Part shown: positions 1 through 58,707 of the stretch, piece by piece | Layout: the number at the start of each line of letters is the position of its first letter | How positions within the stretch are numbered: position 1 is the first letter of the stretch | Assembly: GCA_964601485.1 (NCBI GenBank) | Contig: CAZRNP010000001.1 | Location: forward strand, 1 to 58,707 | Source of the DNA: an uncultured archaeon | Lineage (GTDB): Archaea > Aenigmatarchaeota > Aenigmatarchaeia > CG10238-14 | Length of the DNA stretch: 58,707 bases | Reading direction: 5' to 3' | Program-made: the position numbers and the translations under genes | Notes under the pieces: model-generated | Database searches by the model: none | What the model was told of the DNA's origin: nothing | The model's input: the letters and a program-made list of their open reading frames with translations, nothing else

Positions 1-25
1 AAAAATCAATAGTATTTTGATAATT

Positions 26-589
26 ATGTACAGAATATTGACGATCAAAACCAAGATAAAAGTCCCTCCTACACGGTTTGGGATGCCTTTAAAGCAGGCT
101 ATAAAGGAGAGTATAGCAGAAAGATATGAGAATGTGTTAGATAGGAATTTTGGAATGGGGTTATCTGTCGTTAACGTCAGTGAGATAGGCGAAGGCAAGA
201 TAGTGCCTGGTGACCCTTCTATCCATTATTTGGTTACTTTTGACCTGTTGACCTTTAAGCCAGAATTACATGAAATCATCGTAGGTGATGTCATTGACAA
301 CACAGAATTTGGTTCTTTTGTCAGGTTTGGACCGATGGATGGTCTTGTACACGTTTCTCAACTACTGAACGATTACGTAAGCTATGATGATAAGAATGCT
401 GTTTTCATGGGAAAGGAGACAAAAAAGACGTTGAAAGAAGGGGATCCTGTCAGGGTTAGAGTAATATCGATAAGCATGGCTCCTGGAAAAGAGAATAAGA
501 TAGGCTTGACGATGCGACAGCCAAACTTAGGAGCGTTAGCATGGATTGAAGAAGAGAAAAAAAGAACTAGGAAAGAAGGTAAGAAATAG
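26..589 (+). CDS. rpo7: DNA-directed RNA polymerase subunit E' (Rpo7) with C-terminal S1/OB domain
   Basis: ORF 17..589, first ATG at 26. Rpo7-like N-domain followed by an S1 motif (GDVIDNTEFGSFVRFGPMDGLVHVSQL ... GDPVRVRVISI). Confidence 0.85.
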   Translation: MYRILTIKTKIKVPPTRFGMPLKQAIKESIAERYENVLDRNFGMGLSVVNVSEIGEGKIVPGDPSIHYLVTFDLLTFKPELHEIIVGDVIDNTEFGSFVRFGPMDGLVHVSQLLNDYVSYDDKNAVFMGKETKKTLKEGDPVRVRVISISMAPGKENKIGLTMRQPNLGALAWIEEEKKRTRKEGKK

Positions 590-713
590 ATTATCTTTGT
601 AGTATATACATTAGATTGTAAATAATGAAGGTCGGTATGGTACCGATTGACTATTCTCAAAGTCTAAACTACCTTCTTTAATACATTTTAACCTATTAAA
701 GCTTGAGTTCCAA

Positions 714-742
714 TGGAAGTTCGTCTAATAGTAGTTATATTC
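714..742 (+). repeat. Array-proximal junction: homolog of only the right arm (L'-R') of the downstream attC-like sites, ending in core GTTATATTC
   Basis: gaagttcgtctaatagta|GTTATATTC parallels gaacttcgttaaaaaagttcc|GTTAGCC at 4146-4173. GTTATATTC (734-742) is the exact reverse complement of GAATATAAC (1359-1367). I could not find a convincing left arm. Confidence 0.5.
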
Positions 743-1464
743 AATTCAGCAAAACACACTCGGGGATTTTTCACTCGCAGAATTCTCGTCGCTTTGCTCC
801 TCGTGTAGTTATCCGCTTTTAAATCAAACTTAAATCTTTAATTAATATTATATTTTTAGATGATTTAATGAATGGTCATATCTTAATATATTTATTTGAT
901 GTTATAACCAAAGAAGGCGAAAAGAAGCGTATCGAAAATATTGATTTAGATCCTGAAAGACTTGCTTCTCATAGACCCCTAGAACCTGAAGATTTTCCTC
1001 GATTTGGATATCAACAAACAATTGAATCTCAAAATATAAAATTTCGAGAATACTTAAATGAATTGAACAAACACTATGGTAATGGCCCAAGGTATAAATA
1101 TGCTTTAGAATTACTTAATACTGCTACAGCTATAGTTATGACAGCAGCACTACGTGAAACATCAAAAAGTCCAGCGTTTTAGTAATCCATATAGTAACTT
1201 TTCTAAAAACTGGGCTCGTGAAAAATCCCCTCGTTCTTTCCTTCAACTCGTCAAACCGAGTCAAAGTAAAGGTTTTGCTGAACTATTCGCCGATATTATA
1301 TTTTCTTCAAATAGTCGGCTCGTCCTCCTTCGAACAGTGAAAAGAGAACTCAGTCGGAGAATATAACACCTTTTTGACGCTGGAATTCCTGCAGGTTTTC
1401 GGAATTCGGTCTTACGACACATTCTTTTATACTTCGTTAAATAGAACGTCGTCAAAAAAGAACC
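734..1464 (+). mobile_element. Putative gene cassette 1 (731 bp), boundaries +/- a few nt
   Basis: Starts with GTTATATTC and ends with its own attC-like site, whose left core GAATATAAC (1359-1367) is the exact complement. Inner inverted repeat: CTCGGGGATTTTTCACTCGC (759-778) vs GCTCGTGAAAAATCCCCTCG (1214-1233). Confidence 0.6.
868..1182 (+). CDS. Hypothetical protein (104 aa), cassette 1 ORF
   Basis: ATG-initiated ORF downstream of a TATA-like ttttaaat box (about 817-824). I recognise no family. Confidence 0.5.
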   Translation: MNGHILIYLFDVITKEGEKKRIENIDLDPERLASHRPLEPEDFPRFGYQQTIESQNIKFREYLNELNKHYGNGPRYKYALELLNTATAIVMTAALRETSKSPAF

Positions 1465-1471
1465 GTTAGAT
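1361..1471 (+). repeat. attC-like imperfect palindrome 1 (111 bp)
   Basis: ATATAAC-ACCTTTTTGACGC ... CGTCAAAAAAG-AACC-GTTAGAT. The inner boxes are mutually complementary. The central region is homologous to the other three sites (ggtcttacgacacatt...acttcgtta). Confidence 0.65.
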
Positions 1472-1953
1472 GCAATTCCGAGGCTCGCGCAAATAAGAAT
1501 AAATTTTTAAAAATTCGTAGAATATAAAGGTGAAAAAATGGCTTCAGGTCAATGTGGAAATCTTAATGAGTTATTATGGGCGCAATTAAAAACACTATCT
1601 GATACAGGGAATCCAGGAGCAAAATATGCTATGACGCATATGTATCGTGTAGCGTATTTTTATTACGATAATAGGAACTCTAAGTTAAAAAGTGTTGGTT
1701 TAATAAGAGATAAAGATCGAATGTTAGGTGACTGGTCGGATTATATTGAAATTGAGTTCGATTAATAAAAAAATCGGCGCTCGCCACGGAACTCTTCGTT
1801 CTTTCAGAACTCGCTCTCAGTCGTAGTAATGAAATCATATGACTTTGTCTCCTTCGAGGCATCTAACCCCTTTTATACGCTTCAGCCTTCGGCTTCGGTC
1901 TAACGACAAATTAAAATAAACTTCGTTATTATTAATTTCGCATAAAAGGATCC
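1465..1953 (+). mobile_element. Putative gene cassette 2 (489 bp)
   Basis: Left end GTTAGATGCAATTCCGAGGCTCGCGC (1465-1490). Right end GCGCTCGCCACGGAA (1777-1791), a 67-nt insert, then GCATCTAAC (1859-1867), followed by the attC-like site. Confidence 0.65.
1538..1765 (+). CDS. Hypothetical protein (75 aa), cassette 2 ORF
   Basis: ATG preceded by aaaggtga (SD-like) and an atttttaaaaatt TATA-like box. No recognisable family. Confidence 0.5.
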   Translation: MASGQCGNLNELLWAQLKTLSDTGNPGAKYAMTHMYRVAYFYYDNRNSKLKSVGLIRDKDRMLGDWSDYIEIEFD

Positions 1954-1960
1954 GTTGTAC
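1861..1960 (+). repeat. attC-like imperfect palindrome 2 (100 bp)
   Basis: ATCTAAC-CCCTTTTATACGC ... GCATAAAAGG-ATCC-GTTGTAC. It shares a 51-nt stretch with site 3 (1906-1956 vs 2492-2542) with one mismatch. Confidence 0.7.
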
Positions 1961-2539
1961 GCCATATTACTCGATTTTTCGCTCGCCCATCTTCTCGTCG
2001 TTTCACTCCTCGCGTAGTTACCGCGTTCTTAAATAAAGTATTTTAATAGTGAATTTCAAAATTAGATTATGAAGTTGAAAGAATTTTTGAAACCAACTAT
2101 ATGGAAAGTGATAATTTTTATCATCCTTCTAATTTTAACTTCTGTTTTTAATTATGCTACTTACTGCCCTGAATGCACAAGAGCAGCCTATGGTTTTCCA
2201 TTAGCATTGTATGAATTGCCTGGCTGTAAACCTGTTTCTGCAGAAGGATGCCCAGGATATAGAGTAATATATTCTGCCTTGATAGTTGATTTAATATTTT
2301 GGTATTTGGTTTCTTGTCTCATAGTTTGGTTTTACGATAAGCGTAAGAAAAAATCCTAAATTCCAACTCGCGAAAAATCTGCGTTACACCGCTTCATTGC
2401 ATTCGCGCCTCACTTCACTTCGTTTTGTTCGGGGCGTACAACACCTTTTATACGCTTGCGCTCCTCATCCTTGCGGTGCTCGGTGCTTCGCACAAATTAA
2501 AATAAACTTCGTTATTATTAATTTCGTATAAAAGGATCC
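1954..2539 (+). mobile_element. Putative gene cassette 3 (586 bp)
   Basis: Left end GTTGTACGCC (1954-1963) plus CTCGATTTTTCGCTCGCC (1970-1987). Right end ACTCGCGAAAAATC (2366-2379), a 53-nt insert, then GGCGTACAAC (2433-2442). Confidence 0.65.
2069..2359 (+). CDS. Small membrane protein (96 aa), cassette 3 ORF
   Basis: Hydrophobic helices at both ends (WKVIIFIILLILTSVF; LIVDLIFWYLVSCLIVWF) flank a Cys-containing loop. Confidence 0.55.
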   Translation: MKLKEFLKPTIWKVIIFIILLILTSVFNYATYCPECTRAAYGFPLALYELPGCKPVSAEGCPGYRVIYSALIVDLIFWYLVSCLIVWFYDKRKKKS

Positions 2540-2546
2540 GTTAGAT
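2436..2546 (+). repeat. attC-like imperfect palindrome 3 (111 bp)
   Basis: GTACAAC-ACCTTTTATACGC ... CGTATAAAAGG-ATCC-GTTAGAT. The inner boxes form 11 perfect complementary bp. Confidence 0.7.
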
Positions 2547-4166
2547 GCAATTCCGAGGCTCGCGCAATAGGTTTTTTATATTCATAAAGAAAAATAACAA
2601 ATATGAAAGGTCAATCATCTATTGCCATAATAGTTATTCTAATTATCACATCTATTATGGTTGGTGGAACTTATTATGTAACTCAGATGAAGACATCAAC
2701 TACTACAACAACCATAACAACTACAATAATATCAACAATTTCTACCACAAGTAGCAGTACGACAACATCAACAATTTCAACATCTACTACGCTACCACAA
2801 ACTACTACAACAATCGAAATTACGTCTGTTTGTAGTGATGGATTTTGTGAAATTGGAGAAGATCAAATAAACTGTTGCAGGGATTGTGTATGTTCTTATG
2901 GTTCACTATGTGAATATAATATAAAATGTTCTTCTTCCTTAGTTAGGACACTTGCTTCTCTTGATAATCTTTCTTTAGAGGAGAGATTCAAATTATTAAA
3001 TGATATGCATGGATTGCAAAAAATGACATTAAATGATTTTTATTCGTTTCTTGAGTCCAAATTAGAAGACAATAATTATGTATCAGTTGAGTTCGGTGAA
3101 AGTCATAGTTCAGAAAAAGAACAAGAAATAGCAACAAATTTAATTGATTTTATTGCATCAAAACGTTCTATTTATGAATTTGCTATTGAAAGTCACATTG
3201 CTGTGCGTGAAACAGGAGCTAAAGAAACCGTATATACTTATAACATTTCAAATTTTCAATCAACGTTAAATAAATATAACATAAAGATTAGTAATTTAGG
3301 AAATTCAATTTCTAATGATTTATTTTGTAGTGAAATTAAAGGAAAGATACAATCAATGAGAAATAATCTAAATGACGTTTTACTAACATATACAGGACAT
3401 GGACATATCTCGAAAGAAACTTGTTATTATCCAGATATTTGGGATACGTGTTTACCTCCACATATCAAAGAGTGTGTGAGCCAATTAAATAAAAAATCTA
3501 TAGCTATAATATTAGTAGATACGGAACGAATATCTCCAACTATTGATCATAATTTTGTTTTCAAGATGGTAAAAAGTTCCAGTTCTAGTATAGATAATTT
3601 AATTTCAGATTTCATAAACAAATGGAATTCTATAATGAGTAATGAACCCGATGAAACTTATGTAGTAAAATCGAAATACGATGAAGATGTATATTTTGTG
3701 TTAATACCAAATAAAGAAACAAAAGCAAAATTTACAACAGCGTTTAATATAGTCTGGAATAACCAAACACTAAAAGATTATATGATAAATAATGATATAT
3801 TGAAATTTTGTTGTTCTTTTGGTACTAATTGGCAAATTTATGGTTTCGATCCTTCAATTGTTGTAGTTCGAATACATGATCCAAACAACAGTGGAGAAAC
3901 AGTATTAAGTGTTGCCGTTAATATAGATTTAGGAACAATAAAAGAAATTCTTGTACCTAAATTATAAATAACAATCTATAATTCTATAAAAAACCGCGCT
4001 CGCCTCGGAACTCTTCACCTTCGGTTCGCTCTCAGTCGTTGAATTGAAGTCATGTCAATAGCCTCCTTCGAGGCATCTAACACTTTTTTAACGCTTCGCT
4101 GTCGCTCGGTGCTTCGCACAAATTCTTTTTATACTGCGTTAAAAAGAACTTCGTTAAAAAAGTTCC
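2540..4166 (+). mobile_element. Putative gene cassette 4 (1627 bp)
   Basis: The left end, extended 2 nt upstream (2538-2566), is identical over 29 nt to that of cassette 2 (1463-1491). Right end GCGCTCGCCTCGGAA (3996-4010), a 62-nt insert, then GCATCTAAC (4073-4081). Confidence 0.65.
2603..3967 (+). CDS. Membrane-anchored secreted protein (454 aa): TM helix, Thr/Ser-rich stalk, Cys-rich segment, unknown domain; cassette 4 ORF
   Basis: N-terminal helix SSIAIIVILIITSIMVGGTYYV, then a long T/S run, then CSDGFCEIGEDQINCCRDCVC. I do not recognise the rest. Confidence 0.7.
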   Translation: MKGQSSIAIIVILIITSIMVGGTYYVTQMKTSTTTTTITTTIISTISTTSSSTTTSTISTSTTLPQTTTTIEITSVCSDGFCEIGEDQINCCRDCVCSYGSLCEYNIKCSSSLVRTLASLDNLSLEERFKLLNDMHGLQKMTLNDFYSFLESKLEDNNYVSVEFGESHSSEKEQEIATNLIDFIASKRSIYEFAIESHIAVRETGAKETVYTYNISNFQSTLNKYNIKISNLGNSISNDLFCSEIKGKIQSMRNNLNDVLLTYTGHGHISKETCYYPDIWDTCLPPHIKECVSQLNKKSIAIILVDTERISPTIDHNFVFKMVKSSSSSIDNLISDFINKWNSIMSNEPDETYVVKSKYDEDVYFVLIPNKETKAKFTTAFNIVWNNQTLKDYMINNDILKFCCSFGTNWQIYGFDPSIVVVRIHDPNNSGETVLSVAVNIDLGTIKEILVPKL

Positions 4167-4173
4167 GTTAGCC
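4075..4173 (+). repeat. attC-like imperfect palindrome 4 (99 bp)
   Basis: ATCTAAC-ACTTTTTTAACGC ... TCGTTAAAAAAGT-TCC-GTTAGCC. The central ggtgcttcgcacaaatt is shared with site 3. Confidence 0.65.
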
Positions 4174-4760
4174 AAAATTACTGGAGACACAGTCGAAAAT
4201 TTTCACTCGCCACGTAATTATCCAAAATACGTCATTACTAAATAGTTACTACAGAATAGAAAAGTTTAAAAACTTTACTTCATTATTCAATAACAATAAA
4301 ATTTGTGATGTGAATGGCGTACAAAGCAGAACAAGCATATTTATTCGTTACAGAAAATTATCTTAATGAACTTAAACAGTCAATAGATCACCCTTCTCCT
4401 ACTTTAGCGAAAGTATTAGAGAAAGTAGCTGGAAAACCCATATTCAAAGGGTTTGACCCTAAAGTTAAAGCTCAAATTGAAATAATTCCTGGAGTACATT
4501 ATCCAGGATCAGATGCACAGACATTTTGTATAAGAAAATACTTTAAAGGTTTCGGAAAAGAATATTCAGGTAAGAATTGTGTTACATCGGAACTTTTTGA
4601 AGATATAGACTTTTCGACAGCTAGGTCTATAAATATAAAATTATTAAAATTGATGGAAGCTTATTCACAAAATAAAAAACAATAAGTTTCGGCTCGTGAA
4701 AATTTTCTCCTTCTTGATTTCAACTAACTTCGAAAGTCAAAATCAAGGTCTCCAGTAACC
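4167..4760 (+). mobile_element. Putative gene cassette 5 (about 594 bp), last in the array, with no full attC-like site after it
   Basis: Left TTACTGGAGAC (4178-4188) plus GTCGAAAATTTTCACTCGCC (4192-4211). Right GGCTCGTGAAAATTTTC (4691-4707), a 40-nt hairpin insert, then GTCTCCAGTAA (4748-4758). Confidence 0.5.
4314..4685 (+). CDS. Hypothetical protein (123 aa), cassette 5 ORF
   Basis: ATG ORF with no recognisable family. Confidence 0.5.
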   Translation: MAYKAEQAYLFVTENYLNELKQSIDHPSPTLAKVLEKVAGKPIFKGFDPKVKAQIEIIPGVHYPGSDAQTFCIRKYFKGFGKEYSGKNCVTSELFEDIDFSTARSINIKLLKLMEAYSQNKKQ

Positions 4761-4843
4761 TTCGCTCGCATGAACTCGCTCGCCCTTCGGATACATTTGA
4801 TTAAAAAGAAATCATTTTATTCTCAATTTTTCAATAGTAATTC

Positions 4844-5332
4844 ATGAAGAAATTAATCTTATTGACCATTTTTATAACATTCTTAATATCTCTATACACG
4901 ATAAATGCCATTGATTGTACTGGTTCGACTTCATTAGTTTTATCACCAAACCTTGTCGAAGGCGAATCTGAAGTTAAAGCTATTGTAACAGGTTTAACGG
5001 ATACAACATGCTACGGTAAAATTATACAAATAACTCGTGATTCCTGTTCTGGGCCAAAGATTTGCAATTGTGAATCAAAAGGCATGGGTTGTTCTTGTTC
5101 ATTTAAGGCAACATTGCCTTCTATAGGAATCAGGTACTTTCAGAATGAATACAGGTACTATGCTTGCGTGGATAAGAACGGGAACGGGGATTTCTTAGAC
5201 TCTGGAGAACAGGCTTTTACAACGTTAACAGTCCGAAGAAAGGTTCCTTTAATACCATTAGGTGCTATTGAAATGATTAGTCAAACACTTAAAAGCTTTG
5301 CCGAGGCATTTGCTCATCTTTTTAAACTTTAG
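4844..5332 (+). CDS. Secreted Cys-rich hypothetical protein (162 aa)
   Basis: Signal-peptide-like N-terminus (KKLILLTIFITFLISLYTINA) and many Cys. It lies directly upstream of spt4. Confidence 0.6.
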   Translation: MKKLILLTIFITFLISLYTINAIDCTGSTSLVLSPNLVEGESEVKAIVTGLTDTTCYGKIIQITRDSCSGPKICNCESKGMGCSCSFKATLPSIGIRYFQNEYRYYACVDKNGNGDFLDSGEQAFTTLTVRRKVPLIPLGAIEMISQTLKSFAEAFAHLFKL

Positions 5333-5359
5333 TTTGATTAATAATAAGGAAGTGGTATA

Positions 5360-5551
5360 ATGGTTAAGAGACAATATGTTTGCAGGAATTGTAGAAGGTT
5401 CACGATGGAGAAGGAATGCGTTGTTTGTAAGTCAAAAGACCTTTCAGCTAGTTGGAAGGGGTTAGTTATAATAATCGACCCAAATGAATGCGAGATAGCA
5501 AAGAACCTGAGTATAACAACCCCTGGAAAATATGCTTTGTTCGTGGGATGA
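5360..5551 (+). CDS. spt4: Transcription elongation factor Spt4 (RpoE'')
   Basis: Zinc ribbon CRNC...CVVC followed by SWKGLVIIIDPNECEIAKNLSITTPGKYAL, the typical archaeal Spt4 pattern. Confidence 0.85.
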   Translation: MVKRQYVCRNCRRFTMEKECVVCKSKDLSASWKGLVIIIDPNECEIAKNLSITTPGKYALFVG

Positions 5552-5931
5552 AGATGAAAATAGATGTTTTAGAAAAAAAAGAGAACCCGTTCTTGAAGAG
5601 AATTGATTTACTGTTATTAGTAGATCATGATAAACAACCGACCCCAAGGAAGGATGAATTGGCTAAAGCGATAGCAGAAATGTTCAAGTCTGTCCCAGAG
5701 AAAGTTGAGACAATATACATCTTCTCAGAAGTTGGGGCTACAAAAGCGAGAGTTAAAGCAAGGGTTTGGGAAGAGAAACCACCAGAAAAAAAGAAAAAGA
5801 AGAGAGAAGAGAGGTCAAAGGAAGAAAAACCCGTTGAAAAGAAAGAAGAGACTAAACCAGAAGAGAAACCTAAGGAAGAGAAGGCTAAAGAAAAACCAAA
5901 AGAAGAAAAGAAGGAGGGTGAGAAGAAGTGA
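5548..5931 (+). CDS. rps24e: Ribosomal protein eS24 with a Lys/Glu-rich C-terminal extension
   Basis: I take the internal ATG at 5548 (ATGA overlap with the spt4 stop) in ORF 5488..5931. The eS24-like core is [35 protein letters not shown]...; the tail is a KE/KP-rich run. Confidence 0.8.
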
Positions 5932-6098
5932 AACACAAATTAGTCAAACAGTGGGATATACTGAAGGTGGAAGGTAATTCAATAAAAAGATTGAAAAAGG
6001 CATGTCCTAGGTGTGGGGCTGGAACTTACATGGCAGATCATAAAGATCGCTATTTCTGTGGAACTTGTCATATGACTGAATGGAAAAAGAAAGAATAG
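5928..6098 (+). CDS. rps27ae: Ribosomal protein eS31 (S27ae), zinc ribbon
   Basis: Not in the ORF track (GTG start, 56 aa). My translation is [60 protein letters not shown] overlap with the eS24 stop. Confidence 0.75.
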
Positions 6099-6120
6099 GT
6101 ATCAGCCTTTATTTTTAAAC

Positions 6121-6867
6121 TCACTGAATCGTTAAGCCACCATCGACGACTATACATTCTCCTGTAACATAACTAGATTCTTCAGATGCTAGAAAAACAA
6201 CTAGATTGGCTATATCTTCTGGTAGGCCAAACCTCTTCAAGGGCACTGTTCCTGTAAAACCTTTTCTAGTTTCTTCATCCATTGCCGACGTTGCTCCAGG
6301 TGTATCTATTACCCCAGGTGCGATCGCATTAACGTTTATTTTAAAAGGTGCCAATTCTAATGCTAATGCCTTCGTTAAACCAGCTATACCAGCTTTGGAT
6401 GCACAATAATGAGTTAGGCCAACGTACCCAACCCTCGTACCAGCTATAGAAGCTATGTTTATTATCTTACCGTATTTTTGCTTGGCCATCGTAGGAGTTA
6501 CGGCTTTTGTACAATTGAAAACACCTTTTAGGTTGATGTTCAAGACTTTATCCCAATCATCTTCTTTCATCTCTAAAAAACTTTTAAAAGGAAATATACC
6601 AGCGTTGTTCACTAGTATATCGATTCTACCGAATTTTTTTATTGTTTCTTTAGCCATTTCTTCTGTCTGTTGATTGTTTGAGACATCAGCCTTTATCGCT
6701 AAAGCTTGTGAGCCTAATGCTTCTATCTCTTTGACGACGTCGTTAACCCTTTCTGATATATCAGAAACTACTACTTTTGCCCCTTCTTTTGCTAGGGCTA
6801 ATGCAATACCTTTTCCTATACCTTGGCCTGCACCGGTAACGATTGCAATTTTATTCTTTAATTTCAT
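6121..6867 (-). CDS. Short-chain dehydrogenase/reductase (FabG-like)
   Basis: TGAGQGIGKGIA dinucleotide motif, NNAG, and catalytic YCASK. Confidence 0.85.
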   Translation of the reverse strand: MKLKNKIAIVTGAGQGIGKGIALALAKEGAKVVVSDISERVNDVVKEIEALGSQALAIKADVSNNQQTEEMAKETIKKFGRIDILVNNAGIFPFKSFLEMKEDDWDKVLNINLKGVFNCTKAVTPTMAKQKYGKIINIASIAGTRVGYVGLTHYCASKAGIAGLTKALALELAPFKINVNAIAPGVIDTPGATSAMDEETRKGFTGTVPLKRFGLPEDIANLVVFLASEESSYVTGECIVVDGGLTIQ

Positions 6868-6922
6868 GTTTTAATTATTAGGAGTTAATATTAAAGTATT
6901 ATAGACTTTTGAGGCTGACTAT

Positions 6923-8050
6923 ATGAATAGTTTTACTAAAAACGGAGAAAGGTTGAGAAGTCAGATATTTACAAACCTTCTAAAAAAAGTTGATCCTTTC
7001 TATGAAATACCTGTTAAAAATGGTCAACTTAATGAAAATGAACGGAATATTTTGAAATCTGCCTTACTCAAAAGCAAAGAACAAAGAAAAGTATATGGCG
7101 TGAATAAAAGCAACATTGATGAGGTTTTGGATAAAAGGTTAAAGTTATTCGCTGATGTATGGAGAGAATTCGAAGATTTAAGGATAAACGGATTAAAAAT
7201 ACCAGAAGACTTAACTTTGCGTCTCTGGAATGTTTACATACCTACTGATGAATGGATAGTTAATAAAAGAAGAAAGATTCCTGAAGATAAAGCCTATGTT
7301 TTGGGGATAAACGGTGGTCAGGGTTCTGGGAAGTCTACTCTAGTAGCAGTACTAAAGTTATTGCTCAAGAAATGGGGATATGATGCAGTTGCGGTATCTA
7401 TAGATGATTATTATCTGACTTATGAAGAGAGAGAAACATTGAAAAGGAGTGTGCCATTTTATTGGGCTAGAGGTCCGCCCGGCACACACAACGTAAAATT
7501 AGGCATAAATACATTCAGAAAATTGAAAAATAAAAAACCAGTTGAAATACCTGTGTTCGATAAGAGTTTGAAGAAAGGAGTTGGAGATAGATTACCCAAA
7601 GAAAGATGGCAAAAAGTAAATAGAGCAGATATAGTCTTGTTTGAAGGTGGCTGGGTAGGTTGTAGACCTGTACAAGAGAAAGAGTTAGATAAATCAACTG
7701 GAAATGAACTGATAGATAGGGTTGAAAAAAGAGATGATCCAAAAGGTAAATTCCGTAAAATAATTAATCGAGCACTAGAGAAATATCGTTCTTGGTTTGA
7801 CATTTGTGATAACTTGTGGGTATTGAAAGTTAGTTTACAACAAATAAGAGAAGGAAGGGGATTACAGGAAAGAAAATTGAGGGATGAAAAAGGAACGGGA
7901 ATGACTGATGAGGAAGTGGAAAGATTCTTAGATTATTGGGCACCTCCTACTTGGAGGTATATTTTACCTCTGAGTGAAAGCAAATACGCTGATATTGTTT
8001 TCGAAATAGGAGAAAATCATGATATTAAAAGATTGATTGCTAAAAAGTAG
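6923..8050 (+). CDS. P-loop kinase (uridine-kinase/PRK/glycerate-3-kinase-like)
   Basis: Walker A GINGGQGSGKSTLV followed by SIDDYYLT. The family call rests on motif resemblance only. Confidence 0.5.
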   Translation: MNSFTKNGERLRSQIFTNLLKKVDPFYEIPVKNGQLNENERNILKSALLKSKEQRKVYGVNKSNIDEVLDKRLKLFADVWREFEDLRINGLKIPEDLTLRLWNVYIPTDEWIVNKRRKIPEDKAYVLGINGGQGSGKSTLVAVLKLLLKKWGYDAVAVSIDDYYLTYEERETLKRSVPFYWARGPPGTHNVKLGINTFRKLKNKKPVEIPVFDKSLKKGVGDRLPKERWQKVNRADIVLFEGGWVGCRPVQEKELDKSTGNELIDRVEKRDDPKGKFRKIINRALEKYRSWFDICDNLWVLKVSLQQIREGRGLQERKLRDEKGTGMTDEEVERFLDYWAPPTWRYILPLSESKYADIVFEIGENHDIKRLIAKK

Positions 8051-9226
8051 TTAACCACATTTCTTCAACGTTCTCATTATTCTTTTATGTGTCTCTTCAA
8101 TCGTCAGAGCAGCAGTATTCAACTTTATACAAGGAACCATCGAGAACAAGAGTGAAAAATAATGTTCTTGCAGTTTTTCATTCAGATCTATTTGATAAGG
8201 ATAAGGATTGTACCAAGCTTCAGACCCTAACGTTCCCCACATCTCCTTTGGCCCTGCACCAGGCCTTATCATCAATTCACCCTTCCTCAACACTTCAATA
8301 GCTTCGTCTGATTTTAAAATCATCTCTGCAGGGTTTCCAGGCACTCTCTCCAATAGGATAATCAGATTTAATCTTGTTTTATCTATGACTTTTTCTGGTC
8401 CTAACAGTTTCTCACGTGGAACCATTACTCTGGAGTTACCAAAGGCATAATAACACCATTCCTTCCCTTCATCAAACACACATTTTCTCTCCCCTTTCTT
8501 ACATTCTTCTAAACAAACAGGATTCTCACAATCTTTTTTACTGATAACAATGTTCTCACACTTACATTTGTCAAAGATAGGACGTAGCCATGGAAAATCT
8601 TTCTCGTTCTCTGTACGCATGTACAAGCTCTTCTCTGGTTGTGTGACAATCAAGGCTGGTTTAGGGTTGCCTTCTTGGAAATTCACGTAGACCCAATCAT
8701 CACCGAGTATCCTGCCATCTGGACGTAAGAATAACTTAAAAGATTGTGTTGTCTTTCCAGTGCCAGTAGGAGCGATTAACACTACACCCTTACCGTTTAT
8801 ATCAGTACAAGCACCGTGGATGGAATGTATACCAAACTCTTCTGATAGTATGGCTGATGATGGTCCTAAAGTTCCCCTACTCTTACATTGTCCGTAATAA
8901 TCGTAGTTAATGAAGATGGATGTACGCCTCTCTGGGCAATAATAGATTGTTGGGTCCGTCCCATCAACACCATCAAGTGAATACAAGAATACACGTGAAG
9001 GTACGTCATCTGAAAGTAACCAGTTCTCCCTCCAGAATTCAAACTGATGGATGTTGTTCGTGATGAGCTCAACACCTATGCCGTTTAAGTTGGCTTTTGC
9101 TCTGTAGGTTTCTGGTTTTAGGAATTCAGGGATGATACCACTCAAGAGTTTATCTAGTTGACTCTTGTTGATAATCTTGTTAACTTTCACTCGGGATTTT
9201 TCACGTGTTGTGTAGTTGTCTAACAA
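8051..9226 (-). CDS. HprK/PEPCK-fold P-loop kinase-like protein with a Cys-rich insert
   Basis: GKGVVLIAPTGTGKTTQSFKLFLRPDGRILGDDWVYV resembles the HPr-kinase/PEPCK nucleotide-binding core. Cys cluster: CKCENIVISKKDCENPVCLEECKKGERKC. Confidence 0.45.
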   Translation of the reverse strand: MLDNYTTREKSRVKVNKIINKSQLDKLLSGIIPEFLKPETYRAKANLNGIGVELITNNIHQFEFWRENWLLSDDVPSRVFLYSLDGVDGTDPTIYYCPERRTSIFINYDYYGQCKSRGTLGPSSAILSEEFGIHSIHGACTDINGKGVVLIAPTGTGKTTQSFKLFLRPDGRILGDDWVYVNFQEGNPKPALIVTQPEKSLYMRTENEKDFPWLRPIFDKCKCENIVISKKDCENPVCLEECKKGERKCVFDEGKEWCYYAFGNSRVMVPREKLLGPEKVIDKTRLNLIILLERVPGNPAEMILKSDEAIEVLRKGELMIRPGAGPKEMWGTLGSEAWYNPYPYQIDLNEKLQEHYFSLLFSMVPCIKLNTAALTIEETHKRIMRTLKKCG

Positions 9227-9372
9227 AAAAACACCAAACTTTTTTAACTAACTTATGAACGGACATGAAGATAAATTTTTTTTAAAAAAATTATCATTTT
9301 GTTTATTTATAGAAAATTTATATGACATAAAGTAAAAAAGTTTAAATATTTTAATACCAAAAATTTAACATT

Positions 9373-9843
9373 ATGACAAAGGAAAAAGATCGCTTATTAA
9401 TGACGGAATTGATGGAAGATAGTAGGCAAAAAATCAACAGGTTGGCGGAGAAATGTCATATGACTAGACAGAGTGTTTATGCTAAGATTAACGAATTCAG
9501 GAGTAAAGGTATAAACTTCACGATAGACGTGAACCCTGAAAGCATCGGGCTCAACATGAGGGTCTATATCCTGATAGAAGCAGAACCCCAGACAAAGTTC
9601 AGGGAGGAATGTGATGAACAGATAAAAAAGTTTAAGGAAATTTCACAAGTTCATTATATTCTTGGAAGGTTTGACATTATCGTAGAAGTCTTGATTAAAG
9701 ACAGAGAAGAATTGAGGAATGTGTTGGAAAAAATACACAGTCTACCGGCTGTTAAGAAGACAGAGACTTTCATAGTGTATGAAACAACTAAATTGAACAC
9801 AAAGGAGCCTTTAATGAATGTTTTAAGTTCTGAAATTAAGTAA
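9373..9843 (+). CDS. Lrp/AsnC-family transcriptional regulator
   Basis: N-terminal HTH (INRLAEKCHMTRQSVYAKINEFRSKGI) plus a C-terminal RAM-like domain; typical length of 156 aa. Confidence 0.8.
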   Translation: MTKEKDRLLMTELMEDSRQKINRLAEKCHMTRQSVYAKINEFRSKGINFTIDVNPESIGLNMRVYILIEAEPQTKFREECDEQIKKFKEISQVHYILGRFDIIVEVLIKDREELRNVLEKIHSLPAVKKTETFIVYETTKLNTKEPLMNVLSSEIK

Positions 9844-9955
9844 ATTTTCCATAGGAAGTGCACTAGAAATAAAGGTTACTCCATGAGAAATTCAAGAGAA
9901 AAATAGGTTACAAAGTATACTAATTCATTTAAATATAATAGAAGAAAAATATAAT

Positions 9956-10004
9956 TGGGTTTAATTCTAATTCGTCTTGGGTACTGTTAAGTGGGTTTAA
10001 TTCT
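9956..10004. promoter_or_regulatory. Two perfect 13-bp direct repeats TGGGTTTAATTCT upstream of ftsZ
   Basis: Copies at 9956-9968 and 9992-10004 (36-bp period). A related AGGTTTAAT lies at about 10082. Confidence 0.4.
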
Positions 10005-10109
10005 TAAAGTCTTCAACGAACTTTTTCTTCATAAATAATTACGATTCGCTGATTTAAAAAAAAATCGACGAATCAAAATATAGGTTTAATGAAATAGGAG
10101 GAAATAAAA

Positions 10110-11261
10110 ATGGATACTATAATGCAAAGTGCATTGAAGAGAACTTTTGGAAATGAGACTGAATGTTTTGATAGGTTTAAGTTACAAACCAATTCTGGTG
10201 TAACGAAAACAAATATCGATTACTTCAAACAGGCTGAGGAAGAGTTTGGTTTCTCGGTTAAGAAGGCAAGGATCGTAGTGTTTGGATGTGGTGGAGCTGG
10301 ACAAAACACAGTAACCAGATTAAATGAAATGGGAATTCAAGGCGCTAACACTATCTCGATAAATACTGACGCCAAGGCCTTGACAGTAGGTAAAGCAGAT
10401 AAGAAGATCCTTCTCGGTAAGGATGTTACTAGAGGACTAGGTGCTGGTGGTTATCCAGAAATTGGTAAAAAGGCTGCTGAAGAAGAGAGGAATGAAATTA
10501 AAGAAGCGTTAGAAGGAGCTGACTTAGTCTTCGTTTGCGCAGGTGAAGGTGGAGGTACAGGAACTGGATCTGCTCCTGTCGTAGCAGAAATTGCAAAATC
10601 GATGAACGCCATCGTTATAGGAGTTGTAACTATGCCCTTCAAGATTGAAGGTGCGAGGATTGGAAAAGCAGAAGACGGTCTAGCAAGATTAAGAGGAGTA
10701 ACAGACACAGTCATCGTGATAGAGAACGATAGGTTGTTGAAGTATGCTGGTAACTTACCGATTCAACAGGCATTCGCGTTCGCAGATGAACTGATCGCAT
10801 CGATGGTAAAGGGAATAACCGAAACGATTACATTGCCTTCATTGGTTAACGTAGACTATGCAGACGTAAGAGCGATAATGCATGCTGGTGGTGTAGCCGC
10901 TCTAGGTGTAGGTGAGAGCAACAGTTCTGACAGAGCTATGGATGCTGTTACAAAAGCTTTGACTAATCCATTGTTGGATGTTGACTATACTGGAGCAAAG
11001 GGTGCATTGATACACATAACTGGTGGCAACGACCTAAGGCTGGACGAGGTAAATGCAATCGGACAAACAGTGTCTCAATATCTAGACCCATCTGCCCAAG
11101 TAATATGGGGAGCAAGAATCTTACCAGAGTTCAACGGAAAGGTACAAGTTATATCGATCATAACCGGAGTACAATCGCCTTACATACTAGGACCTGTCTC
11201 TTGTGAAAAGCCAGTCTTGAGAGAGATGAGTCAAGCACTCGGTATCGACATAATAAGATAA
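10110..11261 (+). CDS. ftsZ: Cell division protein FtsZ
   Basis: GCGGAGQN, the tubulin signature GGGTGTGSAPVVAEIAK, and GLGAGGYPEIG. SD-like aggagg upstream. Confidence 0.95.
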   Translation: MDTIMQSALKRTFGNETECFDRFKLQTNSGVTKTNIDYFKQAEEEFGFSVKKARIVVFGCGGAGQNTVTRLNEMGIQGANTISINTDAKALTVGKADKKILLGKDVTRGLGAGGYPEIGKKAAEEERNEIKEALEGADLVFVCAGEGGGTGTGSAPVVAEIAKSMNAIVIGVVTMPFKIEGARIGKAEDGLARLRGVTDTVIVIENDRLLKYAGNLPIQQAFAFADELIASMVKGITETITLPSLVNVDYADVRAIMHAGGVAALGVGESNSSDRAMDAVTKALTNPLLDVDYTGAKGALIHITGGNDLRLDEVNAIGQTVSQYLDPSAQVIWGARILPEFNGKVQVISIITGVQSPYILGPVSCEKPVLREMSQALGIDIIR

Positions 11262-11289
11262 TGCTTAAAAGGGATGAACACCCCCTCCC

Positions 11290-11304
11290 TTTTTCTTTTT
11301 TTTT
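11290..11304 (+). terminator. Oligo-T tract after ftsZ (archaeal-type terminator candidate)
   Basis: tttttcttttttttt lies about 30 nt after the ftsZ stop. Confidence 0.4.
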
Positions 11305-11337
11305 GGGAAAATCAAAGAGGTGAAAATTAAAGTGATA

Positions 11338-11523
11338 ATGGAAGATGTAATATTTAGCTTGATAAAGAAGGAGAAAGAAGTAAAAGGAATGGTCTACGAC
11401 CCAAAGATAATGAAGATGGCAACTTTACTGAACATACACCCTGATGCTTACGAGAAAGTTAAAGAAAGGCTTATTGAACAAGGAAAGATAGGAAAGAGCG
11501 GTCTCAAACTGCTTCTTCTCTAA
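11338..11523 (+). CDS. Small hypothetical protein (61 aa from the ATG; GTG at 11320/11332 also possible)
   Basis: ORF 11320..11523 with aagaggtga upstream. Possibly a winged-helix-like fold, but that is a guess. Confidence 0.4.
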   Translation: MEDVIFSLIKKEKEVKGMVYDPKIMKMATLLNIHPDAYEKVKERLIEQGKIGKSGLKLLLL

Positions 11524-11675
11524 TCCTTTTTCTTTTTTTATTTTATATAATAAATCTTAGAATTCTTGTCATAAGTTTTGGATAGGTTAGCATCCAATCT
11601 TTATTTTTTCATAACAACTTTACTCCATCAAAATCTGTTTATATGCTATTTGAGAATTATCAGTTGGTGTTCAAG

Positions 11676-11801
11676 ATGCTATGCAAATACTGTAATGGGT
11701 ATGTGAATTACAGGTTTATTCATGGCTTAACGAAGACTGAGATATGTTTACTATGTGGCAACGTCACGAATAAAAACAGGATTTTCATGACCTTCTTTTA
11801 A
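11676..11801 (+). CDS. Small zinc-ribbon protein (41 aa)
   Basis: Not in the track. My translation is MLCKYCNGYVNYRFIHGLTKTEICLLCGNVTNKNRIFMTFF (CxxC...CxxC). Confidence 0.35.
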   Translation: MLCKYCNGYVNYRFIHGLTKTEICLLCGNVTNKNRIFMTFF

Positions 11802-11880
11802 TTTTTTTAATAATCGTATAATAAAATAAAAAGGAGAAATCTTTTTATATATTAATGATATAACTGATAAGTGGTTAATA

Positions 11881-12477
11881 ATGCCTATTCATATAGTCGG
11901 ACTTGATACTAGAAGACTGGTGGTACCCAAAGTTATAGGTAAAAATTTACATGGTTTAACTAGCCTTTTGGAAGAGACGAAGGGTGCTCTCATTTATCCT
12001 AGAGGTTTAACTTATACACCTCTAAAAACTCTACCAGAAAAAGACTATGTTGCTTACATGTATATCACAGGTACTGGACCTCCTCTTTGTGTTCCAGGCG
12101 ATATTAGACGAAATATGGTAGTGAACACATTTTTAGAAAGAAATCCAGACTACAGATTCGTCGACTTTCACACACACAGCAAAGGTACAATCGCGAAATA
12201 TGGAAAGTACTATTTAAGTAATTTTTCTCCCGGAGATGAAGAAGCCATCAGAGACAGTTTTAAAAATAATCCAGATTATAGACATTTACTTGTTACACCT
12301 GCAAGATTTAAATTAGTTGGTAGAAATCCACATACAGGAGAAGTTGTTGGTCAGAGATTTACTATGGAGAATTATCGCGGATTTCAAAGTTTTAATCAAA
12401 TTATCCGTGAAGCATTTGCAAAAATAAAGAAGGATTTAGGGTATAATTTAGAACCTTTTGAAGCTAATAGAATTTAA
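11881..12477 (+). CDS. JAB/MPN (JAMM) metalloprotease-like protein
   Basis: A JAMM-like motif: FHTHSKGTIAKYGKYYLSNFSPGD (HxH...SxxD). Confidence 0.55.
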   Translation: MPIHIVGLDTRRLVVPKVIGKNLHGLTSLLEETKGALIYPRGLTYTPLKTLPEKDYVAYMYITGTGPPLCVPGDIRRNMVVNTFLERNPDYRFVDFHTHSKGTIAKYGKYYLSNFSPGDEEAIRDSFKNNPDYRHLLVTPARFKLVGRNPHTGEVVGQRFTMENYRGFQSFNQIIREAFAKIKKDLGYNLEPFEANRI

Positions 12478-12503
12478 TGGAATGATAGTCAGAAATTAAA
12501 ATT

Positions 12504-13781
12504 CTAAACATTAATCGCTATAGCTGCTTCACCAGCATGCCATGATAACCTTGGTCTCATTTGAACAGTGTAAATCCTTTCAGAATTATCATCCAGTATT
12601 ATTGCCGTTCCCAACCATTTGGGTAAAGAATCAATGTACTTCCACATGTCTTCCGCCAGATAAGTCTGCATCACAGCATGTAAAGCCTTCATATCATCTT
12701 GTGACGTTAACCTGTGAGAAATAACTATATCACACTGTGAGATTACATCAGGATGTACTTTATTCGGCATCTGGGTCATAGGAATGAAGGATATACCAGG
12801 CTCTCTCCCCTGCTTGACTATCGTTAACAACGGGTTTGTCGACACAGTCACAGTGTCAGAAGGAATGAATTGATGTGCTTCATCTATAAACAGCCAAACC
12901 ATCGGTTTTCTATCTTTTAACTCGATTTCACCCATCTTTGCAAGTTCTTCTTGTTTTCTAGCTAAAACTCTCTGTTCGTATATTTTTCTCGCTATCAACG
13001 CAACCAACAAGTTACGGACAGACCATGCCTCTGTTGCCCTGAGACGGGAGACGTCGAAAACGTTTACAAAACCAGGCTTCATTATCTCTTCAATCTTTAT
13101 CCCTTCTTCTCCGAACACGCCCCATTGGGATGCGACTGACAGCATGTTTTCAAGAGTCGATTTGGTTTGAGTGTCTATAGACCTTCCATCTGTTATCTCT
13201 GACATCAGGTCGTTTATCTGGAATTTTTCTCCTCTGTCGTTGAGTTTGTTCACGGTCCTCTGAAGGGCTACTGCTATCGGGTTTGTCATCGGTAGATTGA
13301 AGGCTAATGCCCAGTCTTCACCCGAGAATTCATGAGGAGCGATAGAAATCCCGAAGTCTACTGGGATGTTCGCATCTTCAAACGATTTTTTCTGTTCAAA
13401 TGGAACGTAGACTTTAACTCTATCTTTTAATCCTGTCGGCTTCAATCCCCATTTATCCAACTCGACTACTTGTTGTTCGTTCGGTATTTTAGTGCTCCAG
13501 TAAATACCCATCGTGTCTATTACGACGGCTGTCAAGTTTTTCCTGTATTCTTCTGGTAATAAGGCAATCTCTTCCATGATTACACCCGCTGAATAGCTTT
13601 TCCCGGTACCTCTCTTGCCGCATATTAACATGACATGAGGCCTTAGTAAATCCAGGACGATTTGATTCGTCAGATGGGCTTCTTCCCTTTCTCCGACGAT
13701 GTGTTTGCCTATGTAACCTGAACACTTTATCCCATAATCTTTCAGGTCTTCTTTCCTTCTGCCGACGACGATCTCATGCAT
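12504..13781 (-). CDS. HerA/FtsK-superfamily P-loop ATPase (DUF87-like)
   Basis: Walker A LICGKRGTGKSYS and Walker B VWLFIDEAHQFIP. At 425 aa it is shorter than canonical HerA, and there is no adjacent NurA. Confidence 0.7.
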   Translation of the reverse strand: MHEIVVGRRKEDLKDYGIKCSGYIGKHIVGEREEAHLTNQIVLDLLRPHVMLICGKRGTGKSYSAGVIMEEIALLPEEYRKNLTAVVIDTMGIYWSTKIPNEQQVVELDKWGLKPTGLKDRVKVYVPFEQKKSFEDANIPVDFGISIAPHEFSGEDWALAFNLPMTNPIAVALQRTVNKLNDRGEKFQINDLMSEITDGRSIDTQTKSTLENMLSVASQWGVFGEEGIKIEEIMKPGFVNVFDVSRLRATEAWSVRNLLVALIARKIYEQRVLARKQEELAKMGEIELKDRKPMVWLFIDEAHQFIPSDTVTVSTNPLLTIVKQGREPGISFIPMTQMPNKVHPDVISQCDIVISHRLTSQDDMKALHAVMQTYLAEDMWKYIDSLPKWLGTAIILDDNSERIYTVQMRPRLSWHAGEAAIAINV

Positions 13782-13826
13782 AATAAAATTTTTTGTTTTC
13801 TAGGAAGATATAGATTTTAAGTTAAA

Positions 13827-14135
13827 TCAACTGCATAATGAGAGTATAAAAGCCATGTTCTCTTTAGCCTTTACCGAATGAACTGCATTTTTTTGCATAA
13901 ATATAAACACACCAGATGACATGACGATGTCTTCTCCTTCCAGATTAAACGTCCCCTTACCTTCTACAACGAAAATAAACCCTTCTTTTGTCGATGTGTG
14001 TTCTGATATTTCTGTTCCTTTTGCCATACAGAACAAGGTAATATTGCTTTTATCAGTATTAACCAAAACCTTACTCAGTATTCCATCCTTGGAGTACTCG
14101 ATAAGTTTGTCTATACTCTTCCATTTCTGATTCAT
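13827..14135 (-). CDS. Cupin-domain protein
   Basis: GTEISEHTSTKEGFIFVVEGKGTF...NAVHSVKA matches the cupin motif spacing. Confidence 0.7.
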   Translation of the reverse strand: MNQKWKSIDKLIEYSKDGILSKVLVNTDKSNITLFCMAKGTEISEHTSTKEGFIFVVEGKGTFNLEGEDIVMSSGVFIFMQKNAVHSVKAKENMAFILSLCS

Positions 14136-15310
14136 TCTTTATCCTCATTTATTCTTTTCCTTGAAATAAAGAAAATCAAAGCTGCTATAGAGATCAACCC
14201 TGCAAAGATGAACGCATAATTTGGGTTTATCTTCCATAGGAATCCTGCTATCACTGAAGCTGGGAGATATATCACACCAGTTGCAAAGTTGTAAACGCCT
14301 ATTGCTGTTGCCCTCCTTGTTTTTTCTAAGTCAGTTATGTATGCCTTGCTTTGACTCTCGTCTATCGCATAGAAGATTCCAAACAGACAGAATAATGAAA
14401 TCACTTGGAGTTTTGAAGTCGCAAATATAAACCCTAGACACATTATGAAGTAAACGATGTACTCTAATGCGATTATCTTCCTTCTACCTACTCGATCCCC
14501 AAGTTTTCCGATCGGAGCAGCGACCAAGACGAATGCAACGTTAAAGAGGGCATACAATAGCACTACATCCTTTATCTCAAAACCGACATGATAAGCTTTC
14601 AACAATAAGAAACTAAAACTGAAATAAGCTAAGGAGAATATACCTGCTGCATAGAAGTAATGTTTAAAGCCTTTGGTCATATCCTTGTAACCCTTGAAAA
14701 TGTTTTCTCTTTTACTAGGTTTTGCAGGTCTGTCTTTTATGAATGAAATAAGTATAACAGAAGCTATCGCAGGAACTATGGCTATCCAGAATAAAAGTTT
14801 GAATGAACTCGCAGTCTGACCGAAACTACTCAAAACCCAATAAGCTATGAATGGACCAAGGACAGCTCCTAACTTATCAAGAGTCTTGTGAACGCCGAAT
14901 GAAACTCCTCTGTTGGATTCAGTGGTTAACGATGATATCCAGGCATCCCTAGGTGGTCCTCTGAAAGATTTACCCAGCCTTTCTACAACTCTGAATGCTC
15001 CTGCCAAAATCACTGAATTGGTAAAAAGAAGTATTGATTTTGCGATTGTTGAAAAACCGTAACCTAAAGCGGCAAACCTTTTTCTTTTTCCTGTCTTGTC
15101 TGAGATAAAACCTGAGATATAATCTAAAGACGAAGCAGAAAAATCAGCTAGACCCTCAATCATCCCGAGCAACATTACAGAGGCCCCGAGAATTACAGTA
15201 AGGAATATCGAGAATATTGAAAAGATCATCTCAGAACTGATGTCTGTAAGGAAACTGACGATGCCTAGAAGGAATATGTTCTTGTCTATACCTAGAACTT
15301 TTTTTCTCAT
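14132..15310 (-). CDS. MFS transporter
   Basis: Many hydrophobic helices and the MFS motif-A-like GKLGDRVGRRK. Confidence 0.8.
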   Translation of the reverse strand: MRKKVLGIDKNIFLLGIVSFLTDISSEMIFSIFSIFLTVILGASVMLLGMIEGLADFSASSLDYISGFISDKTGKRKRFAALGYGFSTIAKSILLFTNSVILAGAFRVVERLGKSFRGPPRDAWISSLTTESNRGVSFGVHKTLDKLGAVLGPFIAYWVLSSFGQTASSFKLLFWIAIVPAIASVILISFIKDRPAKPSKRENIFKGYKDMTKGFKHYFYAAGIFSLAYFSFSFLLLKAYHVGFEIKDVVLLYALFNVAFVLVAAPIGKLGDRVGRRKIIALEYIVYFIMCLGFIFATSKLQVISLFCLFGIFYAIDESQSKAYITDLEKTRRATAIGVYNFATGVIYLPASVIAGFLWKINPNYAFIFAGLISIAALIFFISRKRINEDKE

Positions 15311-15398
15311 ATTAGAAAGTTAAGTTACAATTAATAAATATTTTTTTTCCCTCTTTTTCTCTTATTATAAAAGTTAAAGGAAAGAACAAGGGAATTTT

Positions 15399-16034
15399 TC
15401 ACGAATCGGATTTTTTATGTTTTTCTAAAAGTTCTTTTATTTGTTGTATGTTTTCTTGTTTTCCTTTATCTCTTATTGATCTGGCTGCATTTGTGAAATA
15501 CGAATGGGCTTCTAGAAAACTAAGTTGTTCCTTATACCATTCTTTAACTGTTTTTGGCATACCATATTCTCTTAATTCTTTTCTTAAGTTTTCACTCTTA
15601 ACAAAGAAATCTTCTCTACCGAGGGAATCCAAATCTGAATCACACATTATTTTTTGTAAAATATCTCTCGTATCAGGTTTTTGTATAAGTTTACCATCTA
15701 CTGATTGTAATGGTGTTGCCAGAATTATTTTACTAATTCTGTAAATTTGGCCTTTAGAATATCCAAAACGTGGTAAAGTTTCAGATGCAATTCTAACGCC
15801 TATAGGTTCATTTTTTGCATATTGCTCTAGATAACCAGTATCATGATATACTGTGGCAGTTCGTAATAGTAACAAATCTTCACCCTTAACTCTTTCCATT
15901 TTTGCTAATCTTTCTGCAGCTGGTAATACGTCATCTCTTGTATGATGAATATCATGATAGAATAGATTTGATGGTAATTTTTGCAGTAATTCAAATGCAT
16001 ATTCTCTTGCAGCTTCAAAATTCGGTTTTTGCAT
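15399..16034 (-). CDS. HD-domain phosphohydrolase
   Basis: YHDIHHT...YHDTGY...DSDLDSLG. The gene is flanked by cassette-type ends (see findings). Confidence 0.75.
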   Translation of the reverse strand: MQKPNFEAAREYAFELLQKLPSNLFYHDIHHTRDDVLPAAERLAKMERVKGEDLLLLRTATVYHDTGYLEQYAKNEPIGVRIASETLPRFGYSKGQIYRISKIILATPLQSVDGKLIQKPDTRDILQKIMCDSDLDSLGREDFFVKSENLRKELREYGMPKTVKEWYKEQLSFLEAHSYFTNAARSIRDKGKQENIQQIKELLEKHKKSDS

Positions 16035-16104
16035 ATTTTTATGAGTAATTTACCTATTTTTAAACATTTCTATACTTTTGTCACTAAGTGATAATTACAC
16101 TACT

Positions 16105-16163
16105 GGATAACTACGTGGCGAGTGAAAATTTTCGACTGTATCTCCAGTAATTTTGGTTAACGG
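16105..16163 (-). repeat. Inverted copy (56/59 identical) of the cassette-5 left end at 4165-4223
   Basis: The reverse complement is ccgttaaccaaaattactggagatacagtcgaaaattttcactcgccacgtagttatcc. The copy at 4165 is ccgttagccaaaattactggagacacagtcgaaaattttcactcgccacgtaattatcc. Confidence 0.9.
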
Positions 16164-16224
16164 CTATTTTTAATGTTATAAAAACAATTCTTATTAAAAA
16201 TTAAAGTTTCTTAATAATATCTAA

Positions 16225-16300
16225 GGGGTAGTGGTCTAGCCTGGTCTATGACACCAGCTTGGGGTGTTGGTAATCCCGTGTTCAAATCACGGCTACCCCA
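16225..16300 (+). tRNA. tRNA-Pro (anticodon GGG)
   Basis: Hand-folded cloverleaf: acceptor GGGGTAG/CTACCCC, anticodon arm CCAGC-TTGGGGT-GTTGG, T arm CCGTG-TTCAAAT-CACGG, G37, A73; 76 nt. Confidence 0.9.
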
Positions 16301-16303
16301 TTT

Positions 16304-16459
16304 TTATAAATGTTTCATTAGAATTTCTTCAATTTCATCTTTTTTATGAAAATTCAAATGGATTTTTCTCTTATTACCATGTGGAAACCTAACGATTAAA
16401 CCTTCTCTAACCATATTATCCAACTCTTTCATGATTTCTTTTCTTATTTCAGGTGGCAT
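16304..16459 (-). CDS. Small protein (51 aa), possibly a wHTH fragment
   Basis: Not in the track. My translation is MPPEIRKEIMKELDNMVREGLIVRFPHGNKRKIHLNFHKKDEIEEILMKHL. It is divergent from 16548 and ends 3 nt from tRNA-Pro. Confidence 0.4.
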   Translation of the reverse strand: MPPEIRKEIMKELDNMVREGLIVRFPHGNKRKIHLNFHKKDEIEEILMKHL

Positions 16460-16471
16460 ACCTTTAGTATC

Positions 16472-16546
16472 AAAGCGTATACGTATACCTTAAAATATAT
16501 TTTTAACCACAGAAAAATTTAAATTAAAAAAAGCGTATACGTATAC
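16472..16546. promoter_or_regulatory. Divergent promoter region bracketed by two 17-bp direct repeats AAAGCGTATACGTATAC (each contains GTATAC twice)
   Basis: Copies at 16472-16488 and 16530-16546, with an AT-rich TATA-like sequence between them. One copy abuts the ATG at 16548; the other is 12 nt from the minus-strand ATG at 16459. Confidence 0.6.
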
Positions 16547-16547
16547 T

Positions 16548-16760
16548 ATGAAAGAAAAAGTAGCTTTAATTTTTGATATCCCAAGAAGGTTGGCTCCACT
16601 TAGATCAAAAATTCATAGACGGTTGAATAAAATTAATGCTGAAAAAATTCAGGATTCCATTTGGACATCTAATAGAATTGATTTGTTAATTGAGCTTGCG
16701 GATGAGATAAGAAGTTCAGGTGCTTCAGCGCAGGTTTTAAAAATTAAGGTTATTAAGTGA
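16548..16760 (+). CDS. Small protein (70 aa) with a Cas2/VapD-like beta-alpha-beta-beta-alpha-beta pattern (tentative)
   Basis: VALIFDIP...LRSKIHRRLNKINAEKIQDSIWTS...IDLLIELADEIRSSGASAQVLKIKVI matches the Cas2-like secondary-structure pattern by eye only. Confidence 0.35.
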   Translation: MKEKVALIFDIPRRLAPLRSKIHRRLNKINAEKIQDSIWTSNRIDLLIELADEIRSSGASAQVLKIKVIK

Positions 16761-17461
16761 TACTTATGCAAAGAATTAACCGACGAGAAATTGGAAAAAA
16801 ATATGAAAAATATGCTATGAAAAGATTAAATGTATTAGGGTTTAGCAACATAAACTGGGCAACTGAACATAAATATTTACCATACGACATAACTGCAGAA
16901 AAAAATGGCAAAAATTTTTACATTGAAGTAAAATATAGGGAGAAAAATTTCTCATTAGATATTTGGAGGGTCGCTCAGTTAGAAAAATTTGGCGATAAAA
17001 TATTATTTTTCCTTATTTCCAAAAATAAAGAAGAACTTATTACTTTAGAGGAATTAAAAAGAAGAAAGAAAATAGACGAGCAAGATATAGTTAATATTAA
17101 AACTTCAAAATTAAGAAAATCGGACCTTGTAGAACTATTTCAAAATAACCCTCGAATAAGAGTTATAGACTTTTTGATAGAGAATGAAATATTCGATTAC
17201 TCTAAGAAGGACATAGCAAGATATTCTGACGTATCTTGGAATACATTAGAAGGATTTTTCAACCAATTGATAAAGAAGGGTTTGGTAATAAAAACGAGAA
17301 AAGTTGGAAAATCAGATACGTATAAGATAAACTTAGAAAATCCGATTGTTCAAAAATTGATTGAAATAGATAAAAAATTAATGTTAGAATCGATTAAAGA
17401 TGCTGAAACTGAAGAAAAAGTTTCTAAAAGAATGAAATTAGAAAAACCGATCCAAGTATAA
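16757..17461 (+). CDS. PD-(D/E)xK nuclease-like N-domain fused to a C-terminal winged-helix domain
   Basis: PYDITAEKNGKNFYIEVKYR gives a D...ExK motif after the helix GKKYEKYAMKRLNVLGF (YraN/Hjc-like). The C-terminal wHTH-like region is SKKDIARYSDVSWNTLEGFFNQLIKKGLVIKTRKVGKSDTY. 4-nt overlap with the upstream ORF. Confidence 0.55.
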   Translation: MILMQRINRREIGKKYEKYAMKRLNVLGFSNINWATEHKYLPYDITAEKNGKNFYIEVKYREKNFSLDIWRVAQLEKFGDKILFFLISKNKEELITLEELKRRKKIDEQDIVNIKTSKLRKSDLVELFQNNPRIRVIDFLIENEIFDYSKKDIARYSDVSWNTLEGFFNQLIKKGLVIKTRKVGKSDTYKINLENPIVQKLIEIDKKLMLESIKDAETEEKVSKRMKLEKPIQV

Positions 17462-17464
17462 TCA

Positions 17465-18832
17465 TCACTTCAATTCATGCTTCTTCAGAAAATCTGTTAT
17501 AATTTCTTTTAAATCAGGTTTTCCTATTTCTTCAATCTTGTATCTAACCCTGACAGAAGGTTTGTTAATCTTTAGCAACCTGGCCAAATCAAACGGTGTA
17601 CCGACTAAAACTGCATCGCATTTAGCCTTGTTAATCGTATCTTCCAGTTCTTTCATCTGCTCATCGTTGTAACCCATCGCTGGTAAGACTTTACCTAAGT
17701 TCGGAAATTTCTTATAAGTTTCTTTTATCGAACCGACAGCATACGGTCTCGGGTCTATAATCTCGCAACCGAGTTGTTTTGCTGCTACAACACCAGCACC
17801 GTAAGAAGTACCACCGTGCGTCAAAGTCGGTCCGTCTTCAACGACTAGAACTTTCTTACCTTTTATTATCTCTGGTCTCTCTGTAGTCACAACAGAATTA
17901 GCTTCAATTATAATAGCCTTTGGGTTTATCTCTTTTAAATTCTTCTTCACTGTTTCAACATCTTCTCTCTTTGCAGAGTTTACTTTGTTTATTATGAGAA
18001 CGTCTGCTATTCTCGCATTTACTTCACCTGGATGATAGCTAATCTCATGACCAGGTCTCAACGGATCGGCAACGACAATCTGAAGGTCAGGTACATAGAA
18101 AGATATCTCATTGTTCCCGCCATCCCAGACAATCACATCAGCTTCTTTCTCCGCTTCTTTTAGAATAACGCCATAATCCACGCCTGAGTATATAACAAAA
18201 CCCTTTTCAACATAAGCCTCGTATTCTTCTCTTTCTTCAATCGTGCATTTATGTTTGTTTAAGTCTTCATACGTTGCAAACCTCATGGCCGTCTGTTCGA
18301 CTAAATCACCGTAAGGCATCGGTTCTCTTACAGCTACAAATTTTATTCCCATTTCATTAAGGATTTGACACACTTTTTGAGAAGTTTGACTCTTTCCAGA
18401 ACCAGTTCTGACGGCACAAACAGCTATGATTGGTTTTTTTGATTTAAGCATCACTTTTTTTGTCCCGATTATCTTGAAGTTAGCACCAGCAGCCAATGCC
18501 CTTGACCCTAGGTGCATCACATAATTATGAGCAAGGTCAGAGTATGCTAAGACAACATTATCTATCTCTTTTTCTTTTATGATTTTTTCCATGTCTGTTT
18601 CTGGGTAGATTGGTATACCATTAGGGTACAGTTTTCCTGCTAACTCTGGGGGATATTTTCTTTCTCCTGTTTCCACCGTCCCTAGGTTCTGTTCACCAGC
18701 CATCGTGAAACCAACGACATCGCATTCATCATTATCCCTAAAAACTGTGTTAAAAACGTGGAAATCCATCCCAGCAGCGCCTAGAATAAGAACTTTCTTC
18801 TTTTTCAAACAAACCACCCCCGAGTTAATCAA
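17465..18832 (-). CDS. P-loop NTPase of the predicted-GTPase (COG2403-like) type
   Basis: Walker A AVRTGSGKSQTS and about 450 aa. The family assignment is from memory of the overall pattern and is tentative. Confidence 0.45.
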   Translation of the reverse strand: MINSGVVCLKKKKVLILGAAGMDFHVFNTVFRDNDECDVVGFTMAGEQNLGTVETGERKYPPELAGKLYPNGIPIYPETDMEKIIKEKEIDNVVLAYSDLAHNYVMHLGSRALAAGANFKIIGTKKVMLKSKKPIIAVCAVRTGSGKSQTSQKVCQILNEMGIKFVAVREPMPYGDLVEQTAMRFATYEDLNKHKCTIEEREEYEAYVEKGFVIYSGVDYGVILKEAEKEADVIVWDGGNNEISFYVPDLQIVVADPLRPGHEISYHPGEVNARIADVLIINKVNSAKREDVETVKKNLKEINPKAIIIEANSVVTTERPEIIKGKKVLVVEDGPTLTHGGTSYGAGVVAAKQLGCEIIDPRPYAVGSIKETYKKFPNLGKVLPAMGYNDEQMKELEDTINKAKCDAVLVGTPFDLARLLKINKPSVRVRYKIEEIGKPDLKEIITDFLKKHELK

Positions 18833-19947
18833 ACTATAATTAACCTTGATGAAGTTAAGCTTTTCGCTTTTTTATCCATCATTAAAATATCGTTCTCTAA
18901 CCTACATCCACCTATCCCTGGTTCATAGACGCCTGGCTCTATAGTGAAAACCATGTTTTCTTTTATTTTAACCTCTTCCCATCCTTTCAATGTTTTTTTA
19001 TCTCTTGGTTTTGGCGAGAGTGAAGGAGAATCATGCAGTTCTAGACCCAAACCATGGCCGAGAGAATGTTTGAACTTAAACCCCCTCTTTTTTATGAAAT
19101 TTTCTACAGAATCATGAACCTTCCAAGTCGGTATACCTACTTTTATAATCTCAACAGCTTTTTTATGAGCTTCTTCAACTGTTTGAACGATTTTTTTCTG
19201 TTTTGAAGAGAGTTTTCCAAGAGTGAACGGGACAGTTATGTCAGAGCAATACCCCTTATACCTGACGCCAAAATCAACTAGGCCTAAACCATCTTGTATT
19301 TTTTGACCAGAGGAAGAAGGACTAGGATGAATGTAAGCAGACCTTTTACCTGAAGACACGATTGAAGGGAAAGCTAATTCATCTGCACCTTTCCTTATCA
19401 ACTCTTGTTCTAGGATTAATGCTAATTCTTTTTCTGTCATTTTTTTCGATAATTTTTTTTCTATGATTTTTATTCCATGGTTTGCTATTCCACATGCTCT
19501 CTTGATTCTTTCAACCTCTTTTGTTTCTTTAACACTTCTTATGTAAAGCATGATGTCGCTGATGTCTTGAAACTTAACATGCTTGAATTTTCTGTAAATT
19601 TTATAAGGAAAAATTTCTTCGATTATACCGATTGATTTAACTTTCTTTAATTTCTCTTTTAACACCTTTGTTAGGCTATGATCATAATGTTCTAAGTTTA
19701 TTATCTCATCAACTTCTGCATCTTTCAAAGCTTGATCGTAAGTCAACGGTGAAACAATCAGAATCCATTTATCTTTTACCATTAGCAAACAACTGAAAGA
19801 GAAAAATCGAGTCTGTTGAAAACCAGTGAAGTATTCTATGTTAACGTCATGTATCGGCTCAGAAGTCAAGAATAGCGCTGAATCTAATTTCTTTTCTCCT
19901 AGTTTTTTCTTGAATTCTTCTAACTTCTTATTAGATATTATTCTCAT
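18829..19947 (-). CDS. M24-family Xaa-Pro aminopeptidase/dipeptidase
   Basis: HSLGHGLGLELHD and TIEPGVYEPGIGGCRLENDI metal-ligand motifs. Confidence 0.85.
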   Translation of the reverse strand: MRIISNKKLEEFKKKLGEKKLDSALFLTSEPIHDVNIEYFTGFQQTRFFSFSCLLMVKDKWILIVSPLTYDQALKDAEVDEIINLEHYDHSLTKVLKEKLKKVKSIGIIEEIFPYKIYRKFKHVKFQDISDIMLYIRSVKETKEVERIKRACGIANHGIKIIEKKLSKKMTEKELALILEQELIRKGADELAFPSIVSSGKRSAYIHPSPSSSGQKIQDGLGLVDFGVRYKGYCSDITVPFTLGKLSSKQKKIVQTVEEAHKKAVEIIKVGIPTWKVHDSVENFIKKRGFKFKHSLGHGLGLELHDSPSLSPKPRDKKTLKGWEEVKIKENMVFTIEPGVYEPGIGGCRLENDILMMDKKAKSLTSSRLIIV

Positions 19948-19972
19948 AAACTCTATTTTGGATTAAGAGAAC

Positions 19973-20248
19973 TTAAAAATTGAAGCGTTTTCTAAGAATC
20001 TTAATAGAATGGTTGAAAATGTCTTGAAGCATTCCGCCCAAGCCTATGTTGAACAACAATGAATATCCACCTAAAGTTGCTGCCAATGCTAACAAACCGC
20101 CGGTAAAGGTATGGTGTAACCTCATTCTTTTACTCTTTCTAAACAAAAAGAACTTCATTTCAGGGAATTTTATGCTAATCAATTGAGTAATCGAGAATGT
20201 TGCTAAAAAAATAACTGGTTGAAATTCAACCCCTGTTCCTATCAACAT
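19973..20248 (-). CDS. Small membrane protein (91 aa)
   Basis: Hydrophobic helices only. Confidence 0.4.
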   Translation of the reverse strand: MLIGTGVEFQPVIFLATFSITQLISIKFPEMKFFLFRKSKRMRLHHTFTGGLLALAATLGGYSLLFNIGLGGMLQDIFNHSIKILRKRFNF

Positions 20249-20283
20249 AAACTATATTTAGATTTTCTCGTTTTTAATCCTTA

Positions 20284-20730
20284 CTACTGGGGTTTACAAA
20301 CTTTACAAGGAATATAACCACTGTTTTCGGCTTCTTCTATGTTTTTGAAGCAGGCTAAGTTCTGTTGACTGATTTTTTTAGCCCAAGTACAGTCGCAATT
20401 ATGATATTTTTTCGAAGTCTTGCTACCGACGAACATCGTTCCTGGAGGACAACTCAATGCTTCACAATCTGAATTTGTCTCTGATTGAACAGGGATACCT
20501 GTTGATTGTTCTGTTGTAGTTAAAGTTGTTTTTGGAATGGTTGTGGTTGTTGTAGTAGTTTTAGTGGTTAAAATTGTTGTTTCAATCGTAGTCATGGTTG
20601 TAGTTTCTATGTTTTTAACAATTTCCCCTGTGTGTCTAGGTTTTCCAAATACGATAAAAAACAGAATTAAAGTCAAGAAAACAATAATCACAGAAGCAAT
20701 TATTTTTTTAATAGAAATCAACAAAATCAC
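20284..20730 (-). CDS. Membrane-anchored protein: TM helix, poly-Thr stalk, C-terminal Ada-type Zn-binding-like domain
   Basis: TM helix IIASVIIVFLTLILFFIVF, a T-rich run, then KKYHNCDCTWAKKISQQNLACFKNIEEAENSGYIPCKVCKP. Confidence 0.6.
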   Translation of the reverse strand: MILLISIKKIIASVIIVFLTLILFFIVFGKPRHTGEIVKNIETTTMTTIETTILTTKTTTTTTTIPKTTLTTTEQSTGIPVQSETNSDCEALSCPPGTMFVGSKTSKKYHNCDCTWAKKISQQNLACFKNIEEAENSGYIPCKVCKPQ

Positions 20731-20832
20731 TCATTTAATATTGTAAATGAAGATATTTTTAGTTATCTTCTGTTAAACAGAAAATTGAATTTTATTGTGG
20801 AATACAATTCATGGATAAGAAGTTCTTTAAAC

Positions 20833-22467
20833 CTAAACAATGTTTATATTTCCCGTGTTACACATGTTAGAAGTACAAATCGTTATTTTGTGAAACCCTT
20901 TTGATAAAGGAGTGGAAGGATAAAGTTTGATTGTTGCTGATTGACCTGGTTTTATTATTCCTCCCATGTTGTATTCTGCCTTTATTTCTTCTGCTGATAA
21001 GGCTCGGTTGTAAATACGAACTTCATCGATAGTGCCGTTAAATGGAACATTAGAACGAGACATATGTAAATTTCCAAGTGAAGTTGTTTCTGGTGTAATA
21101 CCCGATAATTGTGTGCTATTATCTAAATTACCGTTAAGGTATATTTTAAGAATGTTTCCATCATAAGTGGTAACAAGATGATACCAAACATCTTTCTGAA
21201 GAGCTGTTTTATATATACAACCATGCCAAGATCCCATAGTATCTCTAAAAGCCCATGATTTTTGATAATTAGGATCGCTATGTCCCCAAGAGAAAACGTA
21301 GTTATCTCCATAAGATTCTGCAGGCATTCCTATAGCTTGACTAGTTTTTGAACCCACATCTAAATTACTTTTAAGCCACATTTCTATCGTGAAAACCGTA
21401 AGCCGTAAAGAAGGATTATCTGACACATTAACATAATCATCTATTCCATCAAAATTCAAAGCTTCTACATATTTTCCCTTAACCCAAATATGAGTATCAT
21501 TTGCATATTGATATGATTCTTCAAAACTATAAGACGCTACTGTCCTTGCTATTGACGTAGAACTCTGCATATCAGCTTGAATTTCTTCTTGAGATAAACT
21601 TCTATTATATATACGAACTTCATCAACATTTCCTGCAAAAACATAACCTGAAATACTCCCAGTTCTGAGTGCTGTTGTTGTTTTTTTCCATGAAGAAAAA
21701 CTTGCTGCTTGACCAGAATTTAAAAGTGTACCGTTCCTATAACTTTTCCAATACCCTGTGCTATTGAATACAAATGCTGTATGTGTCCAAACTGATAGTG
21801 GGGGAGATATATCTGTTATGACATAACTTGTGTCACCGATAGTGTTAGTGTAATAAATAAGCCAATACAAACTTCCTGCCGAGTCGCCTGAATTTCTATA
21901 AAGAATCCAATTATTACCACCACTTATATCTTTTCCTATTAAACCTTGACCTCTTGTTGACAAATCATTTACATAAAACCATAACTCTACTGTTTGTTCG
22001 CCTGAATCAAATTGAGTATTTGCTGGAACATTTACATAGTCATTAATTCCATCAAATTGTAAGCCCATTCCATATTTTCCATTAATTCTAGTAGCTTCAA
22101 AAATTGTACCATCATTAAAGTTTTCTCCATTAAAAACACCATTATTTCCTTTTCCACTATTATCTACAGTATTACTTCCAATTCCATCATCGAACTTCCA
22201 ATAACCAACTAATGAAGGATCATTTGAGACAATCAAATAATCTATAGGCTTGTCATCCAGATTAATAACGTTAAATGAAGTTATTGCAGCAGTCCCATCA
22301 TTCCTAACTGTTATCATGTCTTCATAAGCATCTATAATACTGAACACAGAAGATATTCTAGATGTGAGTCCACCAAAAACAAACAGATAGGCAGTTCCAG
22401 TTAGACTTATTGTTATAACAACCAAAAGAATAGTTGATATTATAGTAGATATTCCACTTTGTCTCAT
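20833..22467 (-). CDS. Archaeal type IV pilin-like N-terminus (class III signal peptide) fused to two LamG/concanavalin-like domains
   Basis: MRQSGISTIISTILLVVITISLTG resembles the Pilin_N consensus. There are two repeats of LVGYWKFDDG...GINDYV...DEVRIYNR(S/A)LS.EEI. Confidence 0.75.
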   Translation of the reverse strand: MRQSGISTIISTILLVVITISLTGTAYLFVFGGLTSRISSVFSIIDAYEDMITVRNDGTAAITSFNVINLDDKPIDYLIVSNDPSLVGYWKFDDGIGSNTVDNSGKGNNGVFNGENFNDGTIFEATRINGKYGMGLQFDGINDYVNVPANTQFDSGEQTVELWFYVNDLSTRGQGLIGKDISGGNNWILYRNSGDSAGSLYWLIYYTNTIGDTSYVITDISPPLSVWTHTAFVFNSTGYWKSYRNGTLLNSGQAASFSSWKKTTTALRTGSISGYVFAGNVDEVRIYNRSLSQEEIQADMQSSTSIARTVASYSFEESYQYANDTHIWVKGKYVEALNFDGIDDYVNVSDNPSLRLTVFTIEMWLKSNLDVGSKTSQAIGMPAESYGDNYVFSWGHSDPNYQKSWAFRDTMGSWHGCIYKTALQKDVWYHLVTTYDGNILKIYLNGNLDNSTQLSGITPETTSLGNLHMSRSNVPFNGTIDEVRIYNRALSAEEIKAEYNMGGIIKPGQSATIKLYPSTPLSKGFHKITICTSNMCNTGNINIV

Positions 22468-22492
22468 AATTATTATTTAATTTATAAAGAAA

Positions 22493-23827
22493 TTATTTTC
22501 CAGCAACTTGCACGTTCTCAAACCGTATGTAAGGACATATGCCAGCTAGAACACTCCCACCAGAAGTAATTACAGATCGATTAGAAACTCCAGAGATATT
22601 TTTTATCATATCGAGTATATTTCCAGCAACTAATCCTCCTTTTATCGGCTTGGTTAACTCTCCATTTTCAATATAATAGCCGACTCTAACCTCAGAAGAA
22701 AAATCGCCAGTAGTGCCATCAGGAGTGAGCCAACTGAAATGATCGACAAGTATTCCATGTCTAACTTCTTCTATCAGTTGTTCTAAAGTTTTATTCCCAG
22801 GTTTAACAAAAAAGTTGGACGTTCTGTTGATAGGCGTACTTCCATACTTCCCATCAAAAACAAAAAATGTATCATCCTGTCTTAAACCATTGCCTGTGGA
22901 TTTAGTTCCATCTTTTATCGCATAGAATTTATCATAGATGTAATCCTTGAAAACACCTCTTTCAATCAGGACATTCTTTCTTTGTGGAACACCTTCATCA
23001 TCAAACTCACTCGTCATCAGGCCGTAAGGATACAAACCATCACTAATAATCGTCAAACTATCCGAAGCAACTTTATCCCCAGGAGAAAATTTGGATATCT
23101 CATTGACTTTTGCAGAACCAGTCGAGTGTGGATCAATTACAGAACCTAAACCATCTAAAACGGATGTAGGTGAAAAAATCACAGTCGTTGTTTCTGTTCT
23201 TGGTTCTTCTGCTATGAACTGATCCCTAGCAATTTTTATCCATTCTTTAAATGTTGAAACCGGTAAATCGTCGATTCTTCTTCTGTATTCGTGTGGCCAG
23301 AACTCAACTTTTTTCCCATTTTTTTCAAGCACGATCGATAATTCAAGCATGAAATTTGTTTCTTCTCTTGACAAGTCTAAACCTTCAGAATTAACTATCT
23401 CTATCCGGCTATCATAAGTCCTAATTTTTCCAAACGATATCATAACATCTTTTGGGATTGAACCCAAAATTTGACTCGTATAATCTCTAACAGCTTCATC
23501 CCCATTATTTTTTATTTTTTTATCAATGTTTTCTACTTCTTTGAATGGTTGTTTTGAAGGAAATGTAAATTCAACTTTTTGAGTCATCTCAGAACTTTTC
23601 AACGCATTTTTTATCGTTTGTCTTATTTCAATAGGTGAAAAGATGTTGCTAGAACTGAAACCCATTCCGTTTTCATGAACACGAACACCATAACCGCTAT
23701 CAATCGTCTTATCAATAAAACTTATTTTATTTTTTTGTAGATGTATTTCATTGATTTCAGTTTTTTGCAGATAAACCTCGTACTCTTCTGCATTTTTTTC
23801 CAATTCTTTCAGTATAAATTCTCTCAT
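22493..23827 (-). CDS. pmbA: PmbA/TldE-family protein (partner of TldD)
   Basis: Paralogous in length and pattern to the adjacent TldD, lacks HExxxH, and has a 4-nt overlap with it. Confidence 0.75.
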   Translation of the reverse strand: MREFILKELEKNAEEYEVYLQKTEINEIHLQKNKISFIDKTIDSGYGVRVHENGMGFSSSNIFSPIEIRQTIKNALKSSEMTQKVEFTFPSKQPFKEVENIDKKIKNNGDEAVRDYTSQILGSIPKDVMISFGKIRTYDSRIEIVNSEGLDLSREETNFMLELSIVLEKNGKKVEFWPHEYRRRIDDLPVSTFKEWIKIARDQFIAEEPRTETTTVIFSPTSVLDGLGSVIDPHSTGSAKVNEISKFSPGDKVASDSLTIISDGLYPYGLMTSEFDDEGVPQRKNVLIERGVFKDYIYDKFYAIKDGTKSTGNGLRQDDTFFVFDGKYGSTPINRTSNFFVKPGNKTLEQLIEEVRHGILVDHFSWLTPDGTTGDFSSEVRVGYYIENGELTKPIKGGLVAGNILDMIKNISGVSNRSVITSGGSVLAGICPYIRFENVQVAGK

Positions 23828-25185
23828 CCGATTATCGCCTTCCTCACTCTCATGTACGGTCCGCCTGAACTAACTGGAACATAATCCTCGTGTCCTTTTC
23901 CACAACCAGAACCCCTCATCTCGAAGTCATCAGTAACAGCATCCACATTGTTCAAAAATTCTAAGACTTTTCCAGATATACCAACTCCCTTGTACAGTTG
24001 ACCCAGTTCCCCATTTTTTATCTCTCTAACTTTTTGTGTAGCAATCTGTAAATTGCCACCGATAGGGTCTTCCATTCCTGTTGATGCTTTAATCAAATAA
24101 AATCCTTTATCAGTATCTTCAATCAACTCATCATGCTTCCAGTCACCTGGCTCTATGTAAGTGTTACTCATACGAACAAAAACTTTTCTCGAGAAATCCT
24201 GAGCTCTTGCATTGCCAGTCACGTTAGAATTCATGAATGTAGCAGATTGTCTGTCGTGTAAGAAATGATTCAATACACCATTTTTGACTATTAAAGTATC
24301 GCTAGACTTTATTCCCTCATCATCGAAAAGGAAATATCCTCTTTCTCCCGCTAAAGCACTATTGTCATGAAGAGAAACTAATTCAGAAACGATTTTTTTT
24401 CCTAAAAGTTTAGCAAGGTATGATCTGTCCCTTAAGACTTGATCTGCTTCACAGCCATGACCAAAACTCTCATGAGCTATAACGCCAGATACATCTGGAT
24501 CGACGATAATGTCATGTATACCTCCTTTCAGAACTTTTGCTTTCAACATATCGATTGAACCGTTAATGACATTGCTAATCTCTTGATCCAAATCTAAGGA
24601 TGTGAAAAGTTCATAACCACCTTGTTTCTGTAAAATGTAATAATCATATTCAATTCTATTTTCTTCTTTTGCTATTGCTGATATTGAAAACCTGAAGAAT
24701 GGCAGGACTTGTCTAAGGGTTGAACCTTCTGTGTTCATGAATATTGTTTCGTTATTTGCATGAGCCAACACGACTGATGCGTTTATAATTATCTTGTTTT
24801 TCATTAATTGTCGAAATGTATTCCTAACTGTCTTAATTTTTTCTTCTAAGCTGACCTCTTCTGGCTTTTTCTTAACTTTTATTTCTTTATCAACTTCCCA
24901 AGAATCTTGTATTACTAATTTCGAAGGTTTATTACCAACCCTTCTTACTAACTTTTTAGTTTCGTCTAAAATCTTTTCTTCGTCAAATTCATTAAAGCCC
25001 AAATAATACCATTTGTTATCAGAGAATGCACGGATACAAAGACCAACAGAAGATGCTGTTCTTATATTTTCCTCAACTTTGTTCTTACCGAGACTCAGAG
25101 CATTACCTATCTCGAACCTAACGTCTCCATAATAAGTTTTTTCTAGTATTTTAACAATTTTTTCTGTCAAATCTCTTGGGTCCAT
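23824..25185 (-). CDS. tldD: TldD-family metalloprotease
   Basis: HESFGHGCEAD (HExxxH) and the C-terminal GGPYMRV region. Confidence 0.85.
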   Translation of the reverse strand: MDPRDLTEKIVKILEKTYYGDVRFEIGNALSLGKNKVEENIRTASSVGLCIRAFSDNKWYYLGFNEFDEEKILDETKKLVRRVGNKPSKLVIQDSWEVDKEIKVKKKPEEVSLEEKIKTVRNTFRQLMKNKIIINASVVLAHANNETIFMNTEGSTLRQVLPFFRFSISAIAKEENRIEYDYYILQKQGGYELFTSLDLDQEISNVINGSIDMLKAKVLKGGIHDIIVDPDVSGVIAHESFGHGCEADQVLRDRSYLAKLLGKKIVSELVSLHDNSALAGERGYFLFDDEGIKSSDTLIVKNGVLNHFLHDRQSATFMNSNVTGNARAQDFSRKVFVRMSNTYIEPGDWKHDELIEDTDKGFYLIKASTGMEDPIGGNLQIATQKVREIKNGELGQLYKGVGISGKVLEFLNNVDAVTDDFEMRGSGCGKGHEDYVPVSSGGPYMRVRKAIIG

Positions 25186-25227
25186 AATTAATATTAGTTT
25201 GAGAGATTTAAATCAAATAGAATAATT

Positions 25228-25710
25228 CTAAACGCATGCCCCATCAACACATTTTTTACCAGTATACACACAGTTATAGTATTTACGGCCATAATAAGCA
25301 GAACAGAAATATTCTGTTAACAAATCACCAGTACAAGAGTCTGTATGACTGTAAGGCTTACCAAGGTAATATCCTGATACAGTACCTTTAACATTGTATT
25401 TTACACCGCCATCTGAGTCACTACAACTGTCGGGTATCTTAGTAGTAGTAACATTAGGTAAAACAGTAGTAGTTGTAATAGAAATTGTAGTTGTTGTAAG
25501 AGTTGTTGTAGTTATTTTAACCGTAGTCGTAGTTGTTGGACACGGACCACAGTCTTGTGAACATGAATTGCAAGCCTCTTCTGTATCACATTTTCCATTA
25601 CCACAATAAGGTTTATTATCAACGGATATAAAAATTAAAGATATTATTGCGAGGATTATTATTGCTACCACTGTCATCAATACGTTTCTTTCTTTCTTCC
25701 TTCTAGCCAT
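25228..25710 (-). CDS. Membrane-anchored protein: TM helix, Cys-rich segment, poly-Thr stalk, Cys-rich C-domain
   Basis: VVAIIILAIISLIFISV; CGNGKCDTEEACNSCSQDCGPC; a T-rich run; then a Cys-rich tail. Confidence 0.6.
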   Translation of the reverse strand: MARRKKERNVLMTVVAIIILAIISLIFISVDNKPYCGNGKCDTEEACNSCSQDCGPCPTTTTTVKITTTTLTTTTISITTTTVLPNVTTTKIPDSCSDSDGGVKYNVKGTVSGYYLGKPYSHTDSCTGDLLTEYFCSAYYGRKYYNCVYTGKKCVDGACV

Positions 25711-25781
25711 AATTTATAATAATTTTGTGAGGTATAAAAAGTTATTTTTTAACTCTTAATTCTAATTATAAATGGAATAAA

Positions 25782-25921
25782 GCCCTGGTAGTTCAGTTTG
25801 GACAGAATAGCACCCCCCTAACGATGATGAGGAGATGTCCGATTGAATGCTAAGCATAATGATATGCATGCACCTCGCGGAGGAAAGGTGAAGGTCGGGG
25901 GTTCAAATCCCCCCCAGGGCG
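25782..25921 (+). tRNA. Intron-containing tRNA, probably Arg (CCU); intron about 25821-25885 (65 nt)
   Basis: Acceptor GCCCTGG/CCAGGGC, D arm GTTC-AGTTTGGACA-GAAT, anticodon stem GCACC/GGTGA (one mismatch), loop CCCCTAA, variable AGGTC, T arm GGGGG-TTCAAAT-CCCCC, G73. C at position 33 is atypical, so the anticodon and intron boundaries are tentative. Confidence 0.75.
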
Positions 25922-26224
25922 TTAAATAATAAACTTTATTTTTGTTCACTCAATTAATGAAACTGCCAAAAGTGATAGACTGAATGGAAGATGGAAACTA
26001 AAGGGGTTTCAACTATAGACGATGTTGCTAAATACATGTTAGAATAGATTTCCTCTCCTCTGTTTTTAAGGCTTTCTTCATCTTTTATCAAGTCGCCCAT
26101 CAATCTTCATCGGATTTAAGGTGTTGACCTTAAATTCATATATTTTTGATAAATTTAAATCTTTAAAATTAGATAGATTTTTGTTCTGGAAAAAGAAAAA
26201 TTAAACCAGAGTCACTAATCATAA

Positions 26225-26449
26225 TTACCATTTATGATTCGGATTCCTTGGTATTATAATCCAAGCTATTATGTATGCCAGTATGCCCGTACCAAAACCC
26301 AGTACGAACAAAACCCAAAGCAATCTAATAATAGTCGGATCAACGTTAAAATATTCAGCTATTCCACCGCAAACCCCAGCTAAAATTTTCTCCTTTCCAG
26401 ACCTGTACAATCTTTTAATTTTTGCCATATGGTACATTTGTAAATCCAA
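26225..26449 (-). CDS. PspC-domain membrane protein
   Basis: LYRSGKEKILAGVCGGIAEYFNVDPTIIRLLWVLFVL. The start may be the internal Met at 26428. Confidence 0.75.
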   Translation of the reverse strand: MDLQMYHMAKIKRLYRSGKEKILAGVCGGIAEYFNVDPTIIRLLWVLFVLGFGTGILAYIIAWIIIPRNPNHKW

Positions 26450-26596
26450 CTTTTTATTTATTAAATAATCAACTCACAATCAGATAGATTTTTGTTCTAA
26501 ATTATTTCATTTTGAGTATACTCAAATCGTTCATCAGTTTTAGGCTAATTTATTTTTAACTCATAAATTTATAACGATTGAATGGAATAGATAATT

Positions 26597-27841
26597 ATGC
26601 AAATCAACGGCTTCGCGGAAGAAATAAGAGACTTAGGCGGTATAAAATTCATTAAACTCCATACTATTTCTGGAGATATACAAATAACTCTACCTAAAAA
26701 AATAATCCCTAAAGAACTTTTTGATAAAGTCGATAAAATAACAAGACAATCTGCTTTGACAGTTATAGGGGATTTAAAGGAAAATAAACAAGCACCTGAT
26801 GGTAAAGAGATAATACCAAAAGAAATAGAAATCGTTAACCTTGCAGAAACCCCATTACCCTTGGAGCCGAGTGAAAAGACGCCAGCAGAATTAGAGACAA
26901 GACTCGACTGGAGGTTCTTAGATTTTAGGACAGAAAAGACTCTTGCCATATTCAAAATACAGAATGAAATACTGAGATCGTTCAGAGAATATCTGATTAA
27001 AGAAGGATTTTTCGAGATACAGCCACCTTGTATCATAGCATCAGCTAGTGAGGGTGGAGCAGACTTGTTCAAGATTCCTTACTTTGAGAAAGAAGCATAC
27101 CTAGCACAAAGCCCTCAGTTGTACAAACAGATGTGTGCTATTTCTTTAGGAAAAGTCTTCATGACGACTCCTGTATGGAGGGCTGAAAAATTCAATAAAC
27201 CTACTCATTTGAATGAGATTAGACAGTTAGATATAGAGATGGCATTCATCAAATCAGAAGAAGATGCGATGGAAGTTTTGGAGAATGTTTTTGTTCATAT
27301 CTTGAAGTCTGTTCAAAAGAATTGTAAAAAAGAATTGAAGTTGTTGAGCAGAGAGATAAAAATACCAAAGTTGCCTTTAAAAAGAATAACCTATACAGAA
27401 GCTGTAGAAGCATTAAAAAAACAGGGTGAAGAAATAGAATGGGGCGACGATTTTTCTAAGCTACAAGAAGAAAAATTATCAAAGATATTCGGAGATACTT
27501 TCTTCATGAAGGATTGGCCAACTGTAGTTAAGGCTTTCTACACGATGCCGAATGAAAAGGATAATAAGATTTGTCGTGCTTTTGACCTGATTCACAATGG
27601 TCTAGAGATAGCTTCTGGAACTCAAAGGGTACATATCCCAGATTTACTGATAAAACAAATAAAAAAGTTTAGCATGAATCCTGAAGATTTCAAGTACTAC
27701 ATAGACTGTTTCAGATACGGCGCTCCCCCACATGCTGGTTGGTCATTTGGCTTGGAAAGAATAACCATGACCATAACAGGAATGAAGAACATTAGAGAAT
27801 GCTGCATGTTCCCAAGAGATAGGAATAGGTTGACACCATAG
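26597..27841 (+). CDS. aspS: Class IIb aminoacyl-tRNA synthetase, archaeal aspartyl-tRNA synthetase type
   Basis: QSPQLYKQ, FDLIHNGLEIASGTQRVH and YGAPPHAGWSFGLERI. The N-terminus looks about 20 aa shorter than typical, so the start is uncertain. Confidence 0.8.
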   Translation: MQINGFAEEIRDLGGIKFIKLHTISGDIQITLPKKIIPKELFDKVDKITRQSALTVIGDLKENKQAPDGKEIIPKEIEIVNLAETPLPLEPSEKTPAELETRLDWRFLDFRTEKTLAIFKIQNEILRSFREYLIKEGFFEIQPPCIIASASEGGADLFKIPYFEKEAYLAQSPQLYKQMCAISLGKVFMTTPVWRAEKFNKPTHLNEIRQLDIEMAFIKSEEDAMEVLENVFVHILKSVQKNCKKELKLLSREIKIPKLPLKRITYTEAVEALKKQGEEIEWGDDFSKLQEEKLSKIFGDTFFMKDWPTVVKAFYTMPNEKDNKICRAFDLIHNGLEIASGTQRVHIPDLLIKQIKKFSMNPEDFKYYIDCFRYGAPPHAGWSFGLERITMTITGMKNIRECCMFPRDRNRLTP

Positions 27842-27902
27842 CTTTTTCTTTAATAAACGATAGATTTTATTATTAGTTTGACTAAAAAATAGTAGTGAGA
27901 GA

Positions 27903-30900
27903 ATGGATAGGTTAAATGTTTTAGTTTTGTTTTTGATTTTATTATTGATACCTTTCTTCTCCAATTTTGTTTTGGGAGGTATATCGAATAGTACCTACAA
28001 TTTTTTCAACGTTACTAACATGACTTCATTTAATTGGACATCAAGCAATATAACTATCGGATCTTTTAATGATTCTATTCAAATAAACATCAATAATTTG
28101 ACAACCGAAATTGTTTCTAGTTATTCTCAAAAAAGCAGAGCTTCTTCTGATACTTATTATACTAGCTATAATTGCTTTCATGGTGGGGAAGGTTTAATTT
28201 TTGTAGTTCAGAATCAAACAGGCAGTTATGTAAATAACACACAGACTATGAGCAATGACACGATTGAAGAATTTATTCTGTCATATTTCCCATACTGCCC
28301 ACCAGGAAAATATTCCGGTAATTTTACAGTAAGTAGAATAGATAATTCCTCAGACAAAGTCAAAGTTTCTACAACCATAAACATTCCTATTTCTTTGAAT
28401 AACACATTAAACAATGCAACTAACTATGCGTTTTTCAAAGGAACTATGTCATCTAGTAATCAATACCATTCCTATTATTACAAAACAGGCGAGTTTACAC
28501 AAAACATAACAGCTCTAACAATGACTTTGACTGGATTAACAAATGATATAGATATTTTTGTTTTTAACAGTTCTGGCTCCATTAAAGGAAAATCTATAGA
28601 GAAAGGTACTGCTAGTGAACAGATCTTACATATGGATTTACCATCAACTTCAGATATTTGGGAAATTAGAGTTTATGGAAATGTTAGCTCGATTTATGAT
28701 GGATATCTCTACTTTATCACTTTGAATTTTACTGAAACATCAACACCATCCAATCAGGTCAATTCTTTAAACTTTGGAGACTTAGATGCAAATGCTACAA
28801 GTTCAGCAAATTATACTGTTAAAAATATGGATGATAATGTTTTAACAAGTGTTTATGACTATGCAGAAATCTATCATGTACAAACTTGGTCTTCAGTTAA
28901 TATTACTAAGTCATTCACCGACTTTTTTGTTCCCAATTTCACACAAAAAATAAAAGTAATAATAAATTGGACTGATGAACCAGGAAAAAATATAACTAAT
29001 TGGGATCTATATTTGAAAGATCGTTCAGGAAATTCTATAGGTAACTCAACTGATAAGTTTCTCATTTCGAACGTTACAAACGCTACCAGAGAAGAGTTCA
29101 TAGTATTTACTGGTCCATTCAACACAACAAATGAAGGGTTTTGGAATATAACCGTTCAGAACATAACTAACTCCACTATTCCATTGAGTTATTATAACAT
29201 TACTGCTTACGTATGGGTGAGTAGTAATTGGATTAATAGTAGTTATATTGATGGTTCAAGCTTTAACATAAGTGCCAACAATAGTTATAATGTAAGTGTG
29301 AACTTAACAATACCAGAAACACAAATTCTGGATGGGAGATATGAAGGATTTATAAAATACAACAGTTCACAAGGTTGGAACACTATACTTCCATTATCAT
29401 TCAACGTCAGCGCTGGAACATTAATAATAAATAACACTCTAAACAATGCTACTATAAGATTAACAGACAATACAGGGTTTAATCGTTTAGGAGCAAGTGC
29501 TCTAACTCTAAACATAACTTTCAATAATACGGGAAGCTATCCGATTTATTATACAAACAACACATCGAATTATACGTTGACTAAGGATAGCAATAGTAAC
29601 ATCACTTTCACAGTAGATAATTGGTTACCAAACCCGATTAATGCTGGTAGTAACGGAAAATTCAACATTTCTATTACAATAGACACAACTCTCACAGGTA
29701 ATGATCCCGGTATCTATAGAGGTTGGATTTTCTTCAACACAACTAATTCAACTTTGAATAGTTCTTCTTATCCTTACAAAAATTTTAATCTAAGTTTAGA
29801 GGTTAATCTTACTAACCTTTTGGATGTCAGAATCACAAATGTAACTACTGCTGATTCTGATAATTCGATTGGAACACCTACTACTGCTGAAAATGTAACT
29901 TATCTTTTGAATGTTTATCTAATTAATGGAACGAGATTAACAGACTCAGATGATGTTGGTACAAGAGATCTTTATGTAGAAAATTTCACGACTGCATGGA
30001 TGAATGAAACTAATGTTACTACATACAATACTTATCTATCCAATATAAATCAAACTGTTCAACCTGGTACGCCGAGCAGTCTTTGTGATCCCAACTATTG
30101 CAGTGTAAACGCAACCGTTCCAACCAACAAATCTGGCGGTAGGTATGAAATGTCAATAAAAGTCAGATATAATACAAGTATATCTATTTTGGAAGGTATT
30201 GGGAAATTTAAGCCTATTACGATTAGCAGTAGTGGAGTTAATTTGAACAGTTCACAAGGTTACACAATAAGTAGTGTTCTTCTAACTGAAGGAGCTACTA
30301 CTTATGTCAATATTACAGCAACAAATTATGGACCTTCAATAGCAAACGGTAATATTAGTTTTGCTAGTTGTTCATATGCAACTATAACACCATTATCAAG
30401 TGGTGGAACCAATTGTAGTCTTAATAGAGATACTAGTAATAATAGATATTATAACATAGGTCTTGGTGCTAATGGTGCTAGCTGTTATTTTGCTTGGAGT
30501 GTGTTAGGTAATAATGTCTCATCAGATAGCTCATGCACTGGTGTTTTGATATGGTATAATGAACCTAATTTAAACAACGTAACTATTAACACATTAACCG
30601 TTCAAGATGAAGAAGGAGATGTAACAACAACAACGGTATCATCATCAGATGGTAATGATCAAACTGCTACAACCACAACAACAATTGTTCCAGCTGTTAA
30701 ATACCTAAACATAACATCTTACCCTTCCACAGTTTCAGTCGCACAAGGTGCAAATAAAACAGAAAAAGTGACAGTAAAGAACATACACGCTAACATAACA
30801 CAAAAAGTAAAGTTAACTATAATGACTATCAATTCTACTTGGTATAGCATTTATCCATCGGGTGAGGTAACTATAGCAAATAAATCAAGTTACACTTACA

Positions 30901-31508
30901 ACGTAACTTTCATGATACTCGAGAATGAAACTGTTAAAGATTATTCAGGAAAATTCTTTGCTGAAAGTTCATACGGTGGTACCACCCAGAGTTTCACGCT
31001 AAAAATAATTCCTGGAGCAAAATTGCAATCACAGATTAGCGTCAACTTGTCTAATTACCAAACTGAAATACAGGATTTAGAAAAAGAGTTAAACGAGACT
31101 AAAAACAAGAATAACACAGAAGCAAAAAACCTTTTCAATCAACTCAAAGAAAAGTTCAACCAAGCATCAAATTACTACAACCAGAGTGATTACAGGTCTG
31201 CTTACGACCTATTGGATGACATAGAATCTTTGTTGAACCAAACGAAGACCGCTTTATCAGGGGGTACAATTGGAGGTAAGGGGATTGGGCCCATAGATTG
31301 GAAGGGTTTAGGTAAATGGATTATCGTAGCAGTAGTTGCGGTTGTGGCTATCGTACTCGGTTATCTATTCTGGCCAACATCTGGTGGTTTCAAACCTCTA
31401 AAAGGATATTCTCCACAACCTAAAAAAGAAGATAAAAAGACAATAATCACTGGACAATTCGACAAACTGAAAGAAAAATGGAAAAAGGCACAAGAAAGTA
31501 AAGAATAG
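27903..31508 (+). CDS. Giant surface protein (1201 aa): signal peptide, sequon-rich Ig/CARDB-like region, Thr linker, coiled coil, C-terminal TM anchor
   Basis: Signal peptide LNVLVLFLILLLIPFFSNFVLG, very frequent N-x-S/T, TTTTVSSSDGNDQTATTTTT, and TM helix WIIVAVVAVVAIVLGYLFW. Possibly S-layer-like. Confidence 0.75.
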   Translation: MDRLNVLVLFLILLLIPFFSNFVLGGISNSTYNFFNVTNMTSFNWTSSNITIGSFNDSIQININNLTTEIVSSYSQKSRASSDTYYTSYNCFHGGEGLIFVVQNQTGSYVNNTQTMSNDTIEEFILSYFPYCPPGKYSGNFTVSRIDNSSDKVKVSTTINIPISLNNTLNNATNYAFFKGTMSSSNQYHSYYYKTGEFTQNITALTMTLTGLTNDIDIFVFNSSGSIKGKSIEKGTASEQILHMDLPSTSDIWEIRVYGNVSSIYDGYLYFITLNFTETSTPSNQVNSLNFGDLDANATSSANYTVKNMDDNVLTSVYDYAEIYHVQTWSSVNITKSFTDFFVPNFTQKIKVIINWTDEPGKNITNWDLYLKDRSGNSIGNSTDKFLISNVTNATREEFIVFTGPFNTTNEGFWNITVQNITNSTIPLSYYNITAYVWVSSNWINSSYIDGSSFNISANNSYNVSVNLTIPETQILDGRYEGFIKYNSSQGWNTILPLSFNVSAGTLIINNTLNNATIRLTDNTGFNRLGASALTLNITFNNTGSYPIYYTNNTSNYTLTKDSNSNITFTVDNWLPNPINAGSNGKFNISITIDTTLTGNDPGIYRGWIFFNTTNSTLNSSSYPYKNFNLSLEVNLTNLLDVRITNVTTADSDNSIGTPTTAENVTYLLNVYLINGTRLTDSDDVGTRDLYVENFTTAWMNETNVTTYNTYLSNINQTVQPGTPSSLCDPNYCSVNATVPTNKSGGRYEMSIKVRYNTSISILEGIGKFKPITISSSGVNLNSSQGYTISSVLLTEGATTYVNITATNYGPSIANGNISFASCSYATITPLSSGGTNCSLNRDTSNNRYYNIGLGANGASCYFAWSVLGNNVSSDSSCTGVLIWYNEPNLNNVTINTLTVQDEEGDVTTTTVSSSDGNDQTATTTTTIVPAVKYLNITSYPSTVSVAQGANKTEKVTVKNIHANITQKVKLTIMTINSTWYSIYPSGEVTIANKSSYTYNVTFMILENETVKDYSGKFFAESSYGGTTQSFTLKIIPGAKLQSQISVNLSNYQTEIQDLEKELNETKNKNNTEAKNLFNQLKEKFNQASNYYNQSDYRSAYDLLDDIESLLNQTKTALSGGTIGGKGIGPIDWKGLGKWIIVAVVAVVAIVLGYLFWPTSGGFKPLKGYSPQPKKEDKKTIITGQFDKLKEKWKKAQESKE

Positions 31509-31514
31509 TAAACC

Positions 31515-32495
31515 ATGAGGGTGAGGTTAATCAAATCAAAGCCTGCAATAGTTTCTTGTCTACCAGCAATGTTTTTCTTTTTTGCGACGATATTCCTTGC
31601 TTATTCCCCGTTGACAATGTCAAAAGTTATAGTGATGCAGAATGATATTTTTACTTCATTCTACCAAGAATTGAGTAAGAGTGACTTTTCATCTGCTTTT
31701 ATTTTTACTCTCAACTACATATGGACAAACCTTTTATGGATCGTCCTTTTATTCTTGATTTTAATCAGCTGTGGTTTCATCGTTTACATTTTTTTCTTTT
31801 CAACTATGGATTTAAGAACGATAATAATTTCACAAATAATTTTTATCTTTTTAGCATTTCTACTTGCAAACTTTTCTATAATAATCCTTATAATTTCTAC
31901 TTCATTATTCTTAGGAATCCTATGGGAACACAAGACGTTCGAGCCGAGGAAAAATAATTTTTCAACAGGATATTCTGTTGTTACTTCTCGTCTAGGCTTG
32001 ATGAGTGTTTTTTTATGCGTTGGGATTTTTTTAACAATATTATTAAACATGCAAACTTATGAAAAAGAAATGTCAGAATCAAACAAAGAATTGATGATGG
32101 AATTTTTACCTAACATTACTGATATCAAAGATACACAAAAAAAACAAATAAATGACATAGCTGAAGGCTTCAAGTATAGCTTGAATGAAAGATACAACGT
32201 CATGTCAGATGATGTGAAGACTCAATGTAAACCTATGTATGACGGGTTAAAACAGGGTTTAGACAATTATAAAGACAGGGCAGTCCAACAAATAGACCAA
32301 AAAGAAGTGGGAATAAGTGAAGAAGATATTTTAAATTATTTTCCGTTCTTCAACATCCTTACTCAGATCACTCCTATATTGATAGCTTTAAGTGGTTATG
32401 CGTTACTTACGATATTGAGCCCCATCATGGGAATTTTTGGCGGAGTTGTTTACAGTATAATTAAAAAGAATAAGACAGAGATTTCTAAAACTTAA
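31515..32495 (+). CDS. Polytopic membrane protein (326 aa)
   Basis: Several hydrophobic helices. It starts 7 nt after the giant gene, so it is likely cotranscribed. Confidence 0.6.
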   Translation: MRVRLIKSKPAIVSCLPAMFFFFATIFLAYSPLTMSKVIVMQNDIFTSFYQELSKSDFSSAFIFTLNYIWTNLLWIVLLFLILISCGFIVYIFFFSTMDLRTIIISQIIFIFLAFLLANFSIIILIISTSLFLGILWEHKTFEPRKNNFSTGYSVVTSRLGLMSVFLCVGIFLTILLNMQTYEKEMSESNKELMMEFLPNITDIKDTQKKQINDIAEGFKYSLNERYNVMSDDVKTQCKPMYDGLKQGLDNYKDRAVQQIDQKEVGISEEDILNYFPFFNILTQITPILIALSGYALLTILSPIMGIFGGVVYSIIKKNKTEISKT

Positions 32496-32872
32496 CATTG
32501 TTCTGGACATTTGATACAAGGAGCGATGGAAGGATATATTTCTTCATGTAGGTGACATATTGCTTTGCTTTCTCTAACACTTCTACAGATTTTACAAAAT
32601 TTTATTTGAATGTCTCTGGGTTTTAATTTCCCAGAAACTATCTCCTTTGTTAGGCTGTCTATCATCGACATTACTTTTGATTGTCTCTCTAAAAGTTTAA
32701 CTTTGAATCCTCTCGACTCACGTTTATACTGAGAAATGGCTGGTTGTGTTAAACCAAGTATATCAGCAGCCTCTTTTTGAGTCAAGTTGTAAGTTGTTAA
32801 TAATTCTTTTGTTATCATCGACCTTATAGCTGGTAATATCGATGAAACTATAACTTCACAAAATGGCTTCAT
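32492..32872 (-). CDS. HTH (XRE-like) regulator with a C-terminal Cys/His-rich motif
   Basis: LTQKEAADILGLTQPAISQYK HTH, then CKICRSV...CHLHE...CIKCPEQC. Divergent from iscS. Confidence 0.55.
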   Translation of the reverse strand: MKPFCEVIVSSILPAIRSMITKELLTTYNLTQKEAADILGLTQPAISQYKRESRGFKVKLLERQSKVMSMIDSLTKEIVSGKLKPRDIQIKFCKICRSVRESKAICHLHEEIYPSIAPCIKCPEQC

Positions 32873-32933
32873 AATATTTTATTAGTAAGTTAAATTTAAA
32901 TATATAATAACACTGTTATATTTTAGTGGTCCT

Positions 32934-34097
32934 ATGAGAAAAGTTTACATGGATTATTCTGCTACGACCCCCGTCGACCCAAGAGTTTTAGACGCGATGA
33001 AGCCATATTTTCTGAAGAAGTTCGGGAATTCTATGTCTTTACATTCATGGGGAACTGAAGCAAAAGAAGCACTGGAAAATTCAAGAGAAAAAGTTGCAAG
33101 TTTGATGAACGCTGGGCCCAAAGATTTAATTTTCACTGGTAGTGCAACAGAATCCGACAACATGGCTTTGAAAGGAATTGTTTATGCTCACAAAGACAAA
33201 GGAAAACATGTAATCGTGTCCGCGGTAGAGCATCACTGTATAATAGAAACTGCAAAATGGTTGGAGAGACAAGGAGTTGGAGTTACTTATTTACCAGTCG
33301 ACAAGCAAGGTCTCATCGATTTGAACACGTTAGAAAGAGCGATAAGAAAAGACACTGTCTTAGTCTCGATAATACATGCAAACAATGAAATAGGAACGAT
33401 AGAGCCTGTAGAAGAAATCGGAAAATTATGCAGGGAAAAAGATGTTTACTTCCACACCGATGCCACTCAGAGCTTTGGAAAGATCCCTATCGACGTGAAA
33501 AAGATGAATATAGATTTGTTGACTTGCAACGCACACAAAGTTTATGGCCCAAAGGGAGTTGGAGCATTGTACATAAGAGAAGGCATAGAGATAGAACCTT
33601 TGCTGCATGGTGGGGGGCATGAGTTTGGGCTGAGGTCTTCTACTGTTAACGTTCCCGGTATCGTCGGGTTTGCCACTGTAGCTGAAATCCAGAAAAAAGA
33701 AATGAAGCAAGATGAAATAAAATTAACTAAATTAAGGGACAGGTTGATTAAAGAAACTTTAAAGGTTGAGGATTCTCATCTTAACGGCCATCCAACAAAA
33801 AGATTACAAAATAACGCCAGCTTCTGGTTTGCTTACATTGAAGGAGAATCTTTAGTCGTGCATTTGGACATGAACGGTATAGCTGGTTCAACCGGTTCAG
33901 CATGCTCATCAGATTCGTTAGAGCCCAGTCATGTCTTATTGGCAATAGGGTTAAAGCCTGAGCAGGCTCATGGTTCTTTGAGACTAACGATGGGAAAATA
34001 TACGACAAAAGAAGACATAGATTATGTGATAGAAATATTACCAGAAGTTGTCGAAAAGTTGAGAAAGATTTCTCCTTTTAAGAAGGGATGGAAATGA
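32934..34097 (+). CDS. iscS: Cysteine desulfurase (IscS/NifS type)
   Basis: PLP-lysine region CNAHKVYGPKG and active-site loop GSTGSACSS. Confidence 0.9.
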   Translation: MRKVYMDYSATTPVDPRVLDAMKPYFLKKFGNSMSLHSWGTEAKEALENSREKVASLMNAGPKDLIFTGSATESDNMALKGIVYAHKDKGKHVIVSAVEHHCIIETAKWLERQGVGVTYLPVDKQGLIDLNTLERAIRKDTVLVSIIHANNEIGTIEPVEEIGKLCREKDVYFHTDATQSFGKIPIDVKKMNIDLLTCNAHKVYGPKGVGALYIREGIEIEPLLHGGGHEFGLRSSTVNVPGIVGFATVAEIQKKEMKQDEIKLTKLRDRLIKETLKVEDSHLNGHPTKRLQNNASFWFAYIEGESLVVHLDMNGIAGSTGSACSSDSLEPSHVLLAIGLKPEQAHGSLRLTMGKYTTKEDIDYVIEILPEVVEKLRKISPFKKGWK

Positions 34098-34609
34098 ATG
34101 AATCATATTCAAAAGAAGTCATGAAACATTTTAAGAACCCGATAAACATGGGAAAAATTAAAAACCCTGACGGTGTCGGTAAGGTTGGGAACGTCGTATG
34201 CGGCGATGTAATGTATCTTTACATTAAAATTAAAAAGAATAAGAAGGACCAATATATTATATCTGATGTTAAGTTTGAAACTTTTGGTTGTGTTGCAGCT
34301 ATAGCCACTTCTTCGATGATAACTAAACTAGCGAAAGGAAAAACTATTGAAGAAGCTTTAAAAATAACAAAAATGGATGTTGCTAAATCTCTTGGAGAAT
34401 TACCAAAAATAAAATTACATTGTTCAGTCCTCGCTACTGATGCCCTAGTTGAGGCAATATACGATTATTTGACTAAGAACAATTTACCAATTTCTCAAGA
34501 ATTAGATAAAAGACATAAAGAAATTGAAAAAGAAACTAAATTTGTTGAAGACAAATTCAAAGATTATATCAACATGGAAAAAAATATTTGGAGTGTAAAA
34601 GGAAAGTAA
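34088..34609 (+). CDS. iscU: Fe-S cluster scaffold IscU/NifU-like
   Basis: The three conserved Cys contexts: VCGDVM, FGCVAAIA, LHCSVLA. Confidence 0.9.
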   Translation: MEMNESYSKEVMKHFKNPINMGKIKNPDGVGKVGNVVCGDVMYLYIKIKKNKKDQYIISDVKFETFGCVAAIATSSMITKLAKGKTIEEALKITKMDVAKSLGELPKIKLHCSVLATDALVEAIYDYLTKNNLPISQELDKRHKEIEKETKFVEDKFKDYINMEKNIWSVKGK

Positions 34610-34637
34610 TTATTTTTTTACCAAAATTTTCTTAAAT

Positions 34638-37600
34638 TTATTCTTGGATAGGTTCTTTGAGATATTTTTCCTTTAATTTTTCCCATTCATCTTCTAAACT
34701 GCGTTCCTTGCGTTTTTTTATAATCCAGAATGTACCTATTATGGTCAATATAATTATGATGATCGTTAAAATTATATAATGTGAAAAGGTGAGTGTTATA
34801 GCCAGTGGTACTGATACAGACTCTAAAGATTCAGCAAGTATTACCGGAGTAGAAGTGGTGTTTATAATGTCTTCATTTATTTTTCCTCTGACTGAATAAG
34901 TAATGATCTTCTCTTCTTCTGGGTTTAGACTTTTAAAAACAAACAGATACTCAGGATCTTTATTTAAAATAAACACTTCAGCTTCAGTATAAACTTCTAT
35001 AGAATCAGAACTGTTTGCAAAATTCTTAGGAATTGTGTCGTAGACTATCAAATTCTTTATTCTCTTATTACCATTGTAGTTTATCTTTAGACTCAGAACA
35101 GATTCATTCATATTTTGGTCTATTATCAATGTTCTGTTGATTTTGAATTGATGCTGAATTTTAAGCGTATTTTGTGAAAATAATTCTTTTATTGCTTCAG
35201 ATATTTCTTTACCGATTGCTAGATGTAAGCCTTGTTTCAACTCTTTATTCTTCTCAATCAAGTCTTTTATTTCACTCACAGTTCTAATAACAATCTCTTT
35301 AATAATTGAATGGATTATTCTACCCCTTTTATTCGGTATCGTAGTAGTCGTTGATGATGTTAACGATGTCGTGGTTGTAGTTTTTTTTCCACTCCCGCCA
35401 CCGCCTCCACCGCCGCCGTTACCATTTCCTCCTCCAGGAATAGTCGTAGTAGTAGTTTGACTGGTCATGATTAAATTATAAATATCAGAAACATTCCAAT
35501 TGTTTGAAGTATCGTTAGCAAAGAATTTCCATTGTAATAATGTATTTGATGTTGAATTCAAGACAGTGACATTCCAAGATGTGTTTGATTGACCAGAAAA
35601 ACTAATGAATGAAGAATTTACCCATGTTCCTGTGTTGTTCGTGCTGAAATAATAACCAGATAATTCTGAATTATCCTGCCAATCTAATGTAAAATTGACG
35701 GCAGTTCCAGCAGCAGTTCCGTTAGTTGCATTGTTAGAATAATTTGGTGGTATAGTGTCGATAGTGAAATAAACCATGTTTGATGTAGAACCATTCATGT
35801 TACCAGAAGTATCGTTGCAGTAGAATCTGACATTATTTCCACCTTCTGAAGGAATGGATAAATTCAAGTTATAATTACCAGTCGAGTTTGTCAGCGTCTG
35901 GTTTGCAGTCCCATTCAAACTGACTAGACACTTTGATCCAGTCTCATCCAATGTAATGTTTGCCCAAACCCATTTTTGAGAATATGTGGTATTTAAAGGA
36001 CTCTGGATCGTTACGATGGGTTGTATAGTATCTACAGTAAACGAAACGTTGTTCAGTGTAGAACCATTCATGTTACCAGAAGTATCGTTGCAGTAGAATC
36101 TGACATTATGGATACCTTGAGACAACCCAGTGAATTGATACCACCATTTTCCTGTAGTGTTTGTCATGGTATAATTGACACTACTTGAATCATTTTTTAC
36201 ACCACACCAAGAACCAGCTTCGTTCAGAGTAACATTGACCCAAACTGAAGAGGTAGAATATGTTTGATTCAATGGGCTTTGTATCGTGATGATTGGTGGT
36301 GTTCCGTCAGAAGTAATTAAGGTAAATGGATTATCACATGAAGTCCCATTCCAGTTGTTTGAAGTATCGTTAGCATAAACACACCATCTTATAGTGCAAC
36401 CTACTGTTGAATTGATTGTCTTTGTCACGTTAGACCATGTTCCACTAAAAGCAATAGCAGAATCGTTTGCTAAAGTTCCTGTACAGTTATCGAAGCTGAA
36501 AATATAACTCGACAAAGCAACATTATCAGTCCAGTTCAGATTATGACGAATAGGAGTTCCTGCTAAGGCTGAGTTTGTTGAGTTTAAAGAGTAAGTCGGT
36601 GGCGTATTATCTACAACTGTAATATAATAAGTTGCACCTGTAGCATTAGAAGTATAGTTTGTATTATCTGTTATGTTTCCACTATAATTATGTAGACCGA
36701 GAGATAAAGTAGTTGTTCTCGGGTTTGCAACATCAACATTATCCTCTTTAAGATAAGCTGTTCCTGATTGAGAATATATTGCTGTTACATTAGCTGTGGT
36801 TGAACCGTAAGTTGTAGTTATGTTTTGGTTTGCATAAGTTCCTGTTGAATTTATGAAATAAATGTTAATCGGATTTGTCTGGTTCTGATTAACAAAAACA
36901 TAATAATTTGTACTGTTTGAACTGTAGTTTTGGTTTCCTGTACTGTTCAATGTTATTTTGTAAACACCAACACCACGAACTATATTGGTGTTATTTTGAG
37001 TCGTTGTTGAATCATTCAAAAATATACCACAAGTTCCACCACCTGAACAAATACCAGTAAAATTAGTCGATTGTGGATAAATTACACTCATGTTTTGATT
37101 TAGATATTCTGTAGTGTTCCTGAAATACAAGTTCATCACATTTGATGCATTGTTTACAATCAAATACAACGTTGAATTTGATGCTGACGTATAGTTCGTA
37201 TTACCAGAAGTGTTATAAATAACTGGATAAATTCCTCCTCCTTCATTCGCTGTTATTACTGCAGGATTTCCAGATGCAGTCCTTCCAGAAACATACAGAT
37301 TAAACGTTGGAGATGTCAAAGTTGTTGTTGAGTTACCACGAACTTCTATTGAAAAAGGATAAGTCCCAGTGTAATTACTCGAAACATTATTTATATACGT
37401 TATCACGTTTGGAGTAACCTGATTTACAGTTCTATATTGATTCAACAAATAAGTCGAAGTATAGTTCTGTGTTGCAGTATAATTACAGGTATAATTGTAG
37501 ACTCCTGCTCCTAACGTAATAGATGTCTCGTTTATAGTTGCTGTAGAACCAGTAGCAACCTGAGTTCCATTTCTTAATAGAGTTATCACTCCAGATGAAT

Positions 37601-40600
37601 CACCTATCACTTTTTCACAGCCTGTTTGAGTAGACGTTCCATAATTTACTGATGTAAGTGATGCTATAGATAAAGACGGTGAAGAAGCATTTATCGTTAA
37701 ATTAAACTGCTTAGTCCCAGAAGTATAGTTCTCATTCCCTGCAGTATAGTAGGTATAATTGTAAAAACCTGCACCTAATTGAACCACTTCCGATTGCGGA
37801 TTTCCTGTTCCTATTGATGTTCCATTTTTATAGAGAGTAAACGTTATTGTTTGTCCATTGAAACCTGTGTTCCATCCTGTAGCATTAGACACAGACAGAA
37901 AGTTATACACCTTGTTACTTTCTGTTCCATTAATTGTTAAATTCATGAAATTGACAGTCGAGGTATTTATGTTCACGATATAAGTCCAAGTATCAGTTAC
38001 ATTCCAATTATTTGATGTATCATTTCCAAAACTTCTCCATAAATAAGTTCCAACTTTTGGTATTTTCATATCCAAATTATAATAACATTCATTACCTGAT
38101 TTAGTCATAGATATATTAGACATAGTTGCAGTTCCAGTAGTGAAATTCTGCTCTATAAGACATGTATTAAAACCAGTCTCATCTGTCCAAGTAACATTAA
38201 ATTGACTTGTTCCATTTCCATACATATTCTGATTTACTGGACTTGTTTTATTGTTAGACCAAGTTGGTGATGTATTGTCTGGTGTTGTGGTATAAGAAAA
38301 AGGATTGGCACATGAAGTCCCATTCCAGTTGTTTGATGTATCATTGACATAAAAGTACCATGCGACTACTGTTCCTATAGTTGAATTCAAAACAGTGACA
38401 TTCCATGCAGTGTTGGATGTTCCAGAAAAACTAACGAGAGAGGCATTAGTCCAAATCCCTGAATTGTTTGTAGAAAAGATGTAACCAGATAGTCCAACGT
38501 TATCTTGCCAGTCTAGAGTGAAGTTGCATGGCTGCCCTGCAATAGTTGTATTAGTTTGATTGTTGGAATAAGTTGGTGCTTTAGTATCATTGTATATGAA
38601 AATTTCATGTTCTGAACCCAATGACAAGGATAAGTTTATCTCTCCGTTTGATTGGGAAACATTGCAATTAGCGTTATCGCACAATTGATCATCAAAATAA
38701 ATATTGTATATTAATGCTGAGTCAGGCATCTGAACTGTTATGTTAGTATTGCCAACGCCTTCCAGAGTTATGTTAGCCTGATTCGTATCAGAAGGAGGAG
38801 AGGTTGCTGATAATACATTTATCTCTTTATTGGTAATCGATTTTATTTGTGGCGTATCGGTATAATTGTAAGTTATATTAACGTATGATGGATTTGTTGC
38901 ATCTGTCGTCCAGTAAGGCATGCCACCTATTAATTTTACAGTAAACCAATACCAAGATTTTACGTAATCCATAGTCCAATTTACAGTAAAATTTTTGGTA
39001 GTATTGGTATATACACTACTGGAAGTGATGTTTTTAAAGTCATCATAATTTGTATTATCATAGGTAGCATACCTTTGAATAGCCAAAATGGGTGTGCCGC
39101 CTGCTTTATACCTTATAAAAATGGTTATATTTCTAATAACCCCAAATGGTATTGACGGAATTTCATCTACAGCGTGTTGTACCCAATAGGTACAGAAGGC
39201 GCTCTCCGAAGTAGTAGGTAAGGTAAGCAATAATGAGGATGAGTCAGTACCTGATGGTTGAAAATGCGTTGGACCGATATATCTATAATAATATTGAGTT
39301 GTTTTATTCGTCACGTTAACGAGATAAATGTATTTTGTCTTTATTTCATTGTTTTCATCAAAAGTTATATGGGGTATCAACGAATACATGCCCGATCTAG
39401 ATACAGTAAAATTTCCTGTTATAAGATTTCCTGTTTTTGAAGCAGTGACAGGCTCACTGGGTCTTGTTGTTATATCATAAGTAAAATTTGAACATGCTGT
39501 GTTATTAGGATAGAAAACAGAGATATTAAAGGTTACTAAATCGTTTATCGTTTTTTCCCTATCTCCTGAAATTACCAACATATTAGTTTTAACGTTATAT
39601 AGAAATCTGTTGTATGAATAATTGTTTGTTAAGCTGTCAGACACGTCTAGAATATTGTTACTTATAATATTGTTAAAAATAATGTTTTGAGCGGAAGATT
39701 CTAATTTTAAACCAAAGTAACTAGTATTTATTGTATTGTTAAAAAATGCGTTATTTTTAGCACCTTCTGAGAAATAAACAGATTGAAAATTGTTTTGAAA
39801 ATTGTTGTAGGAAATTGTGTTATTTGGTGTATTAACATACAAGCCACAATAATAATAATTAATATTGAAGGTAGTTGAATCACGAATTTCGTTATTTTTT
39901 ATCGTATTACCAAAATATGCATCATAAAATGTTCCAGCAAGGAATATGCCATAGTTGTTTGAAGTGAATGTGTTGTTTGAGATTGTATTGTTGTCGCTAT
40001 GCATATACGGTAGTATGCCATAGTTATTTGAAGTGAATGTGTTGTTTGAGATTGTATTGTTGTCGCTATATTCAATATAATTAGCAGCATATTCGTTTGA
40101 AGTGAATGTGTTGTTTGAGATTGTATTGTTGTCGCTATTATAGAGGTAAACACCGCTATAATAATTCTCTATTGTACATCCTTTTAATGTAGATGTACTA
40201 AACCCGTTAACCGTAATACCTTTTCCATAATCAGTACCATTCAAGATAGTATTGTTACATTCTAATACGACATTTGGTGCGTTAATTATTATTACTCCAT
40301 TATTATCAGTATCATTTATGTTATAAGTGCCAGGACAAAGAGTTACATCATAATTTATATAAAGATTGTTTATTGGGATTTCACATGTCGTAACAAAACT
40401 TTGAATATCAGTAGAATTCCAGTTGTTAGACGTATCATTGACTGTGACATTCCATCTTATCGTACATCCTACTGTAGAGTTAATGACTTTAGTTACATTA
40501 CTCCATTGAGGGGAAGTTTGACCTGAAAAACTTTGCCATGGATCTTCTTGCCATGTTCCGGTACAGTTGTCAAACTTAAAAATATATCCAGATAGACCAG

Positions 40601-40775
40601 TATCGTCAGACCAATTAACACTGAACAAAACTAGTTTTCCTGCTGAAGTAGAATTGGTTTGGTTGTTTGAATATGTTGGTGTAGCTTGAATCGGAGATGC
40701 AAGTATGAATAAAAAGGAGATCATTCCAACCGCGAGAATAAAGATTTTTTTCATATAATTTTTTTTATGTTTCAA
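34638..40775 (-). CDS. Giant surface protein (2045 aa): signal peptide, five copies of a ~100-aa module, parallel beta-helix (PbH1) repeats, Ig-like region, Gly/Thr stalk, C-terminal TM anchor
   Basis: Module consensus: PTYSNNxTN..AG....F.L.W.DN.GLSGYIFS...W.NVT..NST.G....W..(Y/F).NDTSNNWN. PbH1 repeats NNTISNNTFTSNNYG at aa ~135-400. Stalk: GGGNGNGGGGGGGSGKKTTTTT. TM helix: IILTIIIIILTIIGTFWII. Confidence 0.85.
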   Translation of the reverse strand: MKHKKNYMKKIFILAVGMISFLFILASPIQATPTYSNNQTNSTSAGKLVLFSVNWSDDTGLSGYIFKFDNCTGTWQEDPWQSFSGQTSPQWSNVTKVINSTVGCTIRWNVTVNDTSNNWNSTDIQSFVTTCEIPINNLYINYDVTLCPGTYNINDTDNNGVIIINAPNVVLECNNTILNGTDYGKGITVNGFSTSTLKGCTIENYYSGVYLYNSDNNTISNNTFTSNEYAANYIEYSDNNTISNNTFTSNNYGILPYMHSDNNTISNNTFTSNNYGIFLAGTFYDAYFGNTIKNNEIRDSTTFNINYYYCGLYVNTPNNTISYNNFQNNFQSVYFSEGAKNNAFFNNTINTSYFGLKLESSAQNIIFNNIISNNILDVSDSLTNNYSYNRFLYNVKTNMLVISGDREKTINDLVTFNISVFYPNNTACSNFTYDITTRPSEPVTASKTGNLITGNFTVSRSGMYSLIPHITFDENNEIKTKYIYLVNVTNKTTQYYYRYIGPTHFQPSGTDSSSLLLTLPTTSESAFCTYWVQHAVDEIPSIPFGVIRNITIFIRYKAGGTPILAIQRYATYDNTNYDDFKNITSSSVYTNTTKNFTVNWTMDYVKSWYWFTVKLIGGMPYWTTDATNPSYVNITYNYTDTPQIKSITNKEINVLSATSPPSDTNQANITLEGVGNTNITVQMPDSALIYNIYFDDQLCDNANCNVSQSNGEINLSLSLGSEHEIFIYNDTKAPTYSNNQTNTTIAGQPCNFTLDWQDNVGLSGYIFSTNNSGIWTNASLVSFSGTSNTAWNVTVLNSTIGTVVAWYFYVNDTSNNWNGTSCANPFSYTTTPDNTSPTWSNNKTSPVNQNMYGNGTSQFNVTWTDETGFNTCLIEQNFTTGTATMSNISMTKSGNECYYNLDMKIPKVGTYLWRSFGNDTSNNWNVTDTWTYIVNINTSTVNFMNLTINGTESNKVYNFLSVSNATGWNTGFNGQTITFTLYKNGTSIGTGNPQSEVVQLGAGFYNYTYYTAGNENYTSGTKQFNLTINASSPSLSIASLTSVNYGTSTQTGCEKVIGDSSGVITLLRNGTQVATGSTATINETSITLGAGVYNYTCNYTATQNYTSTYLLNQYRTVNQVTPNVITYINNVSSNYTGTYPFSIEVRGNSTTTLTSPTFNLYVSGRTASGNPAVITANEGGGIYPVIYNTSGNTNYTSASNSTLYLIVNNASNVMNLYFRNTTEYLNQNMSVIYPQSTNFTGICSGGGTCGIFLNDSTTTQNNTNIVRGVGVYKITLNSTGNQNYSSNSTNYYVFVNQNQTNPINIYFINSTGTYANQNITTTYGSTTANVTAIYSQSGTAYLKEDNVDVANPRTTTLSLGLHNYSGNITDNTNYTSNATGATYYITVVDNTPPTYSLNSTNSALAGTPIRHNLNWTDNVALSSYIFSFDNCTGTLANDSAIAFSGTWSNVTKTINSTVGCTIRWCVYANDTSNNWNGTSCDNPFTLITSDGTPPIITIQSPLNQTYSTSSVWVNVTLNEAGSWCGVKNDSSSVNYTMTNTTGKWWYQFTGLSQGIHNVRFYCNDTSGNMNGSTLNNVSFTVDTIQPIVTIQSPLNTTYSQKWVWANITLDETGSKCLVSLNGTANQTLTNSTGNYNLNLSIPSEGGNNVRFYCNDTSGNMNGSTSNMVYFTIDTIPPNYSNNATNGTAAGTAVNFTLDWQDNSELSGYYFSTNNTGTWVNSSFISFSGQSNTSWNVTVLNSTSNTLLQWKFFANDTSNNWNVSDIYNLIMTSQTTTTTIPGGGNGNGGGGGGGGSGKKTTTTTSLTSSTTTTIPNKRGRIIHSIIKEIVIRTVSEIKDLIEKNKELKQGLHLAIGKEISEAIKELFSQNTLKIQHQFKINRTLIIDQNMNESVLSLKINYNGNKRIKNLIVYDTIPKNFANSSDSIEVYTEAEVFILNKDPEYLFVFKSLNPEEEKIITYSVRGKINEDIINTTSTPVILAESLESVSVPLAITLTFSHYIILTIIIIILTIIGTFWIIKKRKERSLEDEWEKLKEKYLKEPIQE
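39945..40138 (-). repeat. Three tandem 69-bp coding repeats with a 43-nt perfectly identical core
   Basis: tttgaagtgaatgtgttgtttgagattgtattgttgtcgctat occurs at 39958-40000, 40027-40069 and 40096-40138. It encodes SDNNTISNNTFTSN beta-helix turns. Confidence 0.95.
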
Positions 40776-40814
40776 GATGTTTATAATTTCTGTTTTTAGA
40801 AAATGGTCTTAAAT

Positions 40815-43800
40815 CTATTTTGCAGGATATTTTTGCAGTATTTCTCCTCTTTTGCCTGTGTTGTCTGAAACTAAGATTTGAATTGTGTATATCTTTCCAG
40901 AGGGTAAACAAAGATGAAGGTTTATGTTCCAATTTCCTGTGAAATTTGTTGTGTTAGTGTAATCAGTATCCAAGATGGATAATCTCACGCTACCAGAAGT
41001 TATTGCATTACCAGAATTAAGATCAATGGAGTATCCAGAGAGATAAATGTTCTGAACAGAACAATTTAAGCTAACAGTAACGGGGTTGTCTAGTTTCAGT
41101 TCATTGTATCCAAGTTTTTGATTATCGTCTATTATCACAGTTAAATATTGCAAGTTTCCAGTATCCATATTAAAATTGGTATACCATTCTCCGTTCGAAA
41201 CAGTGGAAGTTTCTTTATCAGCTGGGCTTTCAACAGGTATGACTGTCACGTTTCCGTTTACTCTTTCACCAGTGTAATAGTATAGAGCTATTCCATTGAT
41301 TCGAATGTTTGGAAGAGAAGCAATCTTTATTGTAGCAGCGCTCGTAGCGTTTGATGATACAGAAGACTCGGAAGAAATGAAGTTAACATCAATCTTCCAG
41401 TACGTGCTTATGTTACCAGTCGCGTTGACAACCCAAGTTAAGGTACAAGTCTCTCCATTAGACATTAATCCACACGATGATGGGTTTGAATAACCACTGG
41501 AAATATAACTATGATTCACTGATGTCCCAAAGCCTGTAGTCAAATTATACCCCTCTGTCCAAACTACAGAAATTTTATCGTTAGCATTAGATTCAGAAGT
41601 TATTGCAAAAGGGGAATTGAATGAAGTACCGAATGGTGTGGATGCTGAACTATCCCAGCCTGAATTAACATCGTATTTTTTATAGTATATTATGTTAGTC
41701 TTGTTCCAGAAAGCATACAGGTTTTTTCTGCTATCTACAGATATAGTCGGAGAAGCACGTCTTTGAGTCAAGCCTGTGTCAATCTGTGTTGCATCTGACC
41801 ATGAACCATTATACCTCCTGTAGTACAAGTTATTGCTGCTGTTGAGGTATAGAACATGAACGGTATCACTACTATCAACAGTTAATGAAATACCTTCAAA
41901 TTTATATTGGCTTATTTTAAAATCAAAATTTTGAGATTGTTGACTAGTCCAACCTGTTTGTGTTGAATAATTCGCCCAGAAAATGTTGCTGGAGTAATAA
42001 GTATTATACACAAACATTATGCCACCATTAGATGTTGGTAGAACACGTGTAGTGTCTTGATACCCACTTCCAGTTGCTGAACTGTTGTAAGTGGAAACCC
42101 AGGTTATTCCGTCAGTTGAATTAAAAACACTCCATTTCCATGCAGTAGTACCATCAGAATCCCAATCAACACCAGCAAACCAAACTCCTGTAGTGCTTCT
42201 TGTTATCGACATCGCTTGCAAAGCCCAGTTGATGTTCGAAGTGATAGTATTTATAGAACTCCATGTTATGCTAGTCCCACTTATCGTTCCATTGATGAAA
42301 AAATATTTCTTCGATGTATTGCTGAAACCAACAGCGACTGTATTTCCAAACCTATAAACATCAAAAAGAGTATTATCAAATCTTGGTATAAACCCAGATG
42401 AAGTCCAGCTTGTGCCGTCATAACTGTAAGAGTAATTTATTGTTTGTGAGTTGATATCATTATAAAAAACCCAGAATTTATTGCCATCGTAGAAGGTTTT
42501 ACGTTGAAAAGCAGAACCAGTATGTAGTGAAGTAGCAGTAACTACTGTACTATTTAGGCCAGTTATTCCCCCTGAAGAACTTACGATGTAGAAAGGTGTT
42601 GCTCCTACTGTTGTATTAATAGCAGTATCGGGATTGGCAGAAGAGGCGTTGTATCTAACAGTTCCGTTGACATTACCACACGGTCCATTCAAACATTCAA
42701 CACTCGCTTGAACAGAATAAGTGTTGTTTTGAGTCCATTTGCAAGGGTTTGATGCTGTACAAGTAGATGGGCTTGGGGTAGATAAAGTGACTAAGAGCCG
42801 AGGATAAGTTGTCGTATAACTGAATGGAGTTTGACAAGAAGTTCCGTTCCAATTGTTTGATGTATCGTTGGCATAGACACACCATGCTATGTTTGCTCCT
42901 GCTGTTGAGTTGACGACCTTAGTCACGTTAGACCAAGATGATGTTCCTGTCATCGATTGCCAAGTATCATTCGCCCAGCCTTGAGTTTCTTCGCTTCCCC
43001 ATATACTGTGTGCTGGCTCTAGACTAACAAATTTCCTTTCAAAAACCCAATCGAAATAAACTTTCCCATCCCAGCCCGTACTTAATCCAATCTTATTAGA
43101 TTGAAATGTTGGGCTTCCGGTTTTTTCACGGTCAACGGTAACTGGACCTTCTGCATGGAATTTATCTCGGTCACTTTGCACTCTAAAATAAGATGTGTAA
43201 TTACCAACTGATGGGTTTGTTGCAGAACCAAAGTCGCCATTACCATTAAGTGACATATAGATACCATAACCATAATACCAGCCAGCCGAATTATAATAAG
43301 CATCACCACTGTTTCCACATCCTAGAGAGTATGTTTGTGTACCATGGCTTGTAGAAACTTGGACAATTCTTAATTTGGCTCGTACTTCTTTACCACTTGT
43401 AACCCCATCAAGATTTTTAGTTCCTATGTAATTATATGCGTCCACTAATCCTTCTCCTAATTGAACTTCCGAACTTGCAACTGTTGGTGTTGGTCCAACT
43501 GTAACGTTCCAATAATTTGTATCTAGACTACTACCCTCAAAGTGATCGAAGAACATGAATGTTTTTGTACCGTTGCTTACATTAGTTGCAGCAGAGTTTC
43601 CATAATAAATATAAATGGTTTGATTAGTGCTAGTTAAGTTCCCATCAACCTGAACCCAGAATGTAGCATTCACACCGTTGTTTACAGTTTCCATCCAATA
43701 ATTCAATAAACTGCTAGTTGAATTTGTAAATCTAATGTCTCCGAAATCGCTTCTTGTTTTTGTATTTCCTGTGGAATTAATATAAACAACATTTCCACTA

Positions 43801-45368
43801 TCAGTTCCAGTTGCATTTATAACTGTGATACTTACTGTATAATTTACATCCGCACCTGTAGAATTAGTAATAGTATGGTTTTTCCTATATGACCAACCAG
43901 AAAGCCAATTGGATGTTGAACCTAAACAATAAGTTCCATTCCAAGTTCCATTACAAAATTGAAAGATGTAACCTGATAGACCGACATTGTCAGTCCATTT
44001 TAATCTATGCTCTACAGGAGTTCCAGCTGTCGTTGAGTTTGTAGAATTTAAGGAATATGTAGGTCCTGGTGCAGTACAACTTCCAATCGCCTGATAAGTT
44101 ATGTTGTAATTAGTCCCATCACTTGTGTTCCTGTACACGAACTCCATGCAGTTACCACTATAGTCTGCTTTTGCGTTCACATAGGTGTTGTTCGTGTTTG
44201 GTGTCTGATTTATTACATCATCCCAAGCCTGTCCGTTGAAGCTTCTGGAGAATATGCTCTGTTTCTTCGTGTTGTTCTCCCAAAATACAATCGGGTTGGT
44301 GCCGTTCAACGCTATCGGGGAATAAAGGGATGAATTTGTCCCTATCGAAATCTGGTACGGAGTCGTCCAAGTCAGACCGCCATTTGTCGAGTTTGAGAAA
44401 TAGAGTTTGTTGACTGGTAATTCATACGTGGTAAAGATTTCAGTCACATTATTGTTTATGCTTACCAAACCGCTAAAATCATTGCTCTGCAATCCTAATA
44501 TAGTCCTCTCATCTCCGAATGTCGCACCACCATCTGATGAATTTTTGAATGCCATGCCATAAGTAATAGGATTGGTGAGACAATTTATTATTCCCCAGTA
44601 TTGGTCGGTAAATTGCTTCCTTGCGACCACGAATAATCTGTCCGATGATGTGCCAGTGCCGTTCACCGAAACTGCGTAAGATGTTCCATAGGTGGTTGTG
44701 TCGGTACAGCCTTCCTCGTCTTCAACGGAAGCTGTGTCAAATATCTTCACTGCACTCCCGAAAGTGCTCCCACTATCAGTTGAGACTGCAACGTATATGT
44801 CACTCGTCTGCAACCAGAATATGTATACCCTGCTTCCTATCACGATTACATGACTTGTGTATGATCCAGATGATGTCTGCTTCCATAAGTTCGTCCATGT
44901 CGCACCATTGTCTGATGAGTTCCAGTAGGATGCGTGCAGAGTACTTCCAGAAGAATTGGAGTACGATACCCATATATTGCTTCCGCTACAGCTTATGCTT
45001 GGTGCTACTTTTGTGCCAGTGCTGTTGATTTTCGTGTTTGAAACTGTCCATGTCACACCATTGTCTGTAGAGTTCGCATAGCTTATTGTCGATGAAGAAC
45101 TTCCCCAAACAACATGAATGTTGTTTGCACCATCCCTGCATATCGCCCTCTGGTTGGGGTAGAATGGTGTGGTTGTTGATGATGATATTGTCGTGGAAGC
45201 TGCTATTTCTGTAAAAGTCCTTATGTTTAGAATATCTGACAGCCAGTATTTTTCTTCAACAACTTTAGGTGCGAAATAAATAGAAAGAAGAAAAGATACT
45301 AAAGATATCAAAACCAATCTCATCGCAGACAATGACTTTTTACTTGTCTTTTTTTCAACCTTTTTCAT
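40815..45368 (-). CDS. Giant surface protein (1517 aa): two BNR/Asp-box propeller-like regions, the shared module split by a DUF2341-like plus LamG-like insert, C-terminal Ig-like region
   Basis: Asp-boxes: STDNGVTW, SSDNGATW, STDSGSTF, SSDGGATF, STNGGLTW, SYDGTSW, STDGITW. DUF2341-like region: WSYRKNHTITN...GDIRFTN...LNYWME...ATFWVQV...IYIYYGN. Confidence 0.85.
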   Translation of the reverse strand: MKKVEKKTSKKSLSAMRLVLISLVSFLLSIYFAPKVVEEKYWLSDILNIRTFTEIAASTTISSSTTTPFYPNQRAICRDGANNIHVVWGSSSSTISYANSTDNGVTWTVSNTKINSTGTKVAPSISCSGSNIWVSYSNSSGSTLHASYWNSSDNGATWTNLWKQTSSGSYTSHVIVIGSRVYIFWLQTSDIYVAVSTDSGSTFGSAVKIFDTASVEDEEGCTDTTTYGTSYAVSVNGTGTSSDRLFVVARKQFTDQYWGIINCLTNPITYGMAFKNSSDGGATFGDERTILGLQSNDFSGLVSINNNVTEIFTTYELPVNKLYFSNSTNGGLTWTTPYQISIGTNSSLYSPIALNGTNPIVFWENNTKKQSIFSRSFNGQAWDDVINQTPNTNNTYVNAKADYSGNCMEFVYRNTSDGTNYNITYQAIGSCTAPGPTYSLNSTNSTTAGTPVEHRLKWTDNVGLSGYIFQFCNGTWNGTYCLGSTSNWLSGWSYRKNHTITNSTGADVNYTVSITVINATGTDSGNVVYINSTGNTKTRSDFGDIRFTNSTSSLLNYWMETVNNGVNATFWVQVDGNLTSTNQTIYIYYGNSAATNVSNGTKTFMFFDHFEGSSLDTNYWNVTVGPTPTVASSEVQLGEGLVDAYNYIGTKNLDGVTSGKEVRAKLRIVQVSTSHGTQTYSLGCGNSGDAYYNSAGWYYGYGIYMSLNGNGDFGSATNPSVGNYTSYFRVQSDRDKFHAEGPVTVDREKTGSPTFQSNKIGLSTGWDGKVYFDWVFERKFVSLEPAHSIWGSEETQGWANDTWQSMTGTSSWSNVTKVVNSTAGANIAWCVYANDTSNNWNGTSCQTPFSYTTTYPRLLVTLSTPSPSTCTASNPCKWTQNNTYSVQASVECLNGPCGNVNGTVRYNASSANPDTAINTTVGATPFYIVSSSGGITGLNSTVVTATSLHTGSAFQRKTFYDGNKFWVFYNDINSQTINYSYSYDGTSWTSSGFIPRFDNTLFDVYRFGNTVAVGFSNTSKKYFFINGTISGTSITWSSINTITSNINWALQAMSITRSTTGVWFAGVDWDSDGTTAWKWSVFNSTDGITWVSTYNSSATGSGYQDTTRVLPTSNGGIMFVYNTYYSSNIFWANYSTQTGWTSQQSQNFDFKISQYKFEGISLTVDSSDTVHVLYLNSSNNLYYRRYNGSWSDATQIDTGLTQRRASPTISVDSRKNLYAFWNKTNIIYYKKYDVNSGWDSSASTPFGTSFNSPFAITSESNANDKISVVWTEGYNLTTGFGTSVNHSYISSGYSNPSSCGLMSNGETCTLTWVVNATGNISTYWKIDVNFISSESSVSSNATSAATIKIASLPNIRINGIALYYYTGERVNGNVTVIPVESPADKETSTVSNGEWYTNFNMDTGNLQYLTVIIDDNQKLGYNELKLDNPVTVSLNCSVQNIYLSGYSIDLNSGNAITSGSVRLSILDTDYTNTTNFTGNWNINLHLCLPSGKIYTIQILVSDNTGKRGEILQKYPAK

Positions 45369-45414
45369 TAACTTATAATACGATTTTTATAATAAAAACT
45401 ATAACTTTAAACTA

Positions 45415-46557
45415 CTAAAATTCAGAAATTATCTCTATCATTTCTTTTAAACTTAAATCAGTCTTAATTCCTTTATAACAAAAATGAGTCCTTTCTGCTA
45501 CATTACCCTTATCCCTTAATTTTTGTTGTAAAATCTCGAACTTCGGTATTTCAAACTTATTTTTTTGACAGATTCTATGTACATCATAGTAGAATGGTAT
45601 TGTTTCATTCTTCAAAAGACTTATTAAATTCTTTATTTTATTCTCAGTCTTCAACCAATTTGTTTGATTAAGTTCTTCCAAACACGTTTGCAAGAATTTT
45701 AACTCTTCTATTTTACCTGTCCATATTTTTCCTATAACTTTAGTCTTTGAATCACAAAACTCGCATTTTATTATAGGTTCTTCGTCAATCTTTCTCCAGA
45801 GACACTTAGAACAGTAGTTAACGTAACCTAAGTTCTGTTCAAGAGTTTTACTCGCAATGCTTTTTCCTTTTTCAACTTCAGCGAAAACTCTAAAATAATG
45901 TTCAGATGCATAACTTAACAATGGTTTGAAAGAAAAAGACCATTTTCCAAAGGTTAATGCAGCATTAGAAAGTAAAATCCTTAAACCCAATTCTTTGAAG
46001 AAATCTGTCTTATAGCTTTCTATCCCATACCTTCTCAAGCAAGTAATAGGACTAGTTCCACACAAAGCAGCAGTATCAGTCGCAGAGAAACCGATGAAAC
46101 CTTTTCTCTTTATTGCACGAGCAACAGAATCTAAATAATAAGAAGGACTTCCCCACGGATCGATATCTATGTAATCAAAGACTCTTATATTATCTGACAG
46201 TACCTGATTGGTATCTTGATTTATAATGTTAACTTTATTCTCCAATAAGTTCAATGAAACATTCTTCTTCATTAAAGGGATGTTATCTTCACTTATATCG
46301 TTCACGAATACTTTTTTTACTCCACATTCTTTTGCTATTCTTATTCCTCTAGCACCAATTCCTGCTAAAGAATCACAGATAATCCAATTTTTTGAGTTCA
46401 ACGTATTCAAAACTAAAATTGTCATATCCCTCGACAATTCAACTCTAGGATTGAAGAAATGTGTTTTTTTTAAATAATCTCTAGGAATTATTAACTTGGT
46501 TAAACCTTCTTTGATTTCTTTTACAGGGAAGTTTATCTTTATCATAAAATTTTTCAC
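45415..46557 (-). CDS. trm1: tRNA (guanine26-N2)-dimethyltransferase Trm1
   Basis: FFNPRVELSRDMTILVL and DSLAGIGARGIRIA SAM motifs, plus the Zn cluster CSKC...CEFC. Confidence 0.85.
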   Translation of the reverse strand: MKNFMIKINFPVKEIKEGLTKLIIPRDYLKKTHFFNPRVELSRDMTILVLNTLNSKNWIICDSLAGIGARGIRIAKECGVKKVFVNDISEDNIPLMKKNVSLNLLENKVNIINQDTNQVLSDNIRVFDYIDIDPWGSPSYYLDSVARAIKRKGFIGFSATDTAALCGTSPITCLRRYGIESYKTDFFKELGLRILLSNAALTFGKWSFSFKPLLSYASEHYFRVFAEVEKGKSIASKTLEQNLGYVNYCSKCLWRKIDEEPIIKCEFCDSKTKVIGKIWTGKIEELKFLQTCLEELNQTNWLKTENKIKNLISLLKNETIPFYYDVHRICQKNKFEIPKFEILQQKLRDKGNVAERTHFCYKGIKTDLSLKEMIEIISEF

Positions 46558-46595
46558 AATAAGATTTAACTATCTGATTGTTTAATATTTATCCC

Positions 46596-47066
46596 ATGAA
46601 GGATGTTAAGGAAAAGTACGAAAAATTGAGAAAGAAATACCAGTTACCGTTATTTGAGAATATAATAAGAGAATTCCCAGTAAAGTTAGACAGTCCTGAC
46701 TTAATTTTACATGACATAACCGAGAAGATATGCGAAGAAATATCTAATCGCGTTCAAACATTAGAATCTATAATATTCGTTGGGTCTTCTAGTGAACCAT
46801 CCACATTGTATGAAACTAGTATGATGAAAGATAAGAAAGATAAACTCTTTGAACTCTATAAGGAATTAATGTCAATTAGATGGAGAGGAGAAAAAGTAAA
46901 GAATATTGCAAAAGAAGAGAAAATGGCTGATTTTGTTAAAACTATCTATGATGAATGGGTAAATAAAATAAAGAAAAAGTTCATTGAAATTTGTGAAATA
47001 TTTGAGAAAAAATGGAAGGATGTTAAATTAAGAGAAGATTCTACAAGTTTGATGTATCACGGTTAG
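46596..47066 (+). CDS. Hypothetical protein (156 aa from the ATG at 46596)
   Basis: ORF 46578..47066. No family recognised. Confidence 0.45.
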   Translation: MKDVKEKYEKLRKKYQLPLFENIIREFPVKLDSPDLILHDITEKICEEISNRVQTLESIIFVGSSSEPSTLYETSMMKDKKDKLFELYKELMSIRWRGEKVKNIAKEEKMADFVKTIYDEWVNKIKKKFIEICEIFEKKWKDVKLREDSTSLMYHG

Positions 47067-47329
47067 ATAATCTGAACTTTTGTTGTTATTGCCTGTCCAG
47101 GTAAATTTCTTTCAAACTTAGCTCTAACCACTCCTTTGTTACCGTGTAAAGCAATAATTTCTCCTTTCATCTCTTTATCAGAAGGTGATTTCCATATGAG
47201 TTTTTTTCCTAGAAAATCTTTTGCTTTTTCTTTAGAATTCACATTATCCAACTCCACGAGTACTTGGTAAACATTCTGCGTATGTCTCCCTCTTCTGTAA
47301 CTCAATATTTTACCTTGCATTTTAGCCAC
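47063..47329 (-). CDS. rpl35ae: Ribosomal protein eL33 (L35Ae)
   Basis: GKILSYRRGRHTQNVYQVLV...GKKLIWKSPSDKEMKGEIIALHGNKGVVRAKF. Confidence 0.85.
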   Translation of the reverse strand: MAKMQGKILSYRRGRHTQNVYQVLVELDNVNSKEKAKDFLGKKLIWKSPSDKEMKGEIIALHGNKGVVRAKFERNLPGQAITTKVQII

Positions 47330-47381
47330 ATTTAATTAGAGATAGTTAAGTTTTTAAGTTTAAAAACTTTTGAGTATTGGT

Positions 47382-47647
47382 ATGTCAATACAATCTAATG
47401 TAAGTATAGAACAGGTTAAGGCATATTTAGGTAACTGTAACCCTGGAATCCTTGGAGTATTAAATCAAGCAGTAATGTATAGTATAAAAAATCTACGGAA
47501 TATATTATTGAAAATTGTATAAGACTTGATCCTGATTCTCCATTGGTTCAATGGTTAGAACAAAATAGAGAACAATGGGGAACATTAGTAGACTTAGGAA
47601 AAAAAGCAAGGGATAATAGAAGTAAAACTGAAGGACAATACAAATGA
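47382..47647 (+). pseudogene. Small ORF apparently broken by a stop or frameshift at about 47520
   Basis: A 46-aa ATG ORF ends at TAA 47520-47522. A start-less open frame shifted by one nt continues to TGA 47645-47647 (RLDPDSPLVQWLEQNREQWGTLVDLGKKARDNRSKTEGQYK). Confidence 0.3.
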
Positions 47648-48784
47648 TTACTTCTTTTCTTCTTTTTCTTGTTTCTTCAACACTTTAGCTAAGTCTCTTA
47701 TCAAATTCCTTACGTATTCTCGCATCTGGTAGACGTCTTTATCAGGAACTTTGTCTAGAGCCTGTTTTTCTGCCAATCCTTTCATCTCTTCTATTTTCTT
47801 CCAAATATCCCAATAATAACCATCAACTAGTTTATTATCGACGAATTGCGTCTTGAATGCATTGGGTATCTCTTCCGTCTTCTCAGGCAACTTATGTAAA
47901 GTCTTCAAAGCGGCGATAGCAGCCTTGTACATGACTTCATGCGTCCTTTCAAGAATCTTCTCCTTCTTCCTGAACTCTAAGACTGAAAGCAATTGGAACA
48001 TTTTCTCGATGAATTTGTCTGACTTATCTATCCATTCATCAACATAAGCACCTGTAACATCCATCAATTCTTTATGCTCAATCTTCTTCCTTACTTCAAT
48101 TATATCTCTCAGCCAGTCAGCATATTGTTGTTCTAAAATTCCAGGGTCGACTAGGTATTTTTTTATTTCATCATAAGCCTTGTTAGGGACAGGTGGTTCT
48201 AAACCCATAAACATCAACACAGCTTGAGCAGTGTTTAGCATAGCATAATAACAGTCTTCTGCCAGCATCAAGAGTTTAACAGTTTTTGCTCTCATCAACT
48301 TCTTCGGTGCACCTTCCATGTAACTCTCTATTGCTTCTCGGGTTGCAGGAATTTTCCCCATATCCAACAATCTTTTAATCGGCATGAAGAAACCAGCGTC
48401 ATACAGAGTTTTACCTTCTTTTATGAAATTGTAAATAATCGGATGACAAACACGGGCATAATCCCAGAATTCTGTTAACGTGTAGGAAGGTTGAATTGAG
48501 ATATCTTCAGATATTTCAGTCGCCATTTTTTCCAGGGTTTCATCGATTTCATTCTTTTCTTCTGGCGGTATCTCCTTCTCAGTGTCGTCAATAACAATGA
48601 AAACATCAATATCAGATTTAGACTTGTATTCGCCCCTTGCCACAGACCCCATCATTATTATACATTTGACTCTATCACCATACTTTTCCAAGATTTTATT
48701 CTTTAATTTATCCAGTTCTTTATCTATCTGGGCCTTTGTTTTTGGTTTTTTTTCTTCTTTCTTCTCAGCTGGCTTTTCTTCCAT
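47648..48784 (-). CDS. Pol-beta-superfamily nucleotidyltransferase (MNT/KNTase-like) with a helical HEPN-like C-domain
   Basis: GSVARGEYKSKSDIDVFIVIDD. The C-terminal region has an R-x4-H candidate (RKKIEH). Confidence 0.65.
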   Translation of the reverse strand: MEEKPAEKKEEKKPKTKAQIDKELDKLKNKILEKYGDRVKCIIMMGSVARGEYKSKSDIDVFIVIDDTEKEIPPEEKNEIDETLEKMATEISEDISIQPSYTLTEFWDYARVCHPIIYNFIKEGKTLYDAGFFMPIKRLLDMGKIPATREAIESYMEGAPKKLMRAKTVKLLMLAEDCYYAMLNTAQAVLMFMGLEPPVPNKAYDEIKKYLVDPGILEQQYADWLRDIIEVRKKIEHKELMDVTGAYVDEWIDKSDKFIEKMFQLLSVLEFRKKEKILERTHEVMYKAAIAALKTLHKLPEKTEEIPNAFKTQFVDNKLVDGYYWDIWKKIEEMKGLAEKQALDKVPDKDVYQMREYVRNLIRDLAKVLKKQEKEEKK

Positions 48785-48789
48785 TCACA

Positions 48790-49644
48790 TCACAGTAGTA
48801 AGTCCATATCGACTAATTCTTTCGGTAAAAGTTTCTTCATCCTCTCTATTATATCGTTCGCCAGTGTCATTGCTCTATCCAGATGCTTAGCGTTTACATC
48901 TTTTATTACGTCATGTTCTATATCTTTCCACAACTTATTCAACTCTAGGTATTTATCGATGTATTCTTTCTCAAGTTTCTTCTCTTGTACTAATTTTTCC
49001 ATTTCTTCAGCCATGTGTTTCTGATCTGGTGTTGTCTTGTAATAGTACATTATAACCGATTGACAGGCATCTGTTGCTGCATACCTTAAATCAAATATCA
49101 TGGATTTAATGGTTAAACTGACTTTCTTCATGTGAGCTTCAGCCGATTTTGCCTTTATACTAATAGTCTCTTCGCTTGGCGGCAATAATCCAGCTTTAAG
49201 CATTCTTTGGACTGGTTTTATGAAGCCTGTATCGTGAATGACTAGACTAGACCTTAAATAGTTGAACAATTCAGGTGAACCCCTTTTCATCCATCCCCAG
49301 AATTCCGTTAATCCAGTTGTTTGGATGTGTATATCCTTTAATTGTACAGATATGAGCTGTAGTTGTGCCTGTATTCTCTCTAAATCTTCAGAACCTTTAG
49401 TGGCTGTATCGTCTAGTATAACCCAAACATCAGCATCAGATGTCTTTTTCATGTCTCCTGTGGCAGCAGAACCGAAGATTAAGACAGACTTTACAAGATC
49501 ACCATAAGCCTTCCTTATCTGGTTTGTGAATTCTATTATCTTAGTGTAAATTTCCCCTTTTGGTATTTCTTGCGTCATTAATTCCTGTTTTTTAGGGATT
49601 AAAGGCTTTTTCAACTCATCAGATAGTTCATCTTCAAAAGACAT
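48790..49644 (-). CDS. Paralogous nucleotidyltransferase (MNT/KNTase-like)
   Basis: GSAATGDMKKTSDADVWVILDD. Same architecture as the neighbour, shorter, and the R of the Rx4H candidate is absent (WKDIEH). Confidence 0.65.
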   Translation of the reverse strand: MSFEDELSDELKKPLIPKKQELMTQEIPKGEIYTKIIEFTNQIRKAYGDLVKSVLIFGSAATGDMKKTSDADVWVILDDTATKGSEDLERIQAQLQLISVQLKDIHIQTTGLTEFWGWMKRGSPELFNYLRSSLVIHDTGFIKPVQRMLKAGLLPPSEETISIKAKSAEAHMKKVSLTIKSMIFDLRYAATDACQSVIMYYYKTTPDQKHMAEEMEKLVQEKKLEKEYIDKYLELNKLWKDIEHDVIKDVNAKHLDRAMTLANDIIERMKKLLPKELVDMDLLL

Positions 49645-49797
49645 ACATATACCTTGTTTTCACTCATATATAAATTTTACTACTATTTGAGAGTAAATTA
49701 ATTTAAATACCCCAAACTGCCGATTAATTATTCTAATAAATAAATATGAGAAGATAAACTTTTGGTGTTAAACGTTAAACATGTTATACTATTTCTG

Positions 49798-50058
49798 TTA
49801 CTTTATCATTTTGTAAACAGAATCGTTTTCCTTGACTTCGTTGATGACTTTTAAGCCTATTGAGTTCCCTTTCTTTGCATCTTTTATGTTTTTGTATTCG
49901 ATTTGCATTGAATCTACTGTCTGTGTGAAATTAGTGCTAGGACCTTCTATTGATATCTCATCGCCGACTGAAAGCTTGTCTGTGAGTTCTATTACTGCAA
50001 CGCTTATCTTACTGTAAAAGTGAGCTATCTTACCAATTAATTTCTTTTCTTGTTCCAT
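49798..50058 (-). CDS. Small EF-Tu-domain-2-like beta-barrel protein
   Basis: IGKIAHFYSKISVAVIELTDKLSVGDEISIEG...SMQIEYKNIKDAKKGNSIGLKV matches the translation-factor domain 2-like small-protein pattern. Confidence 0.55.
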   Translation of the reverse strand: MEQEKKLIGKIAHFYSKISVAVIELTDKLSVGDEISIEGPSTNFTQTVDSMQIEYKNIKDAKKGNSIGLKVINEVKENDSVYKMIK

Positions 50059-50261
50059 GAATATTCTATAGTTAATAAGATTATAAAAATTTGTATTATA
50101 TACCTTTTTAATAATATTATAATACTAAAATCTCAATTATAATGGTATGACTTTAAAACCCTTCCTTTTTGAAATGCCTTAAATAGTCTTAAAAAACATG
50201 TTTTAAACGTGATTTATATAGTCTGTATCCTAATAAGTTTCTAAAGAATTCAAGTGATACA

Positions 50262-52031
50262 ATGTGCGGTATAGTTGGTTACATAGGTGAAAAGAAAGCT
50301 TCTCCGATACTTTTAGAATCAACAAAAAAATTGGAATACAGGGGCTATGATTCTGTAGGAATGAGTACGATTGATGATAAGATAAAAATACTAAAAGGTA
50401 CTGGAAAAATAGACGATGTACACAAAAGAATCAATTTTCACTCTTTAAACGGGAATGTTGGTATTTCACATACACGTTGGGCCACTCACGGTGGTGTCAC
50501 AGACTTCAACGCACACCCACAGACAGATTGTAAAGGACAAATAGCAGTTGTCCACAACGGAATAATAGAAAATTATTCAGAATTAAAAAAAGAATTAGTT
50601 GGAAAGGGGCATAAATTCAGTTCTGAGACTGATACAGAAGTAGTATCGCATATGATTGAAGATTACATCAATAATGGAAAAAGTTTCAGAGAAGCAGTTA
50701 TAGAGACTTCCAGAAGATTACAAGGATTGTTCGCCTTCCTAGTATTAAATGAGAAAGAAAAAGACAAGATAATCGCGTCAAAGCATAGATGTCCCTTAGT
50801 CATAGGTATAGGCTCAAACGAGAATTTTGCTGCATCAGATGTGGTTTGTTTCCTAAGAAATACGAATAGAGTCATATTCTTGGACGATGACGAAATAGCT
50901 GAGATAACAAAAAATAATTGCAAAATATTCGATATGACAGGGAAACAAAAAAATAAAGAAATAAGTCAAGTAAGTTGGAACCCTGAAGAAGCTCAGAAGC
51001 TAGGCTACAAACATTTTATGATAAAAGAAATATTAGAACAGAAAGAAACGATTGATAGAGTAATAAGTCATGATAAAAAAACAATAGAGAAAATTACAAA
51101 GATGATAAACAATGCATACGGTGTATTTTTTGTGGCATGCGGAAGTAGTTATCACGCTTGTATTTCTGCTGGTTACATCTTCTCAAAGATAACTAAAAAA
51201 CACGTTAACGTTTTTCTTGCCTCAGAATTTCCGAACTTTTCTCATTTCTTAAAAAAGAATACTTTAATGATAGCTGTTTCACAGAGCGGAGAAACTGCTG
51301 ATGTATTAGAAGCTGTGAGAGTGGCAAAAGAGAAGGGAGTGAAAGTATTATCACTAATAAATGTTATGGGTTCATCACTAATGAGAATAAGTGATTTTTC
51401 TCTGTTATTGAATGCTGGACCTGAGATATGCGTGTTGGCAACAAAAACTTTCACATCTCAACTGGCTTTAATTTATTTGCTTGCATACACTTGTGCTGGA
51501 AAATATGAAGAAGGTAAGAAAGGGTTAGAAGATGTATCTAAAAAAATCAAAGATGTGTTAAGTGAAGAGAACATCCAAAAAATAAAGAACCTTGCTAAGA
51601 GTTTGAAAGACGAAGAGAACATTTATCTGATTGGTAGGGGGTTAAGTTATTCAACGACATTAGAAGGTGCTTTAAAACTTAAAGAAGTTTCTTACATTCA
51701 CGCTGAGGGTTTGGCTGGTGGAGAATTGAAACATGGAACATTAGCATTGATTGAAAGAGGAACTCCATGCATAGCTATAGTCCCAGAGAATGAATCAAGA
51801 CATGATATTTTGAGTAACATAATGGAAATAAAATCTCGTGGCGGATACATAATAGGCATATCGAATAGGAACGAAGATGTTTTCGATTTCTCGATAATAA
51901 TTCCAGATGTTGAGATGCATCCGATATTAATGATTATTCCAATTCAGTTGTTGGGTTACTATCTTGCTTTAGAAAGAGGATGTGACCCCGATAGACCTAG
52001 AAACTTGGCCAAAAGTGTTACAGTAAAGTGA
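50262..52031 (+). CDS. glmS: Glutamine--fructose-6-phosphate aminotransferase
   Basis: N-terminal MCGIVGY nucleophile, two SIS domains, C-terminal LAKSVTV. Confidence 0.95.
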   Translation: MCGIVGYIGEKKASPILLESTKKLEYRGYDSVGMSTIDDKIKILKGTGKIDDVHKRINFHSLNGNVGISHTRWATHGGVTDFNAHPQTDCKGQIAVVHNGIIENYSELKKELVGKGHKFSSETDTEVVSHMIEDYINNGKSFREAVIETSRRLQGLFAFLVLNEKEKDKIIASKHRCPLVIGIGSNENFAASDVVCFLRNTNRVIFLDDDEIAEITKNNCKIFDMTGKQKNKEISQVSWNPEEAQKLGYKHFMIKEILEQKETIDRVISHDKKTIEKITKMINNAYGVFFVACGSSYHACISAGYIFSKITKKHVNVFLASEFPNFSHFLKKNTLMIAVSQSGETADVLEAVRVAKEKGVKVLSLINVMGSSLMRISDFSLLLNAGPEICVLATKTFTSQLALIYLLAYTCAGKYEEGKKGLEDVSKKIKDVLSEENIQKIKNLAKSLKDEENIYLIGRGLSYSTTLEGALKLKEVSYIHAEGLAGGELKHGTLALIERGTPCIAIVPENESRHDILSNIMEIKSRGGYIIGISNRNEDVFDFSIIIPDVEMHPILMIIPIQLLGYYLALERGCDPDRPRNLAKSVTVK

Positions 52032-52035
52032 TTTT

Positions 52036-53382
52036 ATGAGCATATTCAGAGCTTATGATGTTCGAGGCATCTATCCAACAGAATTGAACGAAAAAACTGC
52101 TCTAAAAATGGGCAAAGCTTTTGGCACGTTTAACCCTGGTAAAATCGTTGTAGGAAATGATTTGCGTTTGAGTGGGCCTTCTCTAAAAAAAGAATTTATC
52201 AAAGGTTTGCTATCAACAGGTTCAACTGTTATAGATATAGGTATGGTTACATCACCGATAACGATGTTTGCTACTAGATACTTGAAATGTGATGGTGGTG
52301 TGATAGTATCCGCTTCTCATAACCCGAAAGAGTACAATGGTTTTAAATTTTATTACAAAGACGGGATTCCAATCAGCTATGAATCTGGAATAAACAAAAT
52401 TGAAAAAATATTCAAAGATGAAAATTTTTCTAAGGGAAAGGGAAAGTTGATTAAAAAAAACATGGTTGAAGACTATTCTGATTTTCTGTTAAACAAGATT
52501 AATTTAAAAAAACCTGTGAAACTAAAAATAGTAGTCGATGCGGGTAACGGTACAACAGGGTTGATATATCCTAAAATACTCAAGAAACTTGGTATAGATG
52601 TGATTGAATTGTTTTGTGAACCCGATGCCAACTTTCCACACCATGAGCCCAACCCATCTAAACCCGGTGTTTTAGATGATTTGCAAAAAAAAGTTCTAGA
52701 AACGAATGCAAGCCTTGGCTTTGCTTTCGACGGTGATGGTGACCGTATAGCAGTCATCGATGAGAAAGGTAGAATGGTTTATGTTGGTTTGATATTTTCT
52801 ATACTGATTGATAATGTACTAAAAAAAGAACCTAAGTCTAAAGTTGTTTACACAGTAATCGATTCAAAAGCAATCGATGATATAATAAGAAAAAAAGGAG
52901 GTATTCCTGTTGTTTGTAGGATTGGACATACGTACATAACAGAAAAAATAATCGAAGAAGATGCAGTCATCGCTGGAGAAATTTCTGGCCATTATTATTT
53001 CAAAGACACTAATGGTGCGGACGATGCTTTATTTGCATGCTTAAAATTGATAGAATCTTTAGTAACATCCGGTAAAAAAATATCCGATTATGAGAAAGAT
53101 TTTCCAAAATATTTATCTGAAGTTTCAGAAGCCTTAAGGTTTCCAGTAAAAGCATCAGAAAAATTTCCGTTCATCGAAAGGCTGAAAAAGAATTTTATAA
53201 ATAAAGGATACAAGATAGTTACTATTGATGGAGTGAAAGTGATACTTGAAGATGGTTGGGCGTTATTCCGGCCTTCAAACACAGAACCGATAATATCGAT
53301 GTCATATGAGGCCTACAATGAACATGCTTTCAAGAGGATTAAAAAATTTGTGGAAAAAATTATAAAAAAAATACCAAGGTGA
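52036..53382 (+). CDS. glmM: Phosphoglucosamine/phosphohexose mutase
   Basis: SASHNPKEYNGFK phosphoserine loop and FDGDGDR metal loop. Confidence 0.9.
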   Translation: MSIFRAYDVRGIYPTELNEKTALKMGKAFGTFNPGKIVVGNDLRLSGPSLKKEFIKGLLSTGSTVIDIGMVTSPITMFATRYLKCDGGVIVSASHNPKEYNGFKFYYKDGIPISYESGINKIEKIFKDENFSKGKGKLIKKNMVEDYSDFLLNKINLKKPVKLKIVVDAGNGTTGLIYPKILKKLGIDVIELFCEPDANFPHHEPNPSKPGVLDDLQKKVLETNASLGFAFDGDGDRIAVIDEKGRMVYVGLIFSILIDNVLKKEPKSKVVYTVIDSKAIDDIIRKKGGIPVVCRIGHTYITEKIIEEDAVIAGEISGHYYFKDTNGADDALFACLKLIESLVTSGKKISDYEKDFPKYLSEVSEALRFPVKASEKFPFIERLKKNFINKGYKIVTIDGVKVILEDGWALFRPSNTEPIISMSYEAYNEHAFKRIKKFVEKIIKKIPR

Positions 53383-53720
53383 ATTTTTTGACAAATTACC
53401 CAGATAAGCCGATAGAATTGACTGACTCAAACTTCGATGAAAACGTGAAGAAGTATAAACTGATTGTTGTTGACAATTGGGCGCTTTGGTGTCCTCCTTG
53501 TCGAATGCTCGGACCTGTTATCGATAGCCTAGCAAAAAAACTATCTGGCAAGATTGTGTTTGGGAAGTTAAACGTGGATGAAAACAAGGAAATTACTTTA
53601 AAGTACGAAATAATGAGTGTACCAACTCTGTTAATTTTCAAGAATGGAAAATTAGTCGATAGGCTGATGGGAGCTATGCCAGAACCCATCCTAGAATCTA
53701 AGTTGAAACAGTATCTTTAG
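53379..53720 (+). CDS. trxA: Thioredoxin
   Basis: WALWCPPCRM active site. GTG start overlaps the glmM stop. Confidence 0.9.
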   Translation: MNFLTNYPDKPIELTDSNFDENVKKYKLIVVDNWALWCPPCRMLGPVIDSLAKKLSGKIVFGKLNVDENKEITLKYEIMSVPTLLIFKNGKLVDRLMGAMPEPILESKLKQYL

Positions 53721-54381
53721 TTCTTTCTCTTAGCATGATGGGAGGTAGTACAAACAGGAGTAACAATACGATGGGAATTACAAGATACTCTTTTTTTAAC
53801 GATGTTACATTTTTTTTATCTGGTTGTGTTGGTTGTACAGTTGTAGTACTTTGATTTTTAGTTGTTGTTCCTAATAAGGAAGTCGTTGTTTGGTTTGGTG
53901 TTGTAGTAGTCATATTAACTATCAAGGGGTTGTTTAACACAGTCAAATTTATAGTGTACTTGTCGCTCTTTATCGTCTTATTCTCTATTTCTGAGAAAGT
54001 TTCTATCCAGAATTTTACAAAGTAAATACCATTCTTTGCAGTCTGATTTGCAGAAAAATTTAAGTTACCAGCAATCTCTGAGTTTGGACCCATGTTATAA
54101 AACTTATTTGGATAATATGTTATCGACACTCCTGATGGTTGTTGTTCAAACTTGTAATACATGATTACAGATTCGTTGAAAGTGTTTTGTATCATGAATA
54201 AAGTTCTATTCCAGCTTCCTTGTGAGACCGTTAAAATAAAACCTGGTTCAAAAGATTTTAATTTTATCTTTATGTTATCCTCAGAAAAGGATGAACGTAT
54301 AATAATGAGAGAAATAATTAAAAAAATAATCAGGGATAAAATTGATCTTTTCATGATTAAATTTTTTATTTCCCAGAACAA
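53698..54381 (-). CDS. Secreted/anchored hypothetical protein with a T-rich stalk and C-terminal TM helix
   Basis: N-terminal helix LSLIIFLIISLIIIRS, TTTPNQTTTSLLGTTTKNQSTTT, and C-terminal LVIPIVLLLLFVLPPIML. The 3' end overlaps trxA convergently. Confidence 0.6.
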   Translation of the reverse strand: MFWEIKNLIMKRSILSLIIFLIISLIIIRSSFSEDNIKIKLKSFEPGFILTVSQGSWNRTLFMIQNTFNESVIMYYKFEQQPSGVSITYYPNKFYNMGPNSEIAGNLNFSANQTAKNGIYFVKFWIETFSEIENKTIKSDKYTINLTVLNNPLIVNMTTTTPNQTTTSLLGTTTKNQSTTTVQPTQPDKKNVTSLKKEYLVIPIVLLLLFVLPPIMLRERTKDTVST

Positions 54382-54389
54382 AAACCTAT

Positions 54390-54902
54390 CTAATATTGGA
54401 TTCCTTTTGTTGTCGGTATCTTTTCAGGATGTTTAACATCAACTATCTCGTTAACAAAATCCGATTTATCAATTAATTTCTTTGATGCATACCTCCCAGT
54501 TAAAACTACATCTGTCTTTTTAGGAATTTTATCTAGAAATTCAATAACTTCATCTACATTCAACAAATCACAGTGGATAGCCAAATTAATCTCATCTAGA
54601 ACTAAAAGATTGGGTTTCTTTTCTTTGACTATTTTCTTCGCAAATTCCAAACCTTTTTTCGCTAATTTTTTATCCCTTTCATCCAGGTTTTCTAGTCCAA
54701 TCCAGCCTTTCCTACCAAACTGATAAATCTCATAATAAGGATGAAGTTTCTTTCTTATCTTGTACTCGCCAATATTTTTCCACCATTTCAAAAACTGGAT
54801 TATCACGACTTTATGTTTATGACCGATAGATCTCATGGCAAGACCTATGGCATTCATCGTCTTACCACCACCAGTTCCAGTATAAAGATAAATGTAACCC
54901 AT
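54390..54902 (-). CDS. cobO: Cob(I)alamin adenosyltransferase (CobO/BtuR type)
   Basis: YTGTGGGKTMNAIGLAMRSIGHKHKVVIIQFLK P-loop region and LDEINLAI...VVLTGR. Confidence 0.8.
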   Translation of the reverse strand: MGYIYLYTGTGGGKTMNAIGLAMRSIGHKHKVVIIQFLKWWKNIGEYKIRKKLHPYYEIYQFGRKGWIGLENLDERDKKLAKKGLEFAKKIVKEKKPNLLVLDEINLAIHCDLLNVDEVIEFLDKIPKKTDVVLTGRYASKKLIDKSDFVNEIVDVKHPEKIPTTKGIQY

Positions 54903-54906
54903 AGAA

Positions 54907-57012
54907 TCAACTCACTGGACAAACCCCAGTCATACAACCCCCAGCATATTCAGATTCTGCTGAAACGAATTTATTTTTTATTTTACCGATATAAAGTACT
55001 TGTTCTGGCTTACTCCCGTATCTGTAGACGGTTATGCCCTTACATTTTAATTTCCACGCTATTTCATAGACTTTTTTTACATCAGGTATTTTTGAATTGT
55101 TAGGTAGGTTTATCGTCTTGGATACAGCATTATCCGTGTTCTTCTGGAAAGCTGCCTGCATCTTAACATGCCATTCTGGTTTTATGTCTAAAGCCGTGAC
55201 GAAAATTCTTCTAACATCCTTTGGAATTTCTTTTATGTTTTGCAAGGACCCATCCTTCGCTATTTTTTCTAATAATTCTGCGCTATAGAATCCTCTCTCT
55301 TTTGCGATTCTTTCAAAAATGGGGTTCACTTCAAACAACCTTGTCCCTTCTAAAACATTTCTCATGAATGATACAGCAAACAATGGCTCTATACCGGAAG
55401 AAGATCCAGCGATTATTGAGAGGCTTCCTGTCGGGGCAATGGTCGTAACAGTCGCATTTCTCATAGTCTTATATTTTCCATGCCATGTACTCTTTTCAAA
55501 ATTCGGAAAAGAACCACGTTTCATCCCAATTTGTTCAGATTTTTCTTTTGCATTTTCAGAAATGAACTTCATTATCTTTTCTCCCAATTCAACAGCTTCA
55601 TCAGAATCGTACGGAATTCTTAATTTTATCAACAATTCTGCAAAACCCATAATTCCTAATCCGATCTTCCTGTTGGCTTTTGTTATTTTTTCAATTTCAG
55701 GGAGTGGAAACCTATTTGCATCTATAACATTATCGAGAAAATGAACTGCTAAATGAAGAGTTTTTTTCAACTTATTCCAATCAATTTCATTGTTTTTGTT
55801 TATCATTCTTGAGAGGTTAATACTACCTAAATTACACGATTCATAAGCTAAAAGAGTTGCTTCACCACATGGGTTAGTTGATTCAATTCTTCCTATTCCC
55901 GGAGTTGGGTTATGTCTGTTGATTTCATCTATGAATACTACTCCAGGGTCTCCACATTTCCATGCATTCTCTACTATCAAATTCCAGACATACCTAGCTT
56001 TCAATTTTTTAACAGGTTTTTTTGTCCTCGGGTTTATCAAATTATATTCTTTGTCATTTTCAACAGCTTTCATGAAATCGTCTGTAATTGCAACAGAAAC
56101 GTTAAAGTTCGTTAGCATATTACTTTTTGTTTTGATTGTTATGAATTCTAAGATATCTGGATGATCGACTCTTAATATGGCCATCATTGCTCCTCTTCTC
56201 TTTCCACCACTTTTTATAACATCTGTTACTGTATCAAAAACACGCATGAAGGAAACAGGACCTGATGCTACGCCTTTAGTCGATTTGACAATATCGCCAT
56301 TTGGCCTGAGTTTGGAAAAATCAAAACCAACCCCACCGCCGGATTGTTCTATCAAAGCAGTATTTTTAACTGCTGTGAAAATGCTCTCTAAAGAATCTTC
56401 CACCGGTAAAACAAAACAAGCAGATAATTGACCTAGAGGAGCACCAGCGTTGAACATCGTGGGTGAATTTGGTAAGAATTCAAGTCTACTTATGATTTTG
56501 TAAAATTCCTCTTCACTTTTTTTAGAATCTTCCCCGTACATCCTGTCAACATCAGCAACATTCTCGGCAACTCTCCTGAACATTTTGTCTGGAGTTTCTA
56601 TTATCTCCCCTTTTTCATTTCTCAAGAGATATCTTTTCTTCAATACTTCTAAGGCATTTACTGTAAGTTTTGGTTCAACTTCTATACCGAACTTTTTCTT
56701 CAGTTCTCTAATTTCAATCTTTTTCTTCCTGTACGCAGAATAGTCATCAGCAACTTTTTTGTATCTTTTTTTTCTTAAGACTTCTATGACTATGTTCTGA
56801 ACATCTTCAACAGAAGGAATTTTTTTAACGAAATTTTTTTCCAGAATCTTAACTACTTCATCTGATATCTTATTTGCTTTTGTTCCATCTTTAAGTTCAA
56901 CAGCAACAAGTGCCTTTTGTATAGCATCTGTTATCTTCTGCTGTTCAAAGTTGACTATCGAACCGTCTCTTTTTCTTATTTTAGGAAGCTTTACCATATG
57001 TCTCTTAATCAT
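54907..57012 (-). CDS. nrdJ: Class II (adenosylcobalamin-dependent) ribonucleotide reductase with an N-terminal ATP-cone
   Basis: ATP-cone KIRKRDGSIVNFEQQKITDAI, then TNPCGE and a C-terminal Cys pair. I trimmed the start to Met at 57012 (or 56997) because 57013-57102 of the tracked ORF reads through the repeat element. Confidence 0.9.
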   Translation of the reverse strand: MIKRHMVKLPKIRKRDGSIVNFEQQKITDAIQKALVAVELKDGTKANKISDEVVKILEKNFVKKIPSVEDVQNIVIEVLRKKRYKKVADDYSAYRKKKIEIRELKKKFGIEVEPKLTVNALEVLKKRYLLRNEKGEIIETPDKMFRRVAENVADVDRMYGEDSKKSEEEFYKIISRLEFLPNSPTMFNAGAPLGQLSACFVLPVEDSLESIFTAVKNTALIEQSGGGVGFDFSKLRPNGDIVKSTKGVASGPVSFMRVFDTVTDVIKSGGKRRGAMMAILRVDHPDILEFITIKTKSNMLTNFNVSVAITDDFMKAVENDKEYNLINPRTKKPVKKLKARYVWNLIVENAWKCGDPGVVFIDEINRHNPTPGIGRIESTNPCGEATLLAYESCNLGSINLSRMINKNNEIDWNKLKKTLHLAVHFLDNVIDANRFPLPEIEKITKANRKIGLGIMGFAELLIKLRIPYDSDEAVELGEKIMKFISENAKEKSEQIGMKRGSFPNFEKSTWHGKYKTMRNATVTTIAPTGSLSIIAGSSSGIEPLFAVSFMRNVLEGTRLFEVNPIFERIAKERGFYSAELLEKIAKDGSLQNIKEIPKDVRRIFVTALDIKPEWHVKMQAAFQKNTDNAVSKTINLPNNSKIPDVKKVYEIAWKLKCKGITVYRYGSKPEQVLYIGKIKNKFVSAESEYAGGCMTGVCPVS

Positions 57013-57066
57013 ATTATAACTTTTTATAATAATTTTTCTTCGCTTGTATTTAATAATCAGTAAATT

Positions 57067-57593
57067 ATTACTCGATTTTTCGCTCGCTAATATTCTCGTC
57101 ACAAGTTTCTCGTGTAATTATCGCGTTTTTAAACGAAGGGTTTAAATCTTTAATATTTTATTTTAATTTTGAGTTATATGGGAAATTATGTAAGATTAGG
57201 AGATTTGGAATTAACAAAAACTGGTCAAATTTCCTCTCTAGCACGTGAAGCATTCTTTAACTTACTATATAATCTAGATTCTATTGTTCCATCAAGACTT
57301 GATAGAATGAGACATATATCAGTTAATAGGGCTCAAATAACAGTTGATGCAGAAACTGAAGGCTCATCATCTAGATATCTTATCATTAAATCTTATGTTA
57401 ATAATAAGGAAGTCGGTGTTACCCCAGCGCTCAGAAATATGGTTGAACAAGATAAATTAGAACGTGATCTTAGAAGAACCTTTCCAGAATATGAAATAAA
57501 GTTTTTAGAAGCATAATTTTTAATCATATTAAAACTTTCTCGACAGTGACTTTTTTCTAAATTTTCCGACTCGCGAAAAATCTGCGTTACACC
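57067..57593 (+). mobile_element. Solo cassette with the same end family as cassette 3
   Basis: Left end ATTACTCGATTTTTCGCTCGC...GTGTAATTATCGCG (57067-57125) is homologous to 1966-2025. Right end CCGACTCGCGAAAAATCTGCGTTACACC (57566-57593) matches 2363-2390 at 27/28 positions. Confidence 0.6.
57178..57516 (+). CDS. Hypothetical protein (112 aa from the ATG), solo-cassette ORF
   Basis: ORF 57169..57516, ATG at 57178, with a tttaaatctttaat TATA-like box upstream. No family recognised. Confidence 0.5.
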   Translation: MGNYVRLGDLELTKTGQISSLAREAFFNLLYNLDSIVPSRLDRMRHISVNRAQITVDAETEGSSSRYLIIKSYVNNKEVGVTPALRNMVEQDKLERDLRRTFPEYEIKFLEA

Positions 57594-57644
57594 AATTCTT
57601 TTTTCAAAGTTAAAAATAAGCTTAAAGAAGATAATAAATAATAG

Positions 57645-58707
57645 ATGGAAGAAGAAGTTTCAAAAGGTATACTGTCTCCTAGAAAAGGGAAAAAGGTAAT
57701 CCTTCTAGGTAATGAAGCAATCGTCAGAGGAGCTTTAGAGTCTGGAGTAGGCTTTGCATCCACTTATCCTGGAACACCCTCGTCAGAAGTCGGTGATACA
57801 TTTGCAGCCATAGCAAAAACTGCTGGAATTTACTTTGAGTACAGTACTAACGAGAAAGTAGCTTTAGAGGTCGCCATGGGTGCCTCTTTTGCTGGTGTCA
57901 GATCCTTAGTATCAATGAAACAGTTTGGCGTCAACGTTGCAGCAGACTCACTCATGCCTTTGGTCTATGTCGGTCCGAACGCAGGGATGGTTATAATGGT
58001 TGCCGATGACCCTGGTTGCTGGAGCAGTGCTCAGAGTGAACAAGATACCAGGTACTATTCAAGACTCGGTCATATACCAACTTTAGAACCTTGTGATGCT
58101 CAAGAGTGCAAAGATTTTGTTAAATTTGCCTTCAAACTCTCAGAAAAATTTAAAATTCCTGTTTTCGTGAGGACAACTACAAGAGTCAGCCATGAAAGAG
58201 GTGTTGTTAAACTCGATGATATAATCTACGGCAAAACAAAGGGGTTTTTCAAGAAAGACATGGATAAGTACAACATCCTACCACCCAAGACGATGAGGCT
58301 GCATGAAGAATTACTCAAAAAAATCGAGGATATAAGAAAAATCTCAGAAAAAAGTAATTTAAATTTCATCGTCAATCAGAGCATAAAGAGTAATCTGGGG
58401 ATAATAACTTCTGGTGTTTCTTTCAATTACGTGATGGAAGGCTTAATCGACCTTGGGATAAAATTGCCTGTCTTAAAATTGGGTTTTAGTTATCCATTAC
58501 CCGAAGACAAGATCAAGAATTTCATAAAGAGGTTCAAGTCAATCCTTGTTGTCGAAGAGTTAGAACCGATACTAGAAGAAGAAGTTTTAATTTTATCAAA
58601 AAACGTCAACCCTAGATTGAGAGTTTACGGAAAAAAGACTGACTATTTACCGAAATCTGGAGAGTATAACGAAGAACTTGTTATAGCGGCTTTGAGAAGA
58701 ATAACTG
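57645..58707 (+). CDS. iorA: Indolepyruvate:ferredoxin oxidoreductase alpha subunit (partial; runs off the window)
   Basis: Not in the track because it has no stop in the window. My translation is MEEEVSKGILSPRKGKKVILLGNEAIVRGALESGVGFASTYPGTPSSEVGD...ADDPGCWSSAQSEQDTRYY. Confidence 0.8.
   Translation, partial: MEEEVSKGILSPRKGKKVILLGNEAIVRGALESGVGFASTYPGTPSSEVGDTFAAIAKTAGIYFEYSTNEKVALEVAMGASFAGVRSLVSMKQFGVNVAADSLMPLVYVGPNAGMVIMVADDPGCWSSAQSEQDTRYYSRLGHIPTLEPCDAQECKDFVKFAFKLSEKFKIPVFVRTTTRVSHERGVVKLDDIIYGKTKGFFKKDMDKYNILPPKTMRLHEELLKKIEDIRKISEKSNLNFIVNQSIKSNLGIITSGVSFNYVMEGLIDLGIKLPVLKLGFSYPLPEDKIKNFIKRFKSILVVEELEPILEEEVLILSKNVNPRLRVYGKKTDYLPKSGEYNEELVIAALRRIT

Follow-up and report, generated by a model that had tools for sequence, protein, structure and literature searches.

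A probable integrase-less array of integron-like gene cassettes between rpo7 and spt4 in an aenigmatarchaeal genome, apparently run by an Xer-type recombinase

Introduction

In single-recombinase Xer modules, dif is placed beside the recombinase gene, and CTX-phi, whose integrating form is a folded single-stranded hairpin, provides a precedent for elements that exploit Xer recombinases. Bacterial and archaeal dif sites have 11-bp arms and a 6-bp spacer, and in Thermococcales they are not beside xerA (PMC2958812). Canonical integron integrases (IntIs) exist in archaea, and attC clusters without IntI are found in Aenigmatarchaeota (Ghaly et al. 2022, PMC9668308); the original prediction on the DNA described here was right that integrons and integrase-less attC clusters were known from archaea. 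Escudero et al. (2020, PMC7790495) state that integron integrases shifted from double- towards single-strand DNA recombination by gaining the I2 alpha-helix.

In this study, we analysed a stretch of 58,707 nucleotides (the window). Its positions 592-5318 probably represent an array without its own integrase, part of an integron-like system of gene capture that is apparently run by an Xer-type recombinase without I2. This adds to the first reading a likely enzyme other than canonical IntI, a leader with an attI-like head, and the truncation of the last cassette.

Results and Discussion

The array is flanked on the left by rpo7/rpoE' (26..589, + strand; RNA polymerase subunit E'; Pfam SHS2_Rpb7-N and S1), whose homologs of 86-94% identity carry the name Aenigmarchaeota RNA polymerase subunit E', and on the right by spt4/rpoE'' (5360..5551, + strand; Pfam Spt4). 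In the relative L063, positions 8001-8566 align with 26-591 of the window, only 54 nt separate rpo7 from spt4, and homology picks up again at window position 5319. Alignment to this empty site gives an inserted block of ~4.7 kb (592-5318), which replaces the element limits of 714-4760 in the original prediction. In the relatives L065-L068 the same interval holds one cassette, different from those of the window and adjoined by a ~50-nt remnant of the 5' end of the recombinase gene described below. The interval, whose comparison among related genomes had been proposed, is thus empty, occupied by one cassette, or occupied by five. Spacers between genes are long given the small size of the genome.

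In a complete cassette, an ORF with its own promoter-like box lies between a 5' module and a 3' module, and an attC-like site of ~100 nt follows. A covariance model trained on 60 sites from other contigs, with the window sequence excluded, found exactly four sites in the 58.7-kb window, all on the + strand (91.5-109.8 bits, E 3e-18 to 2.5e-22); the next-best match scored 12.6 bits (E 1.7). These are site 1 (1359..1467; match 1356-1476, 91.5 bits, E 3.3e-18), site 2 (1859..1956; match 1856-1965, 94.8 bits), site 3 (2433..2542; match 2431-2551, 108.8 bits) and site 4 (4073..4169; match 4070-4178, 109.8 bits, E 2.5e-22), the same four that had been predicted, and all coordinates and sequences quoted in that prediction are present. 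Mean column identity among the four is 69%, and a pattern derived from them matches the window four times against 0.00 expected from shuffles. Site 1, which was also recognized by its ssDNA fold, consists of R'' GAATATAAC, L'' CCTTTTTGACGC, inner hairpins, L' CGTCAAAAAAG, the spacer AACC and GTT. The asymmetric spacing noticed earlier is real, with 1 nt between R'' and L'' and 4 nt between L' and R'.

In the L''/L' stem and an inner hairpin, 92.1% of cells are paired; shuffled data give 77.1%, with none of 500 as high as the observed value, and slid registers give 38-51%. The covariation score is 0.337, compared with 0.109 after shuffling (again 0 of 500), and compensatory double changes are found in 10 pairs. 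The search pattern that gathered the sites fixed AAC, TTTT, CGCT, TCG, AAAA and CCGTT, and the constancy of these letters is therefore no evidence; the covarying positions were N in that pattern. The bottom strand is the better fold in 63 of 64 sites, and that of site 3 has a z of -3.35. Comparison of the sequences thus shows the attC-like sites to be under selection for intrastrand pairing. The variable cores inside one site are paired at chance level (61.9%, equal to shuffles), in agreement with the claim that the outer cores do not pair within a site. Across a cassette, all four cassettes of the window that end in a site pair over 9-10 contiguous nt, and the proposed complementarity between start and end cores extends to further copies: of the 34 adjacent pairs, from cassettes of 46 metagenome loci, 27 are complementary over 7 or more contiguous nt, compared with ~18% of random pairs. 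This complementarity reaches well past the 9-nt core, the extended duplex of 5' and 3' modules having a mean of -18.6 kcal/mol versus -11.3 (sd 2.9) with other cassette types.

Cassette 1 (735..1465, + strand) comprises a 5' module (735-~780), an ORF for 104 aa without a Pfam match (868-1182), a 3' module and site 1. Its start core GTTATATTC (734-742) is complementary to its end core GAATATAAC (1359-1367), and its first ~46 nt pair with its own 3' UTR at -25.6 kcal/mol (rank 0/40 against other cassette types). The 5' module is similar to that of cassette 3 (repeat D10) and is also found, with other cargo, in three other loci (L006, L014 and L054). Cassette 3 (1955..2540, + strand) carries an ORF for a membrane-like protein of 96 aa (2069-2359) and site 3, and its start GTTGTACGCC (1954-1963) and end GGCGTACAAC (2433-2442) are complementary over 10 nt. 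Cassettes 2 (1466..1954, + strand; ORF 1538-1765, 75 aa; site 2) and 4 (2541..4167, + strand; ORF 2603-3967, 454 aa; site 4) have a common 5' module and ~100 nt of a common 3' module (repeats D1, D6, D12 and D3), yet their ORFs are unrelated. Both have the complementary cores GTTAGATGC at the start (1465-1473 and 2540-2548) and GCATCTAAC at the end (1859-1867 and 4073-4081). The product of cassette 4, which has no Pfam match, has an N-terminal membrane segment and a Thr-rich linker; the 5'/3' duplex of this cassette has -25.3 kcal/mol.

The original prediction counted five cassettes and four sites. The four sites and four complete cassettes stand, and the fifth cassette (4168..4790, + strand; 5' module 4168-~4225, ORF 4314-4685 for 123 aa, 3' module 4686-~4790) has no R''/L'' site because it is truncated. 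Both of its modules share 88-98% identity with those of cassettes in L044, L014, L016 and L043, where the intact counterparts run on into ...GGTTCGGCTAAC and a full site; in the window, homology ends at ~4785-4790, ~25 nt short of the expected R''. The motif GTCTCCAGTAAC (4748-4759) was rejected as an R'', being part of the 3' module of cassette 5. The remainder of the inserted block (4791..5318, + strand), which is missing from the empty L063 site, includes an ORF for a signal-peptide-like protein of 162 aa without a Pfam match (4844-5332). Blastn found no DNA similar to 4791..5318 in any of the loci compared; this part may be a cassette remnant.

Cassette 2 is 98.8% identical over 491 nt to positions 8726-9216 of L002 (JAPLUX010000018.1), a contig of an Aenigmatarchaeota MAG from Lac Pavin, and there has other neighbours on both sides. 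The identity breaks at CC|GTT, the point at which homology between neighbouring sites had been reported to break. At the left border the upstream sites belong to different families, and identity begins no more than 4 nt from GTT. Loci L003 and L013 have a common first cassette with different sequence downstream, and L014 and L025 a common cassette with different sequence upstream. The sampled contigs are interrelated, some being near-duplicates, and any count across loci overstates the number of independent events. L' families combine freely with the starts of the next cassettes: mutual information is 1.30 for R''-L'' (0.98 permuted, 0 of 2000 reach it) and 2.14 for L''-L' (0.95 permuted, 0 of 2000), whereas for L'-next R' it is 1.29 (1.36 permuted, 1580 of 2000). 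These comparisons show three things: along a site, linkage is lost only from L' to the R' of the following cassette; each cassette is a discrete unit with its borders at G|TT; and the orders and contexts of cassettes differ between genomes. Mobility is deduced here entirely from such comparisons. A fixed cassette order in the relatives, which would have counted against mobility, is not what they have; cassette 2 lies elsewhere and the content of the rpo7-spt4 interval varies.

The degree of similarity among the sites would allow homologous recombination between them, and the long inverted repeat that brackets every ORF could pair as 5'UTR and 3'UTR in the mRNA. These features, together with the long spacers, would suit immobile structured repeats (RNA hairpins, terminators or REP/MITE-like repeats) whose orders changed by homologous recombination. 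This explanation is, however, very improbable in the face of the left border of cassette 2 and of L' families unlinked to the type of the next cassette while R'', L'' and L' are linked. Moreover, the sites match no Rfam family, and the promoter-like boxes come after the 5' module, which would place that module outside the cassette's own transcript. Nor would such repeats account for the tyrosine recombinase and the core-type attI that consistently accompany the arrays, as described below.

The head of the array begins with a conserved leader (602..717, + strand), recognized by blastn homology to the recombinase-attI intergenic region of relatives; it is 74-87.5% identical to the leaders of nine loci (L044, L006, L049, L025, L003, L013, L012, L043 and L034), and within it lie the palindrome TCGGTATGGTACCGA (632-646) and a TATA-like box, TATACATTTTAA. 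A double-stranded, dif-like attI core site follows (718..745, + strand), whose geometry is read directly from the sequence: inverted arms of 8-11 bp, AGTTCGTCTAA (718-728) and TTATATTCAAT (735-745), and a 6-bp spacer TAGTAG (729-734). The two arms are symmetric at 8 of 11 positions. Cassette 1 starts with the right arm, and the crossover would fall at G|TT, between 734 and 735. The site covariance model gives a weak match at 718-745, and the motif TTCGTCTAAYAG(G)TAGTT stands at the array head in at least 11 loci; what comes after it is in every case a variable cassette start.

As the original prediction stated, there is no integrase in the window (40 ORFs against Pfam; tblastn). The recombinase that it placed elsewhere has a candidate beside the homologous array head of relatives: a tyrosine recombinase of 271-288 aa, divergent and 36-220 nt from the attI-like site in 11 of 11 contexts examined. 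Three of these were reached via sites (L006, L044 and L029) and eight via protein homologs of 47-95% identity (L049, L051, L054, L055, L058, L056, L059 and L061). In all of the latter, cassettes that obey the core rule follow an attI-like site, which lies on the opposite strand and 36-220 nt upstream of the recombinase gene. The recombinase-attI pairing spans 41-95% protein identity and includes CPR bacteria, where the same recombinase-attI-cassette architecture is found.

Subterminal hairpins and strand asymmetry, both present here, are also expected of single-strand transposons of the IS200/IS605 or PATE kind, which have hairpin ends and an HUH (Y1) transposase. Yet a TnpA-like gene is absent from the window and from every locus, the units are always tandem in a single orientation behind one head site, and the associated gene encodes a tyrosine recombinase, which makes such transposons scarcely tenable.

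The recombinase matches Pfam Phage_integrase and SAM_4. It scores 233-244 bits with NF040815 (recomb_XerA_Arch, NCBIfam; cut-off 220), and 209-212 bits, in two stretches, with TIGR02249, below the cut-off of 265. XerA 4a8e is matched by the family profile in a single stretch and IntI4 2a3v in two, between which IntI4 residues 186-237 (52 residues) stay unmatched; we take this segment to be the IntI-specific I2-helix domain. The recombinase is similar to VchIntIA but lacks ~42 residues at this place. Its AF2 model (pLDDT 85) has 2a3v as the top Foldseek match (TM 0.74-0.80). The array-linked Xer-like recombinase would then lack the extra domain that is regarded as essential in integron integrases.

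An ordinary CALIN of a canonical integron, with the true IntI elsewhere and the Xer-like gene an unrelated housekeeping XerA, would agree with the archaeal IntIs and IntI-less clusters of Ghaly et al. (2022, PMC9668308) and with the canonical R''-L''...L'-R' layout, AAC/GTT cores and G|TT crossover. It is nevertheless improbable: no IntI-type gene was seen in ~60 loci, the Xer-like gene keeps its divergent position at the array head in all 11 contexts including CPR bacteria, the leader between it and attI is conserved as one unit, and ~50 nt of its 5' end are kept beside the integrase-less head of one relative.

Another explanation is that the recombinase is the only chromosome-dimer resolvase of the cell, attI is its dif, and the cassettes are small, IMEX-like integrative elements that exploit Xer and accumulate in tandem at dif. 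The match to the XerA model, the 11-bp arms, largely symmetric, and 6-bp spacer that attI has in common with dif, and the conserved housekeeping neighbourhood of the recombinase gene in CPR genomes (glycosyltransferase, holB-like, POTRA) all point this way. However, MAG GCA_026397455.1 has two array heads (contigs 18 and 73), which is awkward for dif, heads lie at varied chromosomal places (after rpo7, after polB, beside Nop5, in an MFS-M24 interval), and dif does not adjoin xerA in Thermococcales (PMC2958812). We regard this explanation as unlikely, and it overlaps with the gene-capture system proposed here rather than excluding it.

For that gene-capture system, cassette relocation, the core rule, stem covariation and interval occupancy support the earlier view that the units were moved by a recombinase encoded elsewhere. 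A cassette would be excised as a circle by recombination between its two flanking sites, which would bring R'' back to the start core (R') of the same cassette and join the 3' module to the 5' module again, and would be reinserted at attI or another site. The enzyme would be the 271-288-aa Xer-type recombinase, not a canonical IntI. For the array described here, it would have to be encoded outside the window and act in trans, unless the array is now frozen; as the window encodes no recombinase, activity on this particular array, whose last cassette is degraded, is hypothetical. The folded site, stabler as the bottom strand, would present two recombinase-binding arms, an R box of the GCATCTAA|C type and an L box of the GCGTATAA type, with an asymmetric spacer of 6 nt/9 nt between them, and would thereby mimic the attI/dif geometry with a 3-nt bulge. 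Alternatively, a recombinase without the I2 alpha-helix may use a double-stranded pathway; both halves of the site, the 5' half (R''-6 bp-L'') and the 3' half (L'-9 bp-R'), resemble double-stranded core sites.

Results

The array occupies an insert (592-5318) between rpo7 (26-589; Pfam SHS2_Rpb7-N and S1) and spt4 (5360-5551), which is followed by rps24e and rps27ae, in a window of ~34% G+C. Every coordinate and sequence given in the original prediction was found to be correct in the window. The nearest rpo7 homologs are 86-94% identical and belong to Aenigmatarchaeota, which places the organism among the DPANN archaea. When the rpo7-spt4 interval was compared among relatives, as had been proposed with the prediction, it was found in three states: empty, with one cassette and with five cassettes. 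In L063, a locus of the related genome GCA_030018415.1 (rpo7 86% identical), spt4 lies 54 nt after rpo7. Window 26-591 aligns to one side of this junction and 5319-5549 to the other, so 592-5318 is an insertion. The loci L065-L068 (rpo7 87% identical) contain a head, one unrelated cassette with a 135-aa ORF and a truncated site in this interval. The empty-site relative also has a gap of ~560 nt between spt4 and rps24e (L063 8811-9371), with a HicA-toxin-like ORF on the other strand (L064 8876-9004); the operon appears to be a repeated target of small insertions.

The five ORFs of the array are on one strand (868-1182, 1538-1765, 2069-2359, 2603-3967 and 4314-4685) and have no Pfam domain; the scan, which included the ORF at 4844-5332, gave zero families. 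An exact-protein lookup of the 454-aa cassette ORF gave no record, blastn of the 4.7-kb insert against plasmids and phages gave no match, and window 1-7000 yielded nothing from Rfam at E ≤ 1 or from a tRNA search.

The four predicted attC-like sites have a mean column identity of 69% when aligned, and a pattern derived from them gave 4 matches versus 0.00 expected from shuffles. A relaxed pattern was run on 241 million metagenome records, giving 46 loci, and on GTDB representative genomes, where the one match was a Lac Pavin Aenigmatarchaeota MAG; on viral contigs the site pattern had 0 matches. Three loci of the metagenome scan (L008, L019 and L045) were dropped as apparent chance matches in unrelated bacterial DNA. 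The site collection is pattern-seeded, and its contigs are mutually related, several being near-duplicates. A covariance model was built from 60 sites of the collected loci with the window sequence left out. Over the 58.7-kb window this model gave 4 matches only, all on the + strand (1356-1476, 1856-1965, 2431-2551 and 4070-4178; 91.5-109.8 bits), and the fifth-ranked match had 12.6 bits (E 1.7); it thus recovers exactly the four sites first read from the sequence. The motif CCTTTTATACGC with 3 mismatches was uninformative (41 found, 44 expected). The start-to-start spacings are 500, 575 and 1639 nt for the sites, which were called by our own family model and not by that of IntegronFinder. A CALIN has at least two attC sites less than 4 kb apart with no intI nearby (PMC9668308); this arrangement is present here, and the window feature is classed as a CALIN-like array.

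Folding was tested on the 60-site alignment with the AAC/GTT pairs, an 11-bp L''/L' helix and a 7-bp inner hairpin. Standard pairs were present in 92.1% of cells as compared with 77.1% after shuffling (0 of 500 shuffles as high), and shifted helix registers were 38-51% paired. Two-sided changes were found at ten pairs, for example the outermost L pair (CG 27, AU 23, GC 3), and the L''/L' stem alone was 94.2% paired with compensatory changes at 6 pairs. AAC/GTT was paired in 98.9% of cells, but both triplets were preset by the search pattern; positions preset in this way (AAC, TTTT, CGCT, TCG, AAAA and CCGTT) carry no proof. The covarying positions were N in the pattern, so the folding result is not circular, and it argues that the sites are under selection to fold. 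RNAalifold on a MAFFT alignment recovered the L helix alone because inner hairpins were misaligned between families; the helices were therefore set by hand, and hairpins 1 and 2 were left uncounted. As single-stranded DNA, the bottom strand was more stable in 63 of 64 sites (-14.6 vs -12.4 kcal/mol), and A.C mismatches in the top strand, which are G.T wobbles in the bottom strand, outnumbered the reverse case by 26 to 10. Because the sites are interrelated, this bottom-strand preference is suggestive only.

Judged from these comparisons, the sites have the form expected of attC sites, that is, foldable imperfect palindromes of R''-L''...L'-R' type. Their cores match RYYYAAC partly (e.g. GTTGTAC and GTTATAT), up to three small hairpins lie in the centre, and a 3-nt bulge is present between the R and L boxes. 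Canonical attC sites have an unpaired central spacer of ~5 nt on each side and two or three extrahelical bases, whereas the box spacing here is 1 nt on one side and 4 nt on the other.

The outer cores had been described as unpaired within a site, and indeed the six variable bases beside AAC/GTT were paired in 61.9% of cells, the same level as in shuffled columns (61.9%). The end core of a cassette was instead said to be complementary to its own start core. This rule held on more copies: at least 7 contiguous complementary bases (GTT counted) were found in 27 of 34 adjacent site pairs, compared with ~18% of random pairs, and in the window all four cases follow it over 9-10 nt. In addition, the 3' UTR pairs with the opening 30-45 nt of the same cassette, and the mean 5'/3' duplex energy is -18.6 kcal/mol versus -11.3 (sd 2.9) for cassettes of other core types. 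Both the 9-10 nt of R-box complementarity and the pairing of the cassette start with the 3' UTR are unlike integrons, and together they point to a conserved recombination element of ~250-300 nt with the crossover inside. A circularised cassette would form one long imperfect hairpin of roughly this length (3' module, R'', L'', inner hairpins, L', R', 5' module), in whose stem the crossover would lie. A bulge-helix-bulge RNA processing stem was considered for the 5'/3' pairing and rejected, since the mismatch pattern, as read, is unfitting.

The ORF is in the array direction in 37 of 46 cassettes. Between the 5' module and the start codon, 25-45 nt from the latter, lies an AT-rich TATA-like box, and the cassettes probably bring their own promoter. 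Cassette 5 of the window (4168-4790) and a cassette of the array locus L044 (5689-6509 in reoriented coordinates, the other strand of the original) have 5' and 3' modules that are 88-94% identical around unrelated cargo, a 123-aa ORF on the + strand in the window and a 161-aa ORF on the - strand in L044. Window cassettes 2 and 4 also have common ends and different ORFs. The cargo seems to be replaceable within a conserved frame that forms a hairpin. The modules of cassette 5 are 88-98% identical to those in L044, L014, L016 and L043, whose cassettes run on into GGTTCGGCTAAC and a full site; the window homology ends at ~4785-4790, and no match to 4791-5318 (including the ORF 4844-5332) was found in any fetched locus. 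The candidate GTCTCCAGTAAC at 4748-4759 was ruled out as R'' of cassette 5, being part of the conserved 3' module.

Evidence for movement of cassettes came from cassette 2 (1465-1953), which is 98.8% identical to 8726-9216 of L002, a locus of the Lac Pavin MAG (JAPLUX010000018.1), where it lies downstream of polB and has two different neighbour cassettes. Identity starts at ..CC|GTTAGATGC and last holds at ..GGATCCGTT|, and the upstream sites are of different families; the homology break at CC|GTT claimed for neighbouring sites is also seen at this border. Two other pairs of loci, L003/L013 and L014/L025, have one cassette in common and one side different. The L' families combine freely with next-cassette starts, and GCATAAAAAT precedes ten different ones. 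Mutual information was 1.30 for R''-L'' (0.98 permuted) and 2.14 for L''-L' (0.95 permuted), with 0 of 2000 permutations as high in both cases, and 1.29 for L' and the next R' (1.36 permuted; 1580 of 2000 as high). Thus, R'', L'' and L' stay linked to one another, and the linkage breaks precisely at the step from L' to the next R'. Homologous recombination within the repeats might be proposed for the exchange of cassettes, but it would not yield the loss of linkage at this point; this loss marks a site-specific exchange at the site's 3' end. The results fit crossover at G|TT, the last 6-7 bases of a site belonging to the next cassette; as in integrons and CALINs, such a crossover makes the R'' of a cassette match its own start.

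All arrays with their start on the contig open with TTCGTCTAAYAG(G)TAGTT, after which comes the variable start of a cassette. The attI-like head of the window is composed of AGTTCGTCTAA (718-728), TAGTAG (729-734) and TTATATTCAAT (735-745), that is, two inverted arms and a 6-bp spacer, with the right arm derived from the first cassette; in the GTTAGATGCAAT type of head, 8 of 11 arm positions are symmetric. The same geometry of inverted arms and a 6-bp spacer is found in dif sites (PMC2958812), and 718-745 is a putative dif-type target. Its use as an insertion point is something we infer only. The leader of the window (602-717) is 74-87.5% identical to the leader common to nine other heads. The palindrome TCGGTATGGTACCGA in the leader (632-646) is kept in nine other array heads and may be a binding site for a regulator or an accessory protein.

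No recombinase was found in the 58.7-kb window by Pfam on 40 ORFs or by tblastn with the array-linked protein, in agreement with the original statement that no integrase is encoded there. Lacking a recombinase gene in the window, the array itself may be inactive. The proposed search for a candidate site-specific recombinase did succeed in relatives, where a Xer-like gene lies beside the head. Starting from sites, L006, L044 and L029 were found to carry a tyrosine recombinase of 276-288 aa on the opposite strand, 88-159 nt from the head. A search with the protein gave 6976 proteins at E ≤ 1e-30, from which eight homologs with 47-95% identity were looked at in context (L049, L051, L054, L055, L058, L056, L059/60 and L061). 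In all eight, an attI-like arm-6-arm site is located on the other strand 36-220 nt upstream, and the cassettes behind it conform to the start/end rule. Altogether attI is beside a divergent Xer-like gene in 11 relatives, whereas the window head (718-745) is without a recombinase gene.

L049 belongs to a genome related to that of the window (73-80% nucleotide identity, common gene order), and its integron sits in the MFS-M24 interval, where the window has other genes. This MFS-M24 peptidase interval (window 15399-18832, L049 7800-14775) is a second variable region; it holds the recombinase, attI and cassette(s) in L049 and unrelated genes, including an ORF with a NOV_C domain, in the window. 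Directly downstream of the L049 recombinase is a 400-aa ORF with a weak LAGLIDADG_3 match (11014-12216).

L055 and L002 are from one MAG, which has one head with the recombinase and one without. Two heads in one MAG argue against a single dif site near the replication terminus for the resolution of chromosome dimers. Integrase-less heads in L065 (~8590-8640) and L002 (~8100-8130) have a remnant of the recombinase 5' end, ATGAAATCCGATCCTGT...; that of L065, ~50 nt long, lies between rpo7 and the leader. This suggests that integrase-less heads arise by deletion of the recombinase gene, not by separate origin of the head.

The recombinase has the Pfam domains Phage_integrase and SAM_4 and is 271-288 aa long, as compared with 320 for IntI4. 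Proteins of relatives (L006 and L044), none being from the window, scored 233.5 and 244.5 bits with the archaeal XerA model NF040815 (NCBIfam recomb_XerA_Arch), above its cut-off of 220. With the integron integrase model TIGR02249 the scores were 209-212 bits in two stretches, below the cut-off of 265. The profile of the recombinase family matched P. abyssi XerA (4a8e) in one stretch (8e-70) and VchIntIA (2a3v) in two (2e-68). The AlphaFold model (pLDDT 85.2) had 2a3v as its best Foldseek match (E 5.6e-18, TM 0.74-0.80, 33% identity), with 276 residues aligned over 316-321 columns. The recombinase is as close to IntI as to XerA. Residues 186-237 of IntI4, which we take to be the IntI-specific domain (I2 helix), face 10 profile positions, and the recombinase is without about 42 residues opposite this unmatched 52-residue segment. 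The IntI-specific domain contacts the extrahelical bases of folded attC sites. The definition of integrons requires an IntI-specific additional domain near patch III (Messier and Roy 2001, cited in PMC9668308), and this domain would be missing from the recombinase.

The same layout, with other arm and L-box sequences, was found in L056, in Moranbacteria (GCA_000992055.1) and in a Patescibacteria MAG. In these three settings cassettes start with GTTNNNNNNAAT, and R'' matches its own cassette start at 9 of 9 or 9 of 10 nt. The system would thus span DPANN archaea and CPR bacteria, as seen in a few loci read partly by eye: the Moranbacteria sites (L059) escaped a generic site finder, which also produced spurious matches, and were read by eye. 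The first cassette of L056 (2392-4067, - strand) carries a complete restriction-modification system composed of an N6_N4 methyltransferase and an MvaI/BcnI endonuclease, and is bounded by GTTAAGTGA and TCACTTAAC. Few other cargo proteins had a Pfam match: a PIN-domain toxin fragment and an FkbM-type methyltransferase, in cassettes of L017 (1946-3147, - strand ORF) and L021 (200-1590). In the Moranbacteria loci L059/L060, one site has its L'' and L' separated by ~770 nt (- strand, ~700-1480 nt upstream of where the recombinase starts). Within this gap is a 158-aa ORF of the opposite strand, which is flanked by an inverted repeat of its own, CCAGAGAATGAATTTATAATTTTTTC / GAAAAAAATTATAAATTCATTCTCTGG. 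This unit looks like a nested insertion in the loop of the site.

Discussion

Integrons are the textbook gene-capture system. The comparative hallmarks of their cassettes, namely the G|TT junction, cassette-specific cores, covarying hairpins and presence/absence variation, are tied here to a recombinase without the I2 helix. The arrays resemble chromosomal integrons and CALINs such as the Vibrio superintegron VCR arrays and the archaeal integrons of Ghaly et al. 2022 (PMC9668308) in their small same-strand ORFs of mostly unknown function, an imperfect palindrome R''(..AAC)-L''...L'-R'(GTT..) after each ORF, high similarity among the sites of one genome, better folding of the bottom strand, the attI head beside a divergent tyrosine recombinase (in relatives of the window), and toxin (PIN) and restriction-modification cargo. 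They differ from integrons in that the relatives' recombinase, lacking ~42 residues opposite the unmatched IntI4 segment, passes the XerA model and not the IntI model, that sites have up to three central hairpins, that cassettes appear to carry their own promoter-like boxes, and that integrase-less arrays retain their own leader and attI.

The other system to be compared is Xer/dif, represented by archaeal XerA (PMC2958812), which the arrays resemble in the size, domains and profile match of the recombinase, in the inverted arms and 6-bp spacer of attI, and in tandem integration at one site. Unlike Xer/dif and IMEX, the arrays have a single family of structured sites common to dozens of different small cassettes, with core complementarity specific to each cassette. 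Several heads are possible per genome at varying loci, unlike Xer/dif, and the cargo consists of single genes, not of phages or genomic islands as in IMEX such as CTX-phi. As in the XerS/difSL and XerH/difH modules, the site adjoins the recombinase gene.

The sites and the recombinase suggest the following mechanism. A folded site would act as a pseudo-duplex with GCATCTAA|C (R box) as the left arm and GCGTATAA (L box, other arm) as the right arm; its spacer would be longer on one arm (9 nt) than on the other (6 nt), hence a 3-nt bulge. The loose consensus KCRTMTAA is matched by the arms of folded sites and also by the left arm of attI, TCGTCTAA. As the junctions show, cleavage would occur at the border of the R-box arm and the spacer, AA|C on the bottom and G|TT on the top strand. 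Excision between two sites would release a circle, and insertion at attI would make the cassette the first in the array. As in integrons, exchange may proceed through a folded single strand that is resolved by replication; alternatively, it may use double-stranded core sites, which R''-6 bp-L'' and L'-9 bp-R' both resemble. Acquisition of the I2 helix is treated as the step towards single-strand recombination by IntI (PMC7790495), enabling recombination of folded single-stranded sites (PMC4792948, PMC7790495). Since the recombinase and the sites are defined, an I2-less enzyme acting on folded sites can be tested against the double-stranded route. Integration of CTX-phi by XerCD is a further precedent for the single-strand route: a Xer enzyme without the I2 helix integrates a folded single-stranded hairpin via one strand exchange.

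Archaeal integrons and CALINs have already been reported, including Aenigmatarchaeota MAGs with 4-5 attCs and 0 IntI (PMC9668308), so the statement in the original prediction that the class is known from archaeal metagenome genomes (Ghaly et al. 2022) was right. The supplements of that study list taxonomy only, and site sequences are absent from them. Our literature search, with incomplete coverage, found no DPANN or CPR integron-like system described with a Xer-like recombinase; within that literature, the link between an I2-less Xer-type recombinase and a dif-like attI, and the presence in CPR, are undescribed.

There is about an even chance that the arrays represent a separate, widespread gene-capture lineage of Aenigmatarchaeota and CPR/Patescibacteria, in which an I2-less Xer-type recombinase acts on attC-like sites and a dif-like attI. 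If this is true, the system would be either the ancestral state behind IntI-type integrons or an independent invention, and many CALINs in such genomes would be complete systems whose integrase escapes current detection rules. Screens that depend on the IntI domain may overlook entire systems in the two prokaryotic radiations that are most reduced and least cultured, where such arrays could be a main route of gene gain, with restriction-modification systems, PIN toxin and surface proteins as cargo. This finding bears on the origin of integrons from Xer-like recombinases and on the making of cassettes; for the latter, it is of interest that a single 5'/3' chassis serves for unrelated cargo, even in inverted orientation.

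Elsewhere in the window there are three very large ORFs (27903-31508, 34638-40775 and 40815-45368; 1201, 2045 and 1517 aa). Two have no Pfam domain and one has DUF2341 only, and they are probably surface proteins of the DPANN archaeon.

Follow-up and report, generated by a model that had tools for sequence, protein, structure and literature searches.

The five gene cassettes that lie in tandem at 734-4759 of a 58,707-nt stretch of DNA from an uncultured archaeon of the Aenigmatarchaeota (the whole stretch analysed, referred to here as the window) probably form an integron-type array of unusual design. In the reading that we favour with moderate confidence, long complementary arms at the two ends of a cassette would fold together with its attC-like site into one large bottom-strand ssDNA hairpin of the excised cassette, to be recombined by a Xer-like recombinase. 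The sequence comparisons show the complementarity and covariation of the cassette ends, the strand asymmetry of their motifs and the linkage of a recombinase gene to the arrays, and they point to mobility of the cassettes.

The cassettes are mostly co-oriented small ORFs with four junctions between them, and they share one order of parts: a left end (the R' core and one or two arms), a TATA-like motif, the ORF, 70-180 nt of 3' non-coding DNA holding the complementary arms and an insert, and an attC-like site. The A/T-rich TATA-like motif, for example AATAAGGTTTAAATCTTTAA, is conserved 3' of the left arm in each cassette, and each cassette seems to have a TATA-like promoter of its own. T-rich stretches are found 3' of the ORFs. 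Coordinates refer to the + strand unless noted. An attI-like region at 598-733, recognized by alignment with related loci, is conserved over ~130 nt and ends in GAAGTTCGTCTAATAGTA (716-733) directly before the first GTT; it is preceded in the window by rpoE'. The left end of cassette 1 (734-778; arm duplex z -7.5, and folding) consists of R' GTTATATTC (734-742), arm 1 AATTCAGCAAAAC (743-755) and arm 2 with a clamp, CTCGGGGATTTTTCACTCGC (759-778). Its right end (1214-1367) has arm 2' GCTCGTGAAAAATCCCCTCG (1214-1233), a branch, arm 1' GTTTTGCTGAACT (1272-1284), an insert and R'' GAATATAAC (1359-1367), and this backbone is common to two related loci, L007 and L002. Junction 1 (1368-1464) is an attC-like interior of the form L''-three hairpins-L', identified by an nhmmer junction profile and L box covariation; junctions 2 (1868-1953), 3 (2443-2539) and 4 (4082-4166) are attC-like interiors identified by the same profile.

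The ends of cassettes 2 to 4 and the left end of cassette 5 are supported by the arm duplex test described below. In cassette 2, the left end (1465-1490) is R' GTTAGATGC with the arm AATTCCGAGGCTCGCGC; it recurs unchanged in cassette 4 and in L007, L032 and L003, with a different ORF each time. The right end (1777-1867) carries the clamp and arm GCGCTCGCCACGGAACT (1777-1793), a 67-nt insert and R'' GCATCTAAC (1859-1867). Cassette 3 begins at 1954-1986 with R' GTTGTACGCC (1954-1963) and the arm CTCGATTTTTCGCTCGC (1970-1986), and ends at 2367-2442 with the arm CTCGCGAAAAATC (2367-2379), a 53-nt insert and R'' GGCGTACAAC (2433-2442). In cassette 4, the left end (2540-2580; z -9.8, with folding) has the same R' GTTAGATGC and an arm extending into the TATA-like box (AATTCCGAGGCTCGCGCAATAGGTTTTTTATA), while the right end (3985-4081), also supported by folding, holds TATAAAAAACCGCGCTCGCCTCGGAACT (3985-4012), a 62-nt insert and R'' GCATCTAAC (4073-4081). 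Cassette 5, with a backbone common to L033 and L036, has a left end at 4167-4211 made of R' GTTAGCC (4167-4173), arm 1 TTACTGGAGAC (4178-4188) and arm 2 with a clamp, GTCGAAAATTTTCACTCGCC (4192-4211). At its right end (4691-4786), arm 2' GGCTCGTGAAAATTTTC (4691-4707), a branch hairpin and arm 1' GTCTCCAGTAA (4748-4758) are followed by a truncated tail; compared with the complete copies in L033 and L036, it has neither R'' GGCTAAC nor a junction in the window. A lone degenerate cassette of the cassette-5 backbone family lies on the - strand at 15340-16165 (left end, the reverse complement of 16117-16161; ORF, 15399-16034), at the position where the syntenic loci L034 and L036 have a recombinase gene and an array. 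It was spotted by reading the sequence; a pattern search of the rest of the window for the left-end motif of cassettes 2 and 4, the junction pattern and the attI core gave no further copies.

The initial annotation had claimed that the complementarity between the ends of a cassette runs past the ~7-nt core. The end coordinates given there for all five cassettes were found again exactly in the sequence, and the complementarity is present in five of five, beating shuffles in every one. With the 9-nt core excluded, the rest of each left end was tested against the 3' non-coding part of the same cassette and against 300 shuffles. The arm duplex energy gave z values between -2.8 and -9.8; on the top strand, these were -7.5, -3.9, -3.4, -9.8 and -4.8 for cassettes 1-5, with at most 4 of the 300 shuffles as good. 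A test of left/right covariation over more copies had also been suggested, and it came out in favour of pairing: among 31 distinct cassettes from the window and related Aenigmatarchaeota contigs, representing about a dozen backbone families, the arm sequence differs by family and pairing is kept within each cassette. The mean duplex energy is -18.4 kcal/mol for cognate left and right arms, compared to -10.6 kcal/mol for arms of different backbone families. Additional cassettes with family-specific pairing arms are provided by L005, L008 and L036. At the outer 9-10 nt, the two ends of a cassette agree at 8-10 of 10 positions in 20 of 22 cassettes, a count restricted to those with an independently defined left end.

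The shared backbone comprises the left 26-45 nt and the right 100-200 nt of a cassette; its conservation ends on the left near the promoter and on the right at a G+C clamp. Several families share the clamp motif, GCTCGC or GGCGCC, which has one orientation at the two ends, and on the bottom strand the clamp reads GCG-CGAG-CC against GG-CGAG-CGC. A second recombination site at GCTCGC, direct copies of which flank the ORF module, was considered and dropped, the motif being the CGAG block within the clamp. Some cassettes have weak or mismatched arms (the hybrid L017:10074 and the weak L018:200), and long arms are therefore not strictly required.

When the circularised cassettes were folded as ssDNA, a check that the initial annotation had proposed, their non-coding parts formed one hairpin, more stable on the bottom strand in 29 of 30 with a mean gain of 5 kcal/mol. 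The first of two alternatives raised there, that the site of a circularised cassette is a branched palindrome much larger than a bacterial attC, is supported by this folding, by the family-specific covariation of the arms and by a strong bottom-strand signature. The arms alone have nearly equal computed energies on both strands, so that the strand preference rests on motif counts and published stabilities. The dominant stem mismatch is CTCG opposite CTCG on the top strand, in agreement with the earlier remark that CTCG is kept on both arms; read on the bottom strand, these mismatches become CGAG blocks, in which sheared G.A pairs stand in tandem, a motif well known from DNA (PMC10085684). On the top strand of the cassette ends, CTCG occurs 117 times vs 23 for CGAG. 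In 49 junctions, all 105 copies of the CGNAG mini-hairpin motif are on the bottom strand and none is on the top strand, and the same bias is seen for GCGNAGC or GCGNNAGC (42 vs 0). GNA mini-hairpins are an established DNA motif (PMC13037366), and only 17 of the 105 loops could form an RNA cUUCGg loop on the top strand. Considering the CGAG blocks and the CGNAG bias of the bottom strand, the folded form is most likely bottom-strand ssDNA.

The arms might be a mere by-product of cassette making with no present function, the backbones being young copies of palindromic 'empty cassettes' that were given ORFs. The enclosure of unrelated ORFs by one backbone (family A, found in window cassettes 2 and 4 and in L007, L032 and L003) would fit such an origin, as would the points at which conservation ends and the existence and persistence of hybrid and truncated backbones. 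We nevertheless find it unlikely, considering that pairing is kept in all of about a dozen families with different arms and that the recurrent CTCG/CTCG mismatch is not expected from plain palindrome copying. A search for an empty (ORF-less) cassette found none.

A role at the RNA level was also weighed, in which read-through or antisense transcripts would pair the cassette ends for processing, stability or termination, or in which the right end would be a terminator and the left end an operator. Read-through is possible in co-oriented arrays, the cUUCGg loop fits 17 top-strand loops, and the T-rich stretches 3' of the ORFs are in line with termination. Such a role is nonetheless improbable: within each cassette the left arm precedes the TATA-like box, as the initial annotation had pointed out, and the mismatches would be U.C or C.U in sense RNA. 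Moreover, 105 of 105 loops fit the DNA-type C-GNA-G on the antisense strand, triloops reportedly not being favoured in RNA (PMC3201870), and an Rfam scan of 500-5500 with E values up to 1 matched no family. We give similarly little credence to the arms being duplex sites for a protein (recombinase, accessory factor or repressor), with looping to join the ends of the integrated cassette and no DNA folding. The GCTCGC/GGCGCC clamp, in the same orientation at both ends in several families, and the position of the arms on either side of the promoter could be explained in this way. Yet the arm sequences diverge between families while pairing is kept, which speaks for base pairing over a shared protein site, and a strand-specific motif bias would be meaningless for duplex DNA.

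The junctions are attC-like, with the order R''-L''-hairpins-L'-R' and a length of 100-120 nt; those of the window have interiors of 86-97 nt and measure 105-116 nt from R'' to R'. The 49 distinct junctions were collected in related loci with the nhmmer junction profile. None of 29 circularised cores departs from AAC and GTT, and compensatory changes are present in 6 of the 9 pairs of the R box and 5 of the 10 pairs of the L box. Overall, 95.8% of cells are paired, compared to 80.5% in shuffles and 30-45% with the partner slid. Several R'' variants (GTACAAC, ACATAAC) deviate from the strict RYYY of the RYYYAAC core. The spacer between the R and L boxes is asymmetric, 1-2 nt vs 4-5 nt. R'' and R' of one junction fully match in just 7 of 49 junctions. 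A preference of R'' of one cassette for R' of the next was considered and rejected, as about 9 such matches are expected by chance, an estimate from class frequencies. By its pairing, the R box is part of one cassette: its own ends match, and neighbours at a junction mostly do not. By class, the junction interior follows the upstream R'' (p = 0.0015) but shows no association with the downstream R' (p = 0.8); the link to the upstream cassette, though significant, is modest (0.37 vs 0.41). Backbones and junction types are partly shuffled relative to each other, a pattern not predicted by a strict G|TT crossover; crossover points within the CCGTT that is conserved at every boundary look alike in the sequence. 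No match to the junction pattern was found in viral contigs.

Cassette 2 recurs with 100% identity in another locus, L001, where it lies behind polB and among other neighbours. By BLAST, its interior (1500-1770) has a 100% identical match in L001/L004, where the entire cassette also reads alike; junction 2 differs at several positions between the window and L001 copies. In a BLAST comparison with all the related loci collected, cassette 2 alone of the window cassettes was found again. The attI-like region aligns with the stretch between recombinase gene and first cassette in L007, L033, L034 and L036, and with L002 and L032. The first cassette behind it differs from locus to locus and abuts the attI-like site directly, with no half junction. 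Judging from these comparisons, the cassettes appear to be mobile.

The search for a co-occurring recombinase or transposase recommended in the initial annotation led to a tyrosine recombinase, which adjoins the arrays in relatives, and to no transposase in the flanks of the arrays. In at least seven related loci, a conserved attI-like region and an array lie beside a divergently transcribed tyrosine recombinase gene, which is adjacent to the array in L003, L007, L033, L034, L036-38, L039/40, L041 and L042. In the window, no recombinase was found by Pfam on 26 ORFs, by a box II motif screen of ORFs of at least 120 aa, or by tblastn with two relatives, and the array there may therefore be inert. 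The 276-aa recombinase scores 233.5 bits against NF040815 (recomb_XerA_Arch), passing the cut-off of 220, and 208.7 bits against TIGR02249, below the cut-off of 265, where the match is split in two and leaves out model positions 179-235. In the alignment to VchIntIA (2a3v), 13 recombinase residues stand in for IntI residues 182-237, and the alignment to P. abyssi XerA (4a8e) is unbroken. By these alignments, the enzyme is XerA-like and does not have the IntI-specific additional domain (I2 helix). In bacteria this domain reads the extrahelical bases, and it is regarded as essential for the recognition of folded attC sites. It should be mentioned that the gene has a conserved chromosomal position and neighbourhood and that the housekeeping Xer of CPR bacteria forms its nearest outgroup; beside the ~50%-identical CPR homologues, whose gene context is housekeeping, no arrays were found. 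The recombinase could be the host dimer-resolution enzyme, located beside the array by history.

The second alternative of the initial annotation, TIR-bounded transposable elements with passenger genes that insert into the palindromic junction as a target, would explain why every unit begins with GTT, ends with AAC and has terminal inverted repeats, and also the partial shuffling of junction types relative to backbones, but it is very improbable: each cassette has a single junction, always downstream and correlated with the upstream cassette only, the array starts at an attI-like site with no half junction, a unit is flanked by the L' side of the junction before it (or by the attI-like site) and the L'' side of the one after it, with no target-site duplication seen, no transposase was found in ~200 kb of flanks (DDE, HUH and IS110-like enzymes being absent among the precomputed Pfam matches for genes around arrays), a motif screen gave only the tyrosine recombinase, and the units were never seen outside arrays or attI-like sites.

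In the integron-type mechanism that we propose, the tyrosine recombinase would release a cassette through exchange between two adjacent sites at their GTT, and the left end would then lie directly behind the cassette's own attC. The entire non-coding part, as bottom-strand ssDNA, would fold to one long branched hairpin. Its tip would be formed by the L box and the three mini-hairpins, followed by the perfect R box of 9-10 bp; below it would come the arms specific to the cassette, the insert branching off from them, and the G+C clamp near the ORF would close the structure. As a scaffold, the arms would lengthen and lock the recombination site of the excised cassette, probably holding it folded against single-strand-binding proteins and nucleases. 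The CGAG blocks, predicted to form only on the bottom strand, and the C-GNA-G mini-hairpins would jointly impose the strand choice. Within the array, R'' stands opposite a foreign R' and pairs poorly, so that exchange would give a better-paired product in the circle. A more duplex-like, self-stabilised substrate may make up for the missing IntI domain. Our inferences from the sequence concern the folding of ssDNA in vivo, the function of the arms, the precise point of cleavage and the enzyme at work.

We have compared this system to known ones. As in bacterial integrons (e.g., with the VCRs of Vibrio cholerae), small tandem ORFs are each accompanied by an imperfect palindrome R''-L''-variable-L'-R' with invariant AAC and GTT, the cassettes are found in differing orders and places, and the attI lies beside a divergent tyrosine recombinase gene, here in the loci of relatives. 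The recombination sites are likewise very similar within a lineage despite unrelated ORFs, and the bottom strand is apparently the folded one. The cassette boundary is apparently at GTT as in bacterial integrons, and the end of R' therefore belongs to the next cassette. In contrast to bacterial cassettes, the complementarity in the archaeal ones runs 15-45 nt past R' and up to ~150 nt past R'', is cassette-specific and includes a branch insert. CGAG blocks, GNA mini-hairpins and a 3-4 nt bulge create the asymmetry here, whereas IntI reads two or three extrahelical bases. To our knowledge, classical cassettes leave little room for a left arm and have no such long arms. A TATA-like promoter is seemingly present in each archaeal cassette, in contrast to the common Pc of classical integrons. 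Classical cassettes are promoterless with only a short 5' UTR (PMC4670013). The statement of the initial annotation that the system is distinct from canonical integrons is thus only partly right: the layout of recombinase, attI, array and GTT boundary is that of an integron, and the distinction lies in the absent IntI domain, the apparent own promoters and the cassette-specific arms.

With Xer/dif, the system has in common a XerA-type recombinase above the family cut-off and a conserved gene neighbourhood; the adjoining arrays are not a feature of Xer/dif, whose substrate is a single 28-bp dif site. In the CTX phage of Vibrio cholerae and other IMEX, which are phages or islands integrating at the chromosomal dif site, a Xer recombinase without the IntI domain acts on an ssDNA hairpin of the circular element. 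The likeness is in the Xer-type recombinase and the folded ssDNA of a circular element, and the difference is in the arrays of single-gene cassettes found here. MITEs and other TIR-bounded non-autonomous transposons are also short units with terminal inverted repeats, conserved ends and variable content; unlike them, the present units showed no target-site duplication, linked transposase or dispersed insertion in the loci compared and stand in arrays with one attC-like junction each, beside a tyrosine recombinase. Archaeal integrons and CALINs, the latter being attC arrays, have been described in archaeal MAGs including Aenigmatarchaeota, with most contigs lacking an integrase, by Ghaly et al. 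2022 (Sci Adv, PMC9668308). The six archaeal IntIs of that study have the IntI-specific additional domain, unlike the array-linked recombinase here, and its Aenigmatarchaeota MAGs, which come from marine and vent sediments, belong to order QMZP01 and have 0 IntI; the parts of the main text that were searched yielded no description of extended arms or strand motifs (PMC9668308). We tentatively suggest that the arrays may belong to a separate integron lineage with a Xer-type recombinase that never gained, or lost, the IntI domain, its site being, in place of an attC of roughly 60-120 nt, a cassette-specific ssDNA scaffold of at least 200 nt in which CGAG blocks are combined with GNA mini-hairpins. 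In evolution, such a lineage could stand between Xer/dif and integrons, or it could have arisen independently.

Bacteria capture genes mainly by means of integrons, and the origin of integron cassettes and the evolution of the integrase from Xer-like ancestors are, as far as we know, long-open questions. In the system described here, the cassette/attC/attI logic is kept, while the enzyme (no IntI domain) and the site (long strand-biased stems) are changed. The system offers testable substrates, with arms present or absent and as top or bottom strand, together with a small recombinase. If the mechanism is true, integron-type recombination would not need the IntI domain, and there would be a natural case of sheared G.A motifs and mini-hairpins programming ssDNA folding in vivo. 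A backbone conserved on both sides of the ORF would in that case constrain models of cassette genesis, and, should the arrays be a separate lineage, genes would have been placed into a pre-existing palindromic 'empty cassette', with a bearing on the origin of cassettes.

The window covers archaeal chromosomal DNA of low G+C content (~35%). Between an ORF at 17-589, which on reading, not on a family search, we take for the RNA polymerase subunit rpoE', and a run of small genes from 5360 on, presumably spt4 and those for ribosomal proteins S24e and S27ae, likewise assigned by reading, lie five short ORFs of one orientation with repeated non-coding blocks between them. These ORFs are carried by cassettes 1-5 of the array (734-4759, + strand), each with a left end (R' and arm) and a right end (R'', arm' and an insert). 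The coordinates of the cassette ends in the initial annotation proved exact throughout. Its proposal that the two ends are complementary beyond the core was examined by removing the 9-nt core and comparing the next ~50 nt of the left end with the cassette's own 3' non-coding part, with shuffled versions as the control. All five cassettes pair better than the shuffles (z = -7.5, -3.9, -3.4, -9.8 and -4.8 for cassettes 1 to 5). Cassettes 1 and 5 are tripartite, with an R box, arm 1, and an arm 2 with a G+C-rich clamp, and in cassette 4 the pairing extends into the TATA-like box (TATAAAAAACC-GCGC... against ...GCGC-AATA-GGTTTTTTATA). The predicted self-folding of the insert was also found. The right arm of cassette 4 (GCCTCGGAA, 4002-4010) can form a duplex with the left arm or, nearer by, with TTCGAGGC (4066-4073) just before R''. 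The backbone of cassettes 2 and 4 would thus have two mutually exclusive folds, and this alternative pairing could act as a switch that sets the integrated cassette apart from the excised one. It is noted that cassette 5 is truncated after about 4786, while complete copies in L033 and L036, two of the related loci fetched for comparison, run on to GGTTCGGCTAAC plus a junction. Directly before spt4, a 162-aa ORF (4844-5332) has a signal peptide, many cysteines and no Pfam match, and two very large ORFs (2045 and 1517 aa) lie side by side at 34638-45368 (- strand).

By exact and profile searches, a MAG of Candidatus Aenigmatarchaeota obtained from Lac Pavin sediment (GCA_026397455.1) holds relatives, and further ones are in freshwater-sediment metagenomes. 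One 3.1-kb contig (L003, CAYVCK010000076.1) is filed under an uncultured Gammaproteobacteria MAG and is probably misbinned, because it has the same cassette type and a related recombinase. In a survey of 31 distinct complete cassettes, plus more from L005, L008 and L036, the ends sort into about a dozen backbone families, each with the same left and right ends around the ORF. Examples are left GTTAGATGC-AATTCCGAG-GCTCGCGC with right GCGCTCGC-CTCGGAA...GCATCTAAC; left GTTGTACGCC-ATTTGAAGT-GCTCGC with right GCTCGC-ACTTCAAA...GGCGTACAAC; left GTTAGATCC-CATTGACCTCGGG-GCGCC with right GGCGCC-CCTCGGTCAA...GAATCTAAC; and left GTTATATTC-AATTCAAGGCGCC with right GGCGCCTTGAA. The arm sequences are unrelated across families and complementary inside each cassette, with a mean duplex energy of -18.4 kcal/mol for cognate arms versus -10.6 kcal/mol for arms from different families. 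The arms covary at the level of families, which rules out the coincidental sharing of a single dispersed repeat that the initial annotation had considered. One and the same backbone encloses unrelated ORFs; its conservation stops on the left just past the A/T-rich TATA-like motif and starts on the right at the G+C clamp 3' of the stop codon. Several cassettes (window 2069-2359; L012, L023 and L036) encode similar small membrane proteins starting with M(N/K)(W/L)KEFLKPT, and the cassette pool appears to contain this recurrent gene family.

There are a few exceptions. Cassette L018:200 has weak arms. The hybrid cassette L017:10074 (10074-10498, oriented coordinates) combines the left arm ATTTGAAGTGCTCGC with a right arm of another family, GCTCGCATTTTTCAA, while its R'' matches the left end, which suggests an exchange inside or next to the clamp. 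At L002:2685 (oriented coordinates) the left end is 10 nt shorter, with GTT/GACCTCGGGGCGCC in place of GTTAGATCCCATTGACCTCGGGGCGCC, which would fit a crossover at another TT that lies 10 nt inwards. The first cassette of L034 (reverse complement, ~11003-11620) has an inverted ORF, a broken left clamp (GAGGCTC/ACTAAC) and an intact right end, and here the ORF module, not the backbone, seems to have been replaced.

To simulate circles, the right 200 nt, the junction (the attC-like block between R'' and the next R') and the left 60 nt of each cassette were joined and folded with DNA parameters. In silico, the circularised non-coding parts fold as ssDNA into a single long branched hairpin, the outcome foreseen in one of the two readings first put forward, and of the two strands the bottom one gives the more stable fold in 29 of 30 cases, with a mean margin of 5 kcal/mol. 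The sequence motifs say more than these energies. CTCG is indeed kept at both ends: the prevailing stem mismatch flanked by good pairing is top-strand CTCG opposite CTCG, which on the bottom strand reads 5'-CGAG-3' over 3'-GAGC-5'. This is a CGAG block, in which C:G pairs flank two sheared G.A pairs and which is well documented as a stable motif of DNA (PMC10085684). The top strand of the cassette ends has CTCG 117 times versus 23 for CGAG. In the 49 junctions, the bottom strand has 105 copies of CGNAG (a GNA triloop with a C-G closing pair) and the top strand none; for the canonical mini-hairpin sequences GCGNAGC and GCGNNAGC together, the counts are 42 on the bottom strand and 0 on the top. 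With three pairs only, d(GCGAAGC) melts at 76.5 °C and is nuclease-resistant, and a review suggests that SSB binding to the mini-hairpin structure is unlikely (PMC13037366). Taken together, the folding and the strand-biased motifs point to bottom-strand ssDNA as the selected structure, as in bacterial attC sites, with the arms belonging to it. The arms could also be a relic of cassette genesis, and the two-sided backbone is a real clue that genes are placed in a pre-existing palindromic frame; however, that CGAG blocks recur and that so many arm pairs are independent speaks for selection. If the arms were sites for a protein on double-stranded DNA, neither their diversity nor the strand bias would be explained. 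A role of the end repeats at the RNA level is disfavoured, since the DNA-type motifs sit on the antisense strand; only 17 of the 105 loops are compatible with an RNA cUUCGg on the sense strand. The location of the left arm upstream of the promoter-like, TATA-like boxes, from which a DNA-level role had been argued at the outset, does count against RNA, to the extent of making that role disfavoured and not more.

The junctions, blocks of 86-97 nt between GCATCTAAC-type and GTTAGATGC-type ends, have the order R'' (...AAC), a 1-2 nt spacer, L'' (CTTTTnnnCG), three small hairpins, L' (CGnnnAAAAG), a 4-5 nt spacer and R' (GTT...). A profile made from these blocks recovered 49 distinct junctions across 30-odd related loci, each time in arrays of one to six. 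RNAalifold on 29 aligned circularised cores (own right end, junction and own left end of each cassette) yields two helices, R with 9 pairs and L with 10, with AAC and GTT invariant, compensatory changes at 11 pairs of the two helices, and 95.8% paired cells versus 80.5% in shuffled cores and 30-45% with slid partners. Layout and helices are those of an integron attC site. In the 22 cassettes whose left end is defined solely by the preceding junction, the outer 10 nt match the cassette's own other end at 8-10 positions in 20; within one junction, by contrast, full complementarity of R'' and R' is seen in just 7 of 49. These counts assign the R box to a single cassette.

The interior of cassette 2 (1500-1770) is 100% identical on contig L001 by BLAST. 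As read by eye, the match spans the whole cassette, and this copy follows a DNA polymerase B gene and is flanked by different cassettes on its two sides. Junction interiors resemble those of junctions with the same upstream R'' class (p = 0.0015) and not those with the same downstream R' class (p = 0.8), an association that points to a mobile unit made of the ORF and its downstream site, with its boundary at GTT like that of integron cassettes. It is a modest association, and to some extent junction types are mixed across backbones, for which a single fixed crossover point does not account. Transposons with TIRs, the other initial reading, there with a palindromic target site, are disfavoured, as each cassette has a single junction, always on its downstream side, the array starts with no half junction, no duplication or transposase was found in about 200 kb of flanks, and no dispersed copies were seen. 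It should be mentioned that two arrays, L012 (~1924-1975) and L039 (reverse complement, ~3120-3228), both stop at one chromosomal gene, listed by Pfam as a signal peptide peptidase, with their last junctions cut at different points; distal array ends seem to erode by deletion.

The 130 nt before the first cassette (598-733, ending in GAAGTTCGTCTAATAGTA/GTT) are conserved in L002, L007, L032, L033, L034 and L036, each with a different first cassette. This attI-like region follows rpoE' in the window, the ribosomal protein S7 gene in L002 (~1410-1546), the DNA polymerase B gene in L001 (~8120-8170) and a recombinase gene in L007, L033, L034, L036 and L042 (~195-243). Its position behind different genes indicates that one genome has several arrays and entry sites. 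The co-occurring recombinase that the initial annotation had proposed to look for is a tyrosine recombinase (271-288 aa), whose divergently transcribed gene directly adjoins the attI-like region in L007, L033, L034 and L036-38; the same kind of gene adjoins variant attI-like sites in L003, L039/40, L041 and L042, and none was found in the window. Recombinase, attI-like region and array together form an intI-attI-cassette layout. The linked recombinase is not of the canonical IntI kind. With the NCBIfam archaeal XerA model it scores 233.5 bits, above the cut-off of 220; with the integron-integrase model it scores 208.7 bits, below the cut-off of 265, and leaves out model positions 179-235. It has 13 residues where the Vibrio IntI structure has 56 with the IntI-specific helix, and aligns without a break to Pyrococcus XerA. 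Its nearest outgroup (~50% identical) is the Xer of CPR bacteria, whose neighbourhoods, where checked, are ordinary housekeeping without arrays. Around 12.5-25 kb the window shares synteny with L034 and L036, and at the position of their recombinase and array it has a degenerate lone cassette (15340-16165, - strand), a tRNA-Pro gene beside it (16225-16300) and an unrelated gene. The lone cassette is of the cassette-5 backbone family (left end, the reverse complement of 16117-16161), with an ORF at 15399-16034 that has a weak HD-domain match, and without R'' or a junction. Given this synteny and the missing recombinase, the window array is an integrase-free cluster of attC sites that follows a second copy of the attI-like region.

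That Archaea, Aenigmatarchaeota among them, have arrays of attC sites is already known, and the parts of Ghaly et al. (2022, PMC9668308) that were searched report archaeal IntIs with an additional domain, and CALINs. Those parts hold no description of extended cassette-specific arms, strand motifs or an Xer-type recombinase at the array, and a wider literature search found none of the three described. In contrast to those IntIs, the array-linked recombinase lacks the IntI-specific helix. Because the additional domain that defines IntI was tested for and is absent, we call the system integron-like in its apparent mechanism and its layout; it is not established as one of the IntI integrons.

We propose that exchange at the GTT of two neighbouring sites would free a cassette, whose left end would then lie directly behind its own attC. 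In the array, R'' is opposite a foreign R' and often pairs at AAC/GTT and one or two further positions only, whereas in the circle it would meet its own partner, with the helix running on through the arms to the clamp, so that pairing would be better in the excision product than in the substrates. The insertion-competent form would be a rigid hairpin, marked for one strand. Extrahelical bases are gripped by the IntI helix, and a recombinase that lacks this helix may depend on a duplex-like substrate of this kind that stabilises itself. For such chemistry there is a precedent in the CTX phage, whose genome is integrated by Xer as folded single-stranded DNA.
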